Notes under the pieces: model-generated
The model's database searches: none
What the model saw: the letters and a program-made list of their open reading frames with translations, nothing else
What the model was told of the DNA's origin: nothing
Shown here: positions 1-64,000 of the stretch, piece by piece
Layout: each line of letters opens with the position of its first letter
Numbering within the stretch: position 1 is the first letter of the stretch
Position numbers and translations under genes: made by a program
Assembly (NCBI GenBank): GCA_964579515.1
Contig: CAZOHA010000001.1
Coordinates: forward strand, 163,484-227,483
Length of the DNA stretch: 64,000 bases
Reading direction: 5' to 3'
DNA from: an uncultured Bacteroides sp.
GTDB taxonomy: Bacteria; Bacteroidota; Bacteroidia; Bacteroidales; GCA-2748055

Positions 1-2
1 TG

Positions 3-1919
3 ATGAAGTTCAAGGAATGGAATACGGGCGTGAGGCTGGAACGCAGCTACACCAAGGAGGAGATCATCACCATGTACCTGAATACGGTGGCTTTCGGGGG
101 AGAGTCGATCGTGGGGATCAAATCGGCGGCCAGGACCTTTTTCAATACCACCCCCGATTCGCTGACCATCGACCAGGCCGCGATCCTGGTGGGAATGTTG
201 AAGGCCCCCACGGCGTATAATCCGAGGATCAACCCCGACCGGTCCATCGTTCGCAGGAACACGGTCCTGAACCAGATGGAGAAATACGGATATCTCGATC
301 CGGAGGTGGCCGACTCGGTCAGGCAGCTTCCCATCCGGGTGGACTATAACCTGGCGAGCCACCTGACCGGCTATGCCAAACACTTTCGCTCCTTCCTGGC
401 CAGGTTTATGAATGAAACCAAGCCGGTTCCTCCTCATAAGGACGCCGGGGTTCTGGCCTGGGAGCGCTACAGGCGGGATTCGATCCGATGGACGGACGAC
501 CGGCTGTATGGATGGATCAACAAGAATCTGAAACCCGACGGGTCCACCTATAACCTTTACAGGGACGGGCTGAGGATCTACACCACCATCAACCACTCCA
601 TGCAGGAGTATGCCGAGGAGTCGGTGGAGACCCAGATGAAAGACTACCTGCAACCTGCGTTCTTCAGGGAGAAGGAGGGACGGACCAATGCTCCCTTCGA
701 GGATATCTCCAGGGATGAGATCAGGCAGATCCTCCATCGCTCGGTCAGATGGACCGAACGCTATCAGCACCTGGCATCCCGTGGAGTGCCCTGGGACTCC
801 ATCCTGGAGGTATTCCGCCAGCCGGTGCCCATGAGAGTATTTTCATGGGACGGACCGGTGGATACGGTCATGTCGCCCATGGACTCCATCAGGTACATGA
901 AGCATTTCCTCCGGGCAGGGTTCATGGCGATGGACAGAGAAACCGGAGAGGTCAAGGCATTTGTGGGCGGCCATAACTTCCGTTACTTTCAGTACGAACA
1001 TGTTTTCCAGGGCCGCCGTCAGGTGGGTTCGACCATGAAACCCTTCCTGTATCTGCTGGCCATGCAGGAAAACTACTCTCCGTGTGAAATGATCCCGCTG
1101 GTGCCGATCACCTTCAGAGATGTGGTCAACGATTCCACCTATACCCCGCGGGCTCCCGCACCCAACAGGTTTGCAGGGAAAATGGTCTCGCTTAAATGGG
1201 GCCTGGCCAATTCTCACAACTGGGTTTCGGCCTGGTTGTTCAGGAATTTCAATCCGCAAAATGTGATCAAGTTACTGAGGAAGATGGGGGTAACCTCCCA
1301 TATCGACCCGGTGCCCAGTATGATCTACGGACCGGCTGATATCTCTCTGGAGGAGATGGCGGGTGCTTTCAATACATTTTCCAACCGGGGGATCTACGTC
1401 CAGCCCTCCTATGTGACCCGTATCGAAGACCGTTACGGGAATGTGGTGGCCACATTTCACCCGGTGGAGTCGGAGGCGATCAGTGTGGAGACCGCCTACC
1501 TGATGCTCACTCTCCTGCGGAATGTGGTCGATATGACGGGCAGGTACCGTGGCGACTATTATTCGGGCACCGCCAACCGCCTGCGATGGTTCTATGAATT
1601 CACAGGTGAGCTGGCGGGCAAGACCGGGACCACACAGAACCAGAGTGACGGCTGGTACATCGGTATGGCACCCAGGCTCACGGCCGCTGCCTGGGTGGGG
1701 GGGGAAGACCGCTCGATCCATTTCGATATGCTGGGCATGGGAGCCGGAGGGAATATGGCTCTTCCCATATATGCCGAGTTCATGAAACGGGTCTACGCCG
1801 ACTCGACTCTTCAGATCACTCAGGAGGATGAATTCGATCGTCCTGTCGATTTCTACGTGGACCTGGATTGCCCCGATATCGCCGAAGCATCGACCAACAG
1901 CGGTTTCGACGATTTCTAG
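3..1919 (+). CDS. mrcA: Class A penicillin-binding protein (PBP1A type, transglycosylase/transpeptidase); 5' end lies outside the window
   Basis: The ORF enters from the left edge. A glycosyltransferase-like N-terminal part is followed by a transpeptidase part with SxxK (GSTMKP) and KTG (AGKTGTTQN) motifs. Confidence 0.9.
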   Translation: MKFKEWNTGVRLERSYTKEEIITMYLNTVAFGGESIVGIKSAARTFFNTTPDSLTIDQAAILVGMLKAPTAYNPRINPDRSIVRRNTVLNQMEKYGYLDPEVADSVRQLPIRVDYNLASHLTGYAKHFRSFLARFMNETKPVPPHKDAGVLAWERYRRDSIRWTDDRLYGWINKNLKPDGSTYNLYRDGLRIYTTINHSMQEYAEESVETQMKDYLQPAFFREKEGRTNAPFEDISRDEIRQILHRSVRWTERYQHLASRGVPWDSILEVFRQPVPMRVFSWDGPVDTVMSPMDSIRYMKHFLRAGFMAMDRETGEVKAFVGGHNFRYFQYEHVFQGRRQVGSTMKPFLYLLAMQENYSPCEMIPLVPITFRDVVNDSTYTPRAPAPNRFAGKMVSLKWGLANSHNWVSAWLFRNFNPQNVIKLLRKMGVTSHIDPVPSMIYGPADISLEEMAGAFNTFSNRGIYVQPSYVTRIEDRYGNVVATFHPVESEAISVETAYLMLTLLRNVVDMTGRYRGDYYSGTANRLRWFYEFTGELAGKTGTTQNQSDGWYIGMAPRLTAAAWVGGEDRSIHFDMLGMGAGGNMALPIYAEFMKRVYADSTLQITQEDEFDRPVDFYVDLDCPDIAEASTNSGFDDF

Positions 1920-2395
1920 CGGATCTTCTTTCGCCGGACCATCACCCGGTTTCCCTGAAGCTCTATATTCCAGGAGGAGTGAAGAATTTCCCTGGCTTTC
2001 CGGTAGTAGACCAGAGTGCGTATGCTGGCCGGCCGCCCTTCATTTCCTTCCCTGAACTCGCCGCTGAACTCGTAGCTGACTGCATAGGCATGGTTTTCAT
2101 GAAAGATCCGGATGATCTCCACCACGGTGGCGATCACACGGTATACCTCTCCCCTGTTGGTTTCGCTGTATTCATCCTCGAAGTCGTCGCTCAGTACGCT
2201 GAAATTCACCACATGTTCCAGGTAGCTCGATTTCTTCCGTGCGAACAGCACCTGGTAACGCAGTCCGCTTCCGGTGTCGAAGTAGTACCCGTCCCCGGAG
2301 CGGATCTCCGGCAGTAGGACCGGGTAGGGTTGAACGGCCGGACGGTAATCCTCTCTGATCAGGGGCAGTTCCGGGTGGAGGGACCGGTCGCTCAT
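1916..2395 (-). CDS. Hypothetical protein (159 aa), translationally coupled to radA
   Basis: The start overlaps the radA stop by 4 nt (2392-2395). No motif recognised. It ends convergently, overlapping the PBP1A stop by 4 nt. Confidence 0.55.
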   Translation of the reverse strand: MSDRSLHPELPLIREDYRPAVQPYPVLLPEIRSGDGYYFDTGSGLRYQVLFARKKSSYLEHVVNFSVLSDDFEDEYSETNRGEVYRVIATVVEIIRIFHENHAYAVSYEFSGEFREGNEGRPASIRTLVYYRKAREILHSSWNIELQGNRVMVRRKKIR

Positions 2396-3750
2396 CCGAA
2401 CAGGTATTTGGGGACCTGCTGCACCCGGTCCACCTCGACGATCTCTATTCCGAACCTTCCGGGATCGATCCGTTGCCGGTGGAAAGAGGACATCAGGATC
2501 CGTTTCATACCCAATTTGCCGGCCTCGGCCAGACGCTGTTCGATCCTGGTTACCGGGCGGATTTCGCCCGACAGTCCCACCTCACCCGCAAAGCAGGTGG
2601 AGGAGTCGATGGCGATATCGACCGTGGAGGAAAGGATGGCGGCGATCACAGCCAGGTCGATGGCCGGGTCGTCGACCCGTAGTCCTCCGGCAATATTGAT
2701 GAATACATCCTTGCTGGCCAGTTTGAAACTGGCACGCTTTTCCAGGACCGCCAGAAGCATATGGAGCCTCCGGGTGTCGAATCCCGTGGAGGTGCGTTGC
2801 GGGGTGCCGTATACCGCCGAGCTGACCAGCGACTGAACTTCGATCAGCAGGGGACGGGCCCCTTCCACATTGGCAGCGATGGCCGATCCGCTCAGTTCGG
2901 ACGGCTGCTGCCTGATCAGCAATTCGGAAGGATTGGGGATCTCCCGGAGACCCTCACCTGTCATTTCGAACACTCCGATCTCGGAGGTGGAACCGAAGCG
3001 ATTCTTGGTGGAACGAAGGATCCGGTAGAGGTGGTGAGAATCCCCTTCGAACTGGAGGACCGTATCGACGATGTGCTCCAGCACTTTAGGACCTGCAATA
3101 TTCCCTTCCTTGGTGATGTGCCCCACCAGGAGCACGGGCAGCTGGGTCTGCTTGGCCATTTTCAGCAGCTGGGCGGCACAGTCCCTGACCTGGGAAACGG
3201 TCCCGGGTGCCGATTCAAGTTCCTCCGAATAGAGTGTCTGGATGGAATCGATGATCAGCAGTTGAGGCTGGATCGAGTCCACCTGTGACAGAATGGCCTG
3301 GAGGTTGGTTTCGGGCAGCACTTCACACCGGCCGCTGTCGTTCCCGAGCCTTTCGGCACGCATTTTCAGCTGGTTGGGGCTCTCCTCCCCCGAAACATAG
3401 AGTGTGCGCAGATCAAGGCCCAGCGCAACCTGCAGGGCCAGGGTCGATTTTCCGATCCCGGGCTCACCTCCCACCAGTACCAGGGAACCGGGAACCATAC
3501 CGCCTCCCAGCACCCGGTTCAGTTCACCGTTCCCCATATCGATCCGCATCTTCCGGTCCTGTTCGACCTCATGTAATTTCATGGGGCGGGCAGGAGTGGT
3601 TTCCCGGGTACTGCGGGTACGGGAAGGTGAGGAGGAGACCCTCTGTTCCGTGAAGGTGTTCCACTGGCCGCATGTGTGACACCTCCCCATCCACTTGGCC
3701 GAGTCGGCGCCGCAATTCTGACAGACGTATACTGTTTTCGATTTGGCCAT
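2392..3750 (-). CDS. radA: DNA repair protein RadA/Sms
   Basis: N-terminal C4 zinc finger (CQNCG...CHTCGQW), Walker A GEPGIGKST, KNRFG motif, and a Lon-protease-like C-terminal domain. Confidence 0.95.
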   Translation of the reverse strand: MAKSKTVYVCQNCGADSAKWMGRCHTCGQWNTFTEQRVSSSPSRTRSTRETTPARPMKLHEVEQDRKMRIDMGNGELNRVLGGGMVPGSLVLVGGEPGIGKSTLALQVALGLDLRTLYVSGEESPNQLKMRAERLGNDSGRCEVLPETNLQAILSQVDSIQPQLLIIDSIQTLYSEELESAPGTVSQVRDCAAQLLKMAKQTQLPVLLVGHITKEGNIAGPKVLEHIVDTVLQFEGDSHHLYRILRSTKNRFGSTSEIGVFEMTGEGLREIPNPSELLIRQQPSELSGSAIAANVEGARPLLIEVQSLVSSAVYGTPQRTSTGFDTRRLHMLLAVLEKRASFKLASKDVFINIAGGLRVDDPAIDLAVIAAILSSTVDIAIDSSTCFAGEVGLSGEIRPVTRIEQRLAEAGKLGMKRILMSSFHRQRIDPGRFGIEIVEVDRVQQVPKYLFG

Positions 3751-3773
3751 AATCTCTGGCTGATCCGGTAAAT

Positions 3774-4259
3774 TTAATCAAACCGCCGGAGAATGGAGGT
3801 AGTGGAGTACCCCTCCAGCACGGGAATGGTCCGTACTTCGCCCTCCCAGGAGAGAACTTCCCGGTATCCCACGATTTCCTCTTCCCGGTAGTCGCCTCCT
3901 TTCACCAGAATATCAGGTTTCAGGGCGGTGATGAGTTTCAGGGGAGTGTCCTCCCCGAAAAGGATCACTGCATCCACCACCGACAGGGCCGCCAGTACCT
4001 CTGAACGTGACCGTGCATCATTCAGGGGGCGACCCGGACCTTTCAGCCTCCGGACCGATTCATCATTGTTGAGGCCGACCACCAGGAAATCTCCCATCTC
4101 CCTGGCCCTGGTCAGGTAGTAGACATGTCCCCGGTGAAGCAGGTCGAAACAACCGTTGGTGAATACCATCCGGTGGCTTTTCCTGAAGCCGCGACCGAAC
4201 CTCGATAGCGCCTCCTCGGGAGAGATGATTTTTTGCAACAATTCTTCGTAGGTGATCAT
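3774..4259 (-). CDS. Cytidylyltransferase-like protein, RfaE domain II type (D-glycero-beta-D-manno-heptose-1-phosphate adenylyltransferase family)
   Basis: Motif FTNGCFDLLHRGHVYYL. The tracked ORF begins at a TTG (4295); the ATG at 4259 (MITYEELL) is preferred. Confidence 0.8.
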   Translation of the reverse strand: MITYEELLQKIISPEEALSRFGRGFRKSHRMVFTNGCFDLLHRGHVYYLTRAREMGDFLVVGLNNDESVRRLKGPGRPLNDARSRSEVLAALSVVDAVILFGEDTPLKLITALKPDILVKGGDYREEEIVGYREVLSWEGEVRTIPVLEGYSTTSILRRFD

Positions 4260-4291
4260 GGGCAGGTGAGGGGATGATTCAGTGGCTGCAA

Positions 4292-5311
4292 TCAAGCGGT
4301 CATCAAAGTCTGCTTCCGCCGGGTCATGGTCAGGGTCAGATAGGAGATGATGCCCAGCAGAATGGTTAATAGCGAGTTGGACTCATGTGCCAGGATGGCG
4401 TATGCCCCGCCCACTTCCAGGGGAAGATCATAAACGAACATGAGTCCGCGGGAGGTGATCCAGTGATAGGCGCCGAACCCGGCAGTGACCGGGGCCGACA
4501 TGCCCAGTCCTCCGGCCACCAGCAGGAACATGCCATCGATAAAAGTGAGTCCTGCGGTCTCTTCAAGGGCAAAGACCACCATCCAGGTCATCAGGATGTA
4601 AAAAAACCAGATCAGCAGAGAGTGGAGAATGAACTCCCATTTGCCTTTCATGGTATAGATCGTCTTCAGCCCCTTCAGTATGCCCAGGATAATTTCACGG
4701 GTCTTCCGGTAGACCAGGAAATGAGTGAGCCGGGAGCGCAGCATGTACAGCACCCCCAGCAAAAGCAGGAGTGTTGCTGCTATGATCACCCAGAGCAGCC
4801 ATGCTCCTCCGAAAGTGTCGATCGCTTTCTGACGGATCGGAGCGTAGACCAGTTCACCGAAAAAACCGCCGAACTTCTCCACCCAGCTCACCATCAGGGC
4901 CAGCAGGATCAGGAAAAGCATCACCAGATCGATCACCCGTTCCACGATCACCGTTCCGATGAGCGAATCGACCGGGATCTTCTCCCTCCTGCCCAGGGTG
5001 ACGCACCTGGTGACCTCGCCCAGACGGGGAAGGGCGTAATTGGAGAGGTACCCGATCATCAGTGCATGGTAGGTGTTAAAATAGGAGGGCTTATACCCCA
5101 GCGGCTCCACCAGCAGGACCCATCGGCGGGCACGCAGAAAGAAGCTGATCAGGGCGAACAGGAGCGAAAGCCCGATCCAGCCCCAACGGGCCCCCCGCAG
5201 GGTATCGGCCAGTTCATCCACGGCAATCCCCCGGAAAGCAAAGAATAGGAGCAATACCCCCAAAGCCAGGAACCCGAGGAACTTCAATGCCTGGATAATG
5301 GTCTTTTTCAC
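4292..5311 (-). CDS. Multi-pass membrane protein, flippase-like / UPF0104 (lysylphosphatidylglycerol synthase TM-region-like)
   Basis: 339 aa with about 8 hydrophobic segments. Family assignment is from overall sequence look only. Confidence 0.65.
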   Translation of the reverse strand: MKKTIIQALKFLGFLALGVLLLFFAFRGIAVDELADTLRGARWGWIGLSLLFALISFFLRARRWVLLVEPLGYKPSYFNTYHALMIGYLSNYALPRLGEVTRCVTLGRREKIPVDSLIGTVIVERVIDLVMLFLILLALMVSWVEKFGGFFGELVYAPIRQKAIDTFGGAWLLWVIIAATLLLLLGVLYMLRSRLTHFLVYRKTREIILGILKGLKTIYTMKGKWEFILHSLLIWFFYILMTWMVVFALEETAGLTFIDGMFLLVAGGLGMSAPVTAGFGAYHWITSRGLMFVYDLPLEVGGAYAILAHESNSLLTILLGIISYLTLTMTRRKQTLMTA

Positions 5312-5324
5312 TTGATCGGAAGGG

Positions 5325-5675
5325 TCAGTTGAGGCGGTTGGTTTCGGTGTCGGGGAAGATCAGGGCGGGTTTGAATACTTTGGCTTCTTCAAATTCCATC
5401 ATGGCATAGGAGATAATAATGATAATATCGCCGATGGCCACTTTGCGTGCGGCCGGACCGTTCATACAGATCTGCCCGGTCCCCCGGGCACCGGTGATCA
5501 CATAGGTATCGAGCCGCTCCCCGTTGTGGAGGTTCACGACCTGTACCTTCTCATTTTCAATAAGATTGGCTGCATCCATCAGATCCTCATCGATGGTGAT
5601 GCTGCCGATGTAGTGAAGGTCGGCCTCGGTGACGGTCACCCGGTGGATCTTTGACTTGACGACTTCGATTTGCAT
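5325..5675 (-). CDS. panD: Aspartate 1-decarboxylase
   Basis: 116 aa. N-terminus [29 protein letters not shown] contains the pyruvoyl-forming G-S processing site. Confidence 0.95.
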
Positions 5676-5699
5676 GGATCTCCCTTTCTCCCTGCAAAG

Positions 5700-6542
5700 T
5701 TAATCAAAAAATAGATTATCGATAAGCCGGACGTCGCCGATATAGACTGCCAGGCATCCCACTTTGGCCCCCGGATCGCTCCATTCGGAGACAGAGGTCA
5801 GCTCCCGGTCATCCACAATATCGAAGTACTCCAGCTTTATTCCGGGTTGGGCGGCGAATTGCTCCCTGACCCAGGTTTTCACCTCCTCAGGAGTCATGGA
5901 TCCACGCTTCTCCCTGGCTTCATGAAGGGTCTGGTAGATAAACGGGGCCAGCTTCCTTTCCTCCTTCGTCAGCCGGCTGTTCCTGGAGCTGAGCGCCAGC
6001 CCGTCCTTCTCGCGCATGATCGGACACGGGACGATCTCCACGTCCAGTCCCAGAAGCTCTACCAGCCGTTGGATGATGACCAGCTGCTGAAAATCCTTTT
6101 GCCCGAAGTAAGCCCTGTCGGGTGCTACCAGTTCCAATAATATGGAGACGATCTGCGCCACTCCGTTGAAGTGCCCCTTCCGGTACCTTCCCTCCATCAC
6201 GCTGTCCAGGTTACCGAAATCGAAACTCCTGGTATCTTCCCCGGGGTACATCTCTTCCACTGCAGGAACGAATACCAGATCGGTGTTCAGGGATTGAAGA
6301 AGGGCCAGGTCGTCATCCAGGGTCCTCGGGTAATTGTTCAGGTCGGAGAGGTCGTTGAACTGGGTGGGATTCACAAAGATAGAAACCACCGTGATATCGT
6401 TCTCCGCAGCGGCACGCTCGACCAGAGAAGCGTGACCCGGGTGGAGGGCACCCATCGTGGCGACAAGCCCGATGGACCTGCCACTTTGCCGGAAGGTATC
6501 CAGATGCCCGGCGAGGTCATTTTTGGTCCGGTAAACGATCAT
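5700..6542 (-). CDS. panC: Pantoate--beta-alanine ligase
   Basis: 280 aa with the HxGH-type motif (MGALHPGHASLV). Sits adjacent to panD. Confidence 0.95.
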   Translation of the reverse strand: MIVYRTKNDLAGHLDTFRQSGRSIGLVATMGALHPGHASLVERAAAENDITVVSIFVNPTQFNDLSDLNNYPRTLDDDLALLQSLNTDLVFVPAVEEMYPGEDTRSFDFGNLDSVMEGRYRKGHFNGVAQIVSILLELVAPDRAYFGQKDFQQLVIIQRLVELLGLDVEIVPCPIMREKDGLALSSRNSRLTKEERKLAPFIYQTLHEAREKRGSMTPEEVKTWVREQFAAQPGIKLEYFDIVDDRELTSVSEWSDPGAKVGCLAVYIGDVRLIDNLFFD

Positions 6543-6592
6543 GCCTGCAAGGTGGGCACAAAGATAGAGAAAAAGGAATCAATAATTTTTAG

Positions 6593-6600
6593 TAAATTTG
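6593..6600 (+). promoter_or_regulatory. Candidate Bacteroidota sigma-A -7 element (TAAATTTG = TAnnTTTG) for the glycogen synthase-like gene
   Basis: Exact match to the TAnnTTTG consensus. It ends 26 nt upstream of the ATG at 6627, in the divergent panC/6627 intergenic region. Confidence 0.4.
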
Positions 6601-6626
6601 CATGATTTCTAATTCAGGATCACACG

Positions 6627-7436
6627 ATGGAAAGTAAAAAGGTATTATTTGTTTCTCAAGAGATTACGCCCTACCTGCCAGAAACTGAACTTTCCCTGAT
6701 CAGCCGAAACTTGCCTCAAGCCATACAGGAAACCGGAAAGGAGATCCGGACCTTTATGCCCAAATACGGAAATATCAATGAGAGGCGGAACCAGCTTCAC
6801 GAAGTGATCCGGTTATCCGGTATGAATCTGATCATCGATGATACCGACCATCCGCTGATCATCAAAGTCGCCTCCATTCAGTCGGCCCGCATGCAGGTCT
6901 ATTTTATCGACAATGAAGAGTATTTTCACCGAAAACAAACGGTAACCGATTCAAAAGGGAATTTTTTCAAAGACAACGACGAACGCATGATCTTTTTTGC
7001 CAGGGGAGTGCTGGAGACGGTGCGAAAGCTTCGCTGGTCGCCCGACCTGGTCCACTGCCATGGCTGGTTTACCTCCCTGGTTCCCCTCTACATTAAGAAG
7101 GCTTACCGCGAGGATCCCCTGTTCTCAGGTTCAAAAGTGACATTTTCATTTTACAATAACGGGTTCACTGAATCCCTCGATCCCGAATTCTCCAGGAAGA
7201 TCCTGATCGACGGGGTCGATCCCAGGCATGTCTCCATGGTCGAGGAACCCTCCTATGAAAACCTTGTCGAACTGGCAGCCACTTATTCCGATGGCCTGAT
7301 CCAGGGAAGTCCCGCTCTTCCCGAAAAGGTGGAACAGGTGCTGAAGGGAACCGGAAAGCCCTATCTGGATTATAAGGGCGAAGAAGAATATGTGGAGGCC
7401 TTTTCCGTTTTCTATGACAGGTTTATCAACGAATAA
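6627..7436 (+). CDS. Short glycogen/starch synthase-like protein (N-terminal GT5 half only)
   Basis: The N-terminus VLFVSQEITPYLPE resembles a GT5 synthase start. At 269 aa it has no room for the C-terminal Rossmann half. Confidence 0.75.
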   Translation: MESKKVLFVSQEITPYLPETELSLISRNLPQAIQETGKEIRTFMPKYGNINERRNQLHEVIRLSGMNLIIDDTDHPLIIKVASIQSARMQVYFIDNEEYFHRKQTVTDSKGNFFKDNDERMIFFARGVLETVRKLRWSPDLVHCHGWFTSLVPLYIKKAYREDPLFSGSKVTFSFYNNGFTESLDPEFSRKILIDGVDPRHVSMVEEPSYENLVELAATYSDGLIQGSPALPEKVEQVLKGTGKPYLDYKGEEEYVEAFSVFYDRFINE

Positions 7437-7451
7437 TCAGAACACCGTTCA

Positions 7452-8810
7452 ATGAAGAAGAAGAATTTGTGGGGCCCTGCGGTCATTCTGTCCCTGTTGG
7501 TTTATGCATCATCCTGCGAGATCACCGACCGGGAACTGGGTGAGGATCTGTTACCTCCGGAAGACAGTGTTTTTCTGTTTCACGATACAGTATTCGATAT
7601 TCACTCCTATGTGGTGACGGGTGAACCATTTCAGTCTTCAGAGCTGGTCACCGATGTGACCAGGGTGCTGCTGGCAGGGGAGCTGAACGATACCATTACG
7701 GGTTTCTCCAGGGGAGCCGCCATTACCCAGTTCAGCACCAATCCTTCCTTCAGGAGCGGTCCTAACCTGGAGATCGACTCGGTGGTGCTGTCACTCTACG
7801 TGAGAGATTATGTGGGGGATATGGAACAGGAAATCACCTTTCGTGTCCATGAATTCAATGAAAGGATCTACAGGGATTCGGTCTATTACTCCGACTTCGA
7901 GACTGATGGGAAATTCGATCCGGTTCCGCTGGCCGAGGTATCGGTTCTGCCCGAAGAAGATGCCACGCTGGAGATTCTGATCACCGACCAGGATTTCCGG
8001 GATAAATTCCTGGCACTCGAGGACACCACTATTATATACAACGATTCGATCTTCAAGGATTATTTTAAAGGATTGTACCTGACCGCCGAACCCTCCTCGG
8101 AGTCAGGAGTCATGGCCAGGATGGGTTTATCCAACCCCTCCACCCACCTCTCGGTGAAATATTACAGCGACAGCACCGATGTGGACACTACGGACGAAAG
8201 AGAGTTTCGCTGGATCGATTTTCCCATCGACGAGCTTTTCACACAGAAGATCAATGTTTTCGAACACGACTACACGGGTACCTACCTGGCCGGGATCCTC
8301 GATAGAGACAGTGCTTCAATTCCTTACTGCTATGTACAGGGGATCGGGGGGGTCAACACCCGCTTCTCCTTCGAGGCGCTGGAAGAGTGGATGGAAAAGA
8401 CGCCCGTTGCGATCAACTCTGCCAGCCTGAGATTTGAGGTGGTCCCGGAGGAGGAAAGCGGTATTTTGTATGATGATCTGCCGCGAAGGTTGATGGTCGG
8501 AACCATTCTGGAGGGCGGGAACTATGAGCCGGTTTACGACTACTGGGTATTGCTGGCCAACCAGGCAAGCTCCAGGTTTGGCGGATTCAGAAAGGCCGAT
8601 TCGGACGGATTGTTTTTCGATACGGTTTACAATTACAAGTTCCAGGTGGGGCTGCACTATCAGGCACTGATCGACGGGGTTAAGAATCAAAACGATTTTA
8701 TTCTCCAGGTGGATGACGGGAACGTCAATCCCAGAAAAGTGAAACTTTGGAGTAACCTTCCGGGTAACCCGGGTCGTATAAGGTTAGAAATTGTCTACAT
8801 TCGATTGTAA
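7452..8810 (+). CDS. DUF4270-like lipoprotein
   Basis: Lipoprotein signal (LLVYASSCE). It occupies the position between the glycogen synthase-like gene and glmS that this family typically holds in Bacteroidota. Confidence 0.65.
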   Translation: MKKKNLWGPAVILSLLVYASSCEITDRELGEDLLPPEDSVFLFHDTVFDIHSYVVTGEPFQSSELVTDVTRVLLAGELNDTITGFSRGAAITQFSTNPSFRSGPNLEIDSVVLSLYVRDYVGDMEQEITFRVHEFNERIYRDSVYYSDFETDGKFDPVPLAEVSVLPEEDATLEILITDQDFRDKFLALEDTTIIYNDSIFKDYFKGLYLTAEPSSESGVMARMGLSNPSTHLSVKYYSDSTDVDTTDEREFRWIDFPIDELFTQKINVFEHDYTGTYLAGILDRDSASIPYCYVQGIGGVNTRFSFEALEEWMEKTPVAINSASLRFEVVPEEESGILYDDLPRRLMVGTILEGGNYEPVYDYWVLLANQASSRFGGFRKADSDGLFFDTVYNYKFQVGLHYQALIDGVKNQNDFILQVDDGNVNPRKVKLWSNLPGNPGRIRLEIVYIRL

Positions 8811-8838
8811 TCAGAACGAACCTCAATTGTTTTAACCT

Positions 8839-10674
8839 ATGTGTGGAATTGTCGGATATATCGGGCACCAGGATGCATACCCCATATTGATCAAAGGACT
8901 GAAAAGGCTGGAATACCGCGGCTACGATTCGGCAGGGGTGGCCCTTCTGAACGGAGCGACCTCCATTTATAAAAAGAAAGGAAAAGTATCGGATCTCGAA
9001 GACTATGTCAGGGGAAAGGAGACCACCAGCACCATCGGTATCGGGCACACCCGCTGGGCCACCCATGGTGAGCCGAACGATATCAACGCCCACCCCCACC
9101 ATTCCATGAACGGTCTGTTCACCATTATCCATAACGGGATCATTGAAAACTATTCCGTTCTGAAGAAAAGCCTGACCGATCAGGGGATGAAGTTCTACAG
9201 TGAGACCGATACGGAGGTACTGGCCAACCTGATCGAGTATATCTACACCTCGCAGAAGGTGAGCGTGGAAGTGGCGGTGGGGCTCGCATTACAGAAAGTG
9301 ATCGGTGCCTACGGACTGGTCGTGCTCTCCGGCGAGGATCCCGATTTGATGATCGCTGCCCGTCGAAGCAGTCCGCTCGTGATCGGACTGGGCAACAATG
9401 AATATTTCATCGCGTCCGATGCAACCCCCATTATCGAGTATACCGACCGGGTCATTTACCTGAATAACGACGACATGGCTCTTATCAGGCGGGACGAACT
9501 GGTCCTGAAAAACCTGGGCAGCGACGGGATCAAGGTCAATATCCAGACCCTCGACCTGGGCATCTCTGAAATTGAGAAGCATGGTTTCGATCATTTTATG
9601 CTCAAGGAGATTTTCGAGCAGCCCCGTTCGATACAGGACACCTTCCGGGGCAGGATCAATCCCGATACCAATCAGATCAGGCTCGGGGGATTGCACCAGG
9701 TAAAAGACAGGCTGGTCCATGCCAGACGGATCGTGGTGATCGCCTGCGGAACTTCCTGGCATGCGGGACTGGTCGGTGAGTATCTGATTGAAGATATGGC
9801 GCGTATCCCGGTGGAGGTGGAGTACGCCTCCGAATTCCGGTACCGAAACCCGATGATCGGGCCGGAGGATGTGGTTCTGGCCATCAGCCAGAGCGGAGAG
9901 ACCGCCGATACACTGGCCGCCATTCAGCTGGCCAGGCAGGCGGGTGCGCTGGTGCTCGGGATATGCAATGTGGCCGGATCCAGTATTTCAAGGGAAACGG
10001 ATGGGGGGGTCTACACCCACGCGGGAGCAGAGATAGGGGTGGCATCCACCAAGGCCTTTACCGCACAGGTAACGGTGCTGACTATGATGGCGATGATGAT
10101 CGGCCGGGAGAAGGGTTTGCTTTCCGATGAGCGTTTCACACGTCTGATCTCCGAGCTGAGCGATATTCCGGCGAAGATTGAAACGATCCTGGAGCAGAAC
10201 GATGAATTCAAGAGGATCGCCGAGATCTACAAAGATGCGACCAATGCCCTCTACCTGGGGAGGGGAGTATCGTTCCCCGTGGCACTGGAGGGTGCGCTCA
10301 AACTGAAGGAGATCTCCTATATCCATGCCGAGGGGTATCCTGCAGCGGAGATGAAACACGGACCCATCGCTCTGATCGATGAGAATATGCCGGTGGTCTT
10401 CATTGCCACACGCGACAGTTCCTATGAGAAGATCGTCAGCAATATCCAGGAGGTGAAGGCCCGGAACGGGGTGGTGATTGCCATTGTGACAGAAGGAGAT
10501 ACTTCCATCCGGAACATGGCCGACCATGTGATCGAGATCCCCGAAACCGATGAATCACTGGTGGCGCTGCCCTCTGTGGTGCCGCTGCAACTGATCGCCT
10601 ACCACATTGCGGTGATGCGGGGATGCAATGTGGATCAGCCCAGGAACCTGGCCAAATCAGTCACAGTCGAATAA
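8839..10674 (+). CDS. glmS: Glutamine--fructose-6-phosphate aminotransferase (isomerizing)
   Basis: MCGIVGY N-terminal nucleophile, two SIS domains, C-terminus KSVTVE. Confidence 0.97.
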   Translation: MCGIVGYIGHQDAYPILIKGLKRLEYRGYDSAGVALLNGATSIYKKKGKVSDLEDYVRGKETTSTIGIGHTRWATHGEPNDINAHPHHSMNGLFTIIHNGIIENYSVLKKSLTDQGMKFYSETDTEVLANLIEYIYTSQKVSVEVAVGLALQKVIGAYGLVVLSGEDPDLMIAARRSSPLVIGLGNNEYFIASDATPIIEYTDRVIYLNNDDMALIRRDELVLKNLGSDGIKVNIQTLDLGISEIEKHGFDHFMLKEIFEQPRSIQDTFRGRINPDTNQIRLGGLHQVKDRLVHARRIVVIACGTSWHAGLVGEYLIEDMARIPVEVEYASEFRYRNPMIGPEDVVLAISQSGETADTLAAIQLARQAGALVLGICNVAGSSISRETDGGVYTHAGAEIGVASTKAFTAQVTVLTMMAMMIGREKGLLSDERFTRLISELSDIPAKIETILEQNDEFKRIAEIYKDATNALYLGRGVSFPVALEGALKLKEISYIHAEGYPAAEMKHGPIALIDENMPVVFIATRDSSYEKIVSNIQEVKARNGVVIAIVTEGDTSIRNMADHVIEIPETDESLVALPSVVPLQLIAYHIAVMRGCNVDQPRNLAKSVTVE

Positions 10675-10685
10675 GTAATAGTCTT

Positions 10686-10717
10686 TAAAGTCGATAAAGT
10701 CTTAAAGTCGTAAAGTT
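10686..10717. repeat. Four tandem TAAAGTC/TAAAGTT heptamers (spacing 9, 8, 8 nt) between convergent glmS and rfbB
   Basis: Read directly: TAAAGTCGA TAAAGTCT TAAAGTCG TAAAGTT. The last copy overlaps the rfbB stop. Confidence 0.8.
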
Positions 10718-11768
10718 AGCGGTGGCCGTACTGCTTTTCGTAGTATTTCTGGTAGGCTCCGGTGGTGACTCTTTCCATCCACTCCTGATGGTTCAGGTAC
10801 CAGTCCACGGTAAGGGAGAGTCCTTCTTCGAAGGTGACCGATGGTTTCCAGCCCAGTTCATTCATGACCCTGCTGCTGTCGATGGCATACCGGAGGTCGT
10901 GGCCGGCCCGGTCCTTCACGAATCGGATCAACTCCTCTGAAGTTCCCGGCCGGCGGTCGAGCTTTTCATCCATGATCCGGCACAGCAGACGGACCAGGTC
11001 GATATTCCTCCATTCGTTGAGTCCCCCGATATTATAGGTCCGGCCCGGAACTCCCCTGTGGTAAATCAAGTCGATGGCTGCTGCGTGATCCTCCACGTAA
11101 AGCCAGTCGCGGATGTTCTCTCCCTTCCCGTAAACGGGGATCGGCTTCGAATGTAAAATATTGCGGATGGCCAGGGGGATCAGTTTTTCAGGGAACTGGT
11201 TGGGGCCGTAATTGTTGGAACAGTTGGAGAGCACCACCGGCAGGCCATAGGTGTGATGGTAGGCCCTGACCAGATGGTCCGAACTGGCCTTGGAGGCCGA
11301 GTAGGGACTGCGGGGGTCGTAGGGGGTCTTTTCGGTGAACAATCCCTCTTTGCCGAGGCTGCCGTACACTTCATCGGTGGAGATGTGGTAAAAAAGCTTT
11401 CCCCCGGGATCCTTCCAGGAGCTCCGGCACACATTCAGCAGGTTGACCGTGCCCACAATATTGGTCTGGATGAAATCGAGCGGATCGGCAATGGAGCGGT
11501 CCACATGCGATTCGGCCGCCAGGTGGATGACACGGTCGATCCGGTATTCGCTGAAGAGATCCGAGAGGAGTTTTTCATCGGCAATGTCGCCCCGGATGAA
11601 GCGATAATTGGACCGCCCCTCCACATCTTTCAGGTTCTCCAGGTTCCCAGCGTAGGTCAGGGCATCCAGATTGAGTACTGTCGACCCGGGATATCCGAGG
11701 ACAAATCTCCGGACCACATGAGAGCCGATAAAACCGGCTCCTCCGGTAATCAGAATGCTCTTCTTCAT
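10716..11768 (-). CDS. rfbB: dTDP-glucose 4,6-dehydratase
   Basis: GGAGFIGSH Rossmann motif and YSASKASSDHLVRAY (YxxxK). The start is set at MKKSILITGG (ATG 11768), forming an ATGA overlap with the galE stop; the tracked ORF is 11 codons longer. Confidence 0.92.
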   Translation of the reverse strand: MKKSILITGGAGFIGSHVVRRFVLGYPGSTVLNLDALTYAGNLENLKDVEGRSNYRFIRGDIADEKLLSDLFSEYRIDRVIHLAAESHVDRSIADPLDFIQTNIVGTVNLLNVCRSSWKDPGGKLFYHISTDEVYGSLGKEGLFTEKTPYDPRSPYSASKASSDHLVRAYHHTYGLPVVLSNCSNNYGPNQFPEKLIPLAIRNILHSKPIPVYGKGENIRDWLYVEDHAAAIDLIYHRGVPGRTYNIGGLNEWRNIDLVRLLCRIMDEKLDRRPGTSEELIRFVKDRAGHDLRYAIDSSRVMNELGWKPSVTFEEGLSLTVDWYLNHQEWMERVTTGAYQKYYEKQYGHR

Positions 11769-12796
11769 GGCTTTTGCGTTGAGCGCAGGTTTTTCTCCCA
11801 TTCCCAGGCCGAGGCCAGCGTCTCCCCGATCCCGTACTCAGCCTTCCATCCCAGCTCCTTATTGGCGAATGAAGTGTCGGCGTACACCTGCTCCACATCC
11901 CCTTCTCTCCGTCCCACCACCCGGTAGGGCAGTTTCCGGCCGGTGACCCGTTCAAAGGCATGGATGATCTCAAACACCGAGTGACCCCTGCCGGTTCCCA
12001 GGTTGAATACTTCATAGGGACTCTTCTGGTTTCCCTCCAGCATCCGCCGGATGGCGACCAGATGGGCCCTGGCCAGGTCCACCACATGGATGTAGTCACG
12101 GATGGCCGATCCGTCGGGAGTCCGGTAATCATCTCCGAATACCTTCAGAGAGTCCCTGACCCCGGCAGCGGTCTGGGTGATGAACGGGACCAGGTTGTTG
12201 GGTACCCCGGTGGGCAGTTCGCCGATCAGGGCCGAGGGGTGGGCGCCAATGGGATTGAAATAGCGAAGGGAGATCACCCGTAATTCCCGGTGGGATGCCT
12301 GAGCATCCCTGAGGATCTCCTCGGAGATCTGTTTGGTGTTCCCATACGGGGAACTGGCCGGCTTGACAGGGGCCGATTCGTTCACGGGAAGCCGGTCAGG
12401 CTCCCCGTACACGGTGCAGGAGGAAGAAAAGACCACCGGCGAGGTTCCGCTTACTTTCATAACCTCCAGGAGGTGGATGAGGGAAAGCAGATTGTTCTCA
12501 TAATATGCCAGGGGTTTCTCCACACTCTCGCCCACCGCCTTGAGGGCTGCGAAGTGAATCACCGCTCCGATCTCCGGATACCTCTCAAAAAGAGAATACA
12601 TCGAGTCCCGGTCCCTCATGTCCAGTTTTTCGAAATGAGGCCTTTTCCCGGTGATCTGTTCGATCCGGTCGATGACCTCTGCGGATGAGTTGGACAGATT
12701 GTCAATAACTACCACCCCGAAACCTTCTTCCAGCAGCTCCACCACGGTGTGGGAACCGATGTATCCTGTCCCTCCGGTGACCAGTATGGTTTTCAT
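11765..12796 (-). CDS. galE: UDP-glucose 4-epimerase
   Basis: GGTGYIGSH and YGNTKQISE (YxxxK). 343 aa. Confidence 0.9.
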   Translation of the reverse strand: MKTILVTGGTGYIGSHTVVELLEEGFGVVVIDNLSNSSAEVIDRIEQITGKRPHFEKLDMRDRDSMYSLFERYPEIGAVIHFAALKAVGESVEKPLAYYENNLLSLIHLLEVMKVSGTSPVVFSSSCTVYGEPDRLPVNESAPVKPASSPYGNTKQISEEILRDAQASHRELRVISLRYFNPIGAHPSALIGELPTGVPNNLVPFITQTAAGVRDSLKVFGDDYRTPDGSAIRDYIHVVDLARAHLVAIRRMLEGNQKSPYEVFNLGTGRGHSVFEIIHAFERVTGRKLPYRVVGRREGDVEQVYADTSFANKELGWKAEYGIGETLASAWEWEKNLRSTQKP

Positions 12797-12802
12797 AAGA
12801 GA

Positions 12803-14095
12803 TTAAAGGCTCCAGTAAGTAAATCCGTTGATCTTATCTCGGAAGATCCCTTTCAGGTCGGCGAATACCGCTCCTTCGTGGGTGATGCTTCTGAAATAGT
12901 CCTCGTCCAGCTCTGCGTACTCTTTGTGATTTACGGCCACCACGATCCCGTGATAACGCCCTTCGATTTCAGGAGAGAGCTCGAAATCGTACTCCTCCCG
13001 TATCTCTTCCGGCGATGCATGGGGATCCACCACATCCACTTTAACCCCGAACTCCTTCAGCTCGGCGATCACATCAGCCACTTTGGAATTCCGGATGTCG
13101 CTGACATTCTCTTTGAACGTGGCACCCATCACCAGGACCCGGCACTCCTTCAGGTTGGGAAAGTTGGAGGAGAGTTTCAGAGTCACCTGCCGTGCCACGT
13201 AGGCTCCCATGCCGTCGTTGATCCCCCTGCCCGAGTTGATGATCTGGGCGTGGTGACCGAATTTGGCCGATTTATAGGTCAGGTAGTAGGGATCGACACC
13301 GATGCAGTGGCCTCCTACCAGCCCGGGATAGAACCTCAGAAAGTTCCATTTGGTGCCTGCCGCTTCCAGCACTTCGTAAGTGTTGATCCCCATCTTGTTG
13401 AAGATCATCGAGAGTTCGTTCATGAATGCAATGTTGATGTCCCTCTGGGAGTTCTCGATGATCTTGGCTGCTTCTGCAACCTTAATGGAGCTGGCCCTGT
13501 GAACACCGGCCTCGATGACCAGTTCGTAGGTTCTGGCGATCTGTTCGGACGATTCCGCATCACATCCCGAGGTGACCTTGGTGATCCTGGTCAGTGTATG
13601 TTCCCGGTCTCCCGGATTGATCCGCTCCGGGGAGAAACCCACCTTGAATTGTTCCATGTAGCTGAGCCCGGAAATCCTGCTCAGCAGTGGGATACAGTCC
13701 TCTTCGGTGCAGCCGGGGTAGACCGTGGATTCGTACACCACGTAATCTCCTTCCGAAAGCACCCTGCCTACCGTTTCGGTGGCCGATAACAGGGGACGCA
13801 GATCCGGTTTTTTGTGCACATCGATGGGAGTGGGCACCGCAACGATATAAAATGAGGCCTCCTCCAGATCCGCGATGTCGGAGGTATATTGGATGTCACA
13901 ACCCTCGAAATCTGCGGCCGACAACTCATTGGAGGGGTCCACCTTGTTTTTCATCATTTCCACCCTGTCCGGTTTAATGTCAAAACCGATCACTGACACC
14001 TTGCGGGCGAACTCCAGGGCGATGGGCAGGCCCACGTATCCGAGGCCGATGACTGCCAGTTTCTTCTTTTTGTTTACTAAATCGTCGTAAATCAT
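12803..14095 (-). CDS. UDP-N-acetyl-D-hexosamine 6-dehydrogenase (WbpA/WbpO/TviB family)
   Basis: NAD-binding GLGYVGLP and catalytic Cys context GGHCIGVDPYYL. 430 aa. Sits in a WbpB/D/E-like gene context. Confidence 0.85.
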   Translation of the reverse strand: MIYDDLVNKKKKLAVIGLGYVGLPIALEFARKVSVIGFDIKPDRVEMMKNKVDPSNELSAADFEGCDIQYTSDIADLEEASFYIVAVPTPIDVHKKPDLRPLLSATETVGRVLSEGDYVVYESTVYPGCTEEDCIPLLSRISGLSYMEQFKVGFSPERINPGDREHTLTRITKVTSGCDAESSEQIARTYELVIEAGVHRASSIKVAEAAKIIENSQRDINIAFMNELSMIFNKMGINTYEVLEAAGTKWNFLRFYPGLVGGHCIGVDPYYLTYKSAKFGHHAQIINSGRGINDGMGAYVARQVTLKLSSNFPNLKECRVLVMGATFKENVSDIRNSKVADVIAELKEFGVKVDVVDPHASPEEIREEYDFELSPEIEGRYHGIVVAVNHKEYAELDEDYFRSITHEGAVFADLKGIFRDKINGFTYWSL

Positions 14096-15051
14096 GATTT
14101 TATGGAGTTGATGATTGGATGATATTCTCCCTGAATACCCACCGGGGTGGTTCGGCGTATTTCATAGACCGTTTCGATGGAGTTCCTGGCGGCCTCCACG
14201 CCGTATCCGTCACCCCTCAGAATATGCTCATAAGAGACCGTGTGAAGATCGGTGAAACCGCCGCTGAATTCGATCTCCTCATCATCGACGGTGATGGACC
14301 GGTAGGTGCGTTTTCCGGATGCTCTTATCTCCTCCGGAATGTCATTGTAATCGATGCTCAGAAACCAGCGCACCCGGGCTTTTTCCAGTTCAAGGTATCC
14401 GGCAGCTTTCGAATTGGTCAGCAGATGGACCACATGGTGTGTCGGTTTCCCGAATATCCAGGTGAGCATATCGAAGAAATGCACTCCTATATTGGTGGCA
14501 ATTCCTCCCGATTTCTCTTCATTTCCCTTCCATGAATAATAATACCAGTTCCCCCTGCTGGTGATGTATGAAAGGTCGATATCATAAACCTTTTCGGCCG
14601 GATCATTCATCACCTTTTCGCGGAGTCCGGCAATGGCCGGATGATGCCTCAACTGAAGGATATTCCATATCCGTTTACCCGTTTCGGCCTCGTAATCCTT
14701 CAGCGCATCGATATTCCACGGGTTGAGCACGAGCGGTTTTTCACAGATGGCATCGGCTCCGTTGCGCAATGCAAAACGGATGTGTGAATCGTGAAGGTAA
14801 TTGGGAGAACAGATACTCACAAAGTCCACCCGGGTGCCTTCGCGGTTCAGTTTGGCGATATGCCTGTCGAACCGTTCAAATTCGATGAAGAAATCGGCTC
14901 CGGGGAAATAGCTGTCCATAAAACCCACACTGTCGAAGGGGTCCAGTGTGGCTACCAGTTCGTTTTCTGTTTCCTTAATGGCCCTGACATGCCTGATGGC
15001 AATGTAGCCCGCCACACCGATCAGAGCGAAATTTACCGGAGCTTTCTTCAT
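14092..15051 (-). CDS. Gfo/Idh/MocA oxidoreductase, WbpB-like (UDP-GlcNAcA 3-dehydrogenase family)
   Basis: N-terminal Rossmann segment (FALIGVAGYIAIRH). 4-nt overlap with the downstream dehydrogenase start. Lies between the WbpA-like and WbpD-like genes. Confidence 0.75.
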   Translation of the reverse strand: MKKAPVNFALIGVAGYIAIRHVRAIKETENELVATLDPFDSVGFMDSYFPGADFFIEFERFDRHIAKLNREGTRVDFVSICSPNYLHDSHIRFALRNGADAICEKPLVLNPWNIDALKDYEAETGKRIWNILQLRHHPAIAGLREKVMNDPAEKVYDIDLSYITSRGNWYYYSWKGNEEKSGGIATNIGVHFFDMLTWIFGKPTHHVVHLLTNSKAAGYLELEKARVRWFLSIDYNDIPEEIRASGKRTYRSITVDDEEIEFSGGFTDLHTVSYEHILRGDGYGVEAARNSIETVYEIRRTTPVGIQGEYHPIINSIKS

Positions 15052-15055
15052 TTGT

Positions 15056-15631
15056 TCAACCGATCTTTTCTACCTGTTCTTCATGCAACCGATACTTCTC
15101 CTTACTCTCGGGACAGATCGCAACGCCTTGCTGATCAAACTGAAGCCGGTGCCCGTATTGGCTCATCCAGCCCACCTGACGGGATGGATTTCCCACCACC
15201 AAGGCATAGGGTTTCACGGACCTGGTGACCACTGCGCCCGCCCCGATAAATGCATAGGAGCCTATTTCGTTCCCGCAGAGGATGGTTGCATTGGCGCCGA
15301 TGGTGGCCCCTCTGCGGACATAGGTTTTGATGTATTCGTTCCGCCTCACCACGGCACTACGCGGATTGATCACATTGGTAAAAACCATCGAGGGACCCAA
15401 AAATACGTCATCTTCGCAGATGACCCCGGTATATATGGAGACATTGTTCTGGACTTTGACATTGTTCCCCAGGACCACCCCGGGCGAGACCACCACGTTC
15501 TGGCCCAGATTGCAGTTTTTTCCAAGGACGCTGCCGGTCATAATGTGGGTGAAATGCCATATTTTACAACCGTCTCCAATGGTTACGCCCTCGTCGATCA
15601 CGGCTGTTTCATGTGCAAAATAATCGTTCAT
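15056..15631 (-). CDS. Hexapeptide-repeat N-acetyltransferase, WbpD-like
   Basis: Left-handed beta-helix repeats ([23 protein letters not shown], etc.). The start is set at MNDYFAHE (ATG 15631), an ATGA overlap with the upstream aminotransferase stop; the tracked ORF is 33 codons longer. Confidence 0.8.
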
Positions 15632-16773
15632 TTGAATTCCGCGAAAAAGTGATGGATCTGATCCGAGATATAAGACAGTTGTTCTTCGCTCAGTTCTGTA
15701 TGGATGGGCAGTGACAGAACCTCTCTGCACAATCGCTCCGAAACCTGGAAATCACCCTCCCCGTATCCCAGGTCACGGTATGCTGCCTGCAGATGAATGG
15801 GAACCGGGTAATAGATCATGGAGGGAATTTGACGTTCTTTCAGCCGATCCTTCAGCTTGTCTCTGGATTCCGGTTCCACACGCAGGGTGTACTGGTGAAA
15901 TACATGGGTGGAGAAGGCGGCCCTGAACGGAGTCCGGATTTCGGGGATATCGGAAAGGAGGTGATCGTATCGGGAAGCGGCATCCTGCCTGGCTTTGTGG
16001 TAAGCATCCAGATATTTCAGTTTAACCAGAAGGATGGCTGCCTGGAGGGTATCCAGGCGAGAGTTCATTCCAATAAAATCGTAAAAGTAGCGCTTCTTCA
16101 TACCGTGGTTCACCACGGCACTCAATCTCTGGTTCAAGGATTCATCCCTGGTAAATATCGCTCCTCCGTCCCCGAACGCCCCCAGGTTTTTGGATGGAAA
16201 AAAGCTGGTGGTTCCCATGTCCCCGATAGTTCCGGCCTTCCGGGAAGATCCGTCACTGAAGAGGTACTCTGCCCCCAGTGCCTGCGCATTGTCTTCGATG
16301 ACAACCAGACTGTGCTCCCGGGCAAACTTCATGATCTCTTCCATGGGGGCACACTGTCCGAACAGGTGGATGGGGATGATGACTCTGGAGCGTGGAGTAA
16401 GGACTTCATGAAGCTTTGCCGGATCGAGATTGAATGTTTCCCGGTCCACATCCACCAGGACAGGCTTCAATCCGAGGAGCCGGATCACTTCCACGGTGGC
16501 AATGAAGGTAAAGGGTGTGGTGATGACCTCATCTCCCTGTTGAAGATCCAGTGCCATCAGGGCAGCCTGCAGAGCATCCGTCCCGTTGCCGCAGGCGACG
16601 GTGAAAGGGATTTCTAAATAGAGGGAGAGTGCATCCTGGAATTCATAAACCGGCTTCCCTTTGATAAAGGCGGTGGAGTCGATCACATTATGAATGGCAG
16701 CATCCAGCTCTTCCTTCACTTGAAGGTATTGCCTATGAAGGTCCACCATCTGTATGTTGCCCGGGATGCCCAT
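15628..16773 (-). CDS. DegT/DnrJ/EryC1/StrS-family aminotransferase, WbpE-like
   Basis: PLP-lysine context [17 protein letters not shown]. The start is set at [16 protein letters not shown] (16773; alternative 16749). The 85-codon upstream extension in the tracked ORF has no family resemblance and runs into the divergent gene. Confidence 0.85.
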
Positions 16774-16873
16774 ATTCTTGATAACAGGACGAAGATAGTA
16801 AAAATCACGGGTTGATAATTTGGTTTTGAATTCGTTCCGTGAAGGTGTACTTTTATCTGACAATCGGTAATCT

Positions 16874-17992
16874 ATGATCGTTGGAAGATACGTTCGGCAG
16901 CTTCTCAGTGAAGGAAAGCGTGTCGTATTACCCGGATTCGGAAATCTGGAAGTGAAGGAAGGGAAATCGAGTGTCCCCGTATCCGGGGCCAGGATCGAGC
17001 CGCCCGGGATATCGGTGGTGTTCAACACCGGTTACAGCAAGGATGACGGGCACCTTTCCACAGCTTATGCAAAAGGGGAGGGACTGGACGAGGAAGAGGC
17101 CAGGCAGCGGGTGCTGGAGCTGGTGGATGCCATCCGGTTCGCCCTGGACAAAGGGGAGTCATACAGGCTTCCGGAGGCGGGCACATTTCAGAGGGATCCG
17201 GACGGCAGAGTGTACTTTACCCCGGATCCCGGATGGGTGGTGGCACCCGGACAATTCGGCCTGGAACCGATGGAGATCCTGGAACTGGAAGACCTTTCTG
17301 AAGAGGAGGTACCGGAACCTGAACCTGTCCCGGAAGTAGTGGAAGAGAGCCCCGGCCCGGTGGCCGAAGGAGCGCCCGCCGCAACGGAACCGACACGAAA
17401 GGCAGAGGATCTGAAACCCTGGGAAAGGGAAGATTCGAAGGGTTCCCTCCGGAGGACCAGGCGGTGGAGAGCCATCTGGATCGTAACAGGATTGCTGATC
17501 ATCCTGCTGGTTGTTCTGATCATTGTTCCCGTCGATATTTTACGCAATCCTGAAGGTCCATCCGGACCGCTGATCGAACGGGAGGGACCGGAACGCCCGG
17601 CTGTGCAGGGTGAGCCACAGGAAGAAGCCCCGCCTGTATTAAGCAATGAACGGGAGGAGGTGCAGACCGGGGCGGACATTGAAGGTGAAGAAGAGCAGAC
17701 CGCGGGCACCATTGAACGTGAAGAGGAGCAGCCGGTGGAGACCGGTCCGGAACGGGAGCGGGCTGCTGCCGATTATTACATCATTGCCGGCAGCTTCAGG
17801 AACCTTGCCAACGCCTCGGAAATGCAGGACCGGCTCAAGGCCATGGGCTATCCGGCCGAAGTAATGATCACTGAGAACAGGATGTACCGTGTCAGTGTGG
17901 CTTCCTATGCCCTGAAGTCGGAGGCCGAAGCCGGGTTGAGGAACCTGAAGGAACAGCCCGGGCTGGAATCGGTGTGGCTGCTTTCCAATTGA
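16874..17992 (+). CDS. HU-like N-terminal domain / TM / SPOR-domain protein
   Basis: The N-terminus VVLPGFGNLEVKE is HU-fold-like. An acidic, Pro/Glu-rich linker surrounds one TM segment (AIWIVTGLLIILLVVLIIV). The C-terminal SPOR-like domain reads YYIIAGSFRNLANASEMQDRLKAMGY...YRVSVASY. Confidence 0.75.
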   Translation: MIVGRYVRQLLSEGKRVVLPGFGNLEVKEGKSSVPVSGARIEPPGISVVFNTGYSKDDGHLSTAYAKGEGLDEEEARQRVLELVDAIRFALDKGESYRLPEAGTFQRDPDGRVYFTPDPGWVVAPGQFGLEPMEILELEDLSEEEVPEPEPVPEVVEESPGPVAEGAPAATEPTRKAEDLKPWEREDSKGSLRRTRRWRAIWIVTGLLIILLVVLIIVPVDILRNPEGPSGPLIEREGPERPAVQGEPQEEAPPVLSNEREEVQTGADIEGEEEQTAGTIEREEEQPVETGPERERAAADYYIIAGSFRNLANASEMQDRLKAMGYPAEVMITENRMYRVSVASYALKSEAEAGLRNLKEQPGLESVWLLSN

Positions 17993-18075
17993 ACGGGCTG
18001 GTGTGTACGGCTGCAGTCCGGCTGTTTTCCGGCTGCAGGACTGCTTCCCAATTGCAGGGACTGATGTGGGGCGGT

Positions 18076-20112
18076 TCAGTTGATCGGCGAACCGTTTTCC
18101 GCCTCCTCCGACGGTTCAACGAAATAGAGCGATCCGTCGGGATTCTCCGACAGCAGGACCATACCTTTGGACTCGATCCCCCTGATCTTCCGGGGGGCCA
18201 GGTTGGCCATCACACATACTTTTCGCCCCTGCAGTGATTCCGGTTCATAATACTCGGCGATCCCGCTGACGATGGTCCGCGTTTCAAAGCCCACATCCAC
18301 CTGCATCTGGATCAGTTTTTTGGTCTTCGGGACCTTCGCGGCTTCCAGGATGGTGCCCACCCGGAGGTCCATGGTGGTGAAATCGTCGAAACTGATCTCT
18401 TCCTTCTGAGGGGCTGCATCGGCGGGAGATTCATTCTGGTCGCGGGTACGCATCAGTTTATCCAGCTGCGCCCGGATGGCGTCGTCCTCAATTTTCTCGA
18501 ACAGAAGAGAAGCCTGCTCCAGAAGATGACCTGCAGGCAACAGATCCGGTGAACCTGCCCTGTCCCAGCCTGTTTCGCTGAACCGGATGAATCCGCGCAG
18601 TTTCTCCATGGAGAAGGGAAGGAAGGGATCCAGGGCTATGGTCAGATTGGCGGTGATCTGAAGGGCCACGTTCAGGATGGTCCGGACGCGCTCCGGGTCG
18701 CTTTTGAATTGTTTCCAGGGTTCCTGTTCGGCCAGATACTTGTTTCCCAGCCTTCCCAGGTCCATGGCATTTTTGATGGCCTCGCGGAACCGGAAACTTT
18801 CCAGGCTCTCTTCCACCCTGCGCACGGTCGCCCCGATCTCCTCCAGCACATGGCGGTCCTCCCCGGTGAGTGAGGTAATCTCCGGAACTGTTCCGTCAAA
18901 ATATTTGTGTGTCAATACGATGGCCCTGTTGACAAAGTTGCCCAGGATGGCCACCAGCTCATTGTTGTTCCGGTTCTGAAAATCTTTCCAGGTGAAATCG
19001 TTGTCCTTGGTTTCCGGCGCATTGGCACAGAGCACGTACCTCAGCACATCCTGCTTCCCGGGAAAATCCTCCAGGTATTCGTGCAGCCAGACGGCCCAGT
19101 TCCTGGAGGTGGAGATCTTGTCATTCTCCAGGTTCAGGAATTCATTGGCCGGGACATTATCGGGAAGAATGAAGCTTCCCTCAGCCTTCAGCATGGTGGG
19201 AAAGATGATGCAGTGGAAGACGATGTTATCCTTGCCGATGAAATGGATCAGGCGTGTCTCCTCGTCCTTCCAGTACTTTTCCCAGTCGGGGGTCAGCTCC
19301 CGGGTGGCGGAGATGTATCCGATGGGCGCATCGAACCAGACATAGAGTACCTTACCGGCGGCATCTTCCACGGGGACCGGGACTCCCCAATCCAGGTCGC
19401 GACTCACCGCCCTGGGCTGAAGCCCCTGATCGAGCCACGATTTGCACTGACCATAGACATTGGGCTTCCACTCCTTATGTGATTCCAGGATCCACTCTTT
19501 CAGCCACTGCTCATACTGGTCAAGCGGAAGATACCAGTGGGTGGTCTCCCTCAGGACCGGCTTGCTGCCGCTGATGGTCGAAACCGGGTTGACCAGATCG
19601 GAGGGGCTCAGCGAGGTGCCGCACTGTTCGCACTGATCCCCGTAGGCCGAGGGATTCCCGCAATGGGGGCAGGTCCCCGTGATGTACCGGTCGGCCAGAA
19701 AGGCCCCCGCTTCCTGGTCGTAGTATTGTTCGGAGGTCTTCTCCAGGAAAATCCCTTTGTCATAGAGATTGCGGAAAAACTGTGAGGCCGTCTCGTGATG
19801 GACCTGATTGGAGGTGCGGGAATAGATGTCGAAGGTGATCCCGAAATCCTCGAATGCTTTTTTGTTCAGAGCGTGGTAGCGGTCCACCACCTCCTGGGGG
19901 GTGGACCCTTCATTTCTCGCCTTCAGCGTGATCGGTACCCCATGCTCGTCGGAACCGCAGATCGAGAGTACATCCCTTCCCTGCTGGCGAAGGTAACGTA
20001 CATAAATATCGGAGGGTACATAGACCCCGGCCAGGTGTCCCAGATGAATGGGCCCGTTGGCATACGGCAGGGCAGAGGTGACCAGGTGGCGCTTAAACGA
20101 TTTCTTTGTCAT
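18076..20112 (-). CDS. metG: Methionine--tRNA ligase
   Basis: HIGH-type motif (PIHLGHLAG), zinc knuckles (CPHCG, CEQCG), KMSKS-like KISTS, and a C-terminal tRNA-binding domain. The tracked ORF starts at a TTG (20136); the ATG at 20112 is preferred. Confidence 0.95.
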
Positions 20113-20181
20113 GGTGCATTTTGGAAGAATTTTCAAAGATAGTGATTATAGGGGCTGATCAAACCCTCTTATCCCACATCT

Positions 20182-20562
20182 ATGGGAAAGCAAAAGCGGA
20201 TGAACCGTTGCGATCGTGGCAGAAGGGCGGAGCAGGATGCGGCCAGGTACCTGGCAGGAGAAGGGTACCGGATCCTGAGAACCAACTGGAGGTGGGGGAA
20301 AAAGGAGCTGGACCTGGTGGCCATTTACAGGGGGGAACTGGTCATCGTGGAGGTGAAGTCATCCTTCGGGAACCGGGTGAACGATCCGTCCGAAGTGGTG
20401 GACCGGATCAAACAGCGAAGAATCATCCTGGCTGCCGAGGCCTTCATCCGCACCCATCATTTATCGCATCCCACCCGTTTCGATGTGATAGCTGTCATCT
20501 ATCATTCCCGCGGGGTTGATTTCGACCATACCGAGAACGCATTCATTCCGGGGGTGGAGTGA
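20182..20562 (+). CDS. yraN: YraN-family (UPF0102) endonuclease-like protein
   Basis: 126 aa. The core GYRILRTNWRWGKKELDLVAIYRGELVIVEVK is typical of UPF0102. Confidence 0.8.
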   Translation: MGKQKRMNRCDRGRRAEQDAARYLAGEGYRILRTNWRWGKKELDLVAIYRGELVIVEVKSSFGNRVNDPSEVVDRIKQRRIILAAEAFIRTHHLSHPTRFDVIAVIYHSRGVDFDHTENAFIPGVE

Positions 20563-20592
20563 GAGGCGACCCCGGGCATTTTGTTGCCTCAT

Positions 20593-21899
<1,307 letters not shown>

Positions 21900-21953
21900 T
21901 CAATATACTATAATTAAGTGAACTCTGGTCCTTAGTTTATTGTTCTCCATATT

Positions 21954-22820
21954 ATGGGAAAACATCCGCACCGGTTTCCAGTCTTCCTTATTCCTTTTTT
22001 CCCTCTGTTCCTGCTTTCGTGTGAAAAGGATGAAGCGGACCAACCGTCAGAGGCGGGGATCAAGGCATGTTCCTTCAATATCCGCTTCGATAACCCGGAG
22101 GACGGCTATAACCGGTGGGAAAACCGCCGGAAAGACGTGGTGGTATTCCTGGGAATCGAGCAGCCCGATGTGATCGGTTTTCAGGAGGTGCTGGTGAATC
22201 AGGTGGAGTATCTGGAAAGCAGGCTGACCGGCTATGCCCGAGTGGGTGTGGGAAGGGACGACGGTGTCAGTGAAGGTGAATTTGCCCCGGTCTTTTACCG
22301 GGAGGAGAGGTTCGGACTCAGCGACAGCGGAACATTCTGGCTGTCTGAAACACCGGAGGTTCCATCCATCGGCTGGGAAGCAGCTATCCCCAGGATCTGC
22401 ACCTATGTGTATCTGACCGATCTGGAGAGCGGAAAGGAGGTGCATGTTTACAACACTCATTTCAGCCATGTCAGCTCTCTGGCACAGCTGGAAAGTGCAC
22501 GGCTGATTCTGGAGCGGATCATGGAAAGGAGTGAGCGGGCGCATGTGATCCTCACCGGCGACCTCAATGTGGAACCTGGTTCGGCTCCTTACAACGAGAT
22601 CACAGCCGGGGGGATGAAAGACAGCTTTGAGAGCGGTCTGCGGTTGGGACCGGCAGGCACCTATAACGGATTCCGGCTGACCGGGTCCCATGACCGGAGG
22701 ATCGATTATATCTTCATCCGCGGGTTCGTTCCGGATTACTACCTCACTTCAAGTATTGTGATTAATAACCGCTATCTCTCCGACCACTTCCCTGTCCTCA
22801 CCCTGCTGGAGTATGAGTAA
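21954..22820 (+). CDS. Endonuclease/exonuclease/phosphatase (EEP) family lipoprotein
   Basis: Lipoprotein signal (FLLSCEKD), NIRFDNPEDG near the N-terminus, and the C-terminal catalytic context SDHFPV. Confidence 0.8.
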   Translation: MGKHPHRFPVFLIPFFPLFLLSCEKDEADQPSEAGIKACSFNIRFDNPEDGYNRWENRRKDVVVFLGIEQPDVIGFQEVLVNQVEYLESRLTGYARVGVGRDDGVSEGEFAPVFYREERFGLSDSGTFWLSETPEVPSIGWEAAIPRICTYVYLTDLESGKEVHVYNTHFSHVSSLAQLESARLILERIMERSERAHVILTGDLNVEPGSAPYNEITAGGMKDSFESGLRLGPAGTYNGFRLTGSHDRRIDYIFIRGFVPDYYLTSSIVINNRYLSDHFPVLTLLEYE

Positions 22821-23853
22821 CCGGGCTCGAAGATATCGCATGGTTCTGCTTCGCACCTTCCCGGTGGCATTTCTGCTCCTGTCGGCAGGATGCCGGCAGG
22901 AGTCAAAGCAAATCAGCAGCGTCTATTTCACCGATTCCTACCGCTCCATCACCACCGGAGAGCTGATGCCAGTAACGCTCACCCTGGGTATCGATCCTCC
23001 TGCCTCTGATTTCTCACATATACTGGTTTCCCTCACTTCCAGAGGTGGGGAAGCCGGAACCGCTTTCAGCGTATCACCCGGTGAAGCTGGCGGTATTATC
23101 GAGATACCGGTGAAGGCCGGTGAAAGTGCGGTATCACTGGTCATCACCCCGGAGCAGGAAGGGATCGGTTACAGCAACATCATCATCGAGCTGGAGATCA
23201 TATCCACAGGGGAGGGTCTGGTTTCCGGCGGACTGAGGGGAGTGTTTTCATCTCTCTTCATTCTTAACCGGGAAGATCAGACGAGAACACTGCCGTTTTA
23301 CGAAGCCTTTGACCCGTGCGATTCGCCATCCGGAACCGGGGGACTTCCCGCCGGCTGGGAGGAGAGGGTGGTCATCCAGAATTCCGTGGGCACCGCCCGC
23401 TGGGTCTGCTCGCCGGCTTTTGAAGGCATCGAGTGCAACGCCTATTCCGACTCAGGCGGGCCGGGCGACAGCAGTGAAGTCTGGCTGATCACCCCTCCGG
23501 TCGATCTCACGGGATCCACCTCTCCGGAACTCAGTTTCAGGGTTGACCGCAGATTTGAAACGGCCGGCTTCCCGGCTTATGATGTAAGGATCTCCACTGA
23601 TTATGAGGGTGGCGGCTTTTATGACGGTACTGAAGTCGACCCGGAAAACTGGATAGTGTTCCAGCCGGCTGTGAATGCCATCCAAGCCAATGATCCTGGA
23701 AGAGACAATTATGAAACTGTCCATTCGCTCGATCTTTCCGCCTACCGCAACGACACTATCCATATGGCATTTATCTACCGCGCGGAAGGATCCAGGCTCA
23801 CCTCCACCATTCTCCGTCTGGATGAATTAAGAATAGAGGACCAAAAAAAATGA
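22813..23853 (+). CDS. Lipoprotein with a Calx-beta-like N-terminal domain and a choice-of-anchor-J-like C-terminal domain (paralog A)
   Basis: Lipoprotein signal (LLLSAGCRQ). Overlaps the EEP gene stop by 8 nt. Collinear similarity to 23916-24950 (LPFYEAFD..GW, SSEVWLITPP, LSFRVDRRF). Confidence 0.55.
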   Translation: MSNRARRYRMVLLRTFPVAFLLLSAGCRQESKQISSVYFTDSYRSITTGELMPVTLTLGIDPPASDFSHILVSLTSRGGEAGTAFSVSPGEAGGIIEIPVKAGESAVSLVITPEQEGIGYSNIIIELEIISTGEGLVSGGLRGVFSSLFILNREDQTRTLPFYEAFDPCDSPSGTGGLPAGWEERVVIQNSVGTARWVCSPAFEGIECNAYSDSGGPGDSSEVWLITPPVDLTGSTSPELSFRVDRRFETAGFPAYDVRISTDYEGGGFYDGTEVDPENWIVFQPAVNAIQANDPGRDNYETVHSLDLSAYRNDTIHMAFIYRAEGSRLTSTILRLDELRIEDQKK

Positions 23854-23879
23854 GGCCGTCTTCAGACAGCCTCACTTTT
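23843..23879. terminator. Candidate bidirectional intrinsic terminator between the convergent paralogs
   Basis: The hairpin GAGGCCGTC-TTCA-GACAGCCTC (23852-23873; 5+3 bp with one mismatch) is flanked by A8 (23843-23850) and TTTT (23876-23879). Confidence 0.45.
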
Positions 23880-23915
23880 CTGTGATTCGTTGCTCGGTTT
23901 ACAGAAACAACTTAC

Positions 23916-24950
23916 TTAATCGGTAACGGCCACATTTCCGATTCTCAGGATGGTGGCATCGAACGAAGCAGGTGCCCCGGCCCTGTAAACAAAGGCAAAG
24001 GCGATCACTTCTCCGGTGTAATCCGCCAGGCTCAGATCACCGGTGTTGGTCAGATCGTCCTGACCCGGATCGTTGGCAGTCATGGCGGCGAAACCAGGCT
24101 CGAATCTGGTCCAGGTGGCATCGTCGAAATTCAGGCCGTTATAGTCGGTGGAAATGACGATGTCATAAAGCGGCTCGGGGAAATCTCCGGTACCGGGGAA
24201 CCTTCTGTCCACTCCGAAACTTAATTGCGGATCGGTGGCTTCCAGCAGGTTGATCCGCGGGGAGACCAGCCATACTTCGGAAGAGGTCTGATCATCGGAG
24301 CCGGGCACAAAAGCATTTGCCTGTACCGCTTCAAATCCAAAGAAACCGGCATCCACGCAGGACCATACCGCAGAACCTTCAGCATTCTGCTGGATAACCT
24401 CCTGGGACCAGCCTTCCGGTATGGGTTCTCCGGATCCACCCTCCGCACAGCCGTCAAAATCCTCGGTGAAAGGAAGCTCTTCCCCGGTATCCCTGGCGTT
24501 GGTGATGTTGATCACCGAGACGGTGGTCAGACCGGTGGTCAGACCGCTTCCGGCAGAGACCAGCTCCATGTTGAGGACCACGTCGTCGAATCCGATCCCC
24601 TCTTCGATGGGGCTTACGGTGAAGGATGCATCGGTGGCTCCTGAATTTACAGTGACCACCACCTCCCCGTCAGAGATCGCCGGGGTGGTACTGAAGACCG
24701 TGCCGGCTTCGGCACCGGTCAGGGCCACCGTGAATTCGGAATTCTGCGGCGCAGGGGGGTCGATGGAAAACTCCACAGTGATGTCGCTGAGATCATCGGT
24801 GGTACGGTTGATGGAGGATTCAACAAAGTTTACAATGCCCGGATCCTCCTCCTCTTCACAACTCTGAATGGCAAGGGCAGAGACCATGGCCATCATCAGG
24901 ATCAATAATTTCGAGATGTTTTTCATTCTTTTCGTTGATTTAACGTTCAC
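23916..24950 (-). CDS. Lipoprotein with a Calx-beta-like N-terminal domain and a choice-of-anchor-J-like C-terminal domain (paralog B)
   Basis: Lipoprotein signal (ALAIQSCEEE). Shares with paralog A: LPFTEDFD..GW, SSEVWLVSPR, LSFGVDRRF. Confidence 0.55.
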   Translation of the reverse strand: MNVKSTKRMKNISKLLILMMAMVSALAIQSCEEEEDPGIVNFVESSINRTTDDLSDITVEFSIDPPAPQNSEFTVALTGAEAGTVFSTTPAISDGEVVVTVNSGATDASFTVSPIEEGIGFDDVVLNMELVSAGSGLTTGLTTVSVINITNARDTGEELPFTEDFDGCAEGGSGEPIPEGWSQEVIQQNAEGSAVWSCVDAGFFGFEAVQANAFVPGSDDQTSSEVWLVSPRINLLEATDPQLSFGVDRRFPGTGDFPEPLYDIVISTDYNGLNFDDATWTRFEPGFAAMTANDPGQDDLTNTGDLSLADYTGEVIAFAFVYRAGAPASFDATILRIGNVAVTD

Positions 24951-25205
24951 AATAATCTTTTAAAACATACAGATTGAGGGAATAAGTATTTCAACTGACT
25001 AAACAAGAATGCATGGTGGATTGTTTTAAAAAGAGCAGATTCAACGAACCCAATAAACTACCAGACGCCCCGATTCATTGGGGAAAGCGATGCAATACAG
25101 CATATGGACCGACTAATTATTGACAGTTTCCGGACCTTTCGAATTCAGTGCCATGGAATATACTACTTCTTACCAATAAATATTTATGAATTAAACAGAT
25201 AAAGC

Positions 25206-28200
25206 ATGGACGAACATTTGACTCTTCGAAGAATGAAAAGAATGGGGATCTTATTTTTCCTGTTCTTTGTGACTACGCTTTCAGTGTTCGGTCAGCGGGA
25301 GATCACCGGGACGGTGGTTTCGGCCGGTGATAACGAACCTCTGATCGGGGCCACTGTGGCGGTCAAGGGCACCGCCCGTGGTACGATCACCGATATTGAC
25401 GGCCAATTCACCCTGGAAGCTGAAAGCGATGACGTGCTGGTCATCTCTTATGTGGGGTACAGTACCACGGAGATTCCCGTAGGCAACAACAATGTGATCA
25501 ATGTGGAGCTTGCCCTTAGCGCCACCGGCCTGGAGGAGCTGGTGGTGATTGGATACGGTACCCAGAGGGAAAGGGACCTTACTTCGGCTATTGTTACAGT
25601 GGATGCCGAAGAGATTTCCCGATCTCCCAGCCAGAATGCCATGCAGTCGTTGCAGGGGAAGGCCCCCGGCGTTCAGATCGTCAACAGCGGAGCTCCCGGA
25701 GCAGCTCCCACCGTCAGGGTCAGGGGACTCGGATCTCTGCCCGGTTTCGGAAATTCGGACCCGCTATATGTGGTCGACGGGGCGTTCTTTAATAACATCA
25801 CCTTCCTGAACCCGTCGGATATCAAATCGATCTCTGTATTGAAGGATGCGTCGGCTGCGGCGATCTATGGGGTCAGGGCAGCCAACGGAGTGGTATTGAT
25901 CGAAACCAAGACCGGCTCCTATAACCAGGAAGCTTTGGTGGAATACAACGGTTACTACGGCCTGCAGGTCCCCCAGAACGTGATCAAGATGGCCAATACC
26001 GAGCAGTTTGTCCGTTACATCAACGAAACGGGCGATCAGGCAGACATCTCTTTCATAGAAAATGCCATGCAGAAGTATGGGCGGAGCCGCATCAACCCCG
26101 ACCTTCCCGCTGTGAATACCGACTGGTACAATGAAGTGATGCGGAACGGCCCGATCCAGAACCATTCAGTGAATATTTCAGGAGGGGCGGAAAATGTACG
26201 CTATACCCTCGGGGGAAACTACTTCAAACAGGAAGGCCTGCTGAATGTGATCCGGAATGAGTATGAACGGCTCAACTTCAGGACCAAGATCGATTTCAGA
26301 GCCGGGGAACGCCTGGAGGCCGGAGGGAGTGTCAATGTCCGCAGCGCCACCCAGTTCAATGCCCCCAATTCGGTATGGTTCAATACCTATTTTGCGGTAC
26401 CCACCTTTCCGGTCTATGATGACGAGGGAATTGCCACCGCGTCTCCTGAACCCATCGCCAATGCACAGGACCTGGGATACAGGGGAACCCAGAATCCCTT
26501 CTTCATTCTCCATTACAATGACGACAGAAACAAGATCGGGGGTTTGCTGGGGAACTTTTATTTCGACTATGATATCCTTAAAAACAGGCTTTCATTTAAA
26601 ATGACATACAATTACTCCTTCTCCTCGGTGAATGCAAGGAATGTGAACTTTGCTTACAATACCGGGCAGGTGGAGAATGTGAACAGCCTCTATCGTCAGA
26701 ATATCTCCTATTTCGATCAGATCTGGGACAATATCCTTACCTATAAGGACTCGTTCGGTGAACATAACATCACGGCCATGGCCGGTTACTCCTTCAGATC
26801 GGAGAACCAGGAGGGGGTATTCGCCAGCGCTACAGAGATTCAGGGGCTTAACCGGGTGCAGGAGGAGCTCTGGTTTATGAGTGGATCCAACAGAGTTCCG
26901 GTGGGCCTGATCAACGAGGACAATACCGGCGATATCGGTGGCAGCATTTACGGTGTCTCTTATCTTGGAAGAATTGCCTATAATTACGCCGACCGTTATC
27001 TTCTTTACGGAACTTACCGCAGGGACGGCACCAATAAGTTCCAGGCCAAATGGGGGAATTTCTTCACCCTTGGAGCAGGATGGGTGATCTCTGAAGAGGC
27101 CTTCTTCGATGTGGGATTCGTTGATTTCCTGAAGCTCAGGGGAAGCTGGGGAGAGCTGGGGAACTCCGGTGTGAGTCCTGCCGTGGGGCAGCCGACCCGT
27201 GAGGCCATCTTCTTTGCACTGAACGACACCAGGTACCAGGGCACCACCCTGGAGTATGCCTTCGACCTGGTCACACGGTGGGAAACGGTGGAGGAGACCA
27301 ATATCGGGCTCTCTTCGCGTTTACTGAACGGAGACCTTTCCGTGGAGGCGGATGTTTACCGGAGAGATACCAAGGATGCGGTCACCCTGCTCCTGGTACC
27401 CGGACAGAGATCGGTTATCCGGCGCAGCGTGGCAAGTATCAGGAACAGCGGGGTGGAGATGTCCCTGCAATATTCACGTCCGATCACCAGTAGTGTTTCT
27501 TTTTCTGTGGGTGGCAACTTCGCCACACTGCGAAATGAAGTGCTGGATCTGGGGCCCGGTCCCGGCTACCTGGATGCCGGTCAGGCAGAATTCCGTCAGC
27601 GCTCCATCGAGGGTCAGCCCATTGAGGCATTTTTCGGGTATGAGGTGGTCGGGGTCTTCGATAACAACCAGGAGATCCAGAACAGCGGATACAGCGATGA
27701 GTTTATCTCCAATTTCAATATCCAGCCCGGTGATTTTCATTTCAGGGACCAGAACGGCGACGGGGTGGTCGATTCGGACGACCGGGTGGTATTGGGCTCC
27801 TATCTGCCCGATATCACATACGGGGCCAACCTGAATGTATCCTGGAACAACCTGATGTTTTCGGCCAGTTTCCAGGGTCAGGCAGGAAATGTGATCCTGA
27901 ACCGGAAAAGAGGAGAGATTATCTGGACCACCGATACCAATATCGATGCAGATCTTGCCAATAACCTCTGGAGAGGGGCCGGGACTTCCGACCGGTATCC
28001 GTCTGCGGCCGGGATGAGAAAGGGTTACAATCAGCAGATGAGTGACTACTATCTGGAGAACGGTTCCTATTTCCGGGTCCAGAACATGCAGCTTTCCTAC
28101 CGCATACCCGGAAGGCAGATCGCCGGAATGCAGTCACCCGATATCACCTTTCTGCTGACTGCGGAACGCCCTGTTACTCTCTTCGAATACAACGGATTCA

Positions 28201-28283
28201 ATCCGGAAGTGCCCGATGGTATCGACCGGCAGACCTATCCCGTGCCGGCCATATACACCGTGGGTTTGAACCTGAGATTTTAA
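25206..28283 (+). CDS. susC: SusC/RagA-family TonB-dependent outer-membrane transporter
   Basis: CarboxypepD_reg-like N-terminal domain (ITGTVVSAGDNEPLIGATVAVKGTARGTITDIDGQFTL), plug region, and a roughly 1000-aa barrel ending VGLNLRF. The true start may be MKRMGILFF at 25233. Confidence 0.95.
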   Translation: MDEHLTLRRMKRMGILFFLFFVTTLSVFGQREITGTVVSAGDNEPLIGATVAVKGTARGTITDIDGQFTLEAESDDVLVISYVGYSTTEIPVGNNNVINVELALSATGLEELVVIGYGTQRERDLTSAIVTVDAEEISRSPSQNAMQSLQGKAPGVQIVNSGAPGAAPTVRVRGLGSLPGFGNSDPLYVVDGAFFNNITFLNPSDIKSISVLKDASAAAIYGVRAANGVVLIETKTGSYNQEALVEYNGYYGLQVPQNVIKMANTEQFVRYINETGDQADISFIENAMQKYGRSRINPDLPAVNTDWYNEVMRNGPIQNHSVNISGGAENVRYTLGGNYFKQEGLLNVIRNEYERLNFRTKIDFRAGERLEAGGSVNVRSATQFNAPNSVWFNTYFAVPTFPVYDDEGIATASPEPIANAQDLGYRGTQNPFFILHYNDDRNKIGGLLGNFYFDYDILKNRLSFKMTYNYSFSSVNARNVNFAYNTGQVENVNSLYRQNISYFDQIWDNILTYKDSFGEHNITAMAGYSFRSENQEGVFASATEIQGLNRVQEELWFMSGSNRVPVGLINEDNTGDIGGSIYGVSYLGRIAYNYADRYLLYGTYRRDGTNKFQAKWGNFFTLGAGWVISEEAFFDVGFVDFLKLRGSWGELGNSGVSPAVGQPTREAIFFALNDTRYQGTTLEYAFDLVTRWETVEETNIGLSSRLLNGDLSVEADVYRRDTKDAVTLLLVPGQRSVIRRSVASIRNSGVEMSLQYSRPITSSVSFSVGGNFATLRNEVLDLGPGPGYLDAGQAEFRQRSIEGQPIEAFFGYEVVGVFDNNQEIQNSGYSDEFISNFNIQPGDFHFRDQNGDGVVDSDDRVVLGSYLPDITYGANLNVSWNNLMFSASFQGQAGNVILNRKRGEIIWTTDTNIDADLANNLWRGAGTSDRYPSAAGMRKGYNQQMSDYYLENGSYFRVQNMQLSYRIPGRQIAGMQSPDITFLLTAERPVTLFEYNGFNPEVPDGIDRQTYPVPAIYTVGLNLRF

Positions 28284-28289
28284 AGGACC

Positions 28290-29840
28290 ATGAAAACGCA
28301 GAAAAAAGAATCAGATATGAAAACAACCATGACAGGCAGGATATTGATCGCCTGGTTCATGCTTGCTGTAATGGTCTCATGCGACCAGAAACTGGATGAA
28401 CCGCTCGATCAGGAGTTCCTGGAGGAAGATATCGACTACACCAACTCGGAGGAGATGGAAAATGTGTTGCTCGGAGCTTACGGCAATCTCTATTTCCTTC
28501 AGTGGGAAACCTTTCCGACCATCAGCGTACGCGGCGACGATGTGAACGCTGCCGGTGATCAGTTCCCCCTTTGGGAGATCGATGAATACAGGTATGATCC
28601 TGGATTCTGGATCATCAATTCGGTCTGGCTGAATCTCTATGGAGATATGTTCGACTGGAATGCAGCCATGGATGAGATTATGAAATACCGCGAGTTCACC
28701 CAGAATCCGGGACTGGCAGACCAGTACATTGCCGAGATCAAGGTAATGAAGGGATTTGAGCTGCTGCAGATGGTCCGGTTGTGGGGGGAAATCTTTGTTC
28801 CTGAGACTCCTCTTGCCACGGAGCTGTACGACCTGGAACTCTCCACACCGGAGGAAGCACTTCAGTACATCTCAGATTTGATGGACGAAGCGATCCCGTT
28901 GCTGCCGCAGGTTCATCCCAACGAGCGGGCCGATATCCCGGGGGGGATGACACGCTATACGGCCCTTGCGGTGAAAGCCCTGGCCAATCTTGAATTGAAA
29001 AACTGGCAGGCAGTGGCCACAGCCACCTCGGAAATTATCAACTCCGGATTGTTTTCGCTCGAAACGGATTATTACAATCTGTTCAAGACAGCCGGAAAAC
29101 TGAATGATGAGAATATCCTGGAGCTTCAGTATTCCGATTACGGTCAAAGCTCGGGTGAGGCAGATTATTACCTGCACGCCTTTTTCGGTCCCCAGGGGTG
29201 GACCCCTGCCGTGGAGGGTTCCAACGGAGGATGGGGATTCTGGGAGCCCACCCAGAAATACATTAAGTTCATGCTCGACAGGGGGGAACAGCTTCGCCTG
29301 GAAACCTCCGTACTTTTTACCGACGCAGGTATAGCGGAGATCCAGAGTGATCCTGATTATGCCACCCTTCCGGACTGGATCTCCACTACCACCAGGTCAG
29401 GGGATGTATTGAACGACTATGCCAGGGCTAACTTTGCCAGTGGCAAACACTACCTTCCTTCCAATGAACTGACCACCGGAAGGACCCGTTACGGTGAAAA
29501 CAAGAATTTCATCTGCATCCGCTATGCGGAGATCCTGCTCTCTCATGCGGAAGCTCTCACCCAGGGAGGTTCCAGCACGGCTTTAACGGCCGATGAAGCG
29601 GTTAATCTGGTCAGGGAGAGAGCCGGACTTGATCCCGTCAACGGAGTAACCCTGGATGATGTCCTGGATGAGAAATATGCCGAGCTGGCCATGGAATGGG
29701 GGATCCGGTTTTATGACCTGGTCCGGCACGACCGCACTTCAGAACTGGACTACGCCGGAAGGACCTATTCGCCCGATAAACGCTACCTTCCTTATCCCCT
29801 GGCACAACAGGATCTGTTACCACAATTGGAAAACAAATAA
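28290..29840 (+). CDS. susD: SusD/RagB-family nutrient-binding lipoprotein
   Basis: Lies immediately downstream of SusC (6-nt gap). Lipoprotein Cys (VMVSCDQ). Has the size and helical-repeat look of the SusD family. Confidence 0.88.
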   Translation: MKTQKKESDMKTTMTGRILIAWFMLAVMVSCDQKLDEPLDQEFLEEDIDYTNSEEMENVLLGAYGNLYFLQWETFPTISVRGDDVNAAGDQFPLWEIDEYRYDPGFWIINSVWLNLYGDMFDWNAAMDEIMKYREFTQNPGLADQYIAEIKVMKGFELLQMVRLWGEIFVPETPLATELYDLELSTPEEALQYISDLMDEAIPLLPQVHPNERADIPGGMTRYTALAVKALANLELKNWQAVATATSEIINSGLFSLETDYYNLFKTAGKLNDENILELQYSDYGQSSGEADYYLHAFFGPQGWTPAVEGSNGGWGFWEPTQKYIKFMLDRGEQLRLETSVLFTDAGIAEIQSDPDYATLPDWISTTTRSGDVLNDYARANFASGKHYLPSNELTTGRTRYGENKNFICIRYAEILLSHAEALTQGGSSTALTADEAVNLVRERAGLDPVNGVTLDDVLDEKYAELAMEWGIRFYDLVRHDRTSELDYAGRTYSPDKRYLPYPLAQQDLLPQLENK

Positions 29841-29852
29841 AATGAAGAAGCG

Positions 29853-31628
29853 ATGAAGATATATCAATCAGTTATCTGGGTGATTCTTGTGGTTCTTGTC
29901 TTTGGGTGCAAGGACGGGTATATTGACGATATCACCCCCAAAGAACCGGGATCGGATGAAGGAGCACCCGAGGTAACGATCAACTATCCGAGAGAAGGCA
30001 CCGAGATCAAAGTGTTTGAGCCGGTGACCACCATCGATATCGATTTTGAGGTGAGGGACGACATCGAGATCGCATCCATCTCTATACTTTTCGACGGCAG
30101 CGAGATCGAGAATATGACCGAGTTCCTTGACTACCGTATTGTGAAGGAGGAATACTCTTATGATAACGTGACCGACGGACAGCACACCATCGAGATCACC
30201 GCCACCGACCTGGAGGGGAACAGCACCACCGGGTCGGTCACCTTCGAAAAGGTGCCTCCCTACCAGCCCAAATACAGGGGCGAGGCATTCTATATGCCGT
30301 TCGACGATGACTATATGGACCTGGTGAGCGTCACCTTACCCACGGAGGAGGGGACTCCAGGATTTGCAGGTGAAGGGGTTGCCGGTGGAGATGCGTATGC
30401 AGGAGCGGCTAATTCTTACCTGACCTTTCCCACGGATGGTTTCACCAATGACGAATTCAGCGCCTCTTTCTGGCTGAATGTCAACGGCACCCCTGACCGG
30501 GCCGGAATCCTGGTGGCCGGTCCTCCCGATCCGGAAAATCCGGGGGCACCGAACAACCGCAACAATGGCTTCCGGTTCTTCCGGGAAGCTGCCGGTGAGG
30601 AACAGCGGTTCAAGCTGAACATCGGAAGCGGCGACACCGATACCTGGTTCGACGGCGGGGAGAGTGCGGATGTGGATCCCGCCACCTCGGATTGGGTCCA
30701 TTTGGCCTTCTCCATTGAAAGTGGATATGCCACGGTATACATTAACGGGAATGTGGTTAGTGAAGGGGAGTTTCCCGGAATCGACTGGACCGGAGTGGAG
30801 ATCTTCTCGATCATGTCAGGAGCGCCCAACTTCACCGGATGGAACCACTTTTCGGACGAGAGCTGGATGGACGAACTGCGGATGTTCACCGTGGCACTTA
30901 CCCAGTCGGAAATTCAGCAGATTATTACCGATGACGGCGGATCGGTGGGTCCGGGGACCGAATTCGAGGAGATCTTCTACATGCCGTTCGACGAGGATTA
31001 TGTGGAGGTCGTCTCAGGAGAGGGTGCGATTGTGGAGGGGACACCCGGATTTGCCGGAGAAGCAAAGGACGGAACAGACGCCTATGCAGGTGCCGCCGAT
31101 TCGTACCTGACCTTCCCTGCGGATGGTCTGATGAATCCCGAATTCAGCGCCACCTTCTGGGTGACGGTGAACGATACTCCCGACAGGGCGGGAATCCTGG
31201 TGATCAGTCCGCCGGATCCGGATAATCCGGATACTCCCAATAAACGGACCAGCGGATTGCGGTTTTTCCGTGAAAAGCGTGGGGAAAACCAGATCTACAA
31301 ATTGAACGTGGGAGTGGGAGACGGAGAAGTCTGGGTCGATGGAGGCGATGATGCAGTGCTGGTTCCCAACACCGGGAACTGGGAGCATGTGGCGTTCACA
31401 GTTGCCGCCGATTCGGCCCGGATCTATCTGAACGGTTCCATGGTGGCTTCCAATGAGGTGACCGGAATCGACTGGACCGACTGCGACATCATGTCCATCA
31501 TGTCCGGTGCACCGCGATTCGTGGGATGGGACCACTGGTCGGATGAAAGCTATTTGGACGAACTGCGGATCTTTGACAGGGCGCTGACACAGGAGGAGAT
31601 CGACGAGATCATCAGCTCGGACAATTAA
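29853..31628 (+). CDS. Surface lipoprotein with an Ig-like N-terminal domain and two tandem LamG/concanavalin-A-like domains (candidate surface glycan-binding protein)
   Basis: Lipoprotein signal (LVFGCKDG). Two roughly 228-aa internal repeats both carry FYMPFD(D/E)DY...GTPGFAGE...DAYAGAA(N/D)SYLTFP...TPDRAGILV...LDELR(M/I)F. Confidence 0.7.
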   Translation: MKIYQSVIWVILVVLVFGCKDGYIDDITPKEPGSDEGAPEVTINYPREGTEIKVFEPVTTIDIDFEVRDDIEIASISILFDGSEIENMTEFLDYRIVKEEYSYDNVTDGQHTIEITATDLEGNSTTGSVTFEKVPPYQPKYRGEAFYMPFDDDYMDLVSVTLPTEEGTPGFAGEGVAGGDAYAGAANSYLTFPTDGFTNDEFSASFWLNVNGTPDRAGILVAGPPDPENPGAPNNRNNGFRFFREAAGEEQRFKLNIGSGDTDTWFDGGESADVDPATSDWVHLAFSIESGYATVYINGNVVSEGEFPGIDWTGVEIFSIMSGAPNFTGWNHFSDESWMDELRMFTVALTQSEIQQIITDDGGSVGPGTEFEEIFYMPFDEDYVEVVSGEGAIVEGTPGFAGEAKDGTDAYAGAADSYLTFPADGLMNPEFSATFWVTVNDTPDRAGILVISPPDPDNPDTPNKRTSGLRFFREKRGENQIYKLNVGVGDGEVWVDGGDDAVLVPNTGNWEHVAFTVAADSARIYLNGSMVASNEVTGIDWTDCDIMSIMSGAPRFVGWDHWSDESYLDELRIFDRALTQEEIDEIISSDN

Positions 31629-31643
31629 AATCTGAACTCATTT

Positions 31644-31717
31644 GTCATGCATTCCCCTATTTTGCTGAAAGTCGATGTTAACAATGATTTACAGGCTTAT
31701 TTACGGGAATGCATGGC
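31644..31717 (+). other. Long-range inverted repeat (11-13 bp arms) in the intra-PUL intergenic region
   Basis: CATGCATTCCC (31646-31656) pairs perfectly with GGGAATGCATG (31705-31715), spacer 48 nt. It can be extended by a G-C and a G-U pair. Confidence 0.35.
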
Positions 31718-31738
31718 ATTTAAAACTGCCTGACCGCC

Positions 31739-33718
31739 ATGAGATTTCCCGGACATCTGTTGCTGTTCATCCTTCTCGCTTTGTTCGCGGGATCCTGCAA
31801 CAATGATCCTTCACCGGGGCAGGGGGAAGGGATGAACCTGCTTACCCTGCGGGTGGGGGGCTATGACCTGCTTACGGGCGATCCTTCCGATGTCCCCGCA
31901 TATGACCGGATCTTCCTGACCTTTTCGTGTCCGGTCGACACCGCAGGGATCCGGAATGAGATCGGACTCACCCGGGAGAACGAGCCCGAAGCCTACAGCG
32001 TACAAACCCTCGACAACAACCAGTCGATTATACTGGTGCTGGATACCACTCTTCTGGAGGGACGCGACTACCGCATCTCCATTTCGGGTGAACTGAATGG
32101 AAGTTGCGGGCGATTTGAGGGTCTGGAGCAGGAGTTCTCCATCCGCATAACTCCGATGGATCTGGTATCGGTCCGTTCAGGGGACAACGAGGCCAATCTT
32201 CTCTCCGGACGTCTCGGCGGACTGGGGGTGCAGCCGGAGATTACTGTCGAATTCTCCGATGAGGTGCCTCTGGATGCTTTTCGCCGGGCTGTTTCCCTGG
32301 CAGGTCCGGGCTCCCCAGCTGCTTACTCCGTCAGTCAGGAGGATCCGGCCACTTTCCGGATGGCTTTCCAGAGTGACCTGGAGGGATTCGCCAACTACAG
32401 GCTGTTCATCTCGGAGGAGCTGGAATCCACCTTCGGGCGCCCGTTCCCGGGTGCCGAGCTGGATTTGTTTACCGATGGGGATTCCACCTACAAATTCCCG
32501 GAGATAACGGATGGGGAGTTGCTCACAAAAATCCAGGAGTATACCTTCCGGTATTTCTGGGATTTCGGTCACCCTGTCAGCGGCCTGGCCCGGGAACGGA
32601 ACAGCTCGGGCGACCTGGTCACCATCGGGGGATCGGGATTCGGGGTAATGGCCATCATCGTCGGAATCGAGCGGGGATTTGTCACCAGGGCAGAGGGAGT
32701 GGAGCGGCTGAACACCATCGTCGATTTCCTGGGCAACCAGGCCGACCGGTTCCACGGGGTGTGGCCGCATTGGCTGTCAGGTACTACGGGGAGCGTTATA
32801 CCGTTCAGTAGCAAGGATAACGGGGGCGACCTGGTGGAGACCGCCTTTATGATCCATGGCCTCTATACCCTCAGGCAGTACCTGGACGATTCGGTACCTT
32901 CCGAGAACTCATTGATCGCCAGGATCAACAGTCTGATCGACGGGGTGGAGTGGGACTGGTACACCCGGGGAGGACAAAATGTACTTTACTGGCACTGGTC
33001 GCCCGAGTATCAGTGGGAGATCAACCTTCCCATCCGTGGTTGGAACGAAGCCCTTATCATCTATGTGCTGGCAGCCTCCTCCACCACCCATCCCATCGAC
33101 CGGGAGACCTACGAGCAGGGCTGGGCCCGGAGCGGAGGGATCCGGAACGATGCCGGGAACACCTATTATGGATATCAGCTGCCCCTGAGAAGTGATATGG
33201 GGGGACCGCTTTTTTTTGCCCACTATTCATTTCTGGGGCTCGATCCACGGAACCTGGAAGATCAGTATGCCAACTACTGGGAACAGAACAGGATCCATAC
33301 CCTGATCAACAGGGCCTACTGTGTGGCCAATCCCAAACAGTACATCGGTTACAGCTCCCGCTGCTGGGGACTGACCGCCAGCGATGGCAACGGAGGCTAT
33401 TCCGCGCACAGTCCAGGTAACGACCGGGGAGTTATTACTCCAACAGCGGCCCTCTCCTCCATCCCCTATACACCGGAAGAATCGATGAAAGCGGCCCGGT
33501 TCTTCTATTATGTACTGGGCGATAAGCTCTGGGGGGAGTATGGATTTCATGACGCCTTCAACCTCACCAGCGGCTGGTTCGCCGATTCTTACCTGGCCAT
33601 CGACCAGGGACCCATCATCTGCATGATCGAGAATTACCGGACCGGACTGCTCTGGGATCTTTTCATGTCGGACAGGGAGATACAGGAGGGGCTCGATAAG
33701 CTGGGATTCACCTATTAA
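31739..33718 (+). CDS. Glucoamylase-like (PF10091-type, GH144-like) lipoprotein with a roughly 210-aa N-terminal Ig-like extension
   Basis: Lipoprotein signal (LFAGSCNND). The core carries FRYFWDFGHPVSGLARER, GGSGFGVMAIIVGIERGF, LYWHWSP and LAIDQGPI. Paralog of 33737-35095. Confidence 0.65.
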   Translation: MRFPGHLLLFILLALFAGSCNNDPSPGQGEGMNLLTLRVGGYDLLTGDPSDVPAYDRIFLTFSCPVDTAGIRNEIGLTRENEPEAYSVQTLDNNQSIILVLDTTLLEGRDYRISISGELNGSCGRFEGLEQEFSIRITPMDLVSVRSGDNEANLLSGRLGGLGVQPEITVEFSDEVPLDAFRRAVSLAGPGSPAAYSVSQEDPATFRMAFQSDLEGFANYRLFISEELESTFGRPFPGAELDLFTDGDSTYKFPEITDGELLTKIQEYTFRYFWDFGHPVSGLARERNSSGDLVTIGGSGFGVMAIIVGIERGFVTRAEGVERLNTIVDFLGNQADRFHGVWPHWLSGTTGSVIPFSSKDNGGDLVETAFMIHGLYTLRQYLDDSVPSENSLIARINSLIDGVEWDWYTRGGQNVLYWHWSPEYQWEINLPIRGWNEALIIYVLAASSTTHPIDRETYEQGWARSGGIRNDAGNTYYGYQLPLRSDMGGPLFFAHYSFLGLDPRNLEDQYANYWEQNRIHTLINRAYCVANPKQYIGYSSRCWGLTASDGNGGYSAHSPGNDRGVITPTAALSSIPYTPEESMKAARFFYYVLGDKLWGEYGFHDAFNLTSGWFADSYLAIDQGPIICMIENYRTGLLWDLFMSDREIQEGLDKLGFTY

Positions 33719-33736
33719 TCCAATCATCTGATCAGC

Positions 33737-35095
33737 ATGAGAATATCCATCATTCTTACAGGATTCACCACCCTTCTGCTCACTCAGTGCGGTCCGGAAA
33801 GAGGTACGGGGGAAGAAACCGGCACTTCAGGGGCGTACGATCCGCAGAAGATCTCCGGGGACTCCCTGCTCACCCTGGTCCAGTATCAGACATTCCGGTA
33901 TTTCTGGGACAATGCCGAATCCACCTCCGGGCTGGCTCCGGAACGGACCCACATGGACGGGATCTATCCCCAGGATGATTCCACAGTGGTTACCTCGGGT
34001 GGTTCGGGATTCGGGCTGATGGCGATCCTGGTTGGTATCGAACGGGGATTTATCACCCGGGAAGAGGCGGTGGACCGATACCACCATATCATGGACTTCC
34101 TGGAGCGTGCCGACCGTTTTCATGGGGTTTATCCCCACTGGTGGGAAGGAACAACCGGGAAGGTGAAACCCTTCAGCCGGAAAGATGATGGCGGCGACCT
34201 GGTGGAGACAGCCTTTCTGATGCAGGGTTTGCTCACTGTCAGGGAGTATTTCAGGAACGGAAACGACCGGGAGCGGCGACTGGTGGAGAGGATCACCCGG
34301 GTCTGGGAGGAGGTGGAGTGGAACTGGCATACCAGAGGCGGGGAGGATATCCTCTACTGGCACTGGTCGCCCAATTACGGATGGGAGATGGATTTCGGAG
34401 TGAGGGGATATAATGAATGTTTGATCATGTATATCCTGGCCGCTTCCTCTCCCACCTATCCCATCGATCCGGGTCCATACCACCAGGGGTGGGCGCGTAA
34501 TGGGGCAATTGCCGACGATACCACTTACCTGGGCTATGAAACCGAGCTGGATCATTATGCCGGTGGTGACGCTCCTGTGGGGCCGCTTTTCTGGGCGCAC
34601 TATTCCTACCTGGGATTCGATCCCAGGGGCAGCTCAGACCGTTATGGCGACTACTGGAAGCTGAACCGGAATCATGCATTGATCCATTACCGGTACTGCG
34701 TGAATAATCCCGGTAACCATGAAGGGTACGGGGAGAAGATCTGGGGACTGACCTCCAGCTACTCCATGCGGGGATATGCCGGTCACCGGCCCGGAGAGGA
34801 TCCGGGGGTGATCTCACCCACGGCTGCTCTTTCCAGCTTTCCTTACACACCGGAGGAGAGCATGCGGTTTTTGAAATACCTCTATTTTGAAGCCGACTCG
34901 CTGGTGGGGGAGTATGGTCCCTACGACGCATTCAGCCATGAACACGATTGGTATCTCCCCCGCTACCTGGCCATCGACCAGGGCCCCATCCCGGTAATGA
35001 TCGAGAACCACCGCAGCGGATTGCTGTGGGACCTGTTCATGAAGGTCCCGGAGGTACAGGAAGGATTAAAGAAACTTGGATTCACCACCAATTAG
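33737..35095 (+). CDS. Glucoamylase-like (PF10091-type, GH144-like; candidate endo-beta-1,2-glucanase) lipoprotein
   Basis: Lipoprotein signal (LLLTQCGPE). Motifs FRYFWDNAESTSGLAPER, GGSGFGLMAILVGIERGF, LYWHWSP and LAIDQGPI. Confidence 0.65.
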   Translation: MRISIILTGFTTLLLTQCGPERGTGEETGTSGAYDPQKISGDSLLTLVQYQTFRYFWDNAESTSGLAPERTHMDGIYPQDDSTVVTSGGSGFGLMAILVGIERGFITREEAVDRYHHIMDFLERADRFHGVYPHWWEGTTGKVKPFSRKDDGGDLVETAFLMQGLLTVREYFRNGNDRERRLVERITRVWEEVEWNWHTRGGEDILYWHWSPNYGWEMDFGVRGYNECLIMYILAASSPTYPIDPGPYHQGWARNGAIADDTTYLGYETELDHYAGGDAPVGPLFWAHYSYLGFDPRGSSDRYGDYWKLNRNHALIHYRYCVNNPGNHEGYGEKIWGLTSSYSMRGYAGHRPGEDPGVISPTAALSSFPYTPEESMRFLKYLYFEADSLVGEYGPYDAFSHEHDWYLPRYLAIDQGPIPVMIENHRSGLLWDLFMKVPEVQEGLKKLGFTTN

Positions 35096-35101
35096 AAGAT
35101 C

Positions 35102-37429
35102 ATGAAAACTCATCAGACTACCTTGTTGGTATTTACCATGATTATGGGGATGGCCGCCGCGTGCGATACCTCCCGGCAAAAAGTTTCCACGGCCGGTGCA
35201 GAGATCGAAGCCAGGGTCGACTCTCTGATGGCCCTGATGACCCTGGAGGAAAAGATCGGTCAGCTGAATGCGCCCGGGGCCGGCGATATCACCACCGGAC
35301 TGGCCAACAATACAGGGATCGTTCCCAAGGTGAAAGAAGGAAAAGTGGGGGCCCTGCTGAACATCCGGGGCATCGACAGGATCCATGAGGTTCAGCGCAT
35401 CGCCGTGGAAGAGAGCCGGCTGGGGATCCCCCTCATTTTCGCCATGGATGTGATCCACGGTCACAGAACATTGTTCCCGATTCCCCTGGGAATGGCCGCC
35501 TCCTGGGACATGGAAATGATCGAAAAATCGGCCCGGATGGCCGCTAAAGAGGCCTCTGCGGAAGGGATCGCCCTCACCTTTTCTCCCATGGTGGATATTT
35601 GCCGGGATCCCAGGTGGGGCCGGATCGCGGAGGGACCCGGGGAGGATCCGTTCCTGGGAAGTGAGATGGCCCGGGCCATGGTGAACGGATACCAGCAGGG
35701 GGACCTTTCCGATCCGCGGACCCTGATGGGGTGCGTGAAGCATTTTGCCCTGTACGGGGCAGCGGAAGCGGGGAGGGATTACAACACGGTAGAGATGAGC
35801 CGCCCCAGGATGTACAATGACTATTTTCCTCCTTTCATTGCCGCGGTGGATGCCGGAGTGGGCAGTGTGATGGCTGCATTCAACGATGTGGACGGGGTAC
35901 CGGCCACCGGTAACGAATGGCTGATGACCGGGGTGCTCCGGGAACAATGGAATTTTGACGGATTTGTGATTTCCGATTATACCGGGGTCAATGAAATGAT
36001 CGACCATGGTGTTGGAGAGGATCTCCTGGCTGTTTCGGCCCTGGCCCTGGAGGCGGGCATCGATATGGATATGGTGGGAGAGGGTTTTCTGACCACACTG
36101 GCCCGGTCGGTGGAACAGGGCATTATCAGTGAAGGACAGATCGATCAGGCCTGCCGGAGAGTGTTGACCGCCAAGTTCAAACTGGGCCTGTTCGACGATC
36201 CCTATCGCTACGGCGACCATGAGCGGGCTGCCGCAGAGGTATTCACCACGGAGAACAGGGAGTTTGCCCGCGAGGTGGCAGCCGCATCGTGTGTATTGCT
36301 GAAGAATGAGGGTGATCTTCTGCCCCTGGAGGGCAACGGGACCATCGGAGTGATCGGCCCGCTGGGGAACAACCGGGAGAATATGGCCGGCACGTGGAGT
36401 GTGGCGGGCGAGTTCAGCAAATGTGTCTCTCTGCTGGACGGGCTGGAGGAGGCCCTGGGCGACCGGGCTGAGATCCTTTATGCCAGGGGGTCCAATTTCG
36501 TAAGAGATCCGGATCTGGATGCCCGGATCAGTGTGTTCGGAAAACCCACTTACCGGGATGAACGGTCCGAACAGGCCATGTTGAGCGAGGCACTGGAGGT
36601 GGCCTCCCGGAGCGATGTGATCATCGCCGCCATCGGCGAGGCGGCCGAAATGTCGGGCGAGAGTTCCAGCCGTTCCGATATAGGGATCCCCGATGTCCAG
36701 ATGGACCTTCTGAAGGCACTGGTGAAATCAGGGAAACCGGTGGTCCTGGTCCTGTTCTCCGGAAGACCCCTGGCCATTCCGTGGGCGGCAGAGAATGTGC
36801 CGGCCATTCTGAACGTCTGGTTCGGGGGGACGGAGGCAGGGAATGCCATCTCAGATCTCCTGCTGGGAAAGGTCAATCCTTCGGGAAAACTCCCGGTTAC
36901 CTTTCCCAGGAACCTGGGACAGGTGCCGATCTATCATGCCATGAAATCGACCGGCCGGCCGCTGGAGGGAGAGTGGTTCCAGAAATTCCGCTCCAACTAC
37001 CTGGATATTCCTAATACCCCGCTCTACCCGTTCGGCCACGGGCTCAGCTACAGCAGTTTTGAATATGGTGAGATCCGGCTCGATAAAACCCGGGCCACCG
37101 GCGAAGAGACCCTCACCGCTTCGGTGGTGGTCACCAACACCGGACCTGTCGATGGCCATGAGATCGTGCAGCTCTATATCCACGATGTGGTGGCTTCCGC
37201 CACAAGGCCCGATAAAGAATTGAAGGGATTCCGGAAAGTGAGGATCCCTGCCGGGGAGAGTGTGGAGGTCACTTTCGGGATCACCCCGGAGCTCCTGAAA
37301 TACCACCGCTACAATGAAGACGCCGGTTTCAGGGAGATCATCCACGAGTGGGAGCCAGGCGAGTTCGAATTGATGATCGGGACCAGCTCCGTCCGGGTGG
37401 ATACGGCGAGGATCGTTTGGATGCGCTAG
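35102..37429 (+). CDS. Glycoside hydrolase family 3 beta-glucosidase lipoprotein
   Basis: Lipoprotein signal (GMAAACDTS). GH3 hallmarks KHFALYGAAEAGRDYN and GFVISDY (nucleophile Asp context), plus a C-terminal fibronectin-like domain. 775 aa. Confidence 0.93.
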   Translation: MKTHQTTLLVFTMIMGMAAACDTSRQKVSTAGAEIEARVDSLMALMTLEEKIGQLNAPGAGDITTGLANNTGIVPKVKEGKVGALLNIRGIDRIHEVQRIAVEESRLGIPLIFAMDVIHGHRTLFPIPLGMAASWDMEMIEKSARMAAKEASAEGIALTFSPMVDICRDPRWGRIAEGPGEDPFLGSEMARAMVNGYQQGDLSDPRTLMGCVKHFALYGAAEAGRDYNTVEMSRPRMYNDYFPPFIAAVDAGVGSVMAAFNDVDGVPATGNEWLMTGVLREQWNFDGFVISDYTGVNEMIDHGVGEDLLAVSALALEAGIDMDMVGEGFLTTLARSVEQGIISEGQIDQACRRVLTAKFKLGLFDDPYRYGDHERAAAEVFTTENREFAREVAAASCVLLKNEGDLLPLEGNGTIGVIGPLGNNRENMAGTWSVAGEFSKCVSLLDGLEEALGDRAEILYARGSNFVRDPDLDARISVFGKPTYRDERSEQAMLSEALEVASRSDVIIAAIGEAAEMSGESSSRSDIGIPDVQMDLLKALVKSGKPVVLVLFSGRPLAIPWAAENVPAILNVWFGGTEAGNAISDLLLGKVNPSGKLPVTFPRNLGQVPIYHAMKSTGRPLEGEWFQKFRSNYLDIPNTPLYPFGHGLSYSSFEYGEIRLDKTRATGEETLTASVVVTNTGPVDGHEIVQLYIHDVVASATRPDKELKGFRKVRIPAGESVEVTFGITPELLKYHRYNEDAGFREIIHEWEPGEFELMIGTSSVRVDTARIVWMR

Positions 37430-37438
37430 CCGGGTCTT

Positions 37439-37561
37439 TCATTCATACCTCAGTGCATCGGAGGGATTCAGGCGGGCTGCCCTTCTTCCCTGGAAATAGA
37501 CGGTGACCATGGCGAAGATCATCGCAATGAGAGCTGTCAACAGGAAGAAATGTACCCCCAT
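37439..37561 (-). pseudogene. Remnant of the C-terminus of an FtsX/MacB-type ABC permease (last TM helix plus tail)
   Basis: My own translation of the minus strand gives MGVHFFLLTALIAMIFAMVTVYFQGRRAARLNPSDALRYE-stop. The tail ARLNPSDALRYE is the typical FtsX-family C-terminal signature. Only 47 codons are open, and they directly abut the ZIP stop codon in the same frame. Confidence 0.55.
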
Positions 37562-37582
37562 CTGAATGAGGAAGATCCTTTC

Positions 37583-38329
37583 CTATCCGTTGGTTATGAA
37601 TTGAAATATCACCATCAGGATGGCCGCCATGGCTACGATCAGGGCCACATTCTCTTTTTTAGCATGGCCGAGTGCATCCGGGAGGATTTCGGAGGCCACC
37701 ATCCATATCATGGCTCCGCCGGCCAGGCCCAGTCCCACGGGCAGGTATTGTTTGAATGAATCGACGAACAGGAAGGCGGGCACGGCAAGGAGCGGTTGGG
37801 GGATGCTGGAGAACACCGCCCAGAGAAACACTTTCCACCAGCGGATCCCCATGGGCAGGAGCACGATGCTGATGGCGATCCCTTCGGGAATGTTATGGAC
37901 GGCAATGGCCACCGAGATGAACACCCCGAACCTGTTACCGTCCCCAAAAGCGACGCCCACCCCGATACCTTCGGCAAAGGAATGCAGGGTCATCACTCCC
38001 ACGATCATCAGGGCCTTCAATGCATCGGCCCCTCTCAGCTCACCGATCTGCACCCCATGATTGTCCGCCAGCTTCAGGTTCACCAGATGGATCAGGATCA
38101 GACCCGCCACGAATCCTGCGGCGGTTTTCCACAGGTGAAACGATAATCCTTCATCTACCAGCATGAAACTGGCCGCCAGCATTAAGCCTGCCGCCAGGGC
38201 ATTGGCATAACCCACATATTTCTTCTTAATACTCCTGACCAGCAGGAAGGGAATGGCACCAAGACCTGTGGCCACAGCAGTGATGCCGGCAAAGAGCAAT
38301 ACGGATAACCAGTGTATTTGAAAGGTCAA
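37583..38329 (-). CDS. ZIP-family divalent metal transporter (ZupT-like)
   Basis: 248 aa, about 8 TM segments. His-containing TM motifs HSFAEGIGVG and HNIPEGIAIS are typical of the ZIP family. It starts 24 nt after the upstream porin-cytochrome stop. Confidence 0.88.
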   Translation of the reverse strand: MTFQIHWLSVLLFAGITAVATGLGAIPFLLVRSIKKKYVGYANALAAGLMLAASFMLVDEGLSFHLWKTAAGFVAGLILIHLVNLKLADNHGVQIGELRGADALKALMIVGVMTLHSFAEGIGVGVAFGDGNRFGVFISVAIAVHNIPEGIAISIVLLPMGIRWWKVFLWAVFSSIPQPLLAVPAFLFVDSFKQYLPVGLGLAGGAMIWMVASEILPDALGHAKKENVALIVAMAAILMVIFQFITNG

Positions 38330-38353
38330 TCAGGTGAAGTATTATGTGAGTTG

Positions 38354-39574
38354 TCAAAAAGCAGATGTAAATCCAAGGGAGAACCTGCTGACCTGGTTTT
38401 CAGGATCCGTGAATATCTGAGTGTACTCTGCCCCCAGCCGGATATTCCTTCGTATCAGATAGCCCACATGAAGAGTGGCAGAGTGATAGTCGGCAGGATT
38501 GAATCCGGAATTCACATAATTGTACAGTCCCACCGCGTACCAGTCGCTCTGATCTCCGTTCGGGCTGTATATCAACTCTCCCAATAAACCGTGTGTATGG
38601 ATATTATTCACGGTGGTCGCGTCTGATGCAGAGAGATACACCTGGTCATCGTTCCTGAACAGATATTGCATATTGATCTCCATCTTGTCGGCGATGCTGA
38701 TGGTAGCATCGGCACCCATATAGGCGGCAGCGTTTGTAATCGTCTGTTCTGCAGGGTGAATCAGATCTTCTCTGCCGTAATATCCCACCACACCGACTCG
38801 CAGATAATCTCCCGCACTCTGGGAAATCCTGCCCAGGAAGCTTTTATGGGGATCTTTGTCAAACAACCTGTTTTCTCCTGCTTCCGACAGTCCGTTCCCA
38901 TTGACCATCATGAACACCAGATCGGTTGAGGTGGGTAATCCATAGGTCACCATCACACCCCTGTCGTACTTCATGGTGATGTCGGAAACGCCTATCTGAC
39001 TTGTATATAGGTGATAATCTTCAAAGGTGAGTCTCAGTTCCCGTTTAAAAAGCGGATCCGACACCTGGAACTGTCCGAGGACCACATCGATACCCGTGTT
39101 GAAGAGCCGGTCGTACATCAGGTAGGCATCTTCCACTCCGGCCACCTCGCCATGCTCGCTCAGATAAAAATAGAAGTAATAGCTGAAATGTTCAGATAGT
39201 TGTCCGCCCGACAGTAGCTTGATCAAATAGGGAGCCGACAGATCCGTTTTACCATTTTCGGCCACTCTGGCCTGGAGATAACCGTCCATCCTGACTGCCA
39301 CGGGAAGGTTTCTGAGCAGGGAAAGCTTCTGGTCGCCGGTCTCCACGAAATATCTCGGAGCCTGGTATTCCGTCAGCTTGAATCCATCTCCGGCATAACT
39401 ATCCCCATAGGGTTTCAGTTTCGGAATGGAGGGAGTATGGCATGTGATGCAGCTGATATTGTATTTCCGTGCAAATGCCGGGATCGCCCGGGCTTTTTTA
39501 TCATTCACCATCAGAAAAATAAAGTGGATGAGAAATACCACCGGGATAATGATCAGAAATCGTTTGATATTCAT
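38354..39574 (-). CDS. Fused monoheme cytochrome c / outer-membrane beta-barrel protein (Cyc2-like porin-cytochrome candidate)
   Basis: Signal peptide followed by a single CXXCH (CITCH, nt 39437-39451) within PAFARKYNISCITCHTPSIPKLKPYGDSYAGDGF. About 350 aa of Tyr/Gly-rich alternating sequence then ends GFTSAF (C-terminal Phe, an OMP-type beta-signal). Confidence 0.6.
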   Translation of the reverse strand: MNIKRFLIIIPVVFLIHFIFLMVNDKKARAIPAFARKYNISCITCHTPSIPKLKPYGDSYAGDGFKLTEYQAPRYFVETGDQKLSLLRNLPVAVRMDGYLQARVAENGKTDLSAPYLIKLLSGGQLSEHFSYYFYFYLSEHGEVAGVEDAYLMYDRLFNTGIDVVLGQFQVSDPLFKRELRLTFEDYHLYTSQIGVSDITMKYDRGVMVTYGLPTSTDLVFMMVNGNGLSEAGENRLFDKDPHKSFLGRISQSAGDYLRVGVVGYYGREDLIHPAEQTITNAAAYMGADATISIADKMEINMQYLFRNDDQVYLSASDATTVNNIHTHGLLGELIYSPNGDQSDWYAVGLYNYVNSGFNPADYHSATLHVGYLIRRNIRLGAEYTQIFTDPENQVSRFSLGFTSAF

Positions 39575-39585
39575 GAGGTTGATCT

Positions 39586-40959
39586 TTAAGGAAGTATTTG
39601 TATATCAATTTCTTGTGTATTGACGATCATGGCCTGATACTCCTCCTCGGGTACCTGGAGATATTCACCCACCGGTTTCACCAGCAGCCGGTAGTTCATG
39701 ACGGCCGAGACGGTCAGCGTTCCTGTGGCGATATCATAAGGGACATCGAATGTATAGGTCTCCACTTTGGTCTCCCGGGGGCCTATCCGGTAGTCCACCC
39801 CCAGCGAATCGGTGTTCCATTGCATGATGGTCATTCGTCCCTGGGGATCGAAAAACGGCATCCGGAAGATGCGGTCACCGATGGGTACTTCCTCCCTGCG
39901 AATTCCTTCGAAGTTTTCGATGCCGAGAGGCACACCGAGGTCCTGGTAGGCAAGCGTATCACTGGCAATCGTATATTCCTCCCCTTTAAATCCTTTCTTA
40001 TCGACCGGAAGGTGATACGTTTTCCCATCTTCATCAACGGCTTCCACATGCAGCCATACGATCCGGTCTTCCACGGAACCGGTGGGAAATTTGTGCCCTG
40101 CTTTCTGATTGAACAAAGTAATCGTAAAAACAACCGGAGTGCCTGGTAATGCTTCCTGCTGGTCGGGTGTGATCCGGATCTCGACCACCCCGTTCAGTTT
40201 CCCGGGATCGTGTGCGCCATTGAACAGATGCATCCGGGCATCCTCGTAGGAAGCCCCCATGATGGCGGTTTTTCCCGGGCCATCGGGCATATGGCAATCC
40301 TGGCAGACCACCCCTTCTTCATAATAGGGACCTTCTTTCAACTCCAGGTGGGTGGATTTCACCCAGGTGCCGAAGGGGCTCTTTTCGTTGTGACAGATCC
40401 CGCAGAATTCAGCGGTCCGGTAAAATGAGGAGGTATCGATCTCATGAACGGGAGAGGATTCTTTTCCTTTCCGGGTGGTGTACTTGGTTTTCCCGACATC
40501 CATTTCATAGTTGTGATTAAATGGTGTGTCGCCCGTGTATCCGGTGATATTGTGGCAGATTTCGCACGACACCGATTCGTTGGCCCTTGGATTTCCGGAA
40601 GGGTCGGGCGGAGGCATATCCCCGGTCAGGTAGGCCATGGGAGTGTGGCACCCGTTGCATCCTTCATGCACACCTTTCATGTTCTCATCATTTTCTGAAT
40701 GGGCCACCGCCAGATCGAAATACTCGATCTCGTCCCAGTGATGATTATAGGCATCGGACATCATTGCCTGGTCCCACTGCTGATAGAACAGTTTATGGCA
40801 CTGGTTGCAATATTCGGGGGTCTGGAAGTCCCCGTACTGGTATTGTTTCTTTTGCTCCTGGTGCAGTCCGAACGACAGGCCTGTGAGAGTGACCCCTCCA
40901 AGGAACAGGTAGCCTGAGATCGTGTGGAAGGTTTTCATACCCATCCCCGGCCAAAACAT
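39586..40959 (-). CDS. Membrane-anchored or secreted pentaheme c-type cytochrome with a heme-free C-terminal domain
   Basis: Five CXXCH motifs (CNQCH, CNGCH, CEICH, CGICH, CQDCH) lie in the first roughly 230 aa after a hydrophobic N-terminal segment (ISGYLFLGGVTLTGLSFGL). The last roughly 200 aa have no Cys or heme motif. Alternative ATG starts at 40944 and 40938. Confidence 0.85.
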   Translation of the reverse strand: MFWPGMGMKTFHTISGYLFLGGVTLTGLSFGLHQEQKKQYQYGDFQTPEYCNQCHKLFYQQWDQAMMSDAYNHHWDEIEYFDLAVAHSENDENMKGVHEGCNGCHTPMAYLTGDMPPPDPSGNPRANESVSCEICHNITGYTGDTPFNHNYEMDVGKTKYTTRKGKESSPVHEIDTSSFYRTAEFCGICHNEKSPFGTWVKSTHLELKEGPYYEEGVVCQDCHMPDGPGKTAIMGASYEDARMHLFNGAHDPGKLNGVVEIRITPDQQEALPGTPVVFTITLFNQKAGHKFPTGSVEDRIVWLHVEAVDEDGKTYHLPVDKKGFKGEEYTIASDTLAYQDLGVPLGIENFEGIRREEVPIGDRIFRMPFFDPQGRMTIMQWNTDSLGVDYRIGPRETKVETYTFDVPYDIATGTLTVSAVMNYRLLVKPVGEYLQVPEEEYQAMIVNTQEIDIQILP

Positions 40960-41174
40960 GTACCTCAGTGGTGCTTATTTGGAATACAAGCAGGTATCAA
41001 CTAAACGAGAAGGCTCTAAAAGCATGACATACAAGGGCATTAGAATCGACAGTCCCTGAATTCGAATTGATTCTAATTAAGAATATGATGGAATGATCTC
41101 TCCATTTGAACCGCTTCCTCCACACCTTGAGTAATTTATTCTACAATCAGGGCTCCGCTGTGAATTTCCGGAAA

Positions 41175-41365
41175 ATGGAGACGTCGACTACTTCCTGGCC
41201 AGACCCGGGGTCACCGAGGGATTTCCATTCAATGATACGGCCCTGGTCTTTAAGGTCATGGGTAAAATGTTTGCCCTGCTGGATCTCTCAGAAAACAGCC
41301 GGGGTATCAGCCTGAAATGTGATCCGCAGATGCTGTGGAGTTGCGTGTGTTTTACGAGGAAGTGA
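41175..41365 (+). pseudogene. Degraded 5' fragment of an mmcQ/yjbR-family gene
   Basis: In the mmcQ frame it reads DYFLARPGVTEGFPFNDTALVFKVMGKMFALLDLSENSRGISLKCDPQM. A 1-nt deletion relative to the intact copy then leads to an early stop at 41363-41365. The only nearby ATG (41175) is out of frame with this reading. Confidence 0.6.
41189..41347 (+). repeat. Direct repeat, left copy (mmcQ 5' region)
   Basis: By my hand alignment, about 159 nt match 42468-42627 with 6 mismatches and 1 single-nt gap. This includes an 86-nt perfectly identical core (GGATTTCCATTC...AGCCGGGG). Confidence 0.9.
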
Positions 41366-41515
41366 AGCGAGGCTCCTATTCGAGCAGGGTCATAAAGGGG
41401 TTGTTTTATGTTGAAGCGGTTACTTCCGTGTTGGGAAACACTGTGTAATCCTGAGTTCATACTAAATATCGCGCACCGATATTTGGTATATTTACTGTAC
41501 ATATAATATATCAAG

Positions 41516-41818
41516 GTGGAAAAACAGTACATTAAAATAGGCAAAAAGAAGAACAAATTGCTATTGCGCAGATCACTATTCTGGGATGTACCTGCACATG
41601 CCCTGGATTTGGAAAAGAATAAAAGATTGATTCTTGAGAGAGTGTTTTCCAGGGGAAATATCGAGGAATTCATTTCAATAAATCAGCATTATACGAAGGA
41701 GGAGATTCGAGAAACAGTTAAGAGGATTGGCTTTCTGGATAAGAAAACTCTGAATTTTATCTCAAGAACCTATCATATAAATCCTGCCGACTTTAGATGT
41801 TACAAAGAGAATCTGTAG
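41516..41818 (+). CDS. Small protein upstream of the AbiEii toxin; candidate cognate antitoxin (DUF6922-like)
   Basis: 100 aa with a GTG start. Contains SLFWDVPAHALDLEKNKRLILERVFSRG. It overlaps the toxin start by 22 nt. Confidence 0.55.
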   Translation: MEKQYIKIGKKKNKLLLRRSLFWDVPAHALDLEKNKRLILERVFSRGNIEEFISINQHYTKEEIRETVKRIGFLDKKTLNFISRTYHINPADFRCYKENL

Positions 41819-42435
41819 ATAAAAGAGTTCTGGATTCGATCTTTGCCCTTCAGGAGAAGGAGTATCTGAAAGATTTCTATCTGGTAGGTGGAACCGGACT
41901 CGCATTGATTATCGGCCACAGGAAATCAGTGGATATCGACCTTTTCACATCAAAGGATTTTGATGCGGAGCACATTCTCGAAAAGCTTGAATCTGATTTT
42001 GCCTTCCACATGGATTATTTGGGAGGGAATACCATCAAAGGAAGTGTAGCAGGGATTAAAGTGGATCTTCTGGCTCGCAAATATCCCCTTATTGGTGACA
42101 CAATAGAGATGGAGAAATTCCGAATTGCTTCTATGGATGATATAGCTGCGATGAAGATTAATTCTGTGGCCAATGACGGTACCAGAGTCAAAGATTTCAT
42201 CGACCTGTACTTCCTGATTACTGAACGAGGGTTCACTATCGATAGACTACTTGAAAACTTCAAAGCAAAGTATTCCCAAAGGAATGCATTGCATGCATTG
42301 AAAAGCTTGGTTTATTTTGAAGATGTGAACTTAAACGACTGGCCTGTAATGATTAAGAATAAAAGCATAAGCTGGGATGAGATCATGATAGTTTTGAGAA
42401 ATGCCTGTGAAGAGTATATCAGGAAGATAACCTGA
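41797..42435 (+). CDS. Nucleotidyltransferase AbiEii/AbiGii-family toxin (type IV TA / abortive-infection family)
   Basis: 212 aa. FYLVGGTGLALIIGHRKSVDIDLF and DDIAAMKINSVANDGTRVKDFIDLYFL fit the DUF1814/AbiEii pattern. Confidence 0.75.
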   Translation: MLQRESVDKRVLDSIFALQEKEYLKDFYLVGGTGLALIIGHRKSVDIDLFTSKDFDAEHILEKLESDFAFHMDYLGGNTIKGSVAGIKVDLLARKYPLIGDTIEMEKFRIASMDDIAAMKINSVANDGTRVKDFIDLYFLITERGFTIDRLLENFKAKYSQRNALHALKSLVYFEDVNLNDWPVMIKNKSISWDEIMIVLRNACEEYIRKIT

Positions 42436-42443
42436 CTGAATCC

Positions 42444-42737
42444 ATGAACATCGAAGAGATCCGCGAATACTGCCTGGCCAGGCCCGGAGTCACCGAAGGA
42501 TTTCCATTCAATGATACGGCCCTGGTCTTTAAGGTCATGGGTAAAATGTTTGCCCTGCTGGATCTCTCAGAAAACAGCCGGGGAATCAGCCTGAAATGTG
42601 ATCCGCAGATGGCTGTGGAGATGCGTGACCGATACCCGGAGGTGACACCGGCCTACCACTTTAACAAGAAGCACTGGAACACGGTGGATCCCAGCGGCAG
42701 CCTGCCCGAAAAACTTTTCCTGGAGCTCATCACATGA
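42444..42737 (+). CDS. MmcQ/YjbR-family DNA-binding protein
   Basis: MNIEEIREYCLARPGVTEGFPFNDTALVFKVMGKMFALL...YHFNKKHWNTV is typical of the YjbR fold. At 97 aa it may be slightly short at the C-terminus. Confidence 0.85.
   Translation: MNIEEIREYCLARPGVTEGFPFNDTALVFKVMGKMFALLDLSENSRGISLKCDPQMAVEMRDRYPEVTPAYHFNKKHWNTVDPSGSLPEKLFLELIT
42468..42627 (+). repeat. Direct repeat, right copy (inside intact mmcQ)
   Basis: Partner of 41189-41347; see that entry. Confidence 0.9.
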
Positions 42738-42742
42738 ATTTA

Positions 42743-43795
42743 TTATAGCGCATACATCCGTTCCGCATTCTTGTAATAGATCTTCTCCAGCACGGGCAGC
42801 GGGAGATCCAGGCCACGGTACTCCTTCACTTTGTCGTCCTGGGTGAACATCCGGTCGGTGGTAAAATAGAGCCAGTCGTCCATCCAGGTTTGCCCGAGGA
42901 TCTGCCGGGCCCTTTGAGCACTCCATCCCGGCTCTCCGTTGCCGCGGATCCCGATATCGGTGCCGTACAACAGCCTGTCCTGGTATTGGATGAGGAAGTC
43001 CCGGACCTTATCACGGTCCTGGTATTTGAAATGGGAAATACGGGCGGCCATATCGACCGTCATGTTCGGGTACTGATCCAGTGACCGGGCCAAATATTCC
43101 ACGTCCCACTCCTGGCTTCCCAGGTGGCATCCCACATATTTCAGCCCGGGGTGCTTTTCCAGCATCCGGTCCCGGGCGGCGATGAGCTCTTCGTAGGAGG
43201 GGTATTCAGGATGAAGGTACATGTGATACTCGGGGTGGCTGGCGAAATAGGAGCTGTCGCCCCGGACGGTCATCTCGCCGAGGGGCAGCCAGCAGTTCTT
43301 CGGTTCGGCGTTGTGGTTCACCAGGGTTTTTCCCCTGGCTTCCACGTAATCGAATATGGGATCGAACCGGGGATCGTCGATCAGGATAAACTCGCCGGAG
43401 GAATCCCGGAAGGTCATCCCGATATCCTTCCAGACCTTCAGGGCGACAGCACCTTCATCGAAGCTCTTTTCCAGCCAGTCCAGGGTGGTCTCTTCCCAGC
43501 CGGGCTCTCCGAAACCATCCATGGAGAAGGTGGTGGCATAGAAAATCTGATCCGGGTGATGGTCGTGCAAGTTCCTGGCGTAAGCATACTCCTGTTCGAT
43601 CTCCGGCCAGGGATTGGCGCGGGTCACCAGGGTGATCAGCCGCAGATGGTTCTCCCCGATGACCTCCACGAACGATTCATCGCAGGTCTCCAGGTGGACA
43701 TGGGCATCGATCTTCGGAAAGGTTTGGAAGGCCGGGTCCGGAGTTCCGGAGCAGCCGGTAAGCAGCAGGACGATCAGCACAAAAGTTGTTCTCAT
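42743..43795 (-). CDS. Amidohydrolase-family (metal-dependent TIM-barrel hydrolase) lipoprotein
   Basis: The start is set at MRTTFVLIVLLLTGCSG (ATG 43795; the tracked ORF is 19 codons longer). The metal motif IDAHVHL lies near the N-terminus. Confidence 0.75.
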   Translation of the reverse strand: MRTTFVLIVLLLTGCSGTPDPAFQTFPKIDAHVHLETCDESFVEVIGENHLRLITLVTRANPWPEIEQEYAYARNLHDHHPDQIFYATTFSMDGFGEPGWEETTLDWLEKSFDEGAVALKVWKDIGMTFRDSSGEFILIDDPRFDPIFDYVEARGKTLVNHNAEPKNCWLPLGEMTVRGDSSYFASHPEYHMYLHPEYPSYEELIAARDRMLEKHPGLKYVGCHLGSQEWDVEYLARSLDQYPNMTVDMAARISHFKYQDRDKVRDFLIQYQDRLLYGTDIGIRGNGEPGWSAQRARQILGQTWMDDWLYFTTDRMFTQDDKVKEYRGLDLPLPVLEKIYYKNAERMYAL

Positions 43796-43839
43796 GGCAG
43801 GAGGTTTATCATTCTTCTGAGATATTAGATGGACCATCT

Positions 43840-45246
43840 CTATAGCTTCCACCCTTCCCGGTACTTCCTCATCACAAAGGAGTTGGCCGGGTTGAAGTTG
43901 GTGATTTTCATGTTTTTTGCATCCCAGAGGAGTTTCTTACGGCCGGGATAGGGATCGCCCGCTTCGGTGCCCGCATACTGGTAGCTGCGGATGGCCAGGT
44001 TGCCCATCAGCACCGCTTCGGTGAAGGGTCCGGCATAATCGAATTTCGAACTCAGGTCCGATTCGGAAGGATCCTTCATGCATGCGTCCACCCAGGCCAC
44101 GTAGTGTCCTTCGGGGACCCGTTTTTCCGTTTTCGGAACATCCGCGATTTGCTCATTCAGTTCAAGCGGCAGCAGGGTGGGCTCCTGACCGTGGCTCCCC
44201 ATCAGTTTTCCCCGGGTCCCTTCGAAAATCACCCCGTTGTCCAGTCGGGCCAGTTCATGATCGGCCGGCAGTTCATCGGGCATCCGGGGACGCAATCCCC
44301 CGTCCATCCAGGTCAGCAGGATGTTCCCCTTTCCGTCGGTACGGGGGAAGGTCAGATGGATGATGGAAGAGGCAGGGCAGCTTTCGGTGTAATGGGCCAC
44401 CCTGAAAAACCCTTCCCAGTTGGTGGTCACACTGCATTCCACGTCGATGGGATAGTCGATGGGAAGGATGCGGAATACCGGATCCATGATGTGGCAGCCC
44501 ATATCGCCCAGGGCCCCGGTGCCGAATTTCCACCATCCGCGCCAGTCGGTGGGATGGTAGGCAGGGTTGTATTCGGTGAATCCGGCCGGACCCAGCCAGA
44601 GGTCCCAGTCCAGTCCGGTTGGGATCACATGCTCACCGGCGGGGGCCGGGATCCCCTGGGGCCAGACCGGCCGGTTGGACCAGGCATAAACCCGGGTCAC
44701 CTCGCCGATCAGTCCGGCATCCACCACCTCTTTCATCCGTCGCACCGGTTCATTGCTGGCGCCCTGGTTTCCCATCTGGGTCACCACGTTGTATTTCCTG
44801 GCTGCTTCGGTCAGCGCTCTGGCTTCGCCGATGCTGTGGGTGAGGGGTTTCTGCACGTATACATGCTTACCCATCTCCATGGCCATCATGGCGGCCACTG
44901 CATGGGTGTGGTCGGGGGTGGAGACCACCACGGCATCGATTTCATTCCGGTGTTTCTCCAGCATTTTCCGGAAATCCTTGTAATAGGGTGCCTGGGGGAA
45001 GTTCTCCCTGGACCTCACAGCCTGCCGGTCATCCACATCGCAAAGAAAGGCGATGGAGGCATGCTTGCTCTCCGCACAGGAGGTCAGGTCGGAAGTCCCT
45101 TTCCCGCCCACACCGATACCGGCGATACGAACCATGTCGCTGGGGGCTACGAACCCGGGACCTCCCAGCACATGCCGGGGGATAACGGTGATGGTGGCAG
45201 CTGCCGCCGAGGCGGTTTTGATAAACGTTCTTCGGTCGGTTTTCAT
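43840..45246 (-). CDS. TAT-exported Gfo/Idh/MocA-family oxidoreductase (GH109-like architecture)
   Basis: Twin-arginine signal MKTDRRTFIKTASAAAA, followed by the Rossmann segment VRIAGIGVGGKG. 468 aa. Confidence 0.82.
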   Translation of the reverse strand: MKTDRRTFIKTASAAAATITVIPRHVLGGPGFVAPSDMVRIAGIGVGGKGTSDLTSCAESKHASIAFLCDVDDRQAVRSRENFPQAPYYKDFRKMLEKHRNEIDAVVVSTPDHTHAVAAMMAMEMGKHVYVQKPLTHSIGEARALTEAARKYNVVTQMGNQGASNEPVRRMKEVVDAGLIGEVTRVYAWSNRPVWPQGIPAPAGEHVIPTGLDWDLWLGPAGFTEYNPAYHPTDWRGWWKFGTGALGDMGCHIMDPVFRILPIDYPIDVECSVTTNWEGFFRVAHYTESCPASSIIHLTFPRTDGKGNILLTWMDGGLRPRMPDELPADHELARLDNGVIFEGTRGKLMGSHGQEPTLLPLELNEQIADVPKTEKRVPEGHYVAWVDACMKDPSESDLSSKFDYAGPFTEAVLMGNLAIRSYQYAGTEAGDPYPGRKKLLWDAKNMKITNFNPANSFVMRKYREGWKL

Positions 45247-45250
45247 GTTC

Positions 45251-46753
45251 CTATAATTTGGGGTTTGTAGTGGCCGGTTTCAGGGTCCACATCTGCAGCA
45301 TGGTCATTTCCACCAGATGATCCATCTCCAGGTCCTCCCGGTGCACGGGCCATCCCTTCATGGAGGCCACCTGGCGGGAAATCTTCTCCGCATTCAGAGA
45401 AGGGTAGGGTTCCATGGGGATCACCTCCAACGATTCCGGGATCTGCCGCTCGCCGGTCCGCAGATACAGATCACTGAAAAGAGCCAGCAGGGACCCGGTT
45501 CCTATCGGGTGACCGTTATAAGGCAGGCCGGCGGGCAGATGACCTGTCAGCTTCATATAACTCAGAGCCGAATCGGCCAGTGCATAAACCCCTTCCACCG
45601 GAACCCGTTCACATCCGGGGGCCTGTTCCGGCATATCCAGCGGTCCCAGCGGCCTTTGTACGGCCAGCTTGAGGGGCCGCCCGGTTTCTTCCCGGCGAGT
45701 ACGGATGGATTCTGCCAGTGCAGCAAAAACCTCGGCAGGTGAATAGTGATCGTCGATGATCACCTTATGCTCCTCCAGGATCCGTCCGGCAATTCTTTCC
45801 AGATCGTTCCGGGTGATGGAGTCGGGCTGGTATGAGAACCTGGAGGCAAGCTCCCGGTAGGTGGTCAGTTCGATATCGTCCCGACCTGCCAGGTAACGGA
45901 CCAGCCTGCGGAAATTTTTTCTGGCCGTCTCCATGCTTTCCCGGGGCCTCAGCTCCGGTGTCTGCCACTGTTCCGGTCCGGGATTGGCCCCGTGGTAGTA
46001 GTTGAAATCCCAGAACTGGATGCTCCGGATCTTGCTGGGATGGTTGGCAAAAAAGGCCACCGCATCCATCCCCCGGATGGTGGCAGGGACCAGCGAATCG
46101 AGTGCCTCCAGCATGGGATCGAAAAGATCGTCATCGTGGTATGCATCATCGAAGAATCCGAAATCACCCTCTCCGTGGAAATTCAGCGTGTTGCAGAACC
46201 AGACCGCATTGTGCCCGGGAAGGTGAACAGGAGAATAAACATATCCTGCGCCCAGCCGCCCCAGAGCGTATACCAGCTGGGGACCATATGATCCTCCGTG
46301 CCGGGCCAGGTTGGCCGGTCGCTGACCGAAGATCCGTTCCAGATCGTCAAACCCGGCGCCCTCATTCTCCAGCATGACAGAGACTCCATTCCGCCAGGAA
46401 GCGTATTCAAGGATCTCGGTAACGGTGGGGTGGATCGAACCGTAATTGGTGTGGCTGCCGATATCGTGCCGGGCCATGGCCTCGATCACATCGGTCCGGC
46501 CTCTTTTTTCCATGGACCGGGCCTTCTCCCCGATGACGAAAAAGGAGCCTGTCACCCCTTCCCCGGTCATGATCTCCGCCAGCCAGCCGGGGATTTTGTC
46601 CATTCCCGCCTCTTCAGGAGAGGTGTAATCCTCCACGTCAAAACAGAGGACCACCGGCACTTTCTCAGCGGTTTGATCCGGATCTCCCTGCCCGGAGCAG
46701 CCTGATATGAGCAGAGAAGCGACAGCAGCTGGTAACAGGCAGAATAGTTTCAT
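45251..46753 (-). CDS. Lipoprotein, possibly a NodB/polysaccharide-deacetylase-like fold
   Basis: Lipoprotein signal (LLISGCSGQ). CFDVEDY and IGSHTNYGSIHP resemble NodB-type metal and catalytic motifs. The function call is weak. Confidence 0.4.
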   Translation of the reverse strand: MKLFCLLPAAVASLLISGCSGQGDPDQTAEKVPVVLCFDVEDYTSPEEAGMDKIPGWLAEIMTGEGVTGSFFVIGEKARSMEKRGRTDVIEAMARHDIGSHTNYGSIHPTVTEILEYASWRNGVSVMLENEGAGFDDLERIFGQRPANLARHGGSYGPQLVYALGRLGAGYVYSPVHLPGHNAVWFCNTLNFHGEGDFGFFDDAYHDDDLFDPMLEALDSLVPATIRGMDAVAFFANHPSKIRSIQFWDFNYYHGANPGPEQWQTPELRPRESMETARKNFRRLVRYLAGRDDIELTTYRELASRFSYQPDSITRNDLERIAGRILEEHKVIIDDHYSPAEVFAALAESIRTRREETGRPLKLAVQRPLGPLDMPEQAPGCERVPVEGVYALADSALSYMKLTGHLPAGLPYNGHPIGTGSLLALFSDLYLRTGERQIPESLEVIPMEPYPSLNAEKISRQVASMKGWPVHREDLEMDHLVEMTMLQMWTLKPATTNPKL

Positions 46754-46781
46754 GCAGATTCAGCTGGATTTGACCTACCAA

Positions 46782-48401
46782 CTAAAGTACATTTTTTTCT
46801 GCTTCCACCGGTTCTTTAGGGGGCGTTTTGCGGTCCGGGCCATCCTTTTCACCCCTCCGGTAGTTTTTATCGTAGTAGCTGGTGAGCGACTTATAAAAAC
46901 TGAAGCACATGACGACCAAAACGATGGCGAAGGGAAGCCCGGTGAGCACCGTGGCGGTCTGCAGGGCGGTCAGCCCTCCGCCGATCAGCAGGATGCCCGC
47001 CACGGTCCCCTCCATGGAGGCCCAGAAGATCTTTTGTCCGGTGGGGGCATCGTGCCTGCCACCGGAGGTGAGGGTATCCACCACCATGGAGCCCGAATCG
47101 GAGGAGGTGATGAAAAAACTGGCCACCAGCAAAACCGCCAGGATGGAGGTAAAAAAGGAGAAGGGAAAGCGTTCCAGCAGATAATAGATGGCGGTGGCCA
47201 CATTGTTTTGAACCGCTTCCGATATACCGGTGAATCCGTTCAGCTCCTGGAAGATGGCTGAACCGCCGAACACACTGATCCACAAAAAGGTAAGCAAGGT
47301 CGGAACCAGCATGACGCCCAGGATGAACTCTTTGATGGTCCGGCCCTTGGAGACCCGGGCGATAAAGATCCCCACAAAAGGCGACCAGGCGATCCACCAC
47401 GACCAGTAGAAGACGGTCCACTGATTTTGCCAGGAGGTGATGTCCCTGGCATTCCGGTAGGAGGCGGTCCAGTAGCTGAGTTCGAAAAATTCGTTGATGT
47501 AGTGGCCGATGTTCTGGACGAACGACTTGAAGATAAAGAGCGTGGGACCCAGCAGAATCACGAAGACCAGCAGAACCAGAGCCAGCCGCATGTTCCACTC
47601 GCTCAGCCTGCGGATCCCCTTATCAAGGCCCAGCACCAGGGAGATGGTGGCAAGAGCGGTGATGACCACTATCACGACGATCTGCACCCAGGTGCCGTAT
47701 TGGAAGTTGAACAGGTAGGTCAGCCCCGCATTGACCTGCTGAGCTCCGAATCCCAGGGAAGTTCCGAGGCCGAACAACGTGGCGATCACCGAAATGATAT
47801 CGATCAGGTCCCCCACCCAGCCGTAGATCTTTTTCCCGAACAGGGGGTAGAAGATGGAACGGATGGTGAGCGGCAACCGCTTGTTGAAGGTGAAAAAAGC
47901 CAGGGCCAGGGCCACGATCGCATAGATAGCCCAGGCATGCACCCCCCAGTGGAGGAAGGTGATTCCCATGGCCGAACTGGCGGCCTCCAGTTCCGATCCC
48001 ACGCTGTTCAGCGGATTGCTTTTAAAATGGGTGATGGGTTCGGCCACGCTCCAGAAGAGCAGACCGATGCCCATCCCGGCGCTGAAAAGCATGGAAAACC
48101 AGGCGGTGCGGGAGAACTGCGGCTTGGCATTGGGTCCCCCGAGCCTGATCTTACCGTATTTACTGGCCCCTATAAAAATAGCAAAGAGTAGCAGGGCATT
48201 CACCAGCAGGATATAAAACCAGCCCACATTGCTGGAGACCAGGTCCTGGGCCCTGACGAACCACTGCTCCATCGGTTCGCCGACGATAAGCGTGACGGCG
48301 ATCAGAAGAGCCACGACAAAAAGGGAGGAGAAGAAGACCGGGCCATTGGCATGGATCCCCAGAAATGTCTTCTCATCACTCCTCTTCAGCTTCTTGGCCA
48401 T
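46782..48401 (-). CDS. BCCT-family (betaine/carnitine/choline) transporter
   Basis: Trp-rich signature WTVFYWSWWIAWSPFVGIFIARVSKGRTIKEF and 12 TM-like segments. 539 aa. Confidence 0.92.
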   Translation of the reverse strand: MAKKLKRSDEKTFLGIHANGPVFFSSLFVVALLIAVTLIVGEPMEQWFVRAQDLVSSNVGWFYILLVNALLLFAIFIGASKYGKIRLGGPNAKPQFSRTAWFSMLFSAGMGIGLLFWSVAEPITHFKSNPLNSVGSELEAASSAMGITFLHWGVHAWAIYAIVALALAFFTFNKRLPLTIRSIFYPLFGKKIYGWVGDLIDIISVIATLFGLGTSLGFGAQQVNAGLTYLFNFQYGTWVQIVVIVVITALATISLVLGLDKGIRRLSEWNMRLALVLLVFVILLGPTLFIFKSFVQNIGHYINEFFELSYWTASYRNARDITSWQNQWTVFYWSWWIAWSPFVGIFIARVSKGRTIKEFILGVMLVPTLLTFLWISVFGGSAIFQELNGFTGISEAVQNNVATAIYYLLERFPFSFFTSILAVLLVASFFITSSDSGSMVVDTLTSGGRHDAPTGQKIFWASMEGTVAGILLIGGGLTALQTATVLTGLPFAIVLVVMCFSFYKSLTSYYDKNYRRGEKDGPDRKTPPKEPVEAEKNVL

Positions 48402-48422
48402 GGGTTATGATAACAGGTCAGA

Positions 48423-49925
48423 CTATTTCAACAACCACATCTCTGCATTCTGGGAATTGGAGCCTCCGAGCCCGTCGACCGCTCCGGCGTAATTATCCGG
48501 GTTGAGGCTCTGCTCGTTCCCGGGATAGGGGAACCTGACCGGTAACATGTCGTCGTTGGTATTCAGGCAGGGAGGAGCCACAAAGGGAAGGGCCTCCCAC
48601 TGGTAATCGTTTTCGTGCATCCACCTCCGGAACTCAAAATAGGGTTCCAGGCCGTGGAAGAAAAGAGAGAGCCACTTCTGTTCTGTGATGGTCAACAGAG
48701 TGTTGTCGAATTCAACGCCTGAACCGGCGTAATAATCTTCGAAATCGTCCCATCCGAACTCCTCAAAACTCACGTCGTAATATTCCATCGATGAGGCGAT
48801 GCCGTCCCTGTAATGGGTGGAAGGATCGTGACCGATCCATCCCCGCTGACTGGCTTCGGCCAGCAGGAATTCCACCTCGGCATGGGTCATGATGATCCCG
48901 TCGGCCTTATCCGAACTGGTGGGATGATTGGGATAATCGTAATAGATCAGTCCCAGCCTGGATCCCGATTTGTCGCATCCGCCGGTTTCCAGTCCGTTGA
49001 CAGCTCCGTCGTATTCCGGCTCCAGGTCAGGGTTTTCGGTCACCTGCCGGATATTCACCGGGCGTGCATAAACGCCCAGGCGCGGATCTCCGTAAGCCTC
49101 CATGGCCCCAACGGCGCTTTCGCTCATGACCACCGCATCGAAATCCCCCTGTTTCAGCGGAACGGTGGGGAATTCGTTGGGGAAGGTGCCGGTGTAGACC
49201 AAAACGGCATTGTCGTCATTGGAGGAGATCAAGAGCCGGTTATTGACAATGGCGGCAAAATCGGACGAAACATCCTGTTTCACCGAAAGATGCATCAGGA
49301 GTCTGAGCCGGAGGGAGTTGGCGAATTTCTGCCATTTCTCTGCATCCCCTCCGTAGAGGATGTCGCCCCCGATGGAGCCGGTACCCGACCCGAGCAGCTG
49401 ATCAGCCTGTTCCAGGTTGTCCAGAAGCCCTCCTTCGGCGGTGAATATTTCCGATTGACCGTCATAGGCGGGGAACCAGTTACCTTCGGTCACTCCGGCA
49501 ATGGCCTCCGAGTAGGGGATATCCCCGTAGGAGAGTGTCAGAATGGAGAAGACCCATGATTTCATCACCAGGGCCGCTCCTTCCATGAGCTGGTTGCCGT
49601 TCTCCCTGGCGATCATCTCCACTTCGGAAATGTTGGCCAGGGCCCCATACATCTCCTCCCAGACGGTGGGGAAGGAGTTCCAGGAATAGACATCCACCTC
49701 GGTCCGGAGTGTTTTGGCGGTCAGCTGGGCAATATTGTTTCCCAGTAGGTAGGATTCGGTGACCATGGCGTTCACCGAACTCCGTATGGCCGAAGTCATC
49801 AGCACATCGCTCGAGACCTCCTCTGGCTGATTGGGATTTTCATTGAGTTCTTCCAGCTCACAGCCCGAAAAAAGAAATCCGGCTGTCAGGAAAGCTGCTA
49901 TGATATATTTGTGAAACGATTTCAT
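48423..49925 (-). CDS. susD: SusD/RagB-family nutrient-binding lipoprotein (SusD-like_2 type)
   Basis: Lipoprotein signal (FLFSGCELE). Lies directly downstream (20-nt gap) of a SusC-type gene. 500 aa. Confidence 0.82.
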   Translation of the reverse strand: MKSFHKYIIAAFLTAGFLFSGCELEELNENPNQPEEVSSDVLMTSAIRSSVNAMVTESYLLGNNIAQLTAKTLRTEVDVYSWNSFPTVWEEMYGALANISEVEMIARENGNQLMEGAALVMKSWVFSILTLSYGDIPYSEAIAGVTEGNWFPAYDGQSEIFTAEGGLLDNLEQADQLLGSGTGSIGGDILYGGDAEKWQKFANSLRLRLLMHLSVKQDVSSDFAAIVNNRLLISSNDDNAVLVYTGTFPNEFPTVPLKQGDFDAVVMSESAVGAMEAYGDPRLGVYARPVNIRQVTENPDLEPEYDGAVNGLETGGCDKSGSRLGLIYYDYPNHPTSSDKADGIIMTHAEVEFLLAEASQRGWIGHDPSTHYRDGIASSMEYYDVSFEEFGWDDFEDYYAGSGVEFDNTLLTITEQKWLSLFFHGLEPYFEFRRWMHENDYQWEALPFVAPPCLNTNDDMLPVRFPYPGNEQSLNPDNYAGAVDGLGGSNSQNAEMWLLK

Positions 49926-49945
49926 CGGTGTGGTCTTTTGGATGA

Positions 49946-52900
49946 TTAAAACATCAGATTCAGGGAGAACCCATAACTTCTCAGGGAGGGGAGCTGGGTG
50001 CTCTCGTACCCGTTGACGAAGCGGCCGTTGCGGATCGAATAGGTTTCCGGGTCCACAGTGGGGTACTGGCTGAACAGCAGCAGGTTCCTTCCCACAACGG
50101 AGACACTGGCCCGGCTGATGCCGATCCGGTCGGTGACTCCCACCGGCAGCAGGTAGGTCAGTTTCAGTTCTCTCAGCTTGATGTAGGTGGCATCGAAGGT
50201 GGCTGCTTCCACGTTATCGCGGTTGAACCAGTTCCCGTAGTACTTGTAGAAGTAATCTCTCACAGGAACCCTGACGCTGTTCTCTGTCAGGTTGCCGTCT
50301 CCGTCATACATCACGCCTTCGCCGATGATACCGCCCTCCTCCACCAGGCTGTATACGGGCTCCCCGTTGGTATCATAGGTAATGTCATATATCTCCCGTC
50401 CCTCCAGGGTGGAACGGTCGAGTTTGGGATCGTCGTAATTGGTGATCGTGCCCCCGGTGTTGTTCATGGCGTGGGAACGGGAATAGAGTTTCCCGCCGAT
50501 CTGTCCGTCGAAAAGCACATTCAGGGTCCAGTTCCTGTAGGAGAAGGTGTTCTGCCATCCGATCCGCAGGTCGGGCTGGTAGGTACCCACCGAATGCTTA
50601 TCCTCGGTCAGCACCGGCAGACCGTCCTCGTGGATGATCCTTCCCTGGTCGTCCCTCTCGAAGATCAGTCCCCTGATCAGACCCAGCGGCTGTCCCTCTG
50701 CTGCGACCAGCTCCATATCGGCCGAACCTTCATCCCCGGGGTAGACATCAGCCACCAGGGGGTAGCTCTCTTTCACTCCTTCGGGAAGTGATTCCACGAT
50801 GGCCCGGTTGTGCCCCAGGTTGAGGATGCTGGTCCATACGAAATCGGAGCGGCGCACCGGTTCGCTGTAGAGCTGGAACTCGATCCCTTTGTTGCTGATC
50901 TCCCCGGCATTGACCAGACGGGTATCCTTTCCGGTGGTGAAGGCCACCGGCAGAGAGATGATCTGGTCCTTACTGAGCATGTCATAATAGGTGACATCGA
51001 ATCCGAACCTGCCCACGAAGAAGCGGGAATCGAGACCGATCTCCCAGGAGTTGGTCCGCTCGGGCCTCAGATCCGGATTGGCCGCAAAACTGCTGACCGA
51101 ATAGGCCGGGAAGCTGCCGAACAGCGCCCGGGGGTTGTAGAAACTGCGGAGAAGGTAGGGATCGGTATCATTCCCCACCTGGGCGTATGCCCCCCGGACC
51201 TTCAGAAAGGAGATGGATGAGCTGGCGGGCAGGTCCATCGCTTCCGAAAGCACCGCACTCAGCGAAACCGAGGGATAAAAGTAGGAGTTATTCTCCGGGG
51301 GCAGGGTGCTCGACCAGTCGTTCCTGGCGGTCACATCGAGATAGAGAAACCGCTGGTAGGCGAGGGTGGCCATTCCGTAGAGGCTGTTGATCCCTTTCCG
51401 TGCCCTGGGATTATCTACCAGGATATTGGACCGGTTGTTGGTCAGGGTGAACACCCCGGGTTGAAGCAGCTGGGGATTGTTGGCGATCAGCATATTGCTC
51501 TCCTGGCGCATGATGTTCCCTCCCGCTTTCAGATCGAGGGTCAGAGGGCTGCCCCCGTCGCGGGAGGTGTTGTAGGAGAGGAGGAACTCGGCGTTGGATT
51601 CAGTGAAGGTGATCTCGTCCTCTCGGTAGCTGCCGAAAGGCACCCCTTTGGTGGAGGTGGCTCTCCGGAACTGACGCTGTTCATTCTTAAGATCGAGTCC
51701 GTACCGGACCCTCAGGTTGAACTGATCGGTGAAGTGATAGGTGGCTCTGGCATCCCCGATCAGCCGCTGCTCCTGGAACGAGTTGGTGTTCTCGTTGACG
51801 ATGAACCAGGGATTGTTGCCCCACAGCTCTTCCACATAGCGCTGCTGTACATTCTCCCGGCCCTCTTTCCAGTAATCGGTGAGCTCGTCGACACCCACCT
51901 GGCGGGGGTACCACAGCCACACATACATGATCGAACTGCTTTCATCATACCCTGCGTTGGGGACATTGTCGGAGTTGTTGCCCACATACATGGTGTTGAT
52001 AGATACCTCCAGTTTCCCGTCGAACAGATTCCTGGAGATGTTGGAATAGAGGGTATTCCTTTTCAGGTTGGTATTTGGAACCACCCCGCGCCGGTACATG
52101 TTGGTGTAGGAGAGCCGGAAGTTGCCCTGGCTGGAGGACTGGTTGATGGCCACGTTGTTGGTGGTCAGGACCCCGGTCTGGAAGAAGTTCCTCACATTTC
52201 CCTCGGCCGGAGTAAACGGAACCGGTTCTCCGCCGGAGTTCCATTGTTTGATCGGCGTGCCGTCCATCCTGGGGCCCCAGTTCTCACCGAAGGCATCGTA
52301 GTAATCCCCGGTATAGGTGGCTCCGTCGTTGTAACTGAATTTGCCGTAGCCGCCGAATCCATATTCATTCTGGTAATCGGGGAGTTTCAGAGGGGACTCG
52401 AAATAGGTGGCAGTGTTCAGCTCCACTCCGAAACCGTCCGATTGGGTTCCTTTTTTGGTGGTTATCAGGATCACCCCGTTGGCTGCTCGCGAACCGTAAA
52501 GCGCCGCGGCTGCAGGTCCTTTCAGCACCGAAACACTTTCGATGTCGTGAGAGTTGACGATCTGGGCGGCGTTCCCGAAATCGATGGTGGTGGATCCGTT
52601 AAGACCGTCTCCCGGACTGTAGAGCCCGTTGGTGATGGGAATCCCGTTCACTACGAACAATGCCTGGCTGTTGCCGGTCAGGGAGGACTCCCCCCGGATG
52701 GTGATATTCGCCGAGGCGGCGGGTCCTGCAGAACCGCTGGTGATGTAAACACCCGCGATCTTTCCCGAAATATTATTGATCATGTTGGGAGTCTGCATGG
52801 AGTTGATGGCCTTCTTGTCCAGCTTCTGGACCGAATAACCCAGCGCCTTCTCCTCCCGGGCCACCCCCAGGGCGGTGATCACCACCTCCTCCAGTTCGGC

Positions 52901-53221
52901 CGATTCCACCAGCGAAACCATGATTCGCTGCTGGTTGACTATATTGACTTCCAGTGATTCATAGCCCACATAGGAGATCACGATGGTTTCATCATCTTCG
53001 TTGACATCCAGGGTAAAATTGCCCCGGGCATCGGTGATGGTTCCCCTGGTGGAGTTCTTTACCACTACGTTGGCCCCCAGAAGAGGGGTGCCGTCTTTCG
53101 ACTGTACGGTCCCGGTAATGGTCCTCTCCTGCTGGGCCCAGAGGTTGCCTGTAAAAAAGAAGAGCAAGATCAGCAGGAAAACAGGTTGTTTAGGTGTAAA
53201 AACAGGTGTAAACACTTTCAT
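49946..53221 (-). CDS. susC: SusC/RagA-family TonB-dependent outer-membrane transporter
   Basis: The start is set at MKVFTPVFTPKQPVFLLILLFFFTGNLWAQ (ATG 53221; the tracked ORF is 26 codons longer). CarboxypepD_reg-like domain (ITGTVQSKDGTPLLGANVVVKNSTRGTITDARGNFTL), plug, and a barrel ending FSLNLMF. Confidence 0.93.
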   Translation of the reverse strand: MKVFTPVFTPKQPVFLLILLFFFTGNLWAQQERTITGTVQSKDGTPLLGANVVVKNSTRGTITDARGNFTLDVNEDDETIVISYVGYESLEVNIVNQQRIMVSLVESAELEEVVITALGVAREEKALGYSVQKLDKKAINSMQTPNMINNISGKIAGVYITSGSAGPAASANITIRGESSLTGNSQALFVVNGIPITNGLYSPGDGLNGSTTIDFGNAAQIVNSHDIESVSVLKGPAAAALYGSRAANGVILITTKKGTQSDGFGVELNTATYFESPLKLPDYQNEYGFGGYGKFSYNDGATYTGDYYDAFGENWGPRMDGTPIKQWNSGGEPVPFTPAEGNVRNFFQTGVLTTNNVAINQSSSQGNFRLSYTNMYRRGVVPNTNLKRNTLYSNISRNLFDGKLEVSINTMYVGNNSDNVPNAGYDESSSIMYVWLWYPRQVGVDELTDYWKEGRENVQQRYVEELWGNNPWFIVNENTNSFQEQRLIGDARATYHFTDQFNLRVRYGLDLKNEQRQFRRATSTKGVPFGSYREDEITFTESNAEFLLSYNTSRDGGSPLTLDLKAGGNIMRQESNMLIANNPQLLQPGVFTLTNNRSNILVDNPRARKGINSLYGMATLAYQRFLYLDVTARNDWSSTLPPENNSYFYPSVSLSAVLSEAMDLPASSSISFLKVRGAYAQVGNDTDPYLLRSFYNPRALFGSFPAYSVSSFAANPDLRPERTNSWEIGLDSRFFVGRFGFDVTYYDMLSKDQIISLPVAFTTGKDTRLVNAGEISNKGIEFQLYSEPVRRSDFVWTSILNLGHNRAIVESLPEGVKESYPLVADVYPGDEGSADMELVAAEGQPLGLIRGLIFERDDQGRIIHEDGLPVLTEDKHSVGTYQPDLRIGWQNTFSYRNWTLNVLFDGQIGGKLYSRSHAMNNTGGTITNYDDPKLDRSTLEGREIYDITYDTNGEPVYSLVEEGGIIGEGVMYDGDGNLTENSVRVPVRDYFYKYYGNWFNRDNVEAATFDATYIKLRELKLTYLLPVGVTDRIGISRASVSVVGRNLLLFSQYPTVDPETYSIRNGRFVNGYESTQLPSLRSYGFSLNLMF

Positions 53222-53478
53222 GATCACTAATTTTAGGTAATTAGTTTCTGTACCAAATAAAAGATGCTGCAAAACAACATAAAAAGGCTTATATAGCAAA
53301 ATTTTACCATGGCTATATCGGGAAAGGAACGCGTAAAAAATTGAGAAACAAGGAAATGTTAATTAACTGTTAACTATAACTAAACATTGTTAGCTATACA
53401 ATAGTTCGTACAGGAATGATATTATTGAATTTCAGGGGAAAACGCCTGAAGGATACCCGGTCAGGATTCAGGATATTT

Positions 53479-54321
53479 TCAGCGCAAAAGTTGAAAAAGC
53501 CGGTGATAGGTCTCACTCTGTTTCTGCTCAAGCAGCCTTTCGCCGATTTCATAGGCCTTTTTATGGCCCCCGGTATAGTAGCGGTAAAAAAGCGATCCGA
53601 AGACCAGAAAGCCGTCCAGAAGACTGTATTGCAGGGTAGTGTAATAGGAGTAGAATCCGATGGCGGTCAGCAGTCCCACTGAATTGAGTGCCGCCGCCGG
53701 TTCTCCCCCGTAGAGCTGACCGAGCCCCGGAAGCACGATGCTCATGGTCTGGAGACGGTCGGGATCGTATTTTTCACGGAACTCCGAATAATCCGTAAAC
53801 ATCTCCTCCACCTGGTGGTAGGAGGAAGAATCGAGGATGGACGCGAAATGCTCCAGAGAGGCAGGAATCTCGTTCAGACCGAACCGGCAGATGCCCATGT
53901 AAATCTGCCGCCGGAATTCAAACCGCGGGGGCAGCTGTTCCGGCATATCGTAGAGTTGGGCAAGCGCCATCAGGTATTGTTCCTGGCGGAAATAGCAGAG
54001 GGTCTTCCGGAAAGTCATTTCGAACCGGGCGGAGTCGGTCCTGCCCGCCCTCCATGCCAGGTCGTAAAACCGGATCGCTTCATCGAAATTCTTCTGCTCG
54101 AAGTAGATGGATGCGATCCGCTCATACAGCCCGGGAAATTTATTCCCCTCGTCGAAAAGCAGCACCCTCTGGTACTCCTTCAGTGCCGCCTGCGTGTTCC
54201 CGGCCTCCAGCTGCCGGTCGGCAAAACGTTTCACCTCCTGCAGGGATTGTGCATGCGTTCCCGGAGCCGGCAAAAGGCAAAGAAGGCTAATAATACCTGC
54301 GAATAATATCCCCTGCCTCAT
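53479..54321 (-). CDS. Signal-peptide protein with a TPR-like region and a C-terminal PGxGQxY membrane domain (DUF5683-like); paralog of 54287-55147
   Basis: Signal peptide (LLCLLPAPGTHAQS). TPR-like helices (ALKEYQRVLLFDEGN..., EAIRFYDLAW). C-terminal SIVLPGLGQLYGGEPAAALNSVGLLTAIGFYSYY. Confidence 0.55.
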   Translation of the reverse strand: MRQGILFAGIISLLCLLPAPGTHAQSLQEVKRFADRQLEAGNTQAALKEYQRVLLFDEGNKFPGLYERIASIYFEQKNFDEAIRFYDLAWRAGRTDSARFEMTFRKTLCYFRQEQYLMALAQLYDMPEQLPPRFEFRRQIYMGICRFGLNEIPASLEHFASILDSSSYHQVEEMFTDYSEFREKYDPDRLQTMSIVLPGLGQLYGGEPAAALNSVGLLTAIGFYSYYTTLQYSLLDGFLVFGSLFYRYYTGGHKKAYEIGERLLEQKQSETYHRLFQLLR

Positions 54322-55147
54322 TCTGGTAACGGTTCACAGTTTGCTGGTTGTAGCTCCGGGCAGCCCTGAAGGAGCCGTAGAGGTTACTGATGTAAAAGCT
54401 GAGGGAGATTCCTCCCAGGAACCATCCGTTGAAGCTCCGGATCCCTTTTTTGCTGAAAGCCCTGTAGGAAGTGAATGCCGTGGTACCGATCATCACAAAA
54501 GATATGACGGCATCTCTCCAGCGGCCCGAATAGGCCCTTCCGCTGCCGGGCACAACGGCGGACATCATCAGAGAGAGGGCCGGACTCTTGTAATTCTGTT
54601 CCTCGAACCGGACGGTCAGTGAATAGAGCGGCTCATATTCACTTTCCAGCAGCGGCCGGTGCTGCCGGTTGTAGGCAAACACAGAATCGTAACGGCCGGT
54701 TCTCCAGTAATAACTCAACATGTAAAAAGTTTCACTGCTTTCATCCAGTCCCCCGGCCAGTGGTTGAAATTCCGGCCTGAGGGCCCTGCAGGTCAGGCAG
54801 AAATTGAGGTATTCTTTCGTGTAGAGCGGCTGCTTCAGCTGTCCGTAGCGGCTGAAAAGATCGTAGGATCGGCCCAGCTGTTCACAATTCTCTCCGTACC
54901 TGTAGTTTCTTACCAGTTCATAGAGTACCGTGGAGTGAGCGGGATAAAGGTAGTGCAGCCTTTCGTACTCCTGCGCCGCGAAATTGAACTGATTGGAAGA
55001 GTGAAGGTAACGGGCGAACTGCAGGGTATGGTCGAAGTCCATCAGATCCTCCTGGGCCCTCAGCGACACCTGGCAGCCGACCAGGGCAGCCAGCACCCCG
55101 GTCAGGAAAACCGCAGGTTTCAGTGGCCCTTTATTGAACCGGATCAT
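54287..55147 (-). CDS. Signal-peptide protein with a helical-repeat region and a C-terminal PGxGxxY membrane domain; paralog of 53479-54321
   Basis: Signal peptide (VLAALVGCQVSLRAQ). C-terminal SAVVPGSGRAYSGRWRDAVISFVMIGTTAFTSY. Overlaps both neighbouring genes (17 and 35 nt). Confidence 0.55.
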   Translation of the reverse strand: MIRFNKGPLKPAVFLTGVLAALVGCQVSLRAQEDLMDFDHTLQFARYLHSSNQFNFAAQEYERLHYLYPAHSTVLYELVRNYRYGENCEQLGRSYDLFSRYGQLKQPLYTKEYLNFCLTCRALRPEFQPLAGGLDESSETFYMLSYYWRTGRYDSVFAYNRQHRPLLESEYEPLYSLTVRFEEQNYKSPALSLMMSAVVPGSGRAYSGRWRDAVISFVMIGTTAFTSYRAFSKKGIRSFNGWFLGGISLSFYISNLYGSFRAARSYNQQTVNRYQNEAGDIIRRYY

Positions 55148-55562
55148 ACAGCCTCTGGGTTTCGGGGTCGAAGGTGTAATTCGCAGGATTCACCAGACCA
55201 TGGCATCGCTGAAGGCGGTCGAATGCAGACACCCAGCCCCTGATGATCCCTTTCTGCCTGACCGACTCCAGGGCATATTCCGAACAGGAGGGGGTGAAGA
55301 CACAGGAGGGCTTGTCCTGGGAAGAGATAAACGTTTTATAGATCAGGAAACCGGTCGAGGCGAGGATCGAGAAATCATCGTCCGACTGAAGAAGGGGTTC
55401 CGCATGGGAATGGGAATGGGAATGGAACTCCCTGGCCGGGAAGAGTGCTTCCAGGTCCGGATCGGCATGGAGGGCGGAATTTCCCGCCTGACCTGTCAGT
55501 TTCGTGAGCGATGTGGCCGTGATCAGCAGGATTATCGCAATCTTGTAAGCTTTACCCTTCAT
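55131..55562 (-). CDS. YidD-like (DUF37 / membrane-protein-insertion-efficiency-factor-like) domain protein with a signal peptide and a His-Ser repeat
   Basis: The C-terminal half LIYKTFISSQDKPSCVFTPSCSEYALESVRQKGIIRGWVSAFDRLQRCH matches the YidD pattern (P.C.F.P(S/T)CS.Y....RC.). The N-terminus has a signal peptide and HSHSHSH. Confidence 0.65.
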   Translation of the reverse strand: MKGKAYKIAIILLITATSLTKLTGQAGNSALHADPDLEALFPAREFHSHSHSHAEPLLQSDDDFSILASTGFLIYKTFISSQDKPSCVFTPSCSEYALESVRQKGIIRGWVSAFDRLQRCHGLVNPANYTFDPETQRLYDPVQ

Positions 55563-55592
55563 TGTTCCAGCTTGTTGTATGTTCTGGATGAT

Positions 55593-56330
55593 TCAGCTCT
55601 GCAGGGTAAACCTGTAAAGCTCCTCGTGGTCCAGGTCATTGACACGGATCTGGTCAAACTCCGTCACCTGATATGTCTCATTCCCCTCTTCATCATACAG
55701 GATCTGTACGATCTGCTTCGGGAACTCAAAGGCTCCGTCGGTGTGGTATTCCCGATAGAACTGGCGGCTGATGACCCGGGAATCAGGTCCCATAATGATC
55801 ACACTCTCCAGCCTGTTCTCCTTTTTGGCCACCACCACATGGCTGATCTGCTCGCTGATCTGTTTCGGGATCTTCCAGTAGGAGAGCACCATCCCGTCCC
55901 TTCTCTCCACCTTGGAGACCTTGAACCTGGACTGCTGTAAACCGAAGTCCTTCAACCCGGCATTCAGGGTCAGATGGAACACGGTGAATTCATTGATGGA
56001 CGGAATGCCCTGCCGGTCGATCAGAGTATCGTTCCTGAACTTCATAATGGAAGTATCACGAACCACCCAGTTTTCCTCCCTGGGGAAGGAGACCCGGTAG
56101 ATGAGATCCTGAATGTTCTTGTCGTAGTAGACCACCCCTTTGGTGAGGTTCATGGAACCGTCGCTTCGTTTGACCTTAACGGTAAAATCGGCGCTCATCC
56201 TGAAATAGGACTGTCCTGAAAGGGAGAGGGAACAGCAAAGCACCATCATAATCATCCCCGCACCCATTCGCATCCCCGCACCCGGTTTCTTTCCTGAAGC
56301 CGGTCTGATAAGGTACTTTGTGGTATTCAT
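55593..56330 (-). CDS. Hypothetical secreted protein, first gene of the YidD-like operon
   Basis: The hydrophobic signal segment MIMMVLCCSLSLSGQ follows a Gly/Met-rich leader, so the start may be at 56273. No motif recognised. Confidence 0.5.
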   Translation of the reverse strand: MNTTKYLIRPASGKKPGAGMRMGAGMIMMVLCCSLSLSGQSYFRMSADFTVKVKRSDGSMNLTKGVVYYDKNIQDLIYRVSFPREENWVVRDTSIMKFRNDTLIDRQGIPSINEFTVFHLTLNAGLKDFGLQQSRFKVSKVERRDGMVLSYWKIPKQISEQISHVVVAKKENRLESVIIMGPDSRVISRQFYREYHTDGAFEFPKQIVQILYDEEGNETYQVTEFDQIRVNDLDHEELYRFTLQS

Positions 56331-56351
56331 GGTCCGTATGGTTTATAAAAT

Positions 56352-56388
56352 AAAAGGAGGCCGTCCCCGTGAGAGACCGCCCCTTTTA
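56352..56388 (-). terminator. Candidate intrinsic terminator after gene 56409-56897
   Basis: The minus strand reads AAAAGGGGCGGTC-TCTCACGGG-GACGGCCTCC-TTTTATTTTAT, a GC-rich stem with a trailing T-tract. Confidence 0.55.
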
Positions 56389-56408
56389 TCACTTTGTCGT
56401 TTAAAGCG

Positions 56409-56897
56409 TTAATACGCCCAGAGAGCTGCTGTCGAGAATACCCCCACGTACAGGATCACCCATACGCCGACCCATACCAGCATTCCCCAGAGCGCTTTCT
56501 TGACTTCATCGCCATCACCGTCGGTCAGGATATAGACCAGCAGAATACCGATCACTCCCAGGATGCACCCCCAGAGGAAGGAGGGGATACCCAGCGGCGG
56601 ATCTTCGCTTCCATCCACACCCAGCGGGGCGGAGGTGGCGTCCACATTGACGATCAGGTCACTGCCCCCGGCAAGCATGTCGTCATAGGTAATGCCCTCG
56701 TTCTGTGCGACAAATTCATCCAATTCATTCAGCTCCTGCATGGCCAGGTCCAGTGCTTCTTCATCCAGGACCAGAACAGACTCGTCGATGCTCGGGATCG
56801 CCGTGCCGAGGCTTCTTGCAGAAAGAGACTGTGTCTGCGAAACCAGCAATACCAGCGCCATCATTACGCTGGTGCTCTTGAATACAATTCTTTTCAT
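56409..56897 (-). CDS. Hypothetical membrane protein (signal peptide, acidic region, two C-terminal TM helices)
   Basis: The start is set at MKRIVFKSTSVMMALVLLVSQ (ATG 56897). C-terminal TM pair FLWGCILGVIGILLVYIL and MLVWVGVWVILYVGVF. Confidence 0.5.
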   Translation of the reverse strand: MKRIVFKSTSVMMALVLLVSQTQSLSARSLGTAIPSIDESVLVLDEEALDLAMQELNELDEFVAQNEGITYDDMLAGGSDLIVNVDATSAPLGVDGSEDPPLGIPSFLWGCILGVIGILLVYILTDGDGDEVKKALWGMLVWVGVWVILYVGVFSTAALWAY

Positions 56898-56989
56898 AAT
56901 CTCAATATTCAGGTTCAGAGTTAATGGTTCATTGCGGTAAATACCGACGCTCAAGGGGCTAATATAAAAAAAAAGGGAATTATATATAT

Positions 56990-56997
56990 TATATTTG
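56990..56997 (+). promoter_or_regulatory. Candidate -7 element (TATATTTG = TAnnTTTG) for gene 57038
   Basis: Exact consensus match in an AT-rich divergent intergenic region, ending 40 nt upstream of the ATG. Confidence 0.35.
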
Positions 56998-57037
56998 CAG
57001 CAATACCTGATAAAAACTTGAATTCATACCATTAAAC

Positions 57038-57457
57038 ATGAAATTTTTTCCATATGCGCTCGCTGCTTTTTTCACCCTTACCTATTGCAACCATGCATTT
57101 GCCCAGGATGAGCAGGCGGTGACCGCGAAGATCACCCCGGTTGAAGGGGAGACCGTGACCGTTCACCGGGCTTCCACCTCTTCATCCTCCTCCTGCATGA
57201 CCTCCGATTTTCCTGTTTACATGGGCACGGAAAAGGTGGAGGTGGATTTCGGCGAGCTGACCGAGCTGTATGTCAGGCATGATATTCCTGCCGGCGACCC
57301 GAACAATTACATGAGCGTGGAGCTGATCTTTGACGACGGGAGAAAGGGGATTTACGAAATGGTGAAACATATCCGGTTCACAGGTCAGACGGACGATGGC
57401 TCCTACAGCATCAGGGTTCCCGACGTCAATATGATCCAGGTGGTCAAGGGGTTTTAA
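57038..57457 (+). CDS. Hypothetical secreted protein (139 aa)
   Basis: Signal peptide (ALAAFFTLTYCNHAFAQ). No motif recognised. Confidence 0.5.
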   Translation: MKFFPYALAAFFTLTYCNHAFAQDEQAVTAKITPVEGETVTVHRASTSSSSSCMTSDFPVYMGTEKVEVDFGELTELYVRHDIPAGDPNNYMSVELIFDDGRKGIYEMVKHIRFTGQTDDGSYSIRVPDVNMIQVVKGF

Positions 57458-57462
57458 CAGGA

Positions 57463-60096
57463 TCAGAACGGAAACCAGTAGTTGAGCTTGATCATGACCG
57501 CGTGGGATCCATAGATGAAAGGAGGCTCCTCCATGACATCGAACAGATTTCGGTGGACCCGGTCCATGCCGGTCCGGTCGTAGGACCAGACCACGTAAAG
57601 GGTGGAACCCGGTTGGTACTCCCAGCGGAACACCAGGTTGGAGCGAAACTGCATGAAACTGAAATCGGGATTTCCGAAACTCAGCAGGGTTCCTTCCGAT
57701 TCGAACTGATAACACTCCTCCACCGGATCCAGAGTGACCTCCAGCAGGGGGATCCTCTCCCCGACCTGCCTCGATCCCGGTTGACCGACGCTTCTGAACC
57801 GGTCATACTTTCCCACGGAGTAATAGGGATTGCCGTAATACTGGACGGAGAGAACCGGGGTGACGAACAACTCGCCTCTGAATGTAAACGAAAAGGTACG
57901 GCGGTCGATCCGCCCGACAACATACTCCACGGATCCGTTTTCCGGCGAGACAGCGGCCGGGATGGTGGTCACATACTGCTGGTGGTAGTTGCGGTGTTCC
58001 AGATCGGCCCGGCCGCTGAGCCTGACCCGCCTGACCGGAAGCCAGGTCAGTTCCAGTCCGGCCATCTGCTCATCAGAACCTTTTTGTCCCAGGTGACTGT
58101 AAAACATTTCCACACTGCCGTACAGGTCTCTGGCAGTATTGGAACTGACCGCCAATCCCCCGCTCACCGCTCCGTCGTAACGAAGTGCAGGGCCGCCCCT
58201 CAGTTCCCGGGTATCCAGTGCCGAAAGGGCATTTTCGGCGATCATCGCCGCACTCCAGAGATTGGGGAAGGTGAGGGCAGCCTCCCATCCCATTACATGA
58301 GAGGTATGTTCTCCGCCGAAACTCCACCGGGCTTCCTGGTAGAGACCGGCTCTATAATCCCTGTACCATTTGCCGGGAGTGTTCTGATCGAACGAGACTT
58401 CGGCTCGTTCGGCCAGGAAATCGGACTGGCGGATAAACCCCATGTCATTCAGGTTGAGTCCGGGGCTGCGGTATTCACCCTGCAGGGAAAAATTCCATTT
58501 TCCCCCCTTCTTGCCGGCCCGGATCAGGCTGCCGTGCCCGGAGAGATGTTCCCTGAGACTGTCTACCCCCAGGTGGGTGGCATCGGGTCGCTGGAACCGG
58601 TGGATGTGAGCCAGCTGTTTTTGCAGGATCGCTTCCGGTGAACCCTGCATGCGGCTGGCGATGGTCTTTGCCTCCAGGAAGTAGTTCCGGTTGTCCCAGT
58701 GATGCAGCAGATCCAGTCCCCCGCTGACCGACCTGGAAGGGAGCAGAAGGCGGGTCAGAGAATCCATGGAGATCCGCTCCACCAGACTGAAGACCCCGCC
58801 CACGGAACTGTTGCCTTCCCTGAACTCTCTCTTTATCCGGGACGAGAGGTAGTTGCTCAGAGGGGCCGCCTCCACCTTTTGATCTTCTTCGGTTCCGTCG
58901 CCGGGGGAGCCTGTTCCGGTGGCTGTTGCCTGCGCTCTGGCGGTCAGCCCGTTCACCACTCCCACCGACCAGCCCGCCGGGGTCTTTCCGGTGAGTTTCA
59001 CCGCTCCCAGGATCGGTGTTTGACCGGGTACGTCCGTGATCATCACATCACCGGTTTTTGACGGGATGGCCGGAGTGCTCCCGATCCTCCTGGAGTAGTA
59101 GGGGATGTCACCATTCATTTCGAAATCGAAGATCTCGTTGCCTTCCATGAAAAAGGGCCGCTTCTCCTGGAAAAAGATCTCGTAGGCAGTCAGGTTCAGG
59201 ACCGAGGGGTCGGCCTCCACCTGTCCGAAATCGGGGTTGACTGAAAGGTCGAGGGTAAAGTCACTGCTGATACCGACTTTGGCATTGAGACCGGCATTCC
59301 CTGCCGGCTCACCGGGGGGCTCCCTGTCGGACCGGCTTGTGTATGACCCCAGCAGATAAGGTAACAACTCCACCTGCCGGGAGGTGCGGATGTCTCTGAT
59401 TCCGTGCAGCTCTCCGAAGAGATATACCATGGCCGGAGCCTCACGGGGAATGTGCTGCCAGCTGTCCGACTCACGCTTTCGACTGATCAGCCTGTAGATA
59501 TGAAGTCCCCACACATGCTCCTCCCGGCCGGCGTACCTGATCTGACTCAGCGGGATCTGCATCTCGGCCGTCCATCCCGAATCGGAAACCGAAGAGGCAC
59601 CGGCCCAGACCGCATCCCAGTTCATATCGAAATGATAATCGCCCAGGTGCTTCAAATCCATCTTCTGCCCTGCCGCGGTGAGGCTGAACTCGAAGGCGGT
59701 CCGTTTGTCAAAGTAGCTGTCCAGTGCGATCCCTGCCATATCCCCTCCCCTGGAATCTCTGCGGCTGAGGATGTTCCTGATCTTTCCCGGTTCACTATCG
59801 AGACAATTGATCGCCACATAGAGATTGGACCGGTCGTAAAGAATTTTGAACTTACTCTGTTCGGTGGCCGGCATGCCTGCGTGGGGGAACTGCTGGGTGA
59901 ACTTCCCCTGCCACCGGCCCAGCGACCAGACTGAATCGTCGAGTACACCGTCTATTTGCGGTGGTGTGCGGTTTCCCAGCGGTTCGGAATGGTACACCCG
60001 TTTATTCCGGAGCAATGAATCGATGTCCTGTCCATCCAGGGTATGAATGGCGCTTCCTGTGACGAGGAGCACAACAATAATAAGGGACCGGTTCAT
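57463..60096 (-). CDS. CBM9/DOMON-like N-terminal domain plus DUF5916-like large beta-barrel protein
   Basis: The start is set at MNRSLIIVVLLV (ATG 60096). PPQIDGVLDDSVWSLGRWQGKFTQ...LYVAINCLD is typical of the CBM9-like family. The C-terminus ends LNYWFPF. Confidence 0.75.
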   Translation of the reverse strand: MNRSLIIVVLLVTGSAIHTLDGQDIDSLLRNKRVYHSEPLGNRTPPQIDGVLDDSVWSLGRWQGKFTQQFPHAGMPATEQSKFKILYDRSNLYVAINCLDSEPGKIRNILSRRDSRGGDMAGIALDSYFDKRTAFEFSLTAAGQKMDLKHLGDYHFDMNWDAVWAGASSVSDSGWTAEMQIPLSQIRYAGREEHVWGLHIYRLISRKRESDSWQHIPREAPAMVYLFGELHGIRDIRTSRQVELLPYLLGSYTSRSDREPPGEPAGNAGLNAKVGISSDFTLDLSVNPDFGQVEADPSVLNLTAYEIFFQEKRPFFMEGNEIFDFEMNGDIPYYSRRIGSTPAIPSKTGDVMITDVPGQTPILGAVKLTGKTPAGWSVGVVNGLTARAQATATGTGSPGDGTEEDQKVEAAPLSNYLSSRIKREFREGNSSVGGVFSLVERISMDSLTRLLLPSRSVSGGLDLLHHWDNRNYFLEAKTIASRMQGSPEAILQKQLAHIHRFQRPDATHLGVDSLREHLSGHGSLIRAGKKGGKWNFSLQGEYRSPGLNLNDMGFIRQSDFLAERAEVSFDQNTPGKWYRDYRAGLYQEARWSFGGEHTSHVMGWEAALTFPNLWSAAMIAENALSALDTRELRGGPALRYDGAVSGGLAVSSNTARDLYGSVEMFYSHLGQKGSDEQMAGLELTWLPVRRVRLSGRADLEHRNYHQQYVTTIPAAVSPENGSVEYVVGRIDRRTFSFTFRGELFVTPVLSVQYYGNPYYSVGKYDRFRSVGQPGSRQVGERIPLLEVTLDPVEECYQFESEGTLLSFGNPDFSFMQFRSNLVFRWEYQPGSTLYVVWSYDRTGMDRVHRNLFDVMEEPPFIYGSHAVMIKLNYWFPF

Positions 60097-60170
60097 TTGA
60101 TGCCAGGGTCTCTGTCCGGATAAGTTATGAAAAACAGCGTTACGGAGCAACGCTCTTTCGAGCTCCCGGT

Positions 60171-61190
60171 TCAGGAAACAAGTAAATTACAGCCTCTGAC
60201 TTCGGCCTGATCGAAACGTCCCTCCACCTCGAAGCTGCCGTCGGGGTGTTTTCTGCCCAGGTCACCCGTGGCGATAAAGGAGCAACTGAATAGATTGGCC
60301 AGGTCGATGATGTTGATGCCACCGGGCCGCTCTCTTTCCAGGAGGGTGAACGGATCGTTCGGGTCACGGATCAGCACGCTCATCCAGGGGGGGGAGCGGA
60401 AGATCCCGTTCCCCCCGGAGTAGGCCTGGGAAAGCAATTCGGTCATCCCGTACTCGGAGTGGATCTGATCCACCCCGAAGGCGTCCGTCAGGAGCGCGTG
60501 TAGCTCGCTCCGGATCATCTCCCGGCGCCTGCCCTTCATGCCGCCGGTCTCCATGACCGTCACATTCGGCCCAAGCTTCATGGGAAAGTGCCGGGCCAGA
60601 TCGAGAAGGGCAAAGCTGACTCCCAGAAGAAGGGTGCGCTGCCCGTCGGAAGTACGCTTTCTGAGAAGCGAGGCCAGTGCTTCCAGGTCGTCCAGGTAGA
60701 AACCGCTGTCGGCATTCCCGGTAAGACCGATCAGCTGTTCAGTCATATAAATGAGTGAGGAGCCGGAACGCTCCAGGTATGAAGGCAACAGGGCCGGCAG
60801 GCAGAGCCCTTCCGGATCGCCATAGAAATGGGTGAACGACCGGGTGAAGCTCTCCCGGTACAAAGAGGCACTGGCCACATGGTGGCTGGAGCGGGCCGGT
60901 GAGGGGGTCGCGGTAGTCCCGCTGCTATCTCCTGTGGTCCCGCTGCTTATAAAGGTTATCTCCGGTGTGTATCCTTCGGCTATGACCCGGTGGGTCCGGA
61001 AGAACTCCACCGGCAGGAACGGGATCTGTTCGACAGAGTTGATACGGCCGGGAACGGTTCCCAGCCTTTGCAGGTATTCCCGGTAAACAGGAACCCGGGC
61101 CGCCTGAAATGAAAAGACCTCCAGGGCAGTCTCCCTGAAGGTCCGTTCATCGCGTATCGCGAAAATTTTCTTTTTCAGTGCAGGTTCCAT
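60171..61190 (-). CDS. LuxE-like acyl-protein synthetase / adenylate-forming 'acyl transferase' family protein
   Basis: FRTHRV...FISSGTTG adenylation P-loop and a C-terminal GRFDQAEVRGCNLL. Carries an in-frame duplication of the SSGTT motif. Confidence 0.7.
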   Translation of the reverse strand: MEPALKKKIFAIRDERTFRETALEVFSFQAARVPVYREYLQRLGTVPGRINSVEQIPFLPVEFFRTHRVIAEGYTPEITFISSGTTGDSSGTTATPSPARSSHHVASASLYRESFTRSFTHFYGDPEGLCLPALLPSYLERSGSSLIYMTEQLIGLTGNADSGFYLDDLEALASLLRKRTSDGQRTLLLGVSFALLDLARHFPMKLGPNVTVMETGGMKGRRREMIRSELHALLTDAFGVDQIHSEYGMTELLSQAYSGGNGIFRSPPWMSVLIRDPNDPFTLLERERPGGINIIDLANLFSCSFIATGDLGRKHPDGSFEVEGRFDQAEVRGCNLLVS

Positions 61191-61214
61191 AGGGACTGAA
61201 AAAGAGGGCGGGGA

Positions 61215-62432
61215 CTATCCCTTGATGGCCTTGATGCCGGGAAGCTCCTTGCCCTCGATGTATTCCAGCATCGCCCCGCCGCCGGTGGAGACGTAACTGA
61301 CCCTGTCGGAAAATCCGAATTTATTGACCGCTGCCACCGAATCGCCTCCCCCCACCAGGCTGAAGGCTCCCCGGCCGGTCGATTCGGCAATGGCTTCGGC
61401 AATGCTCACGGTCCCTTTCTGGAAGTTGGACATCTCAAATACCCCCATGGGGCCGTTCCATAGGATGGTCTTCGAGTTCATGATCACCTCTTTGAATGCT
61501 TTAATCGACTCCGGACCGATATCGAGCCCCATGTGCTCCTCTTTTCCCTCGTCGATCGGGGCAGTTTCGGTGGCTGCATCGTTCTCGAACTGATCGGCCA
61601 GCACCTGGTCCACCGGAAGCAGCAGGTTCACCCCTTTCGCTTCGGCTTTGCTGACCAGTTCCATGGCCACATCCAGTTTATCCTCCTCGCAGAGGGAGTT
61701 CCCGATCTCCCCTCCGCGGGCCTTCACGAAAGTGTAGGTCATACCGCCTCCGATAATCAGGTTGTCGACCTTATCAATCAGGTTATCGATTACCTGGATC
61801 TTGTCCGAGACCTTGGCTCCTCCCATGATGGCGGTAAAAGGTCTCTCCGAGTGGTGGAGCACCTTGTCCATCGCCTCGATCTCCTTTTTGATCAGGAACC
61901 CGAACATTTTGGCATCTTCCGCAAAGAAATCGGCGATGACGGCGGTGGATGCGTGGGCGCGATGGGCCGTTCCGAATGCATCATTCACGTATACATCGGC
62001 AAAGCCGGAGAGTTTTTCGGCGAAAGACCGGGTGGCAGCACGCTCCTCCTCGGTCTTGATCTTGTTCTCGGCACTGTGGAACCGGAGATTCTCCAGAAGC
62101 AACACCTGTCCCGGTTTCAGGCCGGCTGCCTTTTCCGCAGCCTCTTCACCCACACAATCTTCTGCAAACTGTACATCCTTTCCCAGATGACCGGAAAGCA
62201 CCGGTATGACATGCTTCAGGGAGAACTTCTCCTCGGGCCCCGATTTCGGCCGGCCGAGATGGGACATCAGAATGGCGGACCCGCCATCTTCCAGCACCTT
62301 ATTGATGGTGGGGAGGGCTCCCCGTATGCGGGTGTCATCGGTCACCTCTAATTCGGCATTCAGGGGTACGTTAAAGTCCACCCTGATGATCGCTTTCTTT
62401 CCGCTAAAATTGTAGTTATCAATTGTTTGCAT
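61215..62432 (-). CDS. pgk: Phosphoglycerate kinase
   Basis: The start is set at [24 protein letters not shown] (ATG 62432; the tracked ORF is 36 codons longer). The C-terminus [18 protein letters not shown] is typical. Confidence 0.95.
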
Positions 62433-62477
62433 TTGGATATGAATTAAGTGAATGAAAACAGTTCCGGATCGGAATCT

Positions 62478-62485
62478 CAAAGGTA
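62478..62485 (-). promoter_or_regulatory. Candidate -7 element (TACCTTTG on the minus strand) for pgk
   Basis: Exact TAnnTTTG match, ending 45 nt upstream of the pgk ATG at 62432. Confidence 0.35.
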
Positions 62486-62497
62486 AAAAAGAAATTC

Positions 62498-62505
62498 TAC
62501 TTTTG
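62498..62505 (+). promoter_or_regulatory. Candidate -7 element (TACTTTTG) for holB
   Basis: Exact TAnnTTTG match, ending 15 nt upstream of the ATG at 62521. It lies inside the longer tracked ORF, which argues for the shorter start. Confidence 0.4.
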
Positions 62506-62520
62506 CAGGACGGACAGGGA

Positions 62521-63666
62521 ATGTTGTACAGGGAGATCATAGGACAGCCGGAGGTAAAAAGAAAACTACTTCACCTGGTACAGGGAGAAAGGGTGCCGCA
62601 TGCCATGTTACTATTCGGACCTGCAGGTACCGGAAAACTGGCGCTGGCGGTGGCTACTGCTCAGTATCTCTCCTGCCTCGACCGTCACCCGGAGGATGCC
62701 TGCGGAAGTTGCACGTCGTGTGTCAAATTTGCCAGGCTGGTCCATCCCGACCTGCACTTTGTGGTACCCGTACTGAAAACAGGTTCGGTAACAAAAGACC
62801 CGGTCACTTCTCTCTTCATGGAGGAGTGGAGGGAGGTTTTCCTTTCCAACTGGTATCTCTCCGATAATCAGTGGTACGAGGCCATCGGTGCCGAGAACAA
62901 GCAGGGGGTGATCAATACGGAAGAGAGCCAGCAGCTGATCTCCAGGCTGGGTTACAAGCCTTACGAGTCGGACTACCGGATGGTGGTCATCTGGCTGCCT
63001 GAAAAGATGAATCAGGCGGCGGCCAATAAGCTGTTGAAGCTGGTGGAGGAACCTCCGGAAAATACGGTGATTTTGATGGCCTCGGAAGATACCGGACGAA
63101 TCCTTCCCACCATTCTGAGCCGTACCCAGCTGTTGCACGTTCCACCTCTGGCCCCCGGTATGATCAGGGAGGGTCTGCTCGATCAGGGGGCGGAGGAGGG
63201 GCAGTTGCTGGAGGACGCCGTCCGGAAATCGAACGGAGATTACAACATGGCGCTCCGGACCCTCCGCGAGGATGAGCAGGAGCAATACTACTTCGAGTTG
63301 TTCACCGGGCTCATGCGCCTTTGTTACAAGCGGGACATCCTCCGGATCAACGATTGGGTCGAACAGGTTTCGGGTATAGGCAGGGAGAGGCAGAAACAGC
63401 TGATCGAACACTCTCTCAGACTTTTGAGAGAGAGTTTTGTTCTTCATCAGGGAGAAGAGGCTCTGACCTACATGAGCCAGAGAGAGAAAGAGTTTGCAGA
63501 AAAGTTCAGCCGTTTCATACACGGGGACAATATCGAAGGCCTGGTACGCTCATTCAGCGAAGCAGGGAACCATATCGAGGCCAACGGTAATTCCCGGATC
63601 GTATTGATGGATATGGCCATTCAGGTCATCAGGCTCCTGCTTCAGAAGGCTCCCGAGGAGGTATAA
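62521..63666 (+). CDS. holB: DNA polymerase III subunit delta-prime
   Basis: The start is set at [16 protein letters not shown]+ Walker [11 protein letters not shown] and zinc-module-like CGSCTSC. 381 aa. Confidence 0.85.
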
Positions 63667-63717
63667 AGGTATTATCGTGCGTTTTGAAAAAGAGCGCCTA
63701 AAACCTATTTTTGCAAG

Positions 63718-64000
63718 ATGGAAAGCCTGAAGGCGAGAGGATGCTGCCACGAGAGGCAGCTTGAGATCAACGAGGAGAATTCAGACCGGATCGGTCATTA
63801 CTTCAGCACCTGTGCCATGCTGGATTCCTTCAACTGGCTGCGGGAAGTGTCGGACATGGATATTCCCGAGGTGGTGGAGGTCAGGTTCAAAAATACCCGC
63901 AAAGGATTTTACAGGAATGTGAACGGGTTGCGCCTGAAAAGAGGGGATATTATCGCTGTGGAAGCCTCCCCGGGGCATGATATCGGGATTGTCACCCTGG
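63718..64000 (+). CDS. PSP1-domain protein (RicT/YaaT-like); 3' end lies outside the window
   Basis: My own translation from the ATG at 63718 gives MESLKARGCCHERQLEINEEN...VVEVRFKNTRKGFYRNVNGLRLKRGDIIAVEASPGHDIGIVTL. It is open to the window edge. The holB-PSP1 adjacency is typical. Confidence 0.8.
   Translation, partial: MESLKARGCCHERQLEINEENSDRIGHYFSTCAMLDSFNWLREVSDMDIPEVVEVRFKNTRKGFYRNVNGLRLKRGDIIAVEASPGHDIGIVTL

Follow-up and report, generated by a model that had tools for sequence, protein, structure and literature searches.

Across Bacteroidales/Marinilabiliales and Ignavibacteriota, a gene for a Cyc2-type cytochrome-porin is directly preceded by a gene for a pentaheme cytochrome, and the same pair lies in the window analysed here, a 64,000-nt stretch of DNA from an uncultured Bacteroides sp. 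We give a probability of roughly 0.55 to the reading that the two products form an electron module of outer membrane and periplasm acting on soluble iron. An earlier note on this DNA had described the pair together with a third gene for a ZIP importer; every sequence feature that it named for the locus was found where it had placed it. As described there, the three genes share one strand (minus), with intergenic gaps of 11 nt (gene 1 to gene 2) and 24 nt (gene 2 to gene 3). Gene 1 (39586..40938; the ORF could reach 40959) encodes the pentaheme c-type cytochrome, gene 2 (38354..39574; 406 aa) the predicted Cyc2-family fused monoheme cytochrome and 16-strand outer-membrane porin, and gene 3 (37583..38329; 248 aa, TTG start) a ZIP-family divalent-cation transporter. 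Homology marks genes 1 and 2 as real genes rather than chance ORFs, since homologs number at least 4030 for gene 2 and at least 2693 for gene 1. In the database, the copy of the gene 1 protein (P0121, 450 aa) begins at the third ATG, and the real start is therefore probably 40938 rather than 40959, from which the product would count 457 aa.

Conservation of the pair

How stable is this arrangement? In 78 of 80 genome loci (81 with the window counted), the gene immediately upstream of the barrel gene is the pentaheme gene; contig ends truncate the remaining two. This supports the earlier pairing of the pentaheme cytochrome with the cytochrome-porin, the two genes being strictly conserved partners. 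The gap between the two genes is usually 8–18 nt, and identity across the loci ranges from 46 to 69% for the barrel and from 57 to 80% for the pentaheme protein. The pair is usually bicistronic, the next gene often lying on the opposite strand, and no third conserved gene was found beside it in the 80 loci: the most frequent neighbour family is present in just 5 of them, with 170 Pfam families downstream and 183 upstream. Judged by gene order, the conserved unit is thus a two-gene operon, not a set of three genes. No pentaheme partner was found beside the more distant Cyc2-like relatives checked.

Cyc2 homologs in these lineages are not new, and genome bins of Bacteroidetes and Ignavibacteria carrying them already feature in surveys (PMC6344600; PMC8478452). 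For the pairing of a Cyc2-type porin with a pentaheme gene, we found no description in the literature searched. The host lineages of the pair are organoheterotrophs, including Fe(III) reducers (Melioribacter), and are not known iron oxidizers, which weighs against our main reading. Cultured carriers include Melioribacter roseus, Marinilabilia salmonicolor and Tangfeifania diversioriginum.

A Cyc2-type cytochrome-porin

The assignment of gene 2 to the Cyc2-type fused monoheme cytochrome-porins, first made in the earlier note, has gained support from both the family motifs (PMC8406198) and a 16-strand, OprO/OprP-like model. Residues 1–30 (39485..39574, minus strand) appear on sequence inspection to be a signal peptide, with predicted cleavage after A-R-A leaving the mature N-terminus IPAFARKY; an AXA-type site directly precedes the invariant IPAFARKY in 37/37 aligned homologs. 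The heme-binding cassette (39416..39487, minus strand) follows the order A30-I-P-A-F-A-R-K-Y38, N-I-S, C42-I-T-C-H46, T-P-S-I, P51-K-L53, which fits the Cyc2 consensus AXPXFAR[Q/K][T/Y] ... CXXCH ... PXL (PMC8406198). Its CITCH (nt 39437-39451) is, as had been noted, the single CXXCH of the protein and is invariant in the 37 homologs of alignment A1; I31, P32, F34–Y38, C42, C45, H46, P51 and L53 are the invariant residues of this region. The C-terminus reads GFTSAF.

Searches with gene 2 against Pfam, NCBIfam and PDB sequences returned no match. The barrel that had been predicted appears in the AF2 model, with ~16 transmembrane strands (pLDDT 70, pTM 0.69); the heme domains in the models of both genes 1 and 2 are of low confidence (pLDDT <50). 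The best PDB matches of the gene 2 model in Foldseek are VhChiP, OprO (4RJW) and OprP (2O4V), at E ~1e-12; the latter two have also been reported as templates for Cyc2 (Keffer et al. 2021, PMC8406198). HHalign aligned the gene 2 family over its full length with a proteobacterial Cyc2-like family from Gallionellaceae and Acidiferrobacterales genome bins at 100% probability (E 1e-72, 375 columns). In sequence and in predicted fold, gene 2 agrees with the Cyc2 family on every published criterion, the comparison running through published motifs, template folds and the Cyc2-like genome-bin family.

The described examples are Cyc2 of Acidithiobacillus ferrooxidans, Cyt572 of Leptospirillum and Cyc2PV-1 of Mariprofundus (PMC8406198). 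With them gene 2 has in common a signal peptide, a single N-terminal CXXCH flanked by AXPXFAR[Q/K][T/Y] and PXL, a length of ~400 aa and, in its model, a 16-strand barrel with OprO/OprP neighbours. The canonical cyc2 gene stands alone or is followed by cyc1/c4-type cytochromes, whereas that of the FCB-group subfamily described here, whose hosts are organoheterotrophs, is preceded by a c552-like pentaheme gene. The most conserved stretch of the barrel, G167-QFQVSDPLFKRELRLTFEDY187 (39014..39076, minus strand), in which nearly every residue is invariant (alignment A1), lies in the long loop between strands 5 and 6, in the position of the porin constriction loop L3. Going by the model, in which residues 177-191 have pLDDT <50, it may be the counterpart of that loop; it is partly retained in distant relatives (GQFQLSDLMFPRETRLTVQDF in P0399).

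A pentaheme cytochrome related to c552 and MccSep

Gene 1 contains the five CXXCH motifs reported for it (CNQCH, CNGCH, CEICH, CGICH and CQDCH). Their ten cysteines are all the cysteines of the protein, and the motifs are invariant in 35 homologs (alignment A2). Five more histidines, H66, H165, H237, H243 and H282, are invariant as well; they could act as distal heme ligands, and all five hemes are probably bis-His. The hydrophobic N-terminus had been taken for an anchor, a view we do not share: a cleavable signal peptide is more likely, with sites such as ITA/Q and STA/A in the homologs (A2). Both c552 and MccSep, its relatives, are soluble proteins of the periplasm, and by this analogy the gene 1 product is probably soluble and periplasmic, too.

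The signal peptide is followed by an alpha-helical five-heme domain and a C-terminal Ig-like beta-sandwich of ~200 aa, modelled at pLDDT 80-97. Pfam gave partial matches to c554 and NapC/NirT. A profile of gene 1 aligned in three collinear stretches with c552 of Thermochromatium tepidum (PDB 5ZE8; E 1.3e-8), and this structure is also the only full-length PDB match of the gene 1 model in Foldseek (E 1.5e-10 over 448 columns). Like gene 1, c552 has five CXXCH in the same order and then a beta-sandwich, but identity between the two is only ~19%. Together, profile and model place gene 1 in a c552/MccSep-like superfamily, as a distant homolog of c552 (5ZE8) and MccSep/ExtKL.

Substrate and direction of electron flow

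What is the physiological role of the pair? From the gene identities, motifs, folds and conservation, we infer localisation, physical interaction, substrate and direction along the following lines. Gene 2 would be an outer-membrane Cyc2-family porin with one c-type heme bound in its N-terminal ~45 residues, and gene 1 a secreted pentaheme protein with a five-heme cap and an Ig-like stem in the c552/MccSep fold. Dissolved iron, or less probably another small redox-active solute, would enter the pore and swap an electron with the porin heme, and the pentaheme protein would pass electrons between this heme and a periplasmic or inner-membrane redox pool. MtrAB(C), MtoAB and PioAB also set a barrel and a periplasmic multiheme cytochrome side by side and take electrons across the outer membrane, with a 26-strand barrel sheathing a decaheme wire (PMC8406198). 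In contrast, the barrel described here, with 16 predicted strands, would be too narrow to sheathe its partner and has a heme of its own, while the partner has five hemes and an Ig-like domain.

For such a module, the oxidation of Fe(II), either to detoxify it or to gain supplementary energy, is the role that we tentatively place first, at somewhat less than even odds. The Cyc2 members characterised so far are Fe(II) oxidases, the only activity shown for the family (PMC8406198). A possible role is that of an electron sink, with soluble Fe(III), humics or shuttles reduced outwards; action on another substrate is unlikely, and assimilatory reduction feeding importers improbable. The carriers of the canonical Cyc2 pathway are mono- or diheme c4-type proteins, and a bis-His multiheme partner is unusual for it; the direction known from the family may therefore not hold here.

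Electrons could conceivably run outwards, as in a 'Cyc2 in reverse', with the pentaheme protein feeding the porin heme. This heme might then reduce small oxidants in the pore, such as soluble Fe(III) chelates or humic quinones, which would provide these facultative anaerobes with an electron sink. Five bis-His hemes, as the five extra invariant histidines of gene 1 would allow, tend to be of low potential, and its structural relative 5ZE8 is reportedly a low-potential cytochrome. However, the bis-His decahemes MtoA and PioA function in Fe(II) oxidation, so that the ligand type does not fix the direction. Among the carriers of the pair are Melioribacter, which reduces Fe(III), and Marinilabiliales that ferment; He et al. 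(PMC6344600) also mention Cyc2 homologs in taxa that reduce Fe(III). Against outward flow, all characterised Cyc2 proteins oxidise Fe(II), and a single heme inside so narrow a pore, of 16 strands, is out of reach of minerals and accessible to small chelates only (Keffer, PMC8406198).

The earlier note had favoured a reductive uptake module, in which Fe(III) or another metal would be reduced at the porin heme and the divalent ion imported by the ZIP protein, or by NRAMP elsewhere; we regard this as improbable. Of its label for gene 3, a ZupT-like ZIP importer, the ZIP part stands: the protein passes Pfam ZIP PF02535 (51.3 bits, cut-off 35.1) and keeps the HNxPEG- and HSFAEG-type motifs of ZIP/ZupT importers. 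ZupT does not, the equivalog model scoring 73 bits against a cut-off of 252. In the window, the ZIP gene follows the pair by 24 nt on the same strand, and no terminator-like site was found between genes 1, 2 and the ZIP gene, a weak one occurring after the ZIP stop (37572-37555); in this genome, the ZIP gene is probably co-transcribed with the pair. Unrelated importer families also occur downstream in other lineages, namely ZIP in L020 and L059 and a co-oriented NRAMP in L013 (NRAMP-Usp), and VIT1 lies downstream of the pair in three loci. With the window counted, about 7 of 81 loci, not all of them unrelated, have a gene of these three families downstream. Such genes make up ~5 of the 133 in first or second place after the pair, against a genome-wide frequency roughly estimated near 0.1%. 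Upstream, ferritin-like genes appear twice among the neighbours, and none of the recurring families is ZIP, NRAMP or VIT1. This suggests an iron theme, not obligate coupling.

As to the ZIP gene, which the earlier note had counted into the operon, the survey does not support a place in the conserved module: a co-oriented ZIP gene occurs in none of the 80 other loci. The two other ZIP genes are convergent and therefore not co-transcribed with the pair, and in ~74 of 81 loci no ZIP, NRAMP or VIT1 gene lies close to the pair. With the linkage not conserved, the reductive-uptake idea therefore leans on a weak recurring iron-transport theme. Moreover, the associated VIT1 is an exporter/sequestration family, pointing to iron excess rather than acquisition, and a six-heme system would be costly for acquiring iron under iron limitation. 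The GC3 of the ZIP gene in the window is host-like (0.69) compared to 0.58-0.63 in the cytochrome genes, consistent with secondary juxtaposition. The ZIP gene is best read as a lineage-specific juxtaposition, sharing an iron- or metal-responsive neighbourhood with the pair rather than being its obligatory mechanistic partner.

Improbable, too, is a substrate other than iron, on the model of the Geobacter porin ExtI and the pentaheme polysulfide reductase ExtKL/MccSep. The pair would then handle small oxidants entering through the pore, for example species of sulfur, selenium or tellurium. MccSep/ExtKL has the same periplasmic five-heme cap and Ig-like stem and is clustered with the outer-membrane porin-like extI (extHIJKL...) (bioRxiv 10.1101/2025.11.18.688581; PMC5877670), and ExtKL is the best NCBIfam match of gene 1 (E 2.7e-13), albeit at 49 bits against a cut-off of 250. 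MccSep, however, has a Sec/Cys active site and a heme-ligating Cys; gene 1 has no Cys outside CXXCH and no in-frame TGA, and therefore lacks both the heme-ligating Cys239 and Sec/Cys325. Its five extra invariant histidines suggest that no catalytic heme is left open, and ExtI of Geobacter ExtHIJKL is a ~21-strand porin without heme, whereas gene 2, with 16 strands and its own heme, bears the Cyc2 iron-oxidase signature absent from ExtI.

Composition, flanks and a candidate operator

The barrel gene is indeed lower in GC than its surroundings, as spot counts had indicated (0.487 overall; GC3 0.58 versus 0.68-0.74 in flanking host genes), and gene 1 is intermediate (GC3 0.63). Downstream, the supposed FtsX tail (37439..37561, minus strand) holds up in part: this 40-aa ORF matches FtsX-type permeases, but weakly and at their extreme C-termini only (NCBIfam C-terminal model ends, E 1e-4 to 2e-3), as the leftover 40-residue end of an FtsX/LolC/ADOP-type permease would; the upstream part of such a gene was not found. 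On the other side, where an mmcQ fragment had been noted, 41185-41365 repeats the 5′ part of yjbR (42464-42645) in direct orientation at 96% identity.

Between this repeat and gene 1, 121-140 nt upstream of the gene 1 start, lies a candidate operator, the 16/20 palindrome AATTAGAATCAATTCGAATT (41059..41078, minus strand). It is a degenerate likeness of ATTTA-N9-TAAAT, which is enriched upstream of the pair elsewhere: exact copies number 14 in 21.5 kb upstream of pentaheme genes, 7 in ~86 kb of other intergenic DNA and 0.6 in shuffled sequences.

Conservation of the gene pair

What is conserved around the barrel gene of the window? Our survey shows that the Cyc2-type proteins of the FCB group (Bacteroidota and Ignavibacteriota carriers) form a distinct subfamily, each encoded directly after a c552/MccSep-like pentaheme gene. 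A one-genome-per-species scan yielded 584 confirmed relatives of the barrel gene (gene 2), and among the best 80 of these 584 loci a homolog of the pentaheme cytochrome gene (gene 1) sits immediately upstream on the same strand in 78, the remaining two starting at a contig end. Within the pair the gap is usually 8–18 nt, and the pentaheme protein is the better conserved partner (57–80% identity, versus 46–69% for the barrel).

Carriers in the Bacteroidales/Marinilabiliales comprise Mariniphaga, Tangfeifania diversioriginum DSM 27063, Marinilabilia salmonicolor, Saccharicrinis, Sunxiuqinia, Salinivirga and Prolixibacteraceae, with further pairs in Lentimicrobiaceae, Rikenellaceae and Kapabacteria, and, within the Ignavibacteriota, in Melioribacter and Rosettibacter primus. 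Typical FCB-type pairs were also seen in genome bins titled 'uncultured Hyphomicrobiales' (loci L040, L056, L059, L060 and L061); these bins are probably mislabelled or chimeric rather than alphaproteobacterial carriers.

The linkage of cytochrome and porin, which the earlier note had suggested surveying, thus recurs well outside the window, and the conserved unit is this pair. That note had also placed a ZIP transporter gene (gene 3) in the operon. Across the 80 loci examined, no co-oriented ZIP gene accompanies the pair outside the window, and two loci carry a convergent one just downstream (L020, 3614–4423; L059, 2006–2821). More generally, when the two genes on each side of the pair were clustered and assigned to Pfam families across the 80 loci, no third gene proved to be conserved. 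The most frequent cluster among the neighbours, ResB/CcsA (cytochrome maturation), reaches 5 of 80 loci; downstream neighbours are scattered over 170 families with at most five proteins each and upstream neighbours over 183 with at most four, and the gene past the barrel frequently lies on the opposite strand.

Unlike the FCB-group proteins, the distant Cyc2-like relatives that we checked are not preceded by a pentaheme gene, so this partner marks the FCB subfamily. Four of them (P0286, P0300, P0400 and P0413) stand alone, and behind P0354 (L090, 2739–5688) lie, in the same orientation, a 418-aa protein that has no Pfam match and then a monoheme cytochrome c, an arrangement that differs from that of the FCB subfamily.

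The barrel protein resembles Cyc2

The Cyc2 family has been defined by six features: a signal peptide, exactly one CXXCH, an AXPXFAR[Q/K][T/Y] motif ahead of it, PXL four residues past it, a minimum length of 365 aa, and a porin of 16 strands for which OprO/OprP served as templates (Keffer et al. 2021, PMC8406198). Judged by these published motif, length and fold criteria, all six of which it displays, gene 2 belongs to the Cyc2-type fused cytochrome-porins, in keeping with the architecture proposed in the earlier note. The 406-aa product, encoded on the minus strand at 38354–39574, reads ARA/IPAFARKY-NIS-CITCH-TPSI-PKL. By inspection, a hydrophobic N-terminus ends in an A-X-A site that abuts IPAFARKY, invariant in 37 homologs. 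The only CXXCH, already noted before (nt 39437–39451), is the N-terminal C42-I-T-C-H46, and C42, C45 and H46 proved invariant in the same 37 homologs; the GFTSAF C-terminus is likewise present. The upstream motif is A30-I-P-A-F-A-R-K-Y38, with three residues between Y38 and C42, as in proteobacterial relatives, versus '5 amino acids upstream' in the text of PMC8406198. Past the heme site, H46-T-P-S-I-P51-K-L53 supplies an invariant P51 and L53. The AlphaFold2 model (pLDDT 70, pTM 0.69) has about 16 transmembrane strands, in line with the 16–18-strand barrel for which the earlier note had proposed to test. Its best Foldseek matches in the PDB are VhChiP, OprO (4RJW) and OprP (2O4V) at E values of about 1e-12 (4RJW and 2O4V, ~3e-12), and OprO and OprP are the templates reported for Cyc2 (PMC8406198).

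Searches with the single sequence and with a profile against Pfam, NCBIfam and PDB sequences returned nothing useful, so that the Pfam match sought for gene 2 did not materialize. At least 4030 homologs exist, every one of them hypothetical or without a name, and 2090 relatives emerged at E ≤ 1e-3 when a profile was run against 1.84 billion cluster representatives. Divergent members keep the heme cassette, for example as AIPVFARQYNLTCITCH in a gammaproteobacterial protein. An alignment of the gene 2 family with a proteobacterial Cyc2-like family of unnamed proteins (HHalign) gave 100% probability and an E value of 1e-72 over 375 columns; members of the latter occur in Gallionellaceae and Acidiferrobacterales genome bins, and these protein matches hint at a link between the gene 2 family and verified Cyc2.

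The most conserved segment of the barrel, GQFQVSDPLFKRELRLTFEDY (residues 167–187; 39014–39076 in the window), falls into a long loop that is modelled with low confidence, at the site of the porin constriction loop; distant relatives of the Cyc2 type retain it in part. It may line the pore or serve as a docking site for the heme domain.

The pentaheme partner

Gene 1 (39586–40959, minus strand; its database copy P0121, of 450 aa, begins at the ATG at 40938) has the five CXXCH motifs described earlier, which hold all ten of its cysteines. The five motifs and five further histidines are invariant among 35 homologs, and these extra histidines would probably suffice for five bis-His hemes. The C-terminal 200 residues are confidently modelled as a beta-sandwich. 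Among PDB entries, only 5ZE8, the c552 pentaheme cytochrome from Thermochromatium tepidum, is a full-length relative; it was detected by phmmer (3e-4), by a profile in three collinear stretches (1.3e-8) and by Foldseek over 448 columns (1.5e-10). The order of five CXXCH motifs followed by an Ig-like beta-sandwich, together with this similarity, is that of the c552 type, and from its sequence and predicted fold gene 1 is a c552/MccSep-like pentaheme cytochrome.

MccSep, also known as ExtKL, was recently demonstrated to be a periplasmic polysulfide reductase, built from a five-heme cap and an Ig-like stem, with a heme-ligating cysteine and a catalytic selenocysteine (bioRxiv 10.1101/2025.11.18.688581; PMC5877670). 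ExtKL (NF040886) is the best NCBIfam match of gene 1, at 49.3 bits and hence below the cut-off of 250. No cysteine outside the CXXCH motifs and no in-frame TGA was found in gene 1; with neither an extra cysteine nor a selenocysteine, it lacks the MccSep active site. The two thus share a fold but not an active site, and we rejected MccSep as the identity of gene 1, since both the catalytic Sec/Cys residue and the cysteine ligand to heme 2 are absent. The product rather looks like an electron carrier.

A membrane quinol dehydrogenase of the NapC/NirT/NrfH type was rejected as well, its family models matching only partially and far under their cut-offs (TIGR03153, 32 versus 134; TIGR02161, 13.6 versus 310) and the Pfam PF03264 match being limited to residues 181–233. 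N-termini of the homologs resemble signal peptides. Where the earlier note had read a hydrophobic anchor at the N-terminus of gene 1, the classical signal-peptidase sites in these homologs make a signal peptide more likely.

Metal-related neighbours

Gene 3 (37583–38329, minus strand) had been called a ZupT-like ZIP importer. The ZIP assignment stands, with Pfam PF02535 scoring 51.3 bits against a gathering score of 35.1; the ZupT label does not, as the match stays under the ZupT equivalog cut-off. Beyond the window, genes of three unrelated transporter families, NRAMP-Usp, ZIP and VIT1, are repeatedly found close downstream of the pair, in different lineages. Besides the two convergent ZIP genes, we found a co-oriented NRAMP-Usp gene at L013 (7447–9309) and VIT1 genes at three related loci (L024, 7450–8328; L019, 3022–3900; L017, 8587–9465). 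The barrels of the transporter-adjoining loci are only 50–60% identical to one another, so several of these juxtapositions are independent. Together, ZIP, NRAMP and VIT1 make up about 5 of 133 downstream neighbours, well over the roughly 0.1% that we estimate genome-wide. Upstream, ResB/CcsA cytochrome c maturation genes recur, and two loci have a ferritin-like gene. We read the recurring transporters as an iron or metal theme, perhaps reflecting shared regulation, which does not imply an obligatory partnership.

Direction of electron flow

Two secreted c-type cytochromes, one of them fused to an outer-membrane porin, are shown here to be encoded as a strictly conserved pair. What might they do? 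The porin heme would exchange electrons with a small solute inside the pore, most likely dissolved iron, and the pentaheme protein would connect this heme to a periplasmic or inner-membrane redox pool. A sheathed wire of the Mtr/Mto/Pio type was rejected: with 16 strands rather than ~26 and a five-heme rather than a decaheme partner (DmsE family model, 22.7 versus a cut-off of 192), the pair is not an Mtr-type complex.

By analogy with the Cyc2 family, whose precedent is Fe(II) oxidation, and given a narrow pore that suits Fe2+, inward flow with Fe(II) as the donor may be the role of the pair; we put this at about 40%. Set against it are a multiheme partner that is probably bis-His and the carriers themselves, which are fermenters and Fe(III) reducers with no known iron oxidizers among them; these points favour outward flow, and dissimilatory reduction by the pair is possible, if somewhat less likely than oxidation. 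That the pair acts on another substrate altogether seems doubtful. Assimilatory reduction is improbable. The same small chance attaches to the fuller scheme anticipated by the earlier note, in which a minimal six-heme, two-protein module of heterotrophic Bacteroidota and Ignavibacteriota would reduce oxidised iron or another metal in the outer-membrane pore and pass the divalent ion to the periplasm for ZIP or NRAMP uptake: importers do occur next to the pair, in a transporter set that mixes them with an exporter/sequestration family, and the ZIP gene of the window has a host-like codon composition, unlike both cytochrome genes. If true, the pair would provide a route for reductive metal uptake across a Gram-negative outer membrane, derived from a Cyc2 'iron oxidase' working in reverse.

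Tools such as FeGenie use Cyc2 as the marker of iron oxidation by microbes, and matches in Bacteroidota and Ignavibacteria bins are routinely taken as 'iron oxidation potential'. Should the pair run outward or serve iron homeostasis, many metagenomic 'iron oxidizer' calls would need re-reading. Surveys have previously recorded Cyc2 homologs in genome bins of Bacteroidetes and Ignavibacteria (PMC8478452, PMC6344600); one of them, based on FeGenie, reports Cyc2, with cluster 3 prevailing in the communities studied, as well as genes for iron oxidation in bins of Ignavibacteriales (PMC8478452). In the open-access literature searched, we found no report of a pentaheme partner for the canonical Cyc2 pathway and no description of an obligate pairing of Cyc2 with a c552-like pentaheme cytochrome, absence there being no proof. 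A multi-omics paper on Melioribacter does not mention porin or multiheme proteins, and other surveys of EET describe OmbB/MtrB-type complexes, not the pair. The pairing also offers a candidate role for c552-type cytochromes, which otherwise lack an assigned function. As just two genes are involved and cultured carriers exist (Melioribacter, Rosettibacter, Marinilabilia salmonicolor and Tangfeifania diversioriginum), the role of Cyc2 homologs in non-iron-oxidizers is directly testable.

The locus and its upstream DNA

In the window, ORF calls reproduced the three same-strand genes at the coordinates first assigned to them, with gaps of 11 nt between genes 1 and 2 and 24 nt between genes 2 and 3. 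Co-transcription is plausible: we found no terminator-like site between the three genes, and a weak one past the end of the ZIP gene. A sigma-70 promoter scan was uninformative (6 sites versus 7.1 expected). The lower GC content suspected for the barrel gene was confirmed (GC 0.487; GC3 0.58, against 0.68–0.74 in flanking host genes), with GC3 values of 0.63 for gene 1 and 0.69 for the ZIP gene. Both gene remnants thought to flank the module, an FtsX tail and a yjbR (mmcQ) fragment, are real. The former, an FtsX/LolC/ADOP permease remnant (37439–37561, minus strand), is an isolated 40-aa ORF similar to the last residues only; as the remainder of the gene is absent, a scar of deletion or rearrangement adjoins the ZIP-cytochrome block, whose position between remnants fits a rearranged region.

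Within the 300 nt that precede each pentaheme gene (21.5 kb in all), the palindrome ATTTA-N9-TAAAT occurs 14 times, compared with 7 times in ~86 kb of intergenic DNA elsewhere in these loci, an enrichment of about 8-fold. It is found at L016, L017, L021, L022, L024, L025, L029, L032, L034, L036, L037, L045, L047 and L077, has the extended form ATTTAGA-N5-ATAAAT, and is a candidate operator for a regulator. The only version in the window is a degenerate one, palindromic at 16 of 20 positions, AATTAGAATCAATTCGAATT, at 41059–41078.

Farther upstream of the operon, two directly repeated copies of the 5′ portion of yjbR, ~180 nt long (41185–41365 and 42464–42645), flank a low-GC block (41516–42435; 36–40% GC, GC3 0.43–0.45). 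The copies are 96% identical over 148 nt and 74% identical over the next 34 nt. The block encodes a DUF6922 protein and an AbiEii nucleotidyltransferase toxin, and has the appearance of a toxin-antitoxin island whose insertion duplicated part of the target gene, yjbR.

What the first reader, a model, noticed from the sequence alone, without database searches (positions are those of the whole stretch)
41175..42737. Low-GC AbiEii-type toxin-antitoxin cassette inserted at the 5' end of mmcQ/yjbR, bracketed by about 160-bp direct repeats of the gene itself
Seen in the sequence:
- 41189-41347 and 42468-42627 align with only 6 mismatches and one 1-nt gap, including an 86-nt perfect core.
- The right copy is the 5' part of an intact mmcQ/yjbR gene.
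- The left copy is a frameshifted and truncated fragment with a different sequence at its extreme 5' end (…DVDYFLARPGV versus MNIEEIREYCLARPGV).
- The roughly 1.1 kb between them is strongly AT-rich (30% GC in one 60-nt count).
- It encodes a 100-aa protein overlapping a 212-aa AbiEii/AbiGii nucleotidyltransferase-family protein.

Established knowledge: AbiEii toxins with small upstream partners are type IV TA / abortive-infection modules and are often mobile.

Inference:
- The cassette arrived by recombination within mmcQ, so the 5' end of this gene acts as an insertion hotspot.
- The flanks just outside the identical core diverge, so the two copies appear to derive from different alleles rather than a simple target-site duplication.
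- A repeat this long, with no integrase or transposase gene nearby, is unusual.
Basis: partly seen in the sequence, partly recalled or inferred. Interest (0 to 1): 0.6.

Follow-up and report, generated by a model that had tools for sequence, protein, structure and literature searches.

The report
Toxin-antitoxin cassette inserted inside yjbR
A small low-GC toxin-antitoxin cassette sits at a fixed point inside the yjbR gene and carries its own copy of the gene's first 75 codons; the same site stacks up to five recombinase-less cassettes, often defence genes, in related uncultured Bacteroidales.

Summary
41185-41332 and 42464-42611 are 96% identical, and the DNA between them has 39% GC against 53-58% in the flanks. 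It encodes an overlapping DUF6922 / AbiEii pair.

The repeat is longer than reported. The left copy is a dead yjbR head running to codon 75 (41168-41388). It is followed at once by a conserved 28-nt "M-box" (41389-41416).

The mobile unit is [M-box, cargo, yjbR codons 1-75] = 41389-42668 (1280 nt), inserted between codons 75 and 76 of the resident gene. A same-genus genome, G007, has the empty site.

In same-genus MAGs and sediment metagenomes the same junction recurs: 51 unique junctions, with up to five yjbR copies in a row. Cargo includes AAA_14-DUF4143 (PADLOC PDC-S01), ORF6N-like (PDC-S05), this toxin-antitoxin (TA) pair, and metabolic operons.

One nearly identical cassette sits in two unrelated yjbR genes, with boundaries exactly at the M-box and at codon 75.

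No tyrosine recombinase lies within ±10 kb of any array. Four array-bearing genomes, this one included, lack serine recombinases.

The 96% core is best read as later gene conversion between the native and the cassette-borne head. The recombinase is unknown; RecA-driven exchange is the main rival.

The parts
41168..41388 (+). Left yjbR head (codons 1-75), a pseudogene. It is probably the resident gene's original head. The start codon is lost, and it has a 3-nt deletion and a 1-nt frameshift near 41333. Codons 58-75 are decayed (YEEVKRGSYSSR, against YEEVQPGYHMSK in G007).
41185..41332 (+). Core of the direct repeat, 95-96% identical to 42464-42611. Inferred gene-conversion tract between the two heads; weaker identity continues to about 41350.
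41389..41416 (+). M-box, the conserved junction box that starts every cassette directly after yjbR codon 75. Here it is a degenerate copy: GTCATAAAGGGGTTGTTTTATGTTGAA, against the closest variant GTCATATAGGAGTTGTTTTATACTGTAA.
41389..42668 (+). The whole cassette (1280 nt): M-box, TA cargo and the cassette-borne yjbR head.
41465..41515 (+). Conserved leader of the TA operon (…TATTTGGTATATTTACTGTACAT…). It is shared at DNA level by AbiEii cassettes of other genomes. Putative promoter or operator (inferred).
41516..41818 (+). DUF6922 protein, 100 aa, putative antitoxin. It overlaps the toxin gene by 22 nt.
41797..42435 (+). AbiEii-family nucleotidyltransferase, 212 aa, putative toxin. The G31..S44-D46-D48 motif and D90 are invariant in 7 homologues.
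42444..42668 (+). Cassette-borne yjbR head (codons 1-75). It begins 8 nt after the AbiEii stop codon.
42669..42737 (+). Resident yjbR tail (codons 76-97 plus stop). It resembles G007 (45/66 nt, against 32-33/66 for the tails of other cassette loci). About 60 nt are deleted, removing the conserved IDHSY..LV end.

Best explanation
SHOWN
- The resident yjbR gene was split between codons 75 and 76 by a 1280-nt cassette.
- The cassette consists of a 28-nt M-box, an overlapping DUF6922/AbiEii toxin-antitoxin operon, and its own copy of yjbR codons 1-75.
- This copy rejoins the resident tail, so a yjbR reading frame is rebuilt on the right. The original head is left as a dead fragment on the left.
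- The same modular unit [M-box, cargo, head] recurs at this exact junction and stacks into arrays in same-genus uncultured Bacteroidales.

INFERRED
- Cassettes move as circles whose head|M-box junction recombines with the head|tail junction of yjbR. This is an attP x attB type of reaction, or attC x attI in integron terms.
- The recombinase is supplied in trans. It is unidentified; the housekeeping Xer-like enzymes are the only classical candidates in some array-bearing genomes.
- In this window the 148-nt core of the two heads was later homogenised by gene conversion.
- The M-box, the left head and the 3' end of yjbR have since decayed, so the cassette is probably immobilised.
- The cassette is kept because the TA pair is addictive or protective. 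Both genes are intact and have the same length as their homologues.
For: Fixed end point. 24 of about 55 partial yjbR copies end exactly at codon 75.

M-box. 51 unique junctions carry it. Conservation is bipartite (+2..+8 TCATTaT, +9..+12 free, +19..+28 TATACTGTAA) and information falls to zero at +29.

Specificity of the junction.
- A strict junction pattern had no control hits. It matched 7 of 49 same-genus genomes and 0 of 42 genomes of 13 other genera of the family.
- 22 of 26 metagenome hits lie directly after a yjbR head.

Precise boundaries. L055 and L063 share a cassette that is 95-99% identical from the M-box to codon 75 of the right head. Their left heads (72-75%), tails (73%) and flanks (unalignable) differ. 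Identity breaks at the third base of codon 75.

Other cassette pairs. In 8 of about 13 high-identity pairs, similarity starts 3-33 nt before the M-box.

AbiEii cassette.
- Homology among six genomes runs from about 41465 to 42669-42680 and ends at codon 75-79.
- The toxin gene always ends 8-11 nt before a yjbR start.

Modularity. One cassette end (head codons 63-75) is followed by an M-box in L053 and by a yjbR tail in L029.

Empty site. G007 has one intact 117-aa yjbR beside the same amidohydrolase and GFO genes.

Native against cassette-borne parts.

No recombinase. No tyrosine recombinase in any locus ±10 kb or on the array contigs. No serine recombinase in G000, G020, G042 or G043.
Against: - No recombinase is identified, and no excised circle or empty-site read was seen.
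- The L043/L072 pair shows the opposite block: head + M-box + cargo at 92-97%, starting exactly at the left head's ATG, with the right head only 63-80%. Three further pairs also extend into the left head. Homologous exchange through the heads therefore also occurs.
- The M-box does not fold into a consistent hairpin. It does not convincingly resemble the candidate dif site of this genome.
- The argument that the left tail is native rests on 39 nt.
- The junction seems confined to one genus, so shared descent contributes to its conservation.
Confidence: 0.55

Rival explanations
1. No dedicated recombinase exists. Cassettes loop out by RecA-dependent recombination between neighbouring yjbR heads. 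They re-enter any yjbR by a single homologous crossover (Campbell type) or by double crossover after DNA uptake. The head + M-box is simply the ancestral repeat unit, kept uniform by gene conversion. This would be a 'flexible genomic islet'.
For: - No recombinase lies near any array.
- Gene conversion between the heads is visible in the window.
- In L043/L072 and three other pairs the shared block includes the left head.
- Much cargo is ordinary metabolic or regulatory operons with native-like GC.
- The junction is limited to one genus.
Against: - In L055/L063 both boundaries sit at the extreme 3' end of the head, in both genomes. This would be unlikely if crossovers were spread over the 225 nt.
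- Heads as short as 14-39 nt still sit at correct junctions.
- M-box conservation is bipartite, with a free 4-nt spacer and a sharp end. This looks like a protein-binding site rather than neutral descent.
- The model does not explain how new cargo gets between the M-box and the head.
Confidence: 0.3
2. The cassette is the last remnant of a larger classical integrative element (a genomic island or integrative mobilizable element with its own integrase). That element targeted yjbR and carried a replacement gene head. The integrase and the rest have been deleted.
For: The layout, with a duplicated part of the target gene and a restored reading frame, is that of gene-targeting integrative elements (established knowledge, for example phage 21 and e14 in icd). 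The window copy is visibly decayed.
Against: Dozens of cassettes in many genomes are each bounded by an M-box and a head. Many carry a single gene, one carries none (L152), and none carries an integrase. Independent, complete loss of the integrase every time is implausible.
Confidence: 0.1
3. A local tandem duplication of the yjbR 5' part followed by an unrelated insertion of the TA genes, or an assembly artefact of a metagenome-assembled genome.
For: The repeats break assemblies. A public Logan contig of 1253 nt starts and ends inside the two repeat cores, and many arrays end at contig ends.
Against: The same head|M-box junction and the same TA cassette recur in many independent assemblies with different neighbours. 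The two heads differ in allele type outside the core.
Confidence: 0.03

Closest known systems
Integrative elements that insert inside a protein gene and bring a replacement gene end (phage 21 and e14 in icd), and tandem accretion of integrase-less cis-mobilizable elements (ICESt1/ICESt3-type CIMEs). Basis: established knowledge.
   Same: - The element is flanked by a duplicated piece of the target gene.
- The element-borne copy rebuilds the reading frame, and the displaced piece decays.
- Repeated insertion at the regenerated site gives tandem arrays.
   Different: - The replaced part is the 5' two-thirds of the gene (225 nt), not a short 3' end.
- No cassette carries an integrase, and none is nearby.
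- Units can be a single gene or empty.
Integron cassette arrays and CALINs (clusters of attC sites lacking an integrase)
   Same: - Small cassettes of mostly one to a few genes stack at one site.
- Each boundary carries a conserved recombination-site-like sequence.
- Cargo includes TA and defence genes.
- Insertion regenerates the target site.
   Different: - No IntI.
- The boundary element is a gene fragment plus a 28-nt box with no consistent hairpin, not an attC.
- Cargo lies in both orientations, and some cassettes hold multi-gene operons.
Xer-dependent elements (IMEX; pdif modules of Acinetobacter plasmids)
   Same: - The elements have no recombinase of their own.
- Modules are bounded by sites of about 28 nt, and TA genes are frequent cargo.
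- In G043 the only classical site-specific recombinases are two Xer-like proteins of about 303 aa.
   Different: - The target is inside yjbR, not dif.
- The M-box and the head end show no convincing XerC/XerD arm and spacer register against the candidate dif TTGTCCTATAATTAATATTATGTTAAAT.
AbiE type IV toxin-antitoxin / abortive-infection systems (AbiEi-AbiEii)
   Same: - AbiEii Pfam domain above threshold, and PADLOC AbiEii hits.
- Intact Pol-beta-type nucleotidyltransferase motif.
- A small upstream gene overlapping the toxin gene.
   Different: - The partner is DUF6922, not AbiEi. I found no paper mentioning DUF6922.
- The toxin is short: 212 aa, covering profile positions 5-205 of 238.
- No NCBIfam model matches it.

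Membership tests
AbiEii toxin (PF08843) / AbiE type IV TA | Match to the AbiEii profile above the curated threshold | tested here: met
   Pfam 64.1 bits against a cut-off of 22.5, E 2.4e-17. 14 PADLOC AbiEii models match, best E 8e-11.
AbiEii toxin (PF08843) / AbiE type IV TA | Pol-beta nucleotidyltransferase catalytic motif (G-x-[GS]...D-x-D plus a third acidic residue) | tested here: met
   LVGGTGLALIIGHRKSVDIDLF. G31, S44, D46, D48 and D90 are invariant in 7 homologues. That these are the catalytic residues rests on general knowledge of the fold.
AbiEii toxin (PF08843) / AbiE type IV TA | Upstream AbiEi-type (winged-helix) antitoxin | tested here: not met
   The upstream gene matches only DUF6922. 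It has no NCBIfam, PADLOC or PDB sequence match.
AbiEii toxin (PF08843) / AbiE type IV TA | Toxicity neutralised by the partner; phage protection | not testable with these tools
   Supported only by the conserved overlapping two-gene layout in 6-7 loci.
Integron / CALIN | IntI integrase next to the array | tested here: not met
   No PF00589 hit on the array contigs. phmmer with 9 integrase seeds found nothing in any locus ±10 kb.
Integron / CALIN | attC-type folded sites at cassette boundaries | tested here: not met
   Single-sequence folds of 24 junctions give no common hairpin. No attC-specific model was run.
Gene-targeting integrative element with replacement gene end | Duplicated target-gene segment on both sides, with the element-borne copy rebuilding the gene | tested here: met
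Gene-targeting integrative element with replacement gene end | Element-encoded site-specific recombinase | tested here: not met
Xer-dependent element (IMEX / pdif module) | dif-like site: 11-nt XerC arm, 6-nt spacer, 11-nt XerD arm | tested here: inconclusive
   The M-box is 28 nt with a weak inverted half-site (CATTAT / CAGTAT). No convincing register against the candidate dif. That dif site is itself unverified.
Flexible genomic islet maintained by homologous recombination | Boundaries of transferred blocks scattered within the flanking homology | tested here: inconclusive
   L055/L063 is precise at codon 75. In 8 of about 13 pairs similarity starts at the M-box, while 4 pairs include the left head.

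The most novel reading that the evidence does not exclude
A genus of uncultured sediment Bacteroidales may run an undescribed gene-capture platform.
- Codon 75/76 of yjbR would act like an integron attI site.
- The yjbR head end plus the 28-nt M-box would act like an attC site.
- A recombinase acting in trans, possibly the host's Xer-like enzymes, would insert and excise cassettes.
- The cassettes are enriched in single-gene defence candidates (PDC-S01, PDC-S05, DUF6922-AbiEii).

Together with the tail-carrying yjbR cassettes noted earlier in this scan in other Bacteroidales, this would make yjbR a clade-wide landing pad for recombinase-less cassettes.
Probability: 0.35. Interest if true: 0.85.

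Novelty: new variant of a known kind. Interest (0 to 1): 0.65.

Why it matters
The toxin-antitoxin pair by itself is ordinary. Its setting is not.

- It is one instance of a precise, recurrent system of recombinase-less cassettes inside a conserved gene. I found no description of this in the literature searched.
- If a trans-acting enzyme moves these cassettes, this would be an integron-like way of collecting defence and accessory genes, in a phylum where classical integrons are rare (general knowledge).
- It would also give a defined site of about 40 nt for testing which recombinase is responsible.
- It offers a natural catalogue of candidate single-gene defence systems and a new AbiEii partner family, DUF6922.
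- If only homologous recombination is involved, it is still a clear case of how a portable gene fragment can turn a housekeeping gene into a cassette exchange point.

Tried and rejected
1. A short junction pattern searched across the order (TTYAAYAAGRTCATWNW). The 30 loci fetched were all chance hits with no yjbR nearby, and the control gave similar numbers. Discarded; the longer pattern is specific.

2. Hairpin or attC-like structure of the M-box. No consistent fold.

3. dif or Xer likeness. One plausible dif candidate exists in the own genome, but there is no convincing alignment to the junction.

4. Cassettes on phages. The 4 IMG/VR hits are one unrelated conserved sequence without yjbR.

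5. Population polymorphism.
- The amidohydrolase protein is not on record.
- The toxin is found only on one 1253-nt contig bounded by the repeats.

6. PDB sequence searches of both TA proteins. Nothing useful.

7. Whether the ~6-kb block upstream (35.1-41.1 kb), absent in G007, is another yjbR cassette. It has no head fragment or M-box. Rejected.

8. AAA_14-DUF4143 as the mobility enzyme. It is the commonest cargo, but it is absent from the window's cassette and many others, and it matches a defence-candidate family. Not supported, not excluded.

Full report
**1. The observation**

The direct repeat is real. 41185-41332 and 42464-42611 are 96% identical over 148 nt. After a 1-nt gap the match continues at 74% to about 41365/42645. 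The 86-nt perfect run is there.

Between the copies, 200-nt windows have 35-43% GC, against 50-62% in most of the flanks. The cassette has 38.6% GC against 53-58% in the flanks.

Pfam gives:
- 41516-41818 = DUF6922.
- 41797-42435 = AbiEii (64 bits against a cut-off of 22.5). PADLOC agrees.
- 42444-42737 = YjbR.

The two cassette genes overlap by 22 nt.

The left copy has no start codon, a 3-nt deletion and a frameshift. The window's genome holds no other yjbR.

**2. What the repeat really is**

In same-genus genomes, partial yjbR copies lie next to full ones. 11 of 24 genomes have two or more copies. I fetched these regions, plus 77 named loci from uncultured Bacteroidales MAGs. They show arrays of up to five copies, with a full 115-aa gene at one end.

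- 24 of about 55 partial copies end exactly at codon 75.
- Every such end is followed by a conserved 28-nt box, consensus RTCATTAT-nnnn-TTnT-nn-TATACTGTAA.
- Over 51 unique junctions the box has a bipartite conservation pattern, and information drops to zero at +29. Part of that pattern was imposed by the search filter, but positions +6, +8, +13, +14, +16 and +28 were not.

The window has the same box, degenerate, at 41389-41416. It is the only one in its genome.

The left copy therefore runs to codon 75 (41168-41388). The unit between the repeats is 41389-42668 = 1280 nt, which equals the repeat spacing.

**3. The mobile unit**

*AbiEii cassette.*
- It occurs in at least seven assemblies. The toxin gene always ends 8-11 nt before a yjbR start.
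- DNA homology to six of them (about 76%) runs from about 41465 to 42669-42680, that is, to codon 75-79.

*The sharpest case: L055 and L063.*
- They share an AAA_14-DUF4143 cassette that is 95-99% identical from the M-box through the cargo and the whole right head.
- Their left heads are 72-75% identical and their tails 73%. Their flanks cannot be aligned.
- Identity breaks at the third base of codon 75.

*Other pairs and junctions.*
- In 8 of about 13 other high-identity cassette pairs, similarity starts 3-33 nt before the M-box.
- One cassette end (head codons 63-75) is followed by an M-box in L053 and by a yjbR tail in L029.
- L152 is a cargo-less unit.

The unit is therefore [M-box, cargo, head], inserted between codons 75 and 76.

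**4. The window's history**

G007, of the same genus, has a single intact 117-aa yjbR. It lies beside the orthologous amidohydrolase (85% aa) and GFO oxidoreductase (88% aa). This is an empty site.

| Part of the window's yjbR | Compared with | Identity |
|---|---|---|
| Tail, 42669-42734 | G007 | 45/66 nt |
| Tail, 42669-42734 | tails at other AbiEii loci | 32-33/66 nt |
| Right head core | cassette-borne heads of L028/L053 | 77-79% |
| Right head core | G007 | 66% |
| Left head, last 39 nt | G007 | 27/39 |
| Left head, last 39 nt | right copy | 21/39 |
| Left head core | right copy | 95% |

My reading is this. The native head was displaced to the left, and its core was later overwritten by gene conversion from the cassette-borne head.

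Three things have since decayed, so this copy is probably immobile:
- the M-box;
- the left head;
- the 3' end of yjbR, where about 60 nt are lost and the conserved IDHSY..LV end is removed.

The two TA genes are intact and have the same length as their homologues (66-76% and 53-70% aa identity). The nucleotidyltransferase motif is invariant.

**5. Cargo**

Of 101 ORFs inside arrays:
- 16 are AAA_14-DUF4143 ATPases, which match PADLOC candidate PDC-S01.
- 6 are ORF6N-like proteins, which match PDC-S05.
- 5 AbiEii genes and 4 DUF6922 genes make up the DUF6922/AbiEii pairs.
- The rest are transporters, regulators, sulfatases, glycosidases and similar.

A preprint reports phage protection by one PDC-S05 representative and none by the PDC-S01 one it tested (10.1101/2024.09.26.614923).

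Small defence-type cassettes have 34-39% GC. The large metabolic ones match their host.

**6. Mechanism**

*No recombinase was found.*
- No tyrosine recombinase is in any locus ±10 kb or on the array contigs.
- G043 has at least three cassettes in a row. Its only tyrosine recombinases are two Xer-like proteins of about 303 aa.
- G000, G020, G042 and G043 have no serine recombinase.

*For a site-specific reaction with an enzyme supplied in trans:*
- The boundaries are precise.
- Very short heads still sit at correct junctions.
- The M-box has a binding-site-like conservation pattern.

*For homologous exchange through the repeated heads:*
- In L043/L072 the shared block is head + M-box + cargo, starting exactly at the left head's ATG. 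The right head is at background divergence.
- Three further pairs behave the same way.
- Gene conversion is visible in the window.

Both processes probably operate. I put the site-specific model at about 0.55 and a purely RecA-driven model at about 0.3.

The M-box has no consistent hairpin and no convincing likeness to dif.

**7. Distribution**

- A strict junction pattern, with no control hits, matched 7 of 49 same-genus genomes. It matched none of 42 genomes from 13 other genera of the family. It misses known degenerate copies.
- 22 of 26 hits in JGI metagenomes are true head|M-box junctions.
- None is on viral contigs.

**8. Comparison with known systems and novelty**

The layout resembles four known kinds of system:
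- gene-targeting integrative elements that carry a replacement gene end;
- tandem accretion of integrase-less elements;
- integron arrays;
- Xer-dependent modules.

It fails the defining recombinase feature of the first three, and its site does not match the fourth. Literature searches for yjbR/mmcQ with integration, cassette or hotspot found nothing relevant. DUF6922 appears in no paper held.

Earlier notes of this scan describe recombinase-less cassettes at yjbR in other Bacteroidales that carry the gene's tail instead of its head. I saw a few orphan tails here. I treat those notes as leads only.

**9. Limits**

- All related genomes are MAGs.
- Repeats break assemblies.

Noticed in passing
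window 35100-41160: A block of about 6 kb lies between a glucoamylase-like gene and yjbR. It holds a GH3 glycosidase, a ZIP transporter, a 406-aa protein with no Pfam match (porin-like by eye only) and a multihaem cytochrome. G007 lacks it: there the glucoamylase-like gene is about 210 nt from yjbR. No yjbR fragment or M-box marks its ends.
   Followed up: partly
window 42700-42745: The resident yjbR lacks about 60 nt at its 3' end relative to G007. It ends as ...LELIT* just before the convergent amidohydrolase gene, and it is this genome's only yjbR.
   Followed up: partly
own genome, contig C2, about 44 nt from one end (outside the window): Candidate dif site TTGTCCTATAATTAATATTATGTTAAAT, whose XerD arm is identical to that of E. 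coli. Not verified in relatives.
   Followed up: no
window 41478-41505, and the same position in L028, L053, L029, L030: Conserved TATTTAGTATATTTACTGTACAT-like sequence containing a TGTACA palindrome, about 15-40 nt upstream of the DUF6922 start. Possibly the TA promoter or operator.
   Followed up: no
L152:650-980 (metagenome contig Ga0307377_10102077): A cargo-less unit lying next to a yraN-like gene: yjbR head, M-box, about 65 nt of spacer, then a full yjbR.
   Followed up: partly
L043:4700-7706 vs L072:3261-6100: The shared block, 92-97% identical, begins exactly at the ATG of the left yjbR head. It ends about 265 nt before the right yjbR, whose leader and coding sequence are only 63-80% identical. 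This is the opposite of the L055/L063 pattern and is not explained.
   Followed up: partly
L171-L174 (IMG/VR), L158, L169: An unrelated sequence, ...TTTAACAAGATCATTCAACTGTTTGTATGCTGTAGG..., is identical in four viral contigs. L158 and L169 carry the same box without a yjbR match. It matched the junction pattern by chance.
   Followed up: no
L144 (Logan contig SRR15425350_24234, 1253 nt): The only public contig encoding the identical toxin starts and ends inside the two repeat cores. Its length is close to the repeat period. This could be an assembly-graph cycle or a real circle; the two cannot be told apart here.
   Followed up: no
L023:4775-5010 (G003): One left yjbR fragment ends at codon 64 with no M-box, followed by an ORF6N-like gene on the opposite strand. 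This is a junction that does not fit the codon-75 rule.
   Followed up: no

Follow-up and report, generated by a model that had tools for sequence, protein, structure and literature searches.

A SusC-SusD-BCCT cassette recurring in marine and saline Bacteroidota, and proposed to take up a small solute, is inserted beside resident enzyme genes in an uncultured Bacteroides sp.

Organisation of the locus

The window analysed here is a stretch of 64,000 nucleotides from the genome of an uncultured Bacteroides sp. It contains a run of six minus-strand genes, whose positions are given in Table 1. The open reading frame coordinates confirm the order originally predicted, from SusC to the amidohydrolase, and the intergenic gaps of 20, 21, 28, 4 and 44 nt. 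No terminator-like site was found in the five gaps by a simple scan of the coding strand. No glycoside hydrolase family could be recognised among the six proteins, again as predicted.

Table 1 Features of the locus (positions in the window)
Feature	Position	Strand	Basis and remarks
SusC	49946-53221	-	ORF; ATG at 53221, open frame continues to TTG at 53299
SusD-like lipoprotein	48423-49925	-	ORF; PF12771
BCCT carrier	46782-48401	-	ORF; PF02028
500-aa lipoprotein, CE4/NodB fold (predicted)	45251-46753	-	ORF; AlphaFold and Foldseek
Gfo/Idh/MocA oxidoreductase, twin-arginine-type signal	43840-45246	-	ORF; GFO_IDH_MocA N- and C-terminal domains
Amidohydrolase lipoprotein, PF04909	42743-43795	-	Lipoprotein start MRTTFVLIVLLLTGCSG; longer GTG frame to 43852
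Presumed promoter/operator leader of the cassette	53222..53478	-	Non-coding, 5' of SusC
Stretch without counterpart in the closest relative genome	46646..53503	.	SusC-SusD-BCCT and leader

The six-gene "operon" is a mosaic of three evolutionary units, and not one conserved pathway. SusC, SusD and BCCT would form a self-contained and horizontally mobile uptake cassette. The CE4-fold lipoprotein is a second unit, and the BT_2158-like dehydrogenase and the PF04909 enzyme together make up a third; both consist of resident genes.

The leader upstream of SusC is AT-rich, and direct reading shows the short palindromes TAGCTA, GTTAAC and TTAATTAA. In other lineages with the cassette, different conserved palindromes occupy the corresponding position, either GACAGA-N3-TCTGTC or TTTCTATAGAAA beside a MarR gene. 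The leader is presumed to be the promoter/operator region of the cassette.

Proteins of the cassette

On the basis of its profile matches (TIGR04056, 609 bits, and the SusC signature TIGR04057), SusC is assigned as a SusC/RagA-type TonB-dependent outer-membrane transporter. It is predicted to consist of a carboxypeptidase-regulatory-like N-terminal domain, a plug and a barrel (Pfam), and a domain search detected no STN signalling domain. Its best solved relative is BT_2264 (5fq6, E 6e-116). Orthologues with 48-65% identity are present in every cassette locus.

The SusD-like protein (SusD-like_2 PF12771, 271 bits; lipobox FSGC) is a surface lipoprotein, and is the marker of the cassette clade. 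In the phylogenetic tree, the SusDs of the cassette form a single clade with a support of 99, set against sisters that are linked to phosphatases. Residues specific to the clade are F85 (K, Q or R in the sisters), F248, F448, D261, D397, R74 and K258; beyond F85, two Phe and two Asp are missing from the sisters.

The BCCT protein is full-length (PF02028, 646 bits) and scores above the cut-off of TIGR00842. It carries the AGMGIG motif and the aromatic boxes HWGVHAWAIY and YWSWWIAW, and is probably Na+-coupled. It is the only BCCT match in the whole genome. The closest relative, both among characterised and among solved carriers, is the trimethylamine transporter TmaT (8zw8, E 4e-172, 51% identity). 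TmaT falls inside the same Bacteroidota BCCT clade, adjoining the cassette members of loci L132 and L201 with weak support, and proteobacterial BCCTs resemble TmaT equally closely. Stand-alone BCCTs are nested among those of the cassette, so that in many genomes the carrier functions with no SusCD, and this tells against the explanation favoured below.

The three enzyme genes

The 500-aa protein had been described as NodB-like. Pfam does not bear this out, there being no match at E ≤ 0.01, but the predicted fold does. The best Foldseek matches of the AlphaFold model (pLDDT 87.8) are without exception CE4/NodB-fold deacetylases, namely 3rxz (E 8e-8), HP0310, ArnD, PuuE and the acetylxylan esterase 7fbw (TMt 0.71). 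Some relatives have a precomputed PF01522 match. The family numbers at least 659 proteins, whose gene neighbourhoods vary, and D39, E41, D42, H96, H101 and H108 are invariant. The model suggests an N-terminal domain of the CE4/NodB fold (deacetylase/esterase superfamily), followed by a C-terminal domain of about 200 residues with no assigned function.

The twin-arginine signal proposed for the Gfo protein is visible as a DRRTFIK motif, although the profile matches are marginal (Pfam TAT_signal, E 0.0098; TIGR01409, 16.5 against a cut-off of 16.7). The protein matches NF058561 (BT_2158_fam) over its full length (E 2.4e-148), with 495 bits against a cut-off of 750, and matches PDB 8tdf/8tdh with E ~1e-101. 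Sequence comparison relates it to the periplasmic glycoside 3-dehydrogenases of the BT_2158 family, and it falls in the oxidative glycoside-cleavage group that had been suggested for it. It was also suggested that it might be a GH109 enzyme; this was rejected, as 6t2b matches only the Rossmann part (E 2.6e-8).

The amidohydrolase is confirmed as a lipoprotein with the HxH motif IDAHVHL (Amidohydro_2 PF04909, E 1.5e-14). It has no PDB match by sequence or by profile. The folds nearest to its AlphaFold model (pLDDT 87.2) are ACMSD-type decarboxylases, LigJ and LigY, with TM ~0.5-0.6. The family is one of TIM-barrel metal enzymes, and going by these fold matches it includes decarboxylases, hydratases and C-C hydrolases. 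Lactonases also belong to PF04909.

Recurrence of the cassette

SusC, SusD and BCCT recur together as a conserved outer-membrane and inner-membrane uptake unit across marine and saline Bacteroidota. Among 80 BCCT loci from reference genomes, two have all three genes in the same order as the window, with 55-57% identity for SusC and 54-56% for SusD. These are L026, from a Roseivirgaceae MAG, and L042, from a Saprospiraceae MAG. One of 400 sampled Bacteroidota genomes (G155) contains the trio together with a Usp gene. In metagenomes, 40 contigs carry a SusD orthologue, defined by at least 44% identity; BCCT is adjacent in 33 of them, and the remaining seven end before its position could be seen. 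Every SusD relative at about 41% identity or less lacks a BCCT neighbour.

The adjacency of SusD and BCCT is thus found in 37 loci (the window, three other genomes and 33 metagenome contigs) from several Bacteroidota lineages. Many of the metagenome contigs are close kin, so this represents perhaps 8-10 independent lineages. The main SusD subclades match those of BCCT, and since both trees have them in common, the link must be old. The three-gene linkage and its co-diversification bear out the original proposal that the BCCT gene is tied to SusC/SusD. We found no earlier description of the module in the literature searched.

The cassette's usual companions are genes for regulation or stress. 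Its only recurrent neighbours are a MarR regulator (9 loci), Usp (6 loci) and a 280-aa lipoprotein (5 loci); others include OsmC and pirin. In other lineages the MarR-type regulator lies upstream of the cassette and the universal stress protein beside the BCCT gene. No catabolic enzyme recurs beside the cassette, and homologues of the 500-aa protein, the Gfo protein and the amidohydrolase are absent from all of the other 36 cassette loci.

Insertion beside resident genes

The flanks of the cassette are colinear with locus L090 of the closest relative genome, G007, at 72-84% identity, while 46646-53503 does not align (blastn). Relative to G007, the cassette is an insertion. It is absent from other relatives too: a search of 24 genomes of the same genus and 16 others of the order yielded neither a SusD orthologue (best 33%) nor a close BCCT. 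No flanking repeats were found around the inserted stretch.

G007 has all three enzyme genes without SusC, SusD or BCCT. The 500-aa-protein gene is at the same position, separated from the Gfo gene by three other genes, and about 4.8 kb between the two is missing from the window. Only in G007 does a Gfo orthologue (88% identity) adjoin the amidohydrolase. The 500-aa-protein gene lies apart from the other two in ten more genomes of the genus, and in thirteen loci the amidohydrolase lies apart from any close Gfo relative; in other genomes of the genus its orthologues have aspartyl-tRNA synthetase and an uncharacterised 371-aa protein as neighbours, and not a Gfo protein. The three enzymes are therefore adjacent only in this lineage. 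They are resident local neighbours, outside the cassette, and their linkage to it is missing elsewhere.

Their position directly behind the cassette would be explained by its insertion combined with loss of the 4.8 kb that the nearest relative has kept. The arrangement arose recently and by chance, through insertion and deletion, and does not reflect a conserved design. Because the gaps are small and free of terminators, the enzymes may nevertheless be co-transcribed with the cassette in this genome, and could have acquired a functional link to it.

Possible function of the cassette

On the basis of these observations, we favour with moderate confidence the view that the cassette is a small-solute uptake unit within a three-part mosaic, with a cargo of the methylated-amine type. 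Most likely, it uses TonB energy to scavenge a small solute of the methylamine or betaine type, which BCCT would then carry across the inner membrane. The SusD lipoprotein would capture the solute at the cell surface, and the SusC barrel would move it against its gradient into the periplasm, from where the carrier would take up the same molecule or its amine moiety. The cargo would most likely be a small methylated amine or quaternary-ammonium solute (glycine betaine, choline or trimethylamine class) that is taken up when scarce and retained to serve as an osmolyte or stress protectant. The direction of transport, a single cargo for both membranes, the cargo class and the osmolyte role are all inferred.

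The genome has no match to FMO/Tmm or to the MttB family, as might be expected if the solute is accumulated and not degraded. In the nearest SusCD clades outside the cassette (40-45% identity), the genes that come next encode Exo_endo_phos, HAD-like and PhoD-like phosphatases, and more distant clades lie beside HD (PhnZ-like), HAD, FAD-oxidoreductase, aminotransferase, alkaline-phosphatase-like and PLC-type phosphoesterase genes. Such phosphatase and aminophosphonate-type neighbours suggest a lineage devoted to small polar solutes, and the expectation that this is a non-classical substrate locus, rather than a polysaccharide one, is borne out. Against naming the cargo more firmly, the carrier scores 580 bits with betaine_BCCT NF047988, below the equivalog cut-off of 650, and identity to TmaT is just 51%. 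A SusD and TonB system for a solute of 60-120 Da would also be unusual, because porins might pass such molecules.

The phosphatase neighbours of the nearest clades, and the genes beside the more distant ones, would also suit import of an amine-bearing headgroup ester or phosphonate (such as phosphocholine, glycerophosphocholine, a choline ester or an N-methylated aminoethylphosphonate). The choline or methylamine would be freed in the periplasm by phosphatases or esterases whose genes lie elsewhere, and BCCT would take only this product. The requirement of PusCD for growth on phosphatidylinositol and glycerophosphoinositol, with inositol phosphate bound by PusCD1, is in keeping with this, as is the 280-aa lipoprotein found 3' of the BCCT gene (LLIGNSFF motif, possibly an esterase). 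We nevertheless consider it unlikely. The cassette clade as a whole shares no phosphatase or esterase, Pfam gave no match for the 280-aa lipoprotein, which is confined to one closely related lineage, and Phe85 of SusD, where the sisters have K, R or Q, would fit a lost anion-binding contact. There is still less to be said for TmaT-like scavenging of trimethylamine, for conversion to TMAO as a pressure- or stress-protective solute. TmaT is the closest characterised and solved relative, its clade placement near L132 and L201 (weakly supported) agrees, and its binding residues are kept (Met in GMGIG and the two aromatic boxes; PMC11708041). However, these residues are common to quaternary-amine carriers (PMC11708041) and the identity is modest, no FMO-like gene was found in the window's genome or that of L026, FMO matches in the other two cassette genomes are no more than weak and partial (64 and 98 bits), and trimethylamine would be a very small ligand for a protein of the SusD type.

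The original prediction treated all six genes as one pathway, in which a quaternary-amine or N-acyl glycoside or conjugate enters through SusCD, undergoes periplasmic processing by the CE4-fold protein, the dehydrogenase relative and the PF04909 enzyme, and leaves a charged product for BCCT. The common strand and the terminator-free gaps of 4-44 nt speak for it; all three enzymes also appear to be exported (two lipoboxes and one twin-arginine-type signal), and the dehydrogenase family oxidises glycosides in the periplasm (PMC8121099). The comparative data go against it: the enzymes occur in none (0/36) of the other cassette loci, in G007 they occupy the corresponding place although the cassette is missing, and three genes separate the first from the second, and they are not mutually adjacent in other genomes of the genus (the ten in which the 500-aa-protein gene lies apart, and the thirteen loci noted above). 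We regard a single pathway as very improbable, and retain uptake of a small solute by the three-gene cassette as the best explanation.

Comparison with known systems

The Gfo protein, with its twin-arginine-type signal and full-length family match, resembles that of the BT2156-BT2160 3-keto-glycoside pathway (PMC8121099) and 8tdf/8tdh (E 6e-101 with 8tdf). It differs in scoring below the equivalog cut-off (495 against 750), and the partners in that pathway (a DUF1080 hydrolase, a sugar-phosphate-isomerase-like protein and a second dehydrogenase) are not adjacent in the window, where a PF04909 enzyme is found instead.

As in Sus-type PULs, a SusC/SusD pair heads a co-directional run, followed in this genome by a CE4-fold protein and a member of a glycoside-oxidising family. 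Unlike them, the cassette encodes neither a glycoside hydrolase or lyase nor a sensor of the hybrid two-component or ECF/anti-sigma type, and its inner-membrane partner is BCCT rather than a sugar permease.

We know of no BCCT partner for BT2263-BT2264 of Bacteroides thetaiotaomicron, the pair that includes the closest solved SusC (5fq6, E 6e-116). According to the PusCD preprint (bioRxiv 10.64898/2026.09.03.749221), BT2263 is a SusD-like lipoprotein that was isolated together with a peptide as its ligand. It is distant from the SusD described here (E 1.4e-11, N-terminal part only).

TmaT is a Na+/trimethylamine symporter of Myroides profundi D25 (PDB 8zw8; PMC7997507, PMC11708041), and is likewise a Bacteroidota BCCT; the window's carrier retains its GMGIG motif and both its aromatic boxes. 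It is reported to work with the monooxygenase MpTmm, whereas no FMO-like gene was found in the window's genome. Neither paper (PMC7997507, PMC11708041) mentions a TonB-dependent or SusC/SusD partner of TmaT.

The PusCD systems are compared here by their published description. PusCD1 of Flavobacterium johnsoniae binds inositol phosphate and is required for growth on glycerophosphoinositol (bioRxiv 10.64898/2026.09.03.749221). The pus loci function in phosphorus nutrition and contain phosphodiesterases, phosphatases and ECF sigma/anti-sigma pairs (same preprint), whereas the cassette is enzyme-free, has BCCT as a fixed partner, and has MarR and Usp as frequent neighbours. Both have a SusC/SusD-type pair, no conserved CAZyme partner and a small polar non-glycan cargo (proposed, for the cassette), and both the pus loci and the sister clades of the window's SusCD adjoin phosphatases. 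PusCD thus provides a precedent for the import of small non-glycan molecules by SusCD-type complexes.

The gene cluster

The six minus-strand reading frames lie where the original prediction placed them, and the gaps of 20, 21, 28, 4 and 44 nt are reproduced, given a SusC start at the ATG at 53221 and an amidohydrolase start at the lipoprotein signal MRTTFVLIVLLLTGCSG at 43795, which are the most plausible choices. Five of the six proteins were identified by profile searches. They include a SusC/RagA transporter (TIGR04056, 609 bits) and a SusD-like_2 lipoprotein (PF12771, 271 bits), which are adjacent genes separated by the 20-nt gap. No GH or PL family was found among the six proteins by these searches.

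A simple scan of the coding strand found no terminator-like site in the five gaps. The sole terminator-like hairpin after the run is 47 nt beyond the amidohydrolase stop, within the 5' part of a yjbR-like reading frame. A scan for sigma-70 promoters gave fewer matches than shuffled sequences, such a scan being uninformative for Bacteroidota.

The cluster was also compared with a PUL, in which CAZymes are kept with SusCD and a glycan sensor is linked, either a hybrid two-component system or an ECF sigma/anti-sigma pair with an STN domain on SusC. The CE4-fold and Gfo proteins are missing from all other loci with orthologous SusCD, the window SusC has no STN domain, and the gene upstream of it encodes a TPR protein. 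Nine other cassette loci have a MarR regulator in place of a glycan sensor.

Coordinates of the features discussed
Feature	Locus	Coordinates	Remark
SusC	window	49946-53221 (-)	
SusD	window	48423-49925 (-)	
BCCT carrier	window	46782-48401 (-)	
500-aa lipoprotein	window	45251-46753 (-)	CE4-fold
Gfo/Idh/MocA protein	window	43840-45246 (-)	
Amidohydrolase	window	42743-43795 (-)	PF04909
Region without counterpart in G007	window	46646-53503	SusC, SusD, BCCT and leader
Terminator-like hairpin	window	42672-42696 (-)	
Split 500-aa orthologue	G013:C14 (L101)	73089-74544 (L101 10077-11544)	in-frame TAA stop
Neighbours of the 500-aa relative	L001 (CP070687)	12142-14821	complete Bacteroidales genome
Sister-clade phosphatases	L202; L203	10536-11486; 10978-13200	Exo_endo_phos, or HAD-like and PhoD-like
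Distant-clade loci	L151-L194, e.g. L171; L181; L159	9913-12313; 2102-2782, 11315-13800; 254-835	
280-aa lipoprotein	L117; L122; L123; L143; L146	6610-7449 (L117); 10228-11079 (L122)	3' of BCCT
378-aa protein	L201 (G155)	7098-8234 (-)	between SusD and BCCT
Leader palindromes	L118-L126, L143, L149, L178		~90-110 nt upstream of SusC
Leader palindromes	L135-L140, L144, L155		~50-80 nt upstream of SusC

Comparison with related genomes

In the closest relative genome, G007, the order is DUF5916, and further on YidD-like, two TPR-type genes, the 500-aa protein, three unrelated genes, Gfo and amidohydrolase. The G007 orthologues of the 500-aa, Gfo and amidohydrolase proteins are 74%, 88% and 85% identical to those of the window. 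The DNA of the two genomes is colinear at 72-84% identity with two exceptions: SusC, SusD and BCCT, together with the leader, have no counterpart in G007, and the window lacks about 4.8 kb that in G007 separate the 500-aa and Gfo genes. The 500-aa orthologue is apart from the Gfo and amidohydrolase genes in ten further genomes of the genus. In thirteen loci with an amidohydrolase orthologue (45-68% identity) no close Gfo gene adjoins it; its neighbours are often aspartyl-tRNA synthetase and an uncharacterised 371-aa protein. The clear conclusion from the G007 comparison, and from the separate placement in the other genomes, is that in this lineage one insertion and one indel gave rise to the tight 'operon'. 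The practical lesson is that tight spacing does not turn an operon into a pathway: half of this one was put together by those two events.

No SusD orthologue was found in 40 related genomes, 24 of them of the same genus, the best match having 33% identity. The same 24 genomes contain no BCCT match; two other genomes of the order do carry one, at just 58-60% identity. A mobile-element signature was sought at the cassette, and flanking direct or inverted repeats are absent. Its GC content resembles that of the surroundings.

The three enzymes

The 500-aa lipoprotein has no Pfam match at E <= 0.01, PF01522 included, and no NCBIfam match, and its only match in a profile search of the PDB is chitin deacetylase 2iw0, at a non-significant E of 0.71. 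Its AlphaFold model is confident (pLDDT 87.8), and the top 18 Foldseek matches in the PDB all have the CE4 fold (E down to 8e-8, TMt 0.5-0.7), led by 3rxz (E 8e-8) and followed by HP0310, ArnD, PuuE and acetylxylan esterases. The label NodB-like is thus right at the level of the fold, for the N-terminal 300 or so residues. D39/E41/D42 and H96...H101 are invariant, the histidine spacing being one residue longer than in the canonical metal-binding motifs of CE4 (D-D, H-x3-H). The family has at least 659 relatives, whose neighbourhoods differ between a Bacteroidales genome, an Acidobacteria MAG and a Chlorobi-type contig. In the Bacteroidales genome (CP070687) the relative is near a xylose-isomerase-like (AP_endonuc_2/XylA2_C) protein, a glucuronoyl-esterase-like protein and a 3-keto-disaccharide hydrolase fragment; two of these neighbour families belong to 3-keto-glycoside chemistry. 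In one genome of the genus, G013, an in-frame stop splits the orthologue, which is therefore probably a pseudogene.

A GH109 identity for the Gfo protein was not borne out, as 6t2b matches only residues 30-183, which form the Rossmann part (E 2.6e-8). The 8tdf structure matches residues 31-459 (E 6e-101), with the dehydrogenases 8tdf and 8tdh both at around 1e-100; a literature search on 8TDF found nothing relevant. The BT_2158 family model NF058561 matches over the full length (E 2.4e-148, 494.7 bits, equivalog cut-off 750). By sequence, the Gfo protein is a relative of the BT_2158 family of glycoside 3-dehydrogenases. Use of disaccharides via 3-keto intermediates requires BT2158 (PMC8121099). 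The Gfo protein has a DRRTFIK twin-arginine motif, with marginal matches to signal profiles.

The amidohydrolase matches PF04909 with 54.9 bits (cut-off 26.4), and H32 and H34, which form the HxH motif on strand 1, are invariant. Neither sequence nor profile searches found anything significant for it in the PDB, so its placement there, like that of the 500-aa protein, rests on comparison of folds, the nearest to its model being ACMSD-type decarboxylases, LigJ and LigY (TM 0.5-0.6). Profile, HxH motif and barrel fold agree with the Amidohydro_2 metal-dependent TIM-barrel enzymes. Amidohydrolase is here the name of a superfamily, and not of a reaction.

SusC-SusD-BCCT as a recurrent cassette

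The BCCT protein was used to fetch 80 loci from reference genomes, and two of them have the trio in the order and orientation of the window. They come from a Roseivirgaceae MAG and a Saprospiraceae MAG (SusC 55-57% and SusD 54-56% identity). A sample of 400 Bacteroidota genomes yielded one further genome with the trio, G155. A metagenome scan by SusD alignment gave 40 contigs whose SusD reaches at least 44% identity, many of them close relatives of one another, and 33 have a BCCT gene next to the SusCD pair; the other seven end before the position is visible. The BCCT gene is almost always immediately downstream of the pair, the exceptions being one intervening ORF (L127), a divergent gene (L132) and an upstream gene (L148). 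No BCCT neighbour accompanies any of the SusD relatives whose identity is about 41% or lower.

In trees, the cassette SusDs form one clade against their nearest sisters (support 99), and the main SusD subclades correspond to BCCT subclades, which supports an old linkage between SusCD and BCCT. Stand-alone BCCTs are nested among those of cassettes, so the carrier is also able to work alone. We consider it very probable that SusC, SusD and BCCT are one functional unit.

Only three neighbours recur: a MarR-type regulator directly upstream of SusC (nine loci), a universal stress protein beside BCCT (six) and a 280-aa lipoprotein (five). Among further neighbours are OsmC, pirin and a sulfate permease, and the compared loci share no recurrent catabolic enzyme beside the cassette. 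The SusC leader contains palindromes that differ by lineage, of GACAGA-N3-TCTGTC type in one clade and of TTTCTATAGAAA type in the clade with the upstream MarR gene, and these are candidate operators.

The 280-aa lipoprotein, found in five related contigs, has an LLIGNSFF motif and no Pfam match, and may be an esterase. The intervening 378-aa protein of G155 has a signal peptide, no Pfam match and a sequence in which aromatic and hydrophilic stretches alternate many times; it may form an outer-membrane barrel. The ORF between SusD and BCCT in L127 is a different one, of 296 aa.

The SusCD lineage

The clades nearest to the cassette without BCCT (40-45% identity) continue with Exo_endo_phos, HAD-like or PhoD-like phosphatases, which suggests PusCD-like organophosphorus uptake in that nearest clade. 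More distant clades (SusD 33-38% identity) are repeatedly flanked by DUF5690, FAD-dependent oxidoreductase, HD-domain and HAD hydrolase proteins, and also by a class-III aminotransferase, an alkaline-phosphatase-like enzyme and a PLC-type phosphoesterase. These loci look like systems for uptake and breakdown of aminophosphonates or phosphoesters. Position 85 of SusD is Phe in the cassette clade and Lys, Gln or Arg in the sisters, and the cassette SusDs also differ from the sisters in having two more Phe and two Asp. These changes hint at a shift from anion to cation binding. The closest solved SusC is BT_2264.

The BCCT carrier and its cargo

The carrier matches PF02028 (646 bits, positions 1-483 of 485) and TIGR00842 (520 bits, cut-off 408). 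It has the GxGxG motif of TM3 as AGMGIG, and aromatic boxes HWGVHAWAIY and YWSWWIAW in TM4 and TM8; GMGIG marks the Na+-coupled BCCT type, and the meaning of the aromatic boxes is described in the same work (PMC11708041). The best solved relative is TmaT (E 4e-172, 51% identity), the Na+/trimethylamine symporter of the marine Bacteroidota species Myroides profundi (PMC7997507, PMC11708041), followed by a BCCT of unnamed substrate, a choline transporter and BetP. The score against the betaine BCCT equivalog NF047988 is 579.7 bits, below its cut-off of 650. The residues common to the carrier and TmaT are also present in quaternary-amine carriers, and trimethylamine is indistinguishable from betaine or choline as cargo by sequence.

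This is the sole BCCT of the genome. A TmaT-MpTmm system was not recognised, the carrier having 51% identity to TmaT and the 97%-complete genome no match to PF00743. The genome has no FMO-like gene, which makes a route from TMA to TMAO unlikely, and no match to an MttB-family methyltransferase that might demethylate betaine or TMA. In the other three cassette genomes FMO-like matches are absent or weak. These results argue for simple accumulation over the TmaT-Tmm route. Three weak GMC-oxidoreductase matches (57-59 bits) weigh neither way on choline oxidation.

Proposed mechanism and alternatives

We propose that SusD would capture a small (methyl)ammonium solute, that SusC, energised by TonB, would concentrate it in the periplasm, and that the Na+-coupled BCCT carrier would import it, with stress-responsive expression through lineage-specific regulators. 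On balance, this whole reading, in which the cargo is deduced, is probable. Its main rival is that SusCD imports a precursor in phospho- or ester-linked form, for example phosphocholine or glycerophosphocholine, and that BCCT takes the released amine, which we regard as unlikely.

The original prediction, a processing pathway formed by all six genes, is allowed by possible co-transcription in this genome. It is contradicted by the comparative context: the surroundings of the 500-aa protein, the amidohydrolase and the cassette overlap only here, and partly in G007. One conserved six-gene pathway is rejected, and the prediction is very improbable. A strict role in converting trimethylamine to TMAO, which overlaps with (methyl)ammonium uptake, lacks its monooxygenase and is just as doubtful.

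A broader and more tentative proposal, for which we see nearly even chances, is that marine and saline Bacteroidota might possess a TonB-energised route across the outer membrane that is dedicated to compatible solutes or methylamines. SusD would once have bound small organophosphorus compounds and would since have evolved to bind (methyl)ammonium solutes, and SusC would feed BCCT, giving high-affinity scavenging of nanomolar betaine, choline or trimethylamine across two membranes. If true, osmolytes would thereby gain their first SusCD system, and BCCT-mediated uptake its first assigned outer-membrane component.

Glycine betaine, choline, trimethylamine and similar solutes are important currencies of carbon and nitrogen in the ocean and relevant to the climate, and Bacteroidota are among their main consumers. 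To our knowledge, their passage across the outer membrane has not been addressed so far. SusC/SusD pairs are routine markers of glycan use in the annotation of Bacteroidota genomes and ocean metagenomes, and a SusCD with BCCT as its only fixed partner would be classed as a 'PUL of unknown substrate'. It is more probable that the pair has its place in the cycling of osmolytes or methylamines. The cassette is a directly testable three-protein system.

Comparison with known systems

The cassette is read as a SusCD-type importer, a kind already known, with a presumed non-glycan cargo and coupled to a BCCT carrier. In the literature collection searched in full text, no paper links BCCT carriers with SusC/SusD or TonB-dependent uptake, the sole find being an unrelated cockroach metatranscriptome study. 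The papers on TmaT mention no outer-membrane partner. The PusCD complexes of Flavobacterium johnsoniae are required for growth on phosphatidylinositol and glycerophosphoinositol, and PusCD1 binds inositol phosphate (bioRxiv 10.64898/2026.09.03.749221), results that establish small polar cargo for SusCD-type machines. The cassette is likened to PusCD only through the phosphatase context of its sister clades and the description in the preprint, and would add to the PusCD evidence that SusCD machines carry small non-glycan cargo.

Follow-up and report, generated by a model that had tools for sequence, protein, structure and literature searches.

YidD is nearly universal in bacteria and is normally a cytoplasmic helper. 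The canonical protein, encoded in E. coli in the rnpA-yidD-yidC region, is about 70 to 90 aa long and carries no export signal. It sits at the cytoplasmic face of the membrane, where it reportedly acts as an accessory of YidC-dependent insertion. To our knowledge, only one functional study of YidD exists. The Pfam annotation of its domain, PF01809, historically called it a haemolytic domain. On the other side of the membrane, YfgM-PpiD joins a membrane-anchored periplasmic TPR protein to a helper, a parvulin-type chaperone, at the outer face of the inner membrane, and acts at the Sec/YidC translocon (PMC8082313). Bacteroidota also keep pathway-specific LolA/LolB paralogs (PMC11885536). They further encode DUF5683 (PF18935), a single-copy protein of unknown function whose canonical members end in a beta/aromatic C-terminus.

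Here we describe a gene cluster that encodes an exported YidD-domain protein together with two TPR-like paralogs. It lies on the minus strand of the window, a stretch of 64,000 nucleotides of DNA from an uncultured Bacteroides sp. Four of its ORFs are tightly packed, as originally reported: g1 (55593..56330), an exported LolA-superfamily protein; g2 (55131..55562), the exported YidD-domain protein of 143 aa; g3 (54287..55147), an exported all-helical TPR-like protein of 286 aa; and g4 (53479..54321), its paralog of 280 aa. A gap of 30 nt separates g1 from g2, while g2 and g3 overlap by 17 nt and g3 and g4 by 35 nt. The gap and both overlaps are kept in orthologous loci. The original prediction treated these four genes as the unit, and this did not hold. 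A fifth gene upstream of the putative terminator, g0 (56409..56897), which encodes a small membrane protein of 162 aa, belongs to the cluster, and the invariant core is three genes, g2, g3 and g4 (the triad).

The order g0-hairpin-g1-g2-g3-g4 was found in more than 25 loci, and the gene order from g0 to g4 is strict in every complete locus among 23 genome loci, and also in several metagenome loci. More distant genomes retain g1-g2-g3-g4. Among 401 sampled Bacteroidota genomes, g3-like genes occur in 43 (about 11%) and g1 in 7. The YidD-like gene adjoins the g3-like gene in all 7 g1-positive loci and in 11 of 12 further loci; the 12th carries a YidD-TPR fusion ORF. The YidD-like gene with two TPR paralogs is the narrower core, present in about 43 of the 401 genomes, and most carriers have neither g0 nor g1 nearby. 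In other classes an acyl-CoA dehydrogenase gene immediately precedes the triad, often with an overlap. The module is present in only 6 of 12 same-genus genomes. Even members of the same genus differ in the flanks, where DNA identity is only about 70%. No GC anomaly is visible at the module, and the window's genome has neither a g5 gene nor a second cluster. Synteny, whose absence the original prediction had named among its refuting outcomes, is strict. The cluster is a self-contained Bacteroidota gene module, scattered vertically and horizontally. Its invariant core is three translationally coupled genes, preceded in this lineage by g1 and, behind a conserved hairpin, by g0. We found no description of the module in the literature on YidD in Bacteroidetes, DUF5683, YidC, TM2, LolA and LolA3, just as the original reading could tie it to no described system.

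Signal peptidase I substrates of Bacteroidetes follow a Q-rule (PMC5837995, PMC10653852). Export signals were judged by a heuristic that looks for K/R in the n-region and a hydrophobic core, and then for a small residue with Gln after it near residues 21 to 25. By this heuristic, the predicted signal peptides on all products are conserved, with Gln at the predicted +1 position in 25 to 28 of the 26 to 28 orthologs of each protein. In g2, a K-rich N-terminus and a hydrophobic core lead to a site with a small residue and Gln; of its 28 orthologs, 27 have an N-terminus resembling a signal peptide and 25 obey the Q-rule.

The YidD assignment of g2 stands under profile comparison, where both models exceed their curated cut-offs: PF01809 at 61.5 bits (cut-off 27, E 6.7e-17) and TIGR00278 at 60 bits (cut-off 40, E 1.4e-16). 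Between the predicted signal peptide and the YidD domain (residues 73 to 124) lies a conserved extension of some 45 aa. In an alignment of 27 sequences, which includes the genome's canonical YidD, Y75, S80, C87, P91, C93, S94, G105, G109, R116 and C120 are invariant. The canonical core, CxxxPSCSxY followed by RC[HN], and the C-terminal DPV are shared. However, g2 is about 60 residues longer than canonical YidD, and its cleavable-looking signal peptide and conserved extension do not fit a cytoplasmic-face protein without an export signal. The extension carries conserved motifs and is therefore translated. By prediction, g2 lies on the opposite side of the membrane from canonical YidD. It is also a second copy, since the canonical gene is encoded separately (G000:C20); neither yidC nor rnpA lies next to g2. 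Unlike canonical YidD, g2 is always encoded together with the two TPR paralogs, and natural fusions of the YidD domain with g3 exist in P0137 and in a 400-aa ORF of G269. A search of the g2 sequence against the PDB returned one insignificant match (E 0.59) and no solved YidD structure. The His-Ser tract in the g2 linker, encoded by a hexanucleotide repeat (55404..55426, minus strand), is present as first described. It is not a family feature but a local microsatellite: the window copy reads (HS)3H, a 97%-identical relative has (HS)2H, and the tract is limited to the window's closest relatives. Because the tract is not conserved, we rejected it as a metal-binding hallmark.

The proposed paralogy of g3 and g4 is borne out by profile-profile alignment (hhalign probability 98.5%, E 2e-15, 220 columns), where BLASTP aligns the motif alone (E 5e-4). 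g4 has recognisable TPR repeats, scoring 27.0 bits against TPR_19 (cut-off 25) and 26.4 against TPR_2 (cut-off 27), then an LPGLGQxYxG motif followed by helices. g3 has no Pfam TPR match. Its AlphaFold2 model (pLDDT 90.4) is an all-helical repeat solenoid, homologous to g4, with helices at residues 38-182, 189-206 (kinked at PGSG), 210-234 and 239-285; Foldseek returned generic TPR matches only, none at E<=1e-3. The C-terminal part of g3 consists of a KSPxxAxxxSxxxPGSGxxY helix and two long helices. The C-terminal motif of both proteins is real at profile level. The segments that follow it, first called hydrophobic, are weakly to moderately so: the median Kyte-Doolittle value over 19 residues is 1.11 for g3 and 1.52 for g4, with up to 2.02 in orthologs. 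Membrane embedding of g3 is not certain for this reason. A lipoprotein reading of g3 was rejected, as orthologs do not keep the LVGC of the window copy.

The same motif links g3 and g4 to DUF5683, as had been suspected. They share KSPxKAxxxSxxxPGLGQxY and the helix after it, and hhalign relates the motif region of g3 to the family at 90% probability (E 1.5e-6). In Pfam, g3 (15.9 bits) and g4 (15.4 bits) fall below the cut-off of 26.7, and the match covers positions 2-49 of a 151-position model, about its first third, rather than the full length. At their N-terminal end both proteins carry a TPR domain, and the C-terminal half of DUF5683 is missing from them; a true DUF5683 protein is encoded separately in 21 of 21 relatives. 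One DUF5683 protein was detected in P. gingivalis outer-membrane vesicles, so the shared motif may have an outer-membrane location.

Upstream of g1, the predicted terminator is a real hairpin (about 56350..56389, minus strand), intrinsic-terminator-like with an A-tract, a GC-rich stem and a U-tract. It folds with a dG of -26.2 kcal/mol (z -3.97), and 0 of 200 shuffles fold as well; a simple consensus terminator scan did not flag it. An equivalent hairpin and U-tract is found in 6 of 7 orthologous g0-g1 spacers folded, or 7 of 8 loci counting the window. The spacer of L031 has a long hairpin with no clear U-tract after it. The structure is kept while the spacer sequences are unrelated. The hairpin separates the operon from conserved g0.

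Every complete type-1 locus carries g0 (34-82% identity) directly ahead of g1. The ORF of g0 is open to a TTG at 56954, and its ortholog-supported start is the ATG at 56897. Behind a predicted signal peptide, some 85 aa form a putative acidic, helical region in the periplasm, and the protein ends in a strongly hydrophobic hairpin of two helices. The hairpin has the pattern PLGIPxFxWGCxLGxxGxLLVY...KKAxxGC, and its TM-like windows span residues 107-125 (Kyte-Doolittle 2.45) and 136-154 (2.14). The 641 homologs of g0 are all unnamed, and it has no Pfam or NCBIfam match. TM2-domain proteins (PF05154) are built on the same plan, in which a signal peptide precedes a short acidic stretch bearing an xLDExAL motif and then a hairpin of two helices, but g0 lacks both a Pfam TM2 match and the GxHRFYxG motif. 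Aligned by hhalign with the TM2-type partner proteins, g0 reaches 69% probability (E 4.5e-5). In five loci a TM2-domain protein occupies or adjoins the g0 position, and a bona fide TM2-domain protein replaces g0 in sister clusters. In one further locus, g0 is tandemly duplicated.

The longest ORF of g1 runs from 56330 and encodes 245 aa, but orthologs begin at the ATG at 56273, which makes this the likely start and gives a protein of 226 aa. A LolA-like fold had been among the original suggestions to check on all four proteins, and structure prediction bears it out for g1. As modelled by AlphaFold2 (pLDDT 80, pTM 0.75; 13 strands plus helices), g1 has the LolA-superfamily fold, with the open beta-barrel and internal helical lid that define it. 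Foldseek against the PDB gave 77 matches at E<=1e-3. They include 3buu, the LolA-superfamily protein NE2245 (E 7e-10, TM 0.6), P. gingivalis LolA3 and LolB, DUF1329 and 3bk5; probability is 1.0 for the LolA, LolB, LolA3, NE2245 and DUF1329 structures. The superfamily, including LolA2/LolB2 and LolA3 (PMC11885536, PMC13103446), shares with g1 its fold (TM about 0.6) and an export signal, and g1 is similar in size to the larger members (3buu, 9tp6, 3bk5). In sequence, however, identity is only 10-14%. No Pfam or NCBIfam profile, LolA included, matches g1 at E<=1, and its own profile finds nothing among PDB sequences at E<=10. Relatives of g1 form 645 clusters among 1.84 billion representatives.

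Such evidence as there is favours a site of action on the inner membrane, at its periplasmic face. The original prediction of a periplasmic or outer-membrane module stands as far as an extracytoplasmic, YidD-centred and syntenic unit is concerned; outer-membrane assembly found no specific support. We infer an assembly or biogenesis role and propose a membrane complex that faces the periplasm and deals with hydrophobic clients, a scheme to which, as a whole, we give a probability of roughly 0.4. g3 and g4 would form a heterodimer, with their C-terminal helices embedded in the cytoplasmic membrane or resting on its periplasmic face. Their TPR solenoids would extend into the periplasm as a docking platform for mature, pyroglutamyl-capped g2. 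The YidD domain would then work at the outer, not the inner, face of the cytoplasmic membrane, and the complex would help hydrophobic clients to be inserted, released or assembled. Candidate clients are small hairpin proteins with an N-out/C-out topology, among them g0 and the TM2 partners. The hairpin after g0 should lower g1-g4 transcription relative to g0, and the LolA fold of g1 could shield exposed hydrophobic segments or acyl chains. A g0-specific role cannot be the general function, because most triad carriers have neither g0 nor g1 nearby. The third conserved cysteine of the YidD domain is lost in triad-only lineages, an observation that we counted against the scheme.

The alternative that survives best is a shuttle for lipid, pigment or lipoprotein, in which the membrane-active YidD domain on the TPR platform extracts a hydrophobic non-protein cargo or an acylated protein from the inner membrane and g1 carries it to the outer membrane. 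A comparable hand-over by carriers to the outer membrane has been proposed for LolA2/LolB2 in flexirubin loci, and specialised LolA/LolB pairs are found in Bacteroidota pigment loci (PMC11885536). The nearest structural neighbours of g1 are lipid and lipoprotein binders, and the acyl-CoA dehydrogenase gene before the triad in other classes hints at a lipid theme. That enzyme is cytoplasmic, however, and the linkage may be lineage-specific synteny. g1 is carried by a minority of module loci and is missing from most triad carriers (7 versus 43 of 401 genomes). Its locus lacks the LolCDE and LolB partners of Lol systems, and a LolB-like acceptor, a transporter or a biosynthetic gene is not among the conserved neighbours of the module. 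We consider the shuttle unlikely.

A second alternative is a general translocon-associated periplasmic chaperone: the triad would be a Bacteroidota analogue of YfgM-PpiD on SecYEG/YidC with many clients, and g0, TM2 and g1 would be passengers. The triad alone is invariant, mostly without g0 or g1, and YidD is reportedly linked to YidC-dependent insertion. A TPR domain with a membrane anchor resembles YfgM (PMC8082313), and YfgM-PpiD is probably the closest functional analogy to the module, though with no sequence relationship to it. The anchor is C-terminal in g3 and g4 but N-terminal in YfgM, and the partner, in a putative interaction, is a YidD domain in place of a parvulin-type chaperone. 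A housekeeping factor would not be expected to be as patchy as this module, either across the sampled genomes or within the genus, and the recurrence of three kinds of hairpin proteins upstream suggests a specific partnership. A general chaperone is, in our view, improbable.

A membrane-active effector, with the exported 'haemolytic' YidD domain damaging a membrane or answering stress and the TPR pair and small membrane proteins as handlers or immunity factors, would suit that older domain name, the patchy, accessory-like distribution even within the genus and the variable, at times duplicated g0-type genes, but is very improbable. PADLOC models gave one insignificant match only, leaving a defence-system reading unsupported. 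The neighbourhood contains neither a secretion system nor a T9SS C-terminal domain, a mobile-element gene or a GC anomaly. The overlapping, stoichiometric arrangement of the genes suits a complex more than a toxin and its immunity factor.

A more far-reaching idea is that exported YidD on a TPR-hairpin heterodimer is an unrecognised periplasmic-side machine. It would insert, extract or assemble hairpin proteins (g0, TM2-type) or lipid-anchored clients, with the LolA-fold protein as an optional carrier. We hold this tentatively and regard it as doubtful. If true, the YidD fold would be a general membrane-interface catalyst, able to work at either membrane face, and bacterial TM2-domain proteins would gain their first functional handle.

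The exported-YidD envelope gene set is conserved and unstudied. Database pipelines name g2 plainly as "membrane protein insertion efficiency factor YidD", a misleading annotation that presents it as an ordinary YidD. Three further uncharacterised families come together in the module as a unit open to testing: proteins with a DUF5683-like motif, hairpin proteins of TM2-like type, and a divergent branch of LolA. A conserved YidD paralog that is predicted to lie across the membrane, and whose TPR partners are obligate and at times fused to it, is a genetically separable system for probing the YidD fold.

The module is encoded on the minus strand of the window. Four open reading frames (ORFs) had been predicted there, and an ORF listing of the window matched their coordinates exactly: g1 (55593-56330, 245 aa), g2 (55131-55562, 143 aa), g3 (54287-55147, 286 aa), and g4 (53479-54321, 280 aa). 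The genes are packed as tightly as claimed: g1 and g2 are 30 nt apart, g2 and g3 overlap by 17 nt, and g3 and g4 by 35 nt. Overlaps are similar in orthologous loci. A further minus-strand gene upstream, g0 (56409-56897), encodes a protein of 162 aa in which a signal peptide is followed by an acidic helical region and then a conserved two-helix hairpin. The predicted terminator lies in the g0-g1 spacer. It is a minus-strand hairpin with an A-tract, GC-stem, and U-tract (about 56350-56389; dG -26.2 kcal/mol, z -3.97), which a simple consensus terminator scan of the window did not flag. A U-tract hairpin of unrelated sequence occupies the matching spacer in six of the seven other loci folded; the hairpin of locus L031, from the cultured carrier Bacteroidales bacterium 6E, has no clear U-tract behind it. 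Since g0 belongs to the conserved cluster, the terminator sits inside that cluster. A SusC-type receptor gene (49946-53299) follows g4, an adjacency that is not conserved elsewhere. On the plus strand, a divergent 139-aa ORF with a signal peptide (57038-57457) has a weak N-terminal match to ExtJ of a selenite/tellurite reduction operon (24 bits, below the cut-off of 52.5).

Gene order is always g0-g1-g2-g3-g4 across 3 metagenome and 23 genome loci. One locus has a tandem duplication of g0. To examine distribution, 401 sampled Bacteroidota genomes were searched with profiles. Seven of them (6 of 180 genera) matched the g1 profile, and g2-g3-g4 lay near g1 in all seven. One locus, L042 (G131:C17), has the order g0-g1-g3-g4-g5-g2, where g2 has moved about 1 kb downstream yet stays linked. 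The g3 profile reached further, matching 43 genomes in 35 genera. We fetched 12 more loci positive for g3, most of them in other classes. A YidD-like gene adjoins g3 in 11 of these, 10 of which also have g4, and the twelfth (L079, genome G269) carries a YidD-g3 fusion ORF; g0 and g1 are present in only one. Two such YidD-g3-like fusions were found, each forming one ORF about 400 aa long (protein P0137, L048:1667-2872, and G269:C15:8143-9237), and in both the YidD-like domain is partly degenerate. Together, the adjacency counts and natural fusions indicate that the invariant unit is the triad g2-g3-g4. The four genes of the original prediction stand, but as part of a cluster that gains g0 as a fifth conserved gene and has an invariant core of only three. 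The module is accessory and patchy, with g1 in 6 of 12 other genomes of the window's own genus.

Of ten loci examined from this fetched set of 12, eight have an acyl-CoA dehydrogenase gene immediately upstream, which often overlaps g2. In seven loci from other classes (L072, L073, L074, L080-L083) the triad follows a gene of the short-chain type, often with an overlap of 4-25 nt, and in these same copies the third conserved YidD cysteine is replaced.

The YidD signature claimed for g2 was recovered at residues 73-124 by both PF01809 (6.7e-17, 61.5 bits; cut-off 27 bits) and TIGR00278 (60 bits; cut-off 40 bits). A canonical short YidD is encoded separately on contig C20 of the same genome, making g2 a second, specialised copy. 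By sequence g2 is a member of the YidD family, but it departs from it in defining size, context, and predicted topology. Alignment of 26 exported relatives with the canonical copy revealed invariant Y75, S80, C87, P91, C93, S94, G105, G109, R116, and C120. Two motifs in the N-terminal extension of g2, GQ-x-L-x-D-x-EL-xx-LF and DY-xx-PL-[RK]-E, are conserved, and the extension is thus translated sequence. The HSHSHSH tract is present as described but is restricted to the closest relatives. It is encoded by a hexanucleotide repeat (55404-55426) whose length differs among them: the window encodes (HS)3H, whereas P0001 (97% identical) and P0002 (83% identical) contain (HS)2H. More distant orthologs lack the tract. 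Source annotations name g2 plain YidD and the remaining proteins hypothetical or TPR.

For g1, no match was found in Pfam, NCBIfam, or PDB sequences. An AlphaFold2 model built from 26 sequences (pLDDT 80, pTM 0.75) matched LolA-superfamily structures with a Foldseek probability of 1.0, bearing out the LolA-like fold that had been suggested. Matches include NE2245 (3buu; E 7e-10, TM 0.6), P. gingivalis LolA3 and LolB, DUF1329, and many LolA structures. Judged from this model, g1 belongs to the LolA superfamily by structure, not by sequence. At 50% identity, its family resolves into 645 clusters in a set of 1.84 billion representatives.

The proposed paralogy of g3 and g4 is supported by profile-profile homology over 220 columns (98.5% probability, E 2e-15); BLASTP aligned the two only around the PGxG motif. 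The TPR-like part was likewise recovered, as TPR matches above threshold in g4 and as an all-helical repeat domain (residues 38-182) in the g3 model (pLDDT 90.4). C-terminal to this domain, the g3 model has a helix (189-206) kinked at PGSG, followed by long helices at 210-234 and 239-285. By hhalign, the motif region is related to the opening third of DUF5683 (90%, E 1.5e-6). The region scores below the Pfam cut-off for that family, with which g3 and g4 have only a motif in common. Genuine DUF5683 is a separate gene in 21 of 21 relatives (window's genome, G000:C8:72209-72619; comparison loci L050-L068), single-copy in 20, with two tandem matches in G418. The C-terminus of canonical DUF5683 proteins is aromatic and resembles a beta-strand (...CSxNF), suggesting outer-membrane association, and outer-membrane vesicles of P. 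gingivalis are reported to contain one such protein (PMC13744359).

Signal peptides were judged by a heuristic (K/R n-region, hydrophobic core, small residue plus Gln). By this heuristic the predicted signal peptides hold up, with a K/R-containing n-region and hydrophobic core in 26-28 of 26-28 orthologs per protein. A small residue then Gln follows at about position 21-25 in 25-28 of 26-28 orthologs for all five proteins, which is the pattern that the "Q-rule" describes for proteins cleaved by signal peptidase I in Bacteroidetes (PMC5837995, PMC10653852). In the N-terminus of the window's g3 (55075-55147), residues 22-25 form a lipobox-like LVGC. It is missing from the orthologs, where an A/S-Q site for signal peptidase I takes its place.

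Past the signal peptide, g1 and g2 have no TM-like segment in 19-residue Kyte-Doolittle windows, and we read them as probably soluble or peripheral. On the same scale, the two helices of g0 are strongly hydrophobic, scoring 2.45 and 2.14 in the window's protein, with a median of 2.18 among orthologs. The C-terminal hydrophobic segments attributed to g3 and g4 are present, but their hydrophobicity is moderate in g4 (median 1.52, maximum 2.02) and weak in g3 (median 1.11). A KKGIR loop lies between the last two helices of g3, a charge pattern that would fit a hairpin starting and ending in the periplasm, with the PGxG helix at the interface.

The g0 family is larger than the others (641 matches) and weakly resembles TM2 (hhalign 69%). 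A divergent type-2 cluster has a genuine TM2-domain protein (PF05154, 8e-17) in the g0 position (L017:860-4222, L022, L034:7728-10642, L044:3426-3896, L048). Its order is the TM2-domain protein, g1', YidD-like g2', g3', g4'. Two Mariniphaga MAGs carry a type-2 copy in tandem with the main cluster, and in one further MAG such a copy lies near it. About 15 loci carry an additional exported, helical protein of about 245 aa, g5, after g4; the window and the rest of its genome lack it. The gene lies directly behind or overlaps g4 (e.g., L009:8202-8939, L069:9289-10026). Locus L069 comes from Maribellus maritimus, a cultured and non-pathogenic species.

What might the module do? We tentatively favor, at a probability of about 0.4, a family of explanations in which an exported YidD complex docked on g3/g4 handles hydrophobic clients. 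Here g3 and g4 would form a membrane-associated heterodimer, with uncertain membrane embedding of their C-terminal helices. Their TPR domains would dock g2 at the periplasmic face of the inner membrane, and the complex would aid insertion, release, or assembly of clients. In the window's lineage these may be the upstream hairpin proteins of g0 or TM2 type, favored because a terminator sets off their gene, whose type and copy number both vary. An optional shield or carrier would be the part played by the LolA-fold g1. That most triads lack g0 and g1 weakens the client proposal. A shuttle for lipid, pigment, or lipoprotein is unlikely, a general chaperone associated with Sec/YidC, in the manner of YfgM-PpiD, slightly more so, and a membrane-active effector system quite improbable. 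Our literature search found no published description of the module, in agreement with the earlier remark that no described system could be matched to it. The assembly or biogenesis role originally proposed would survive as client assembly, at the strength given to the docked YidD complex. The predicted gene module itself stands: it is a real, conserved, and so far undescribed envelope gene set built from known families.
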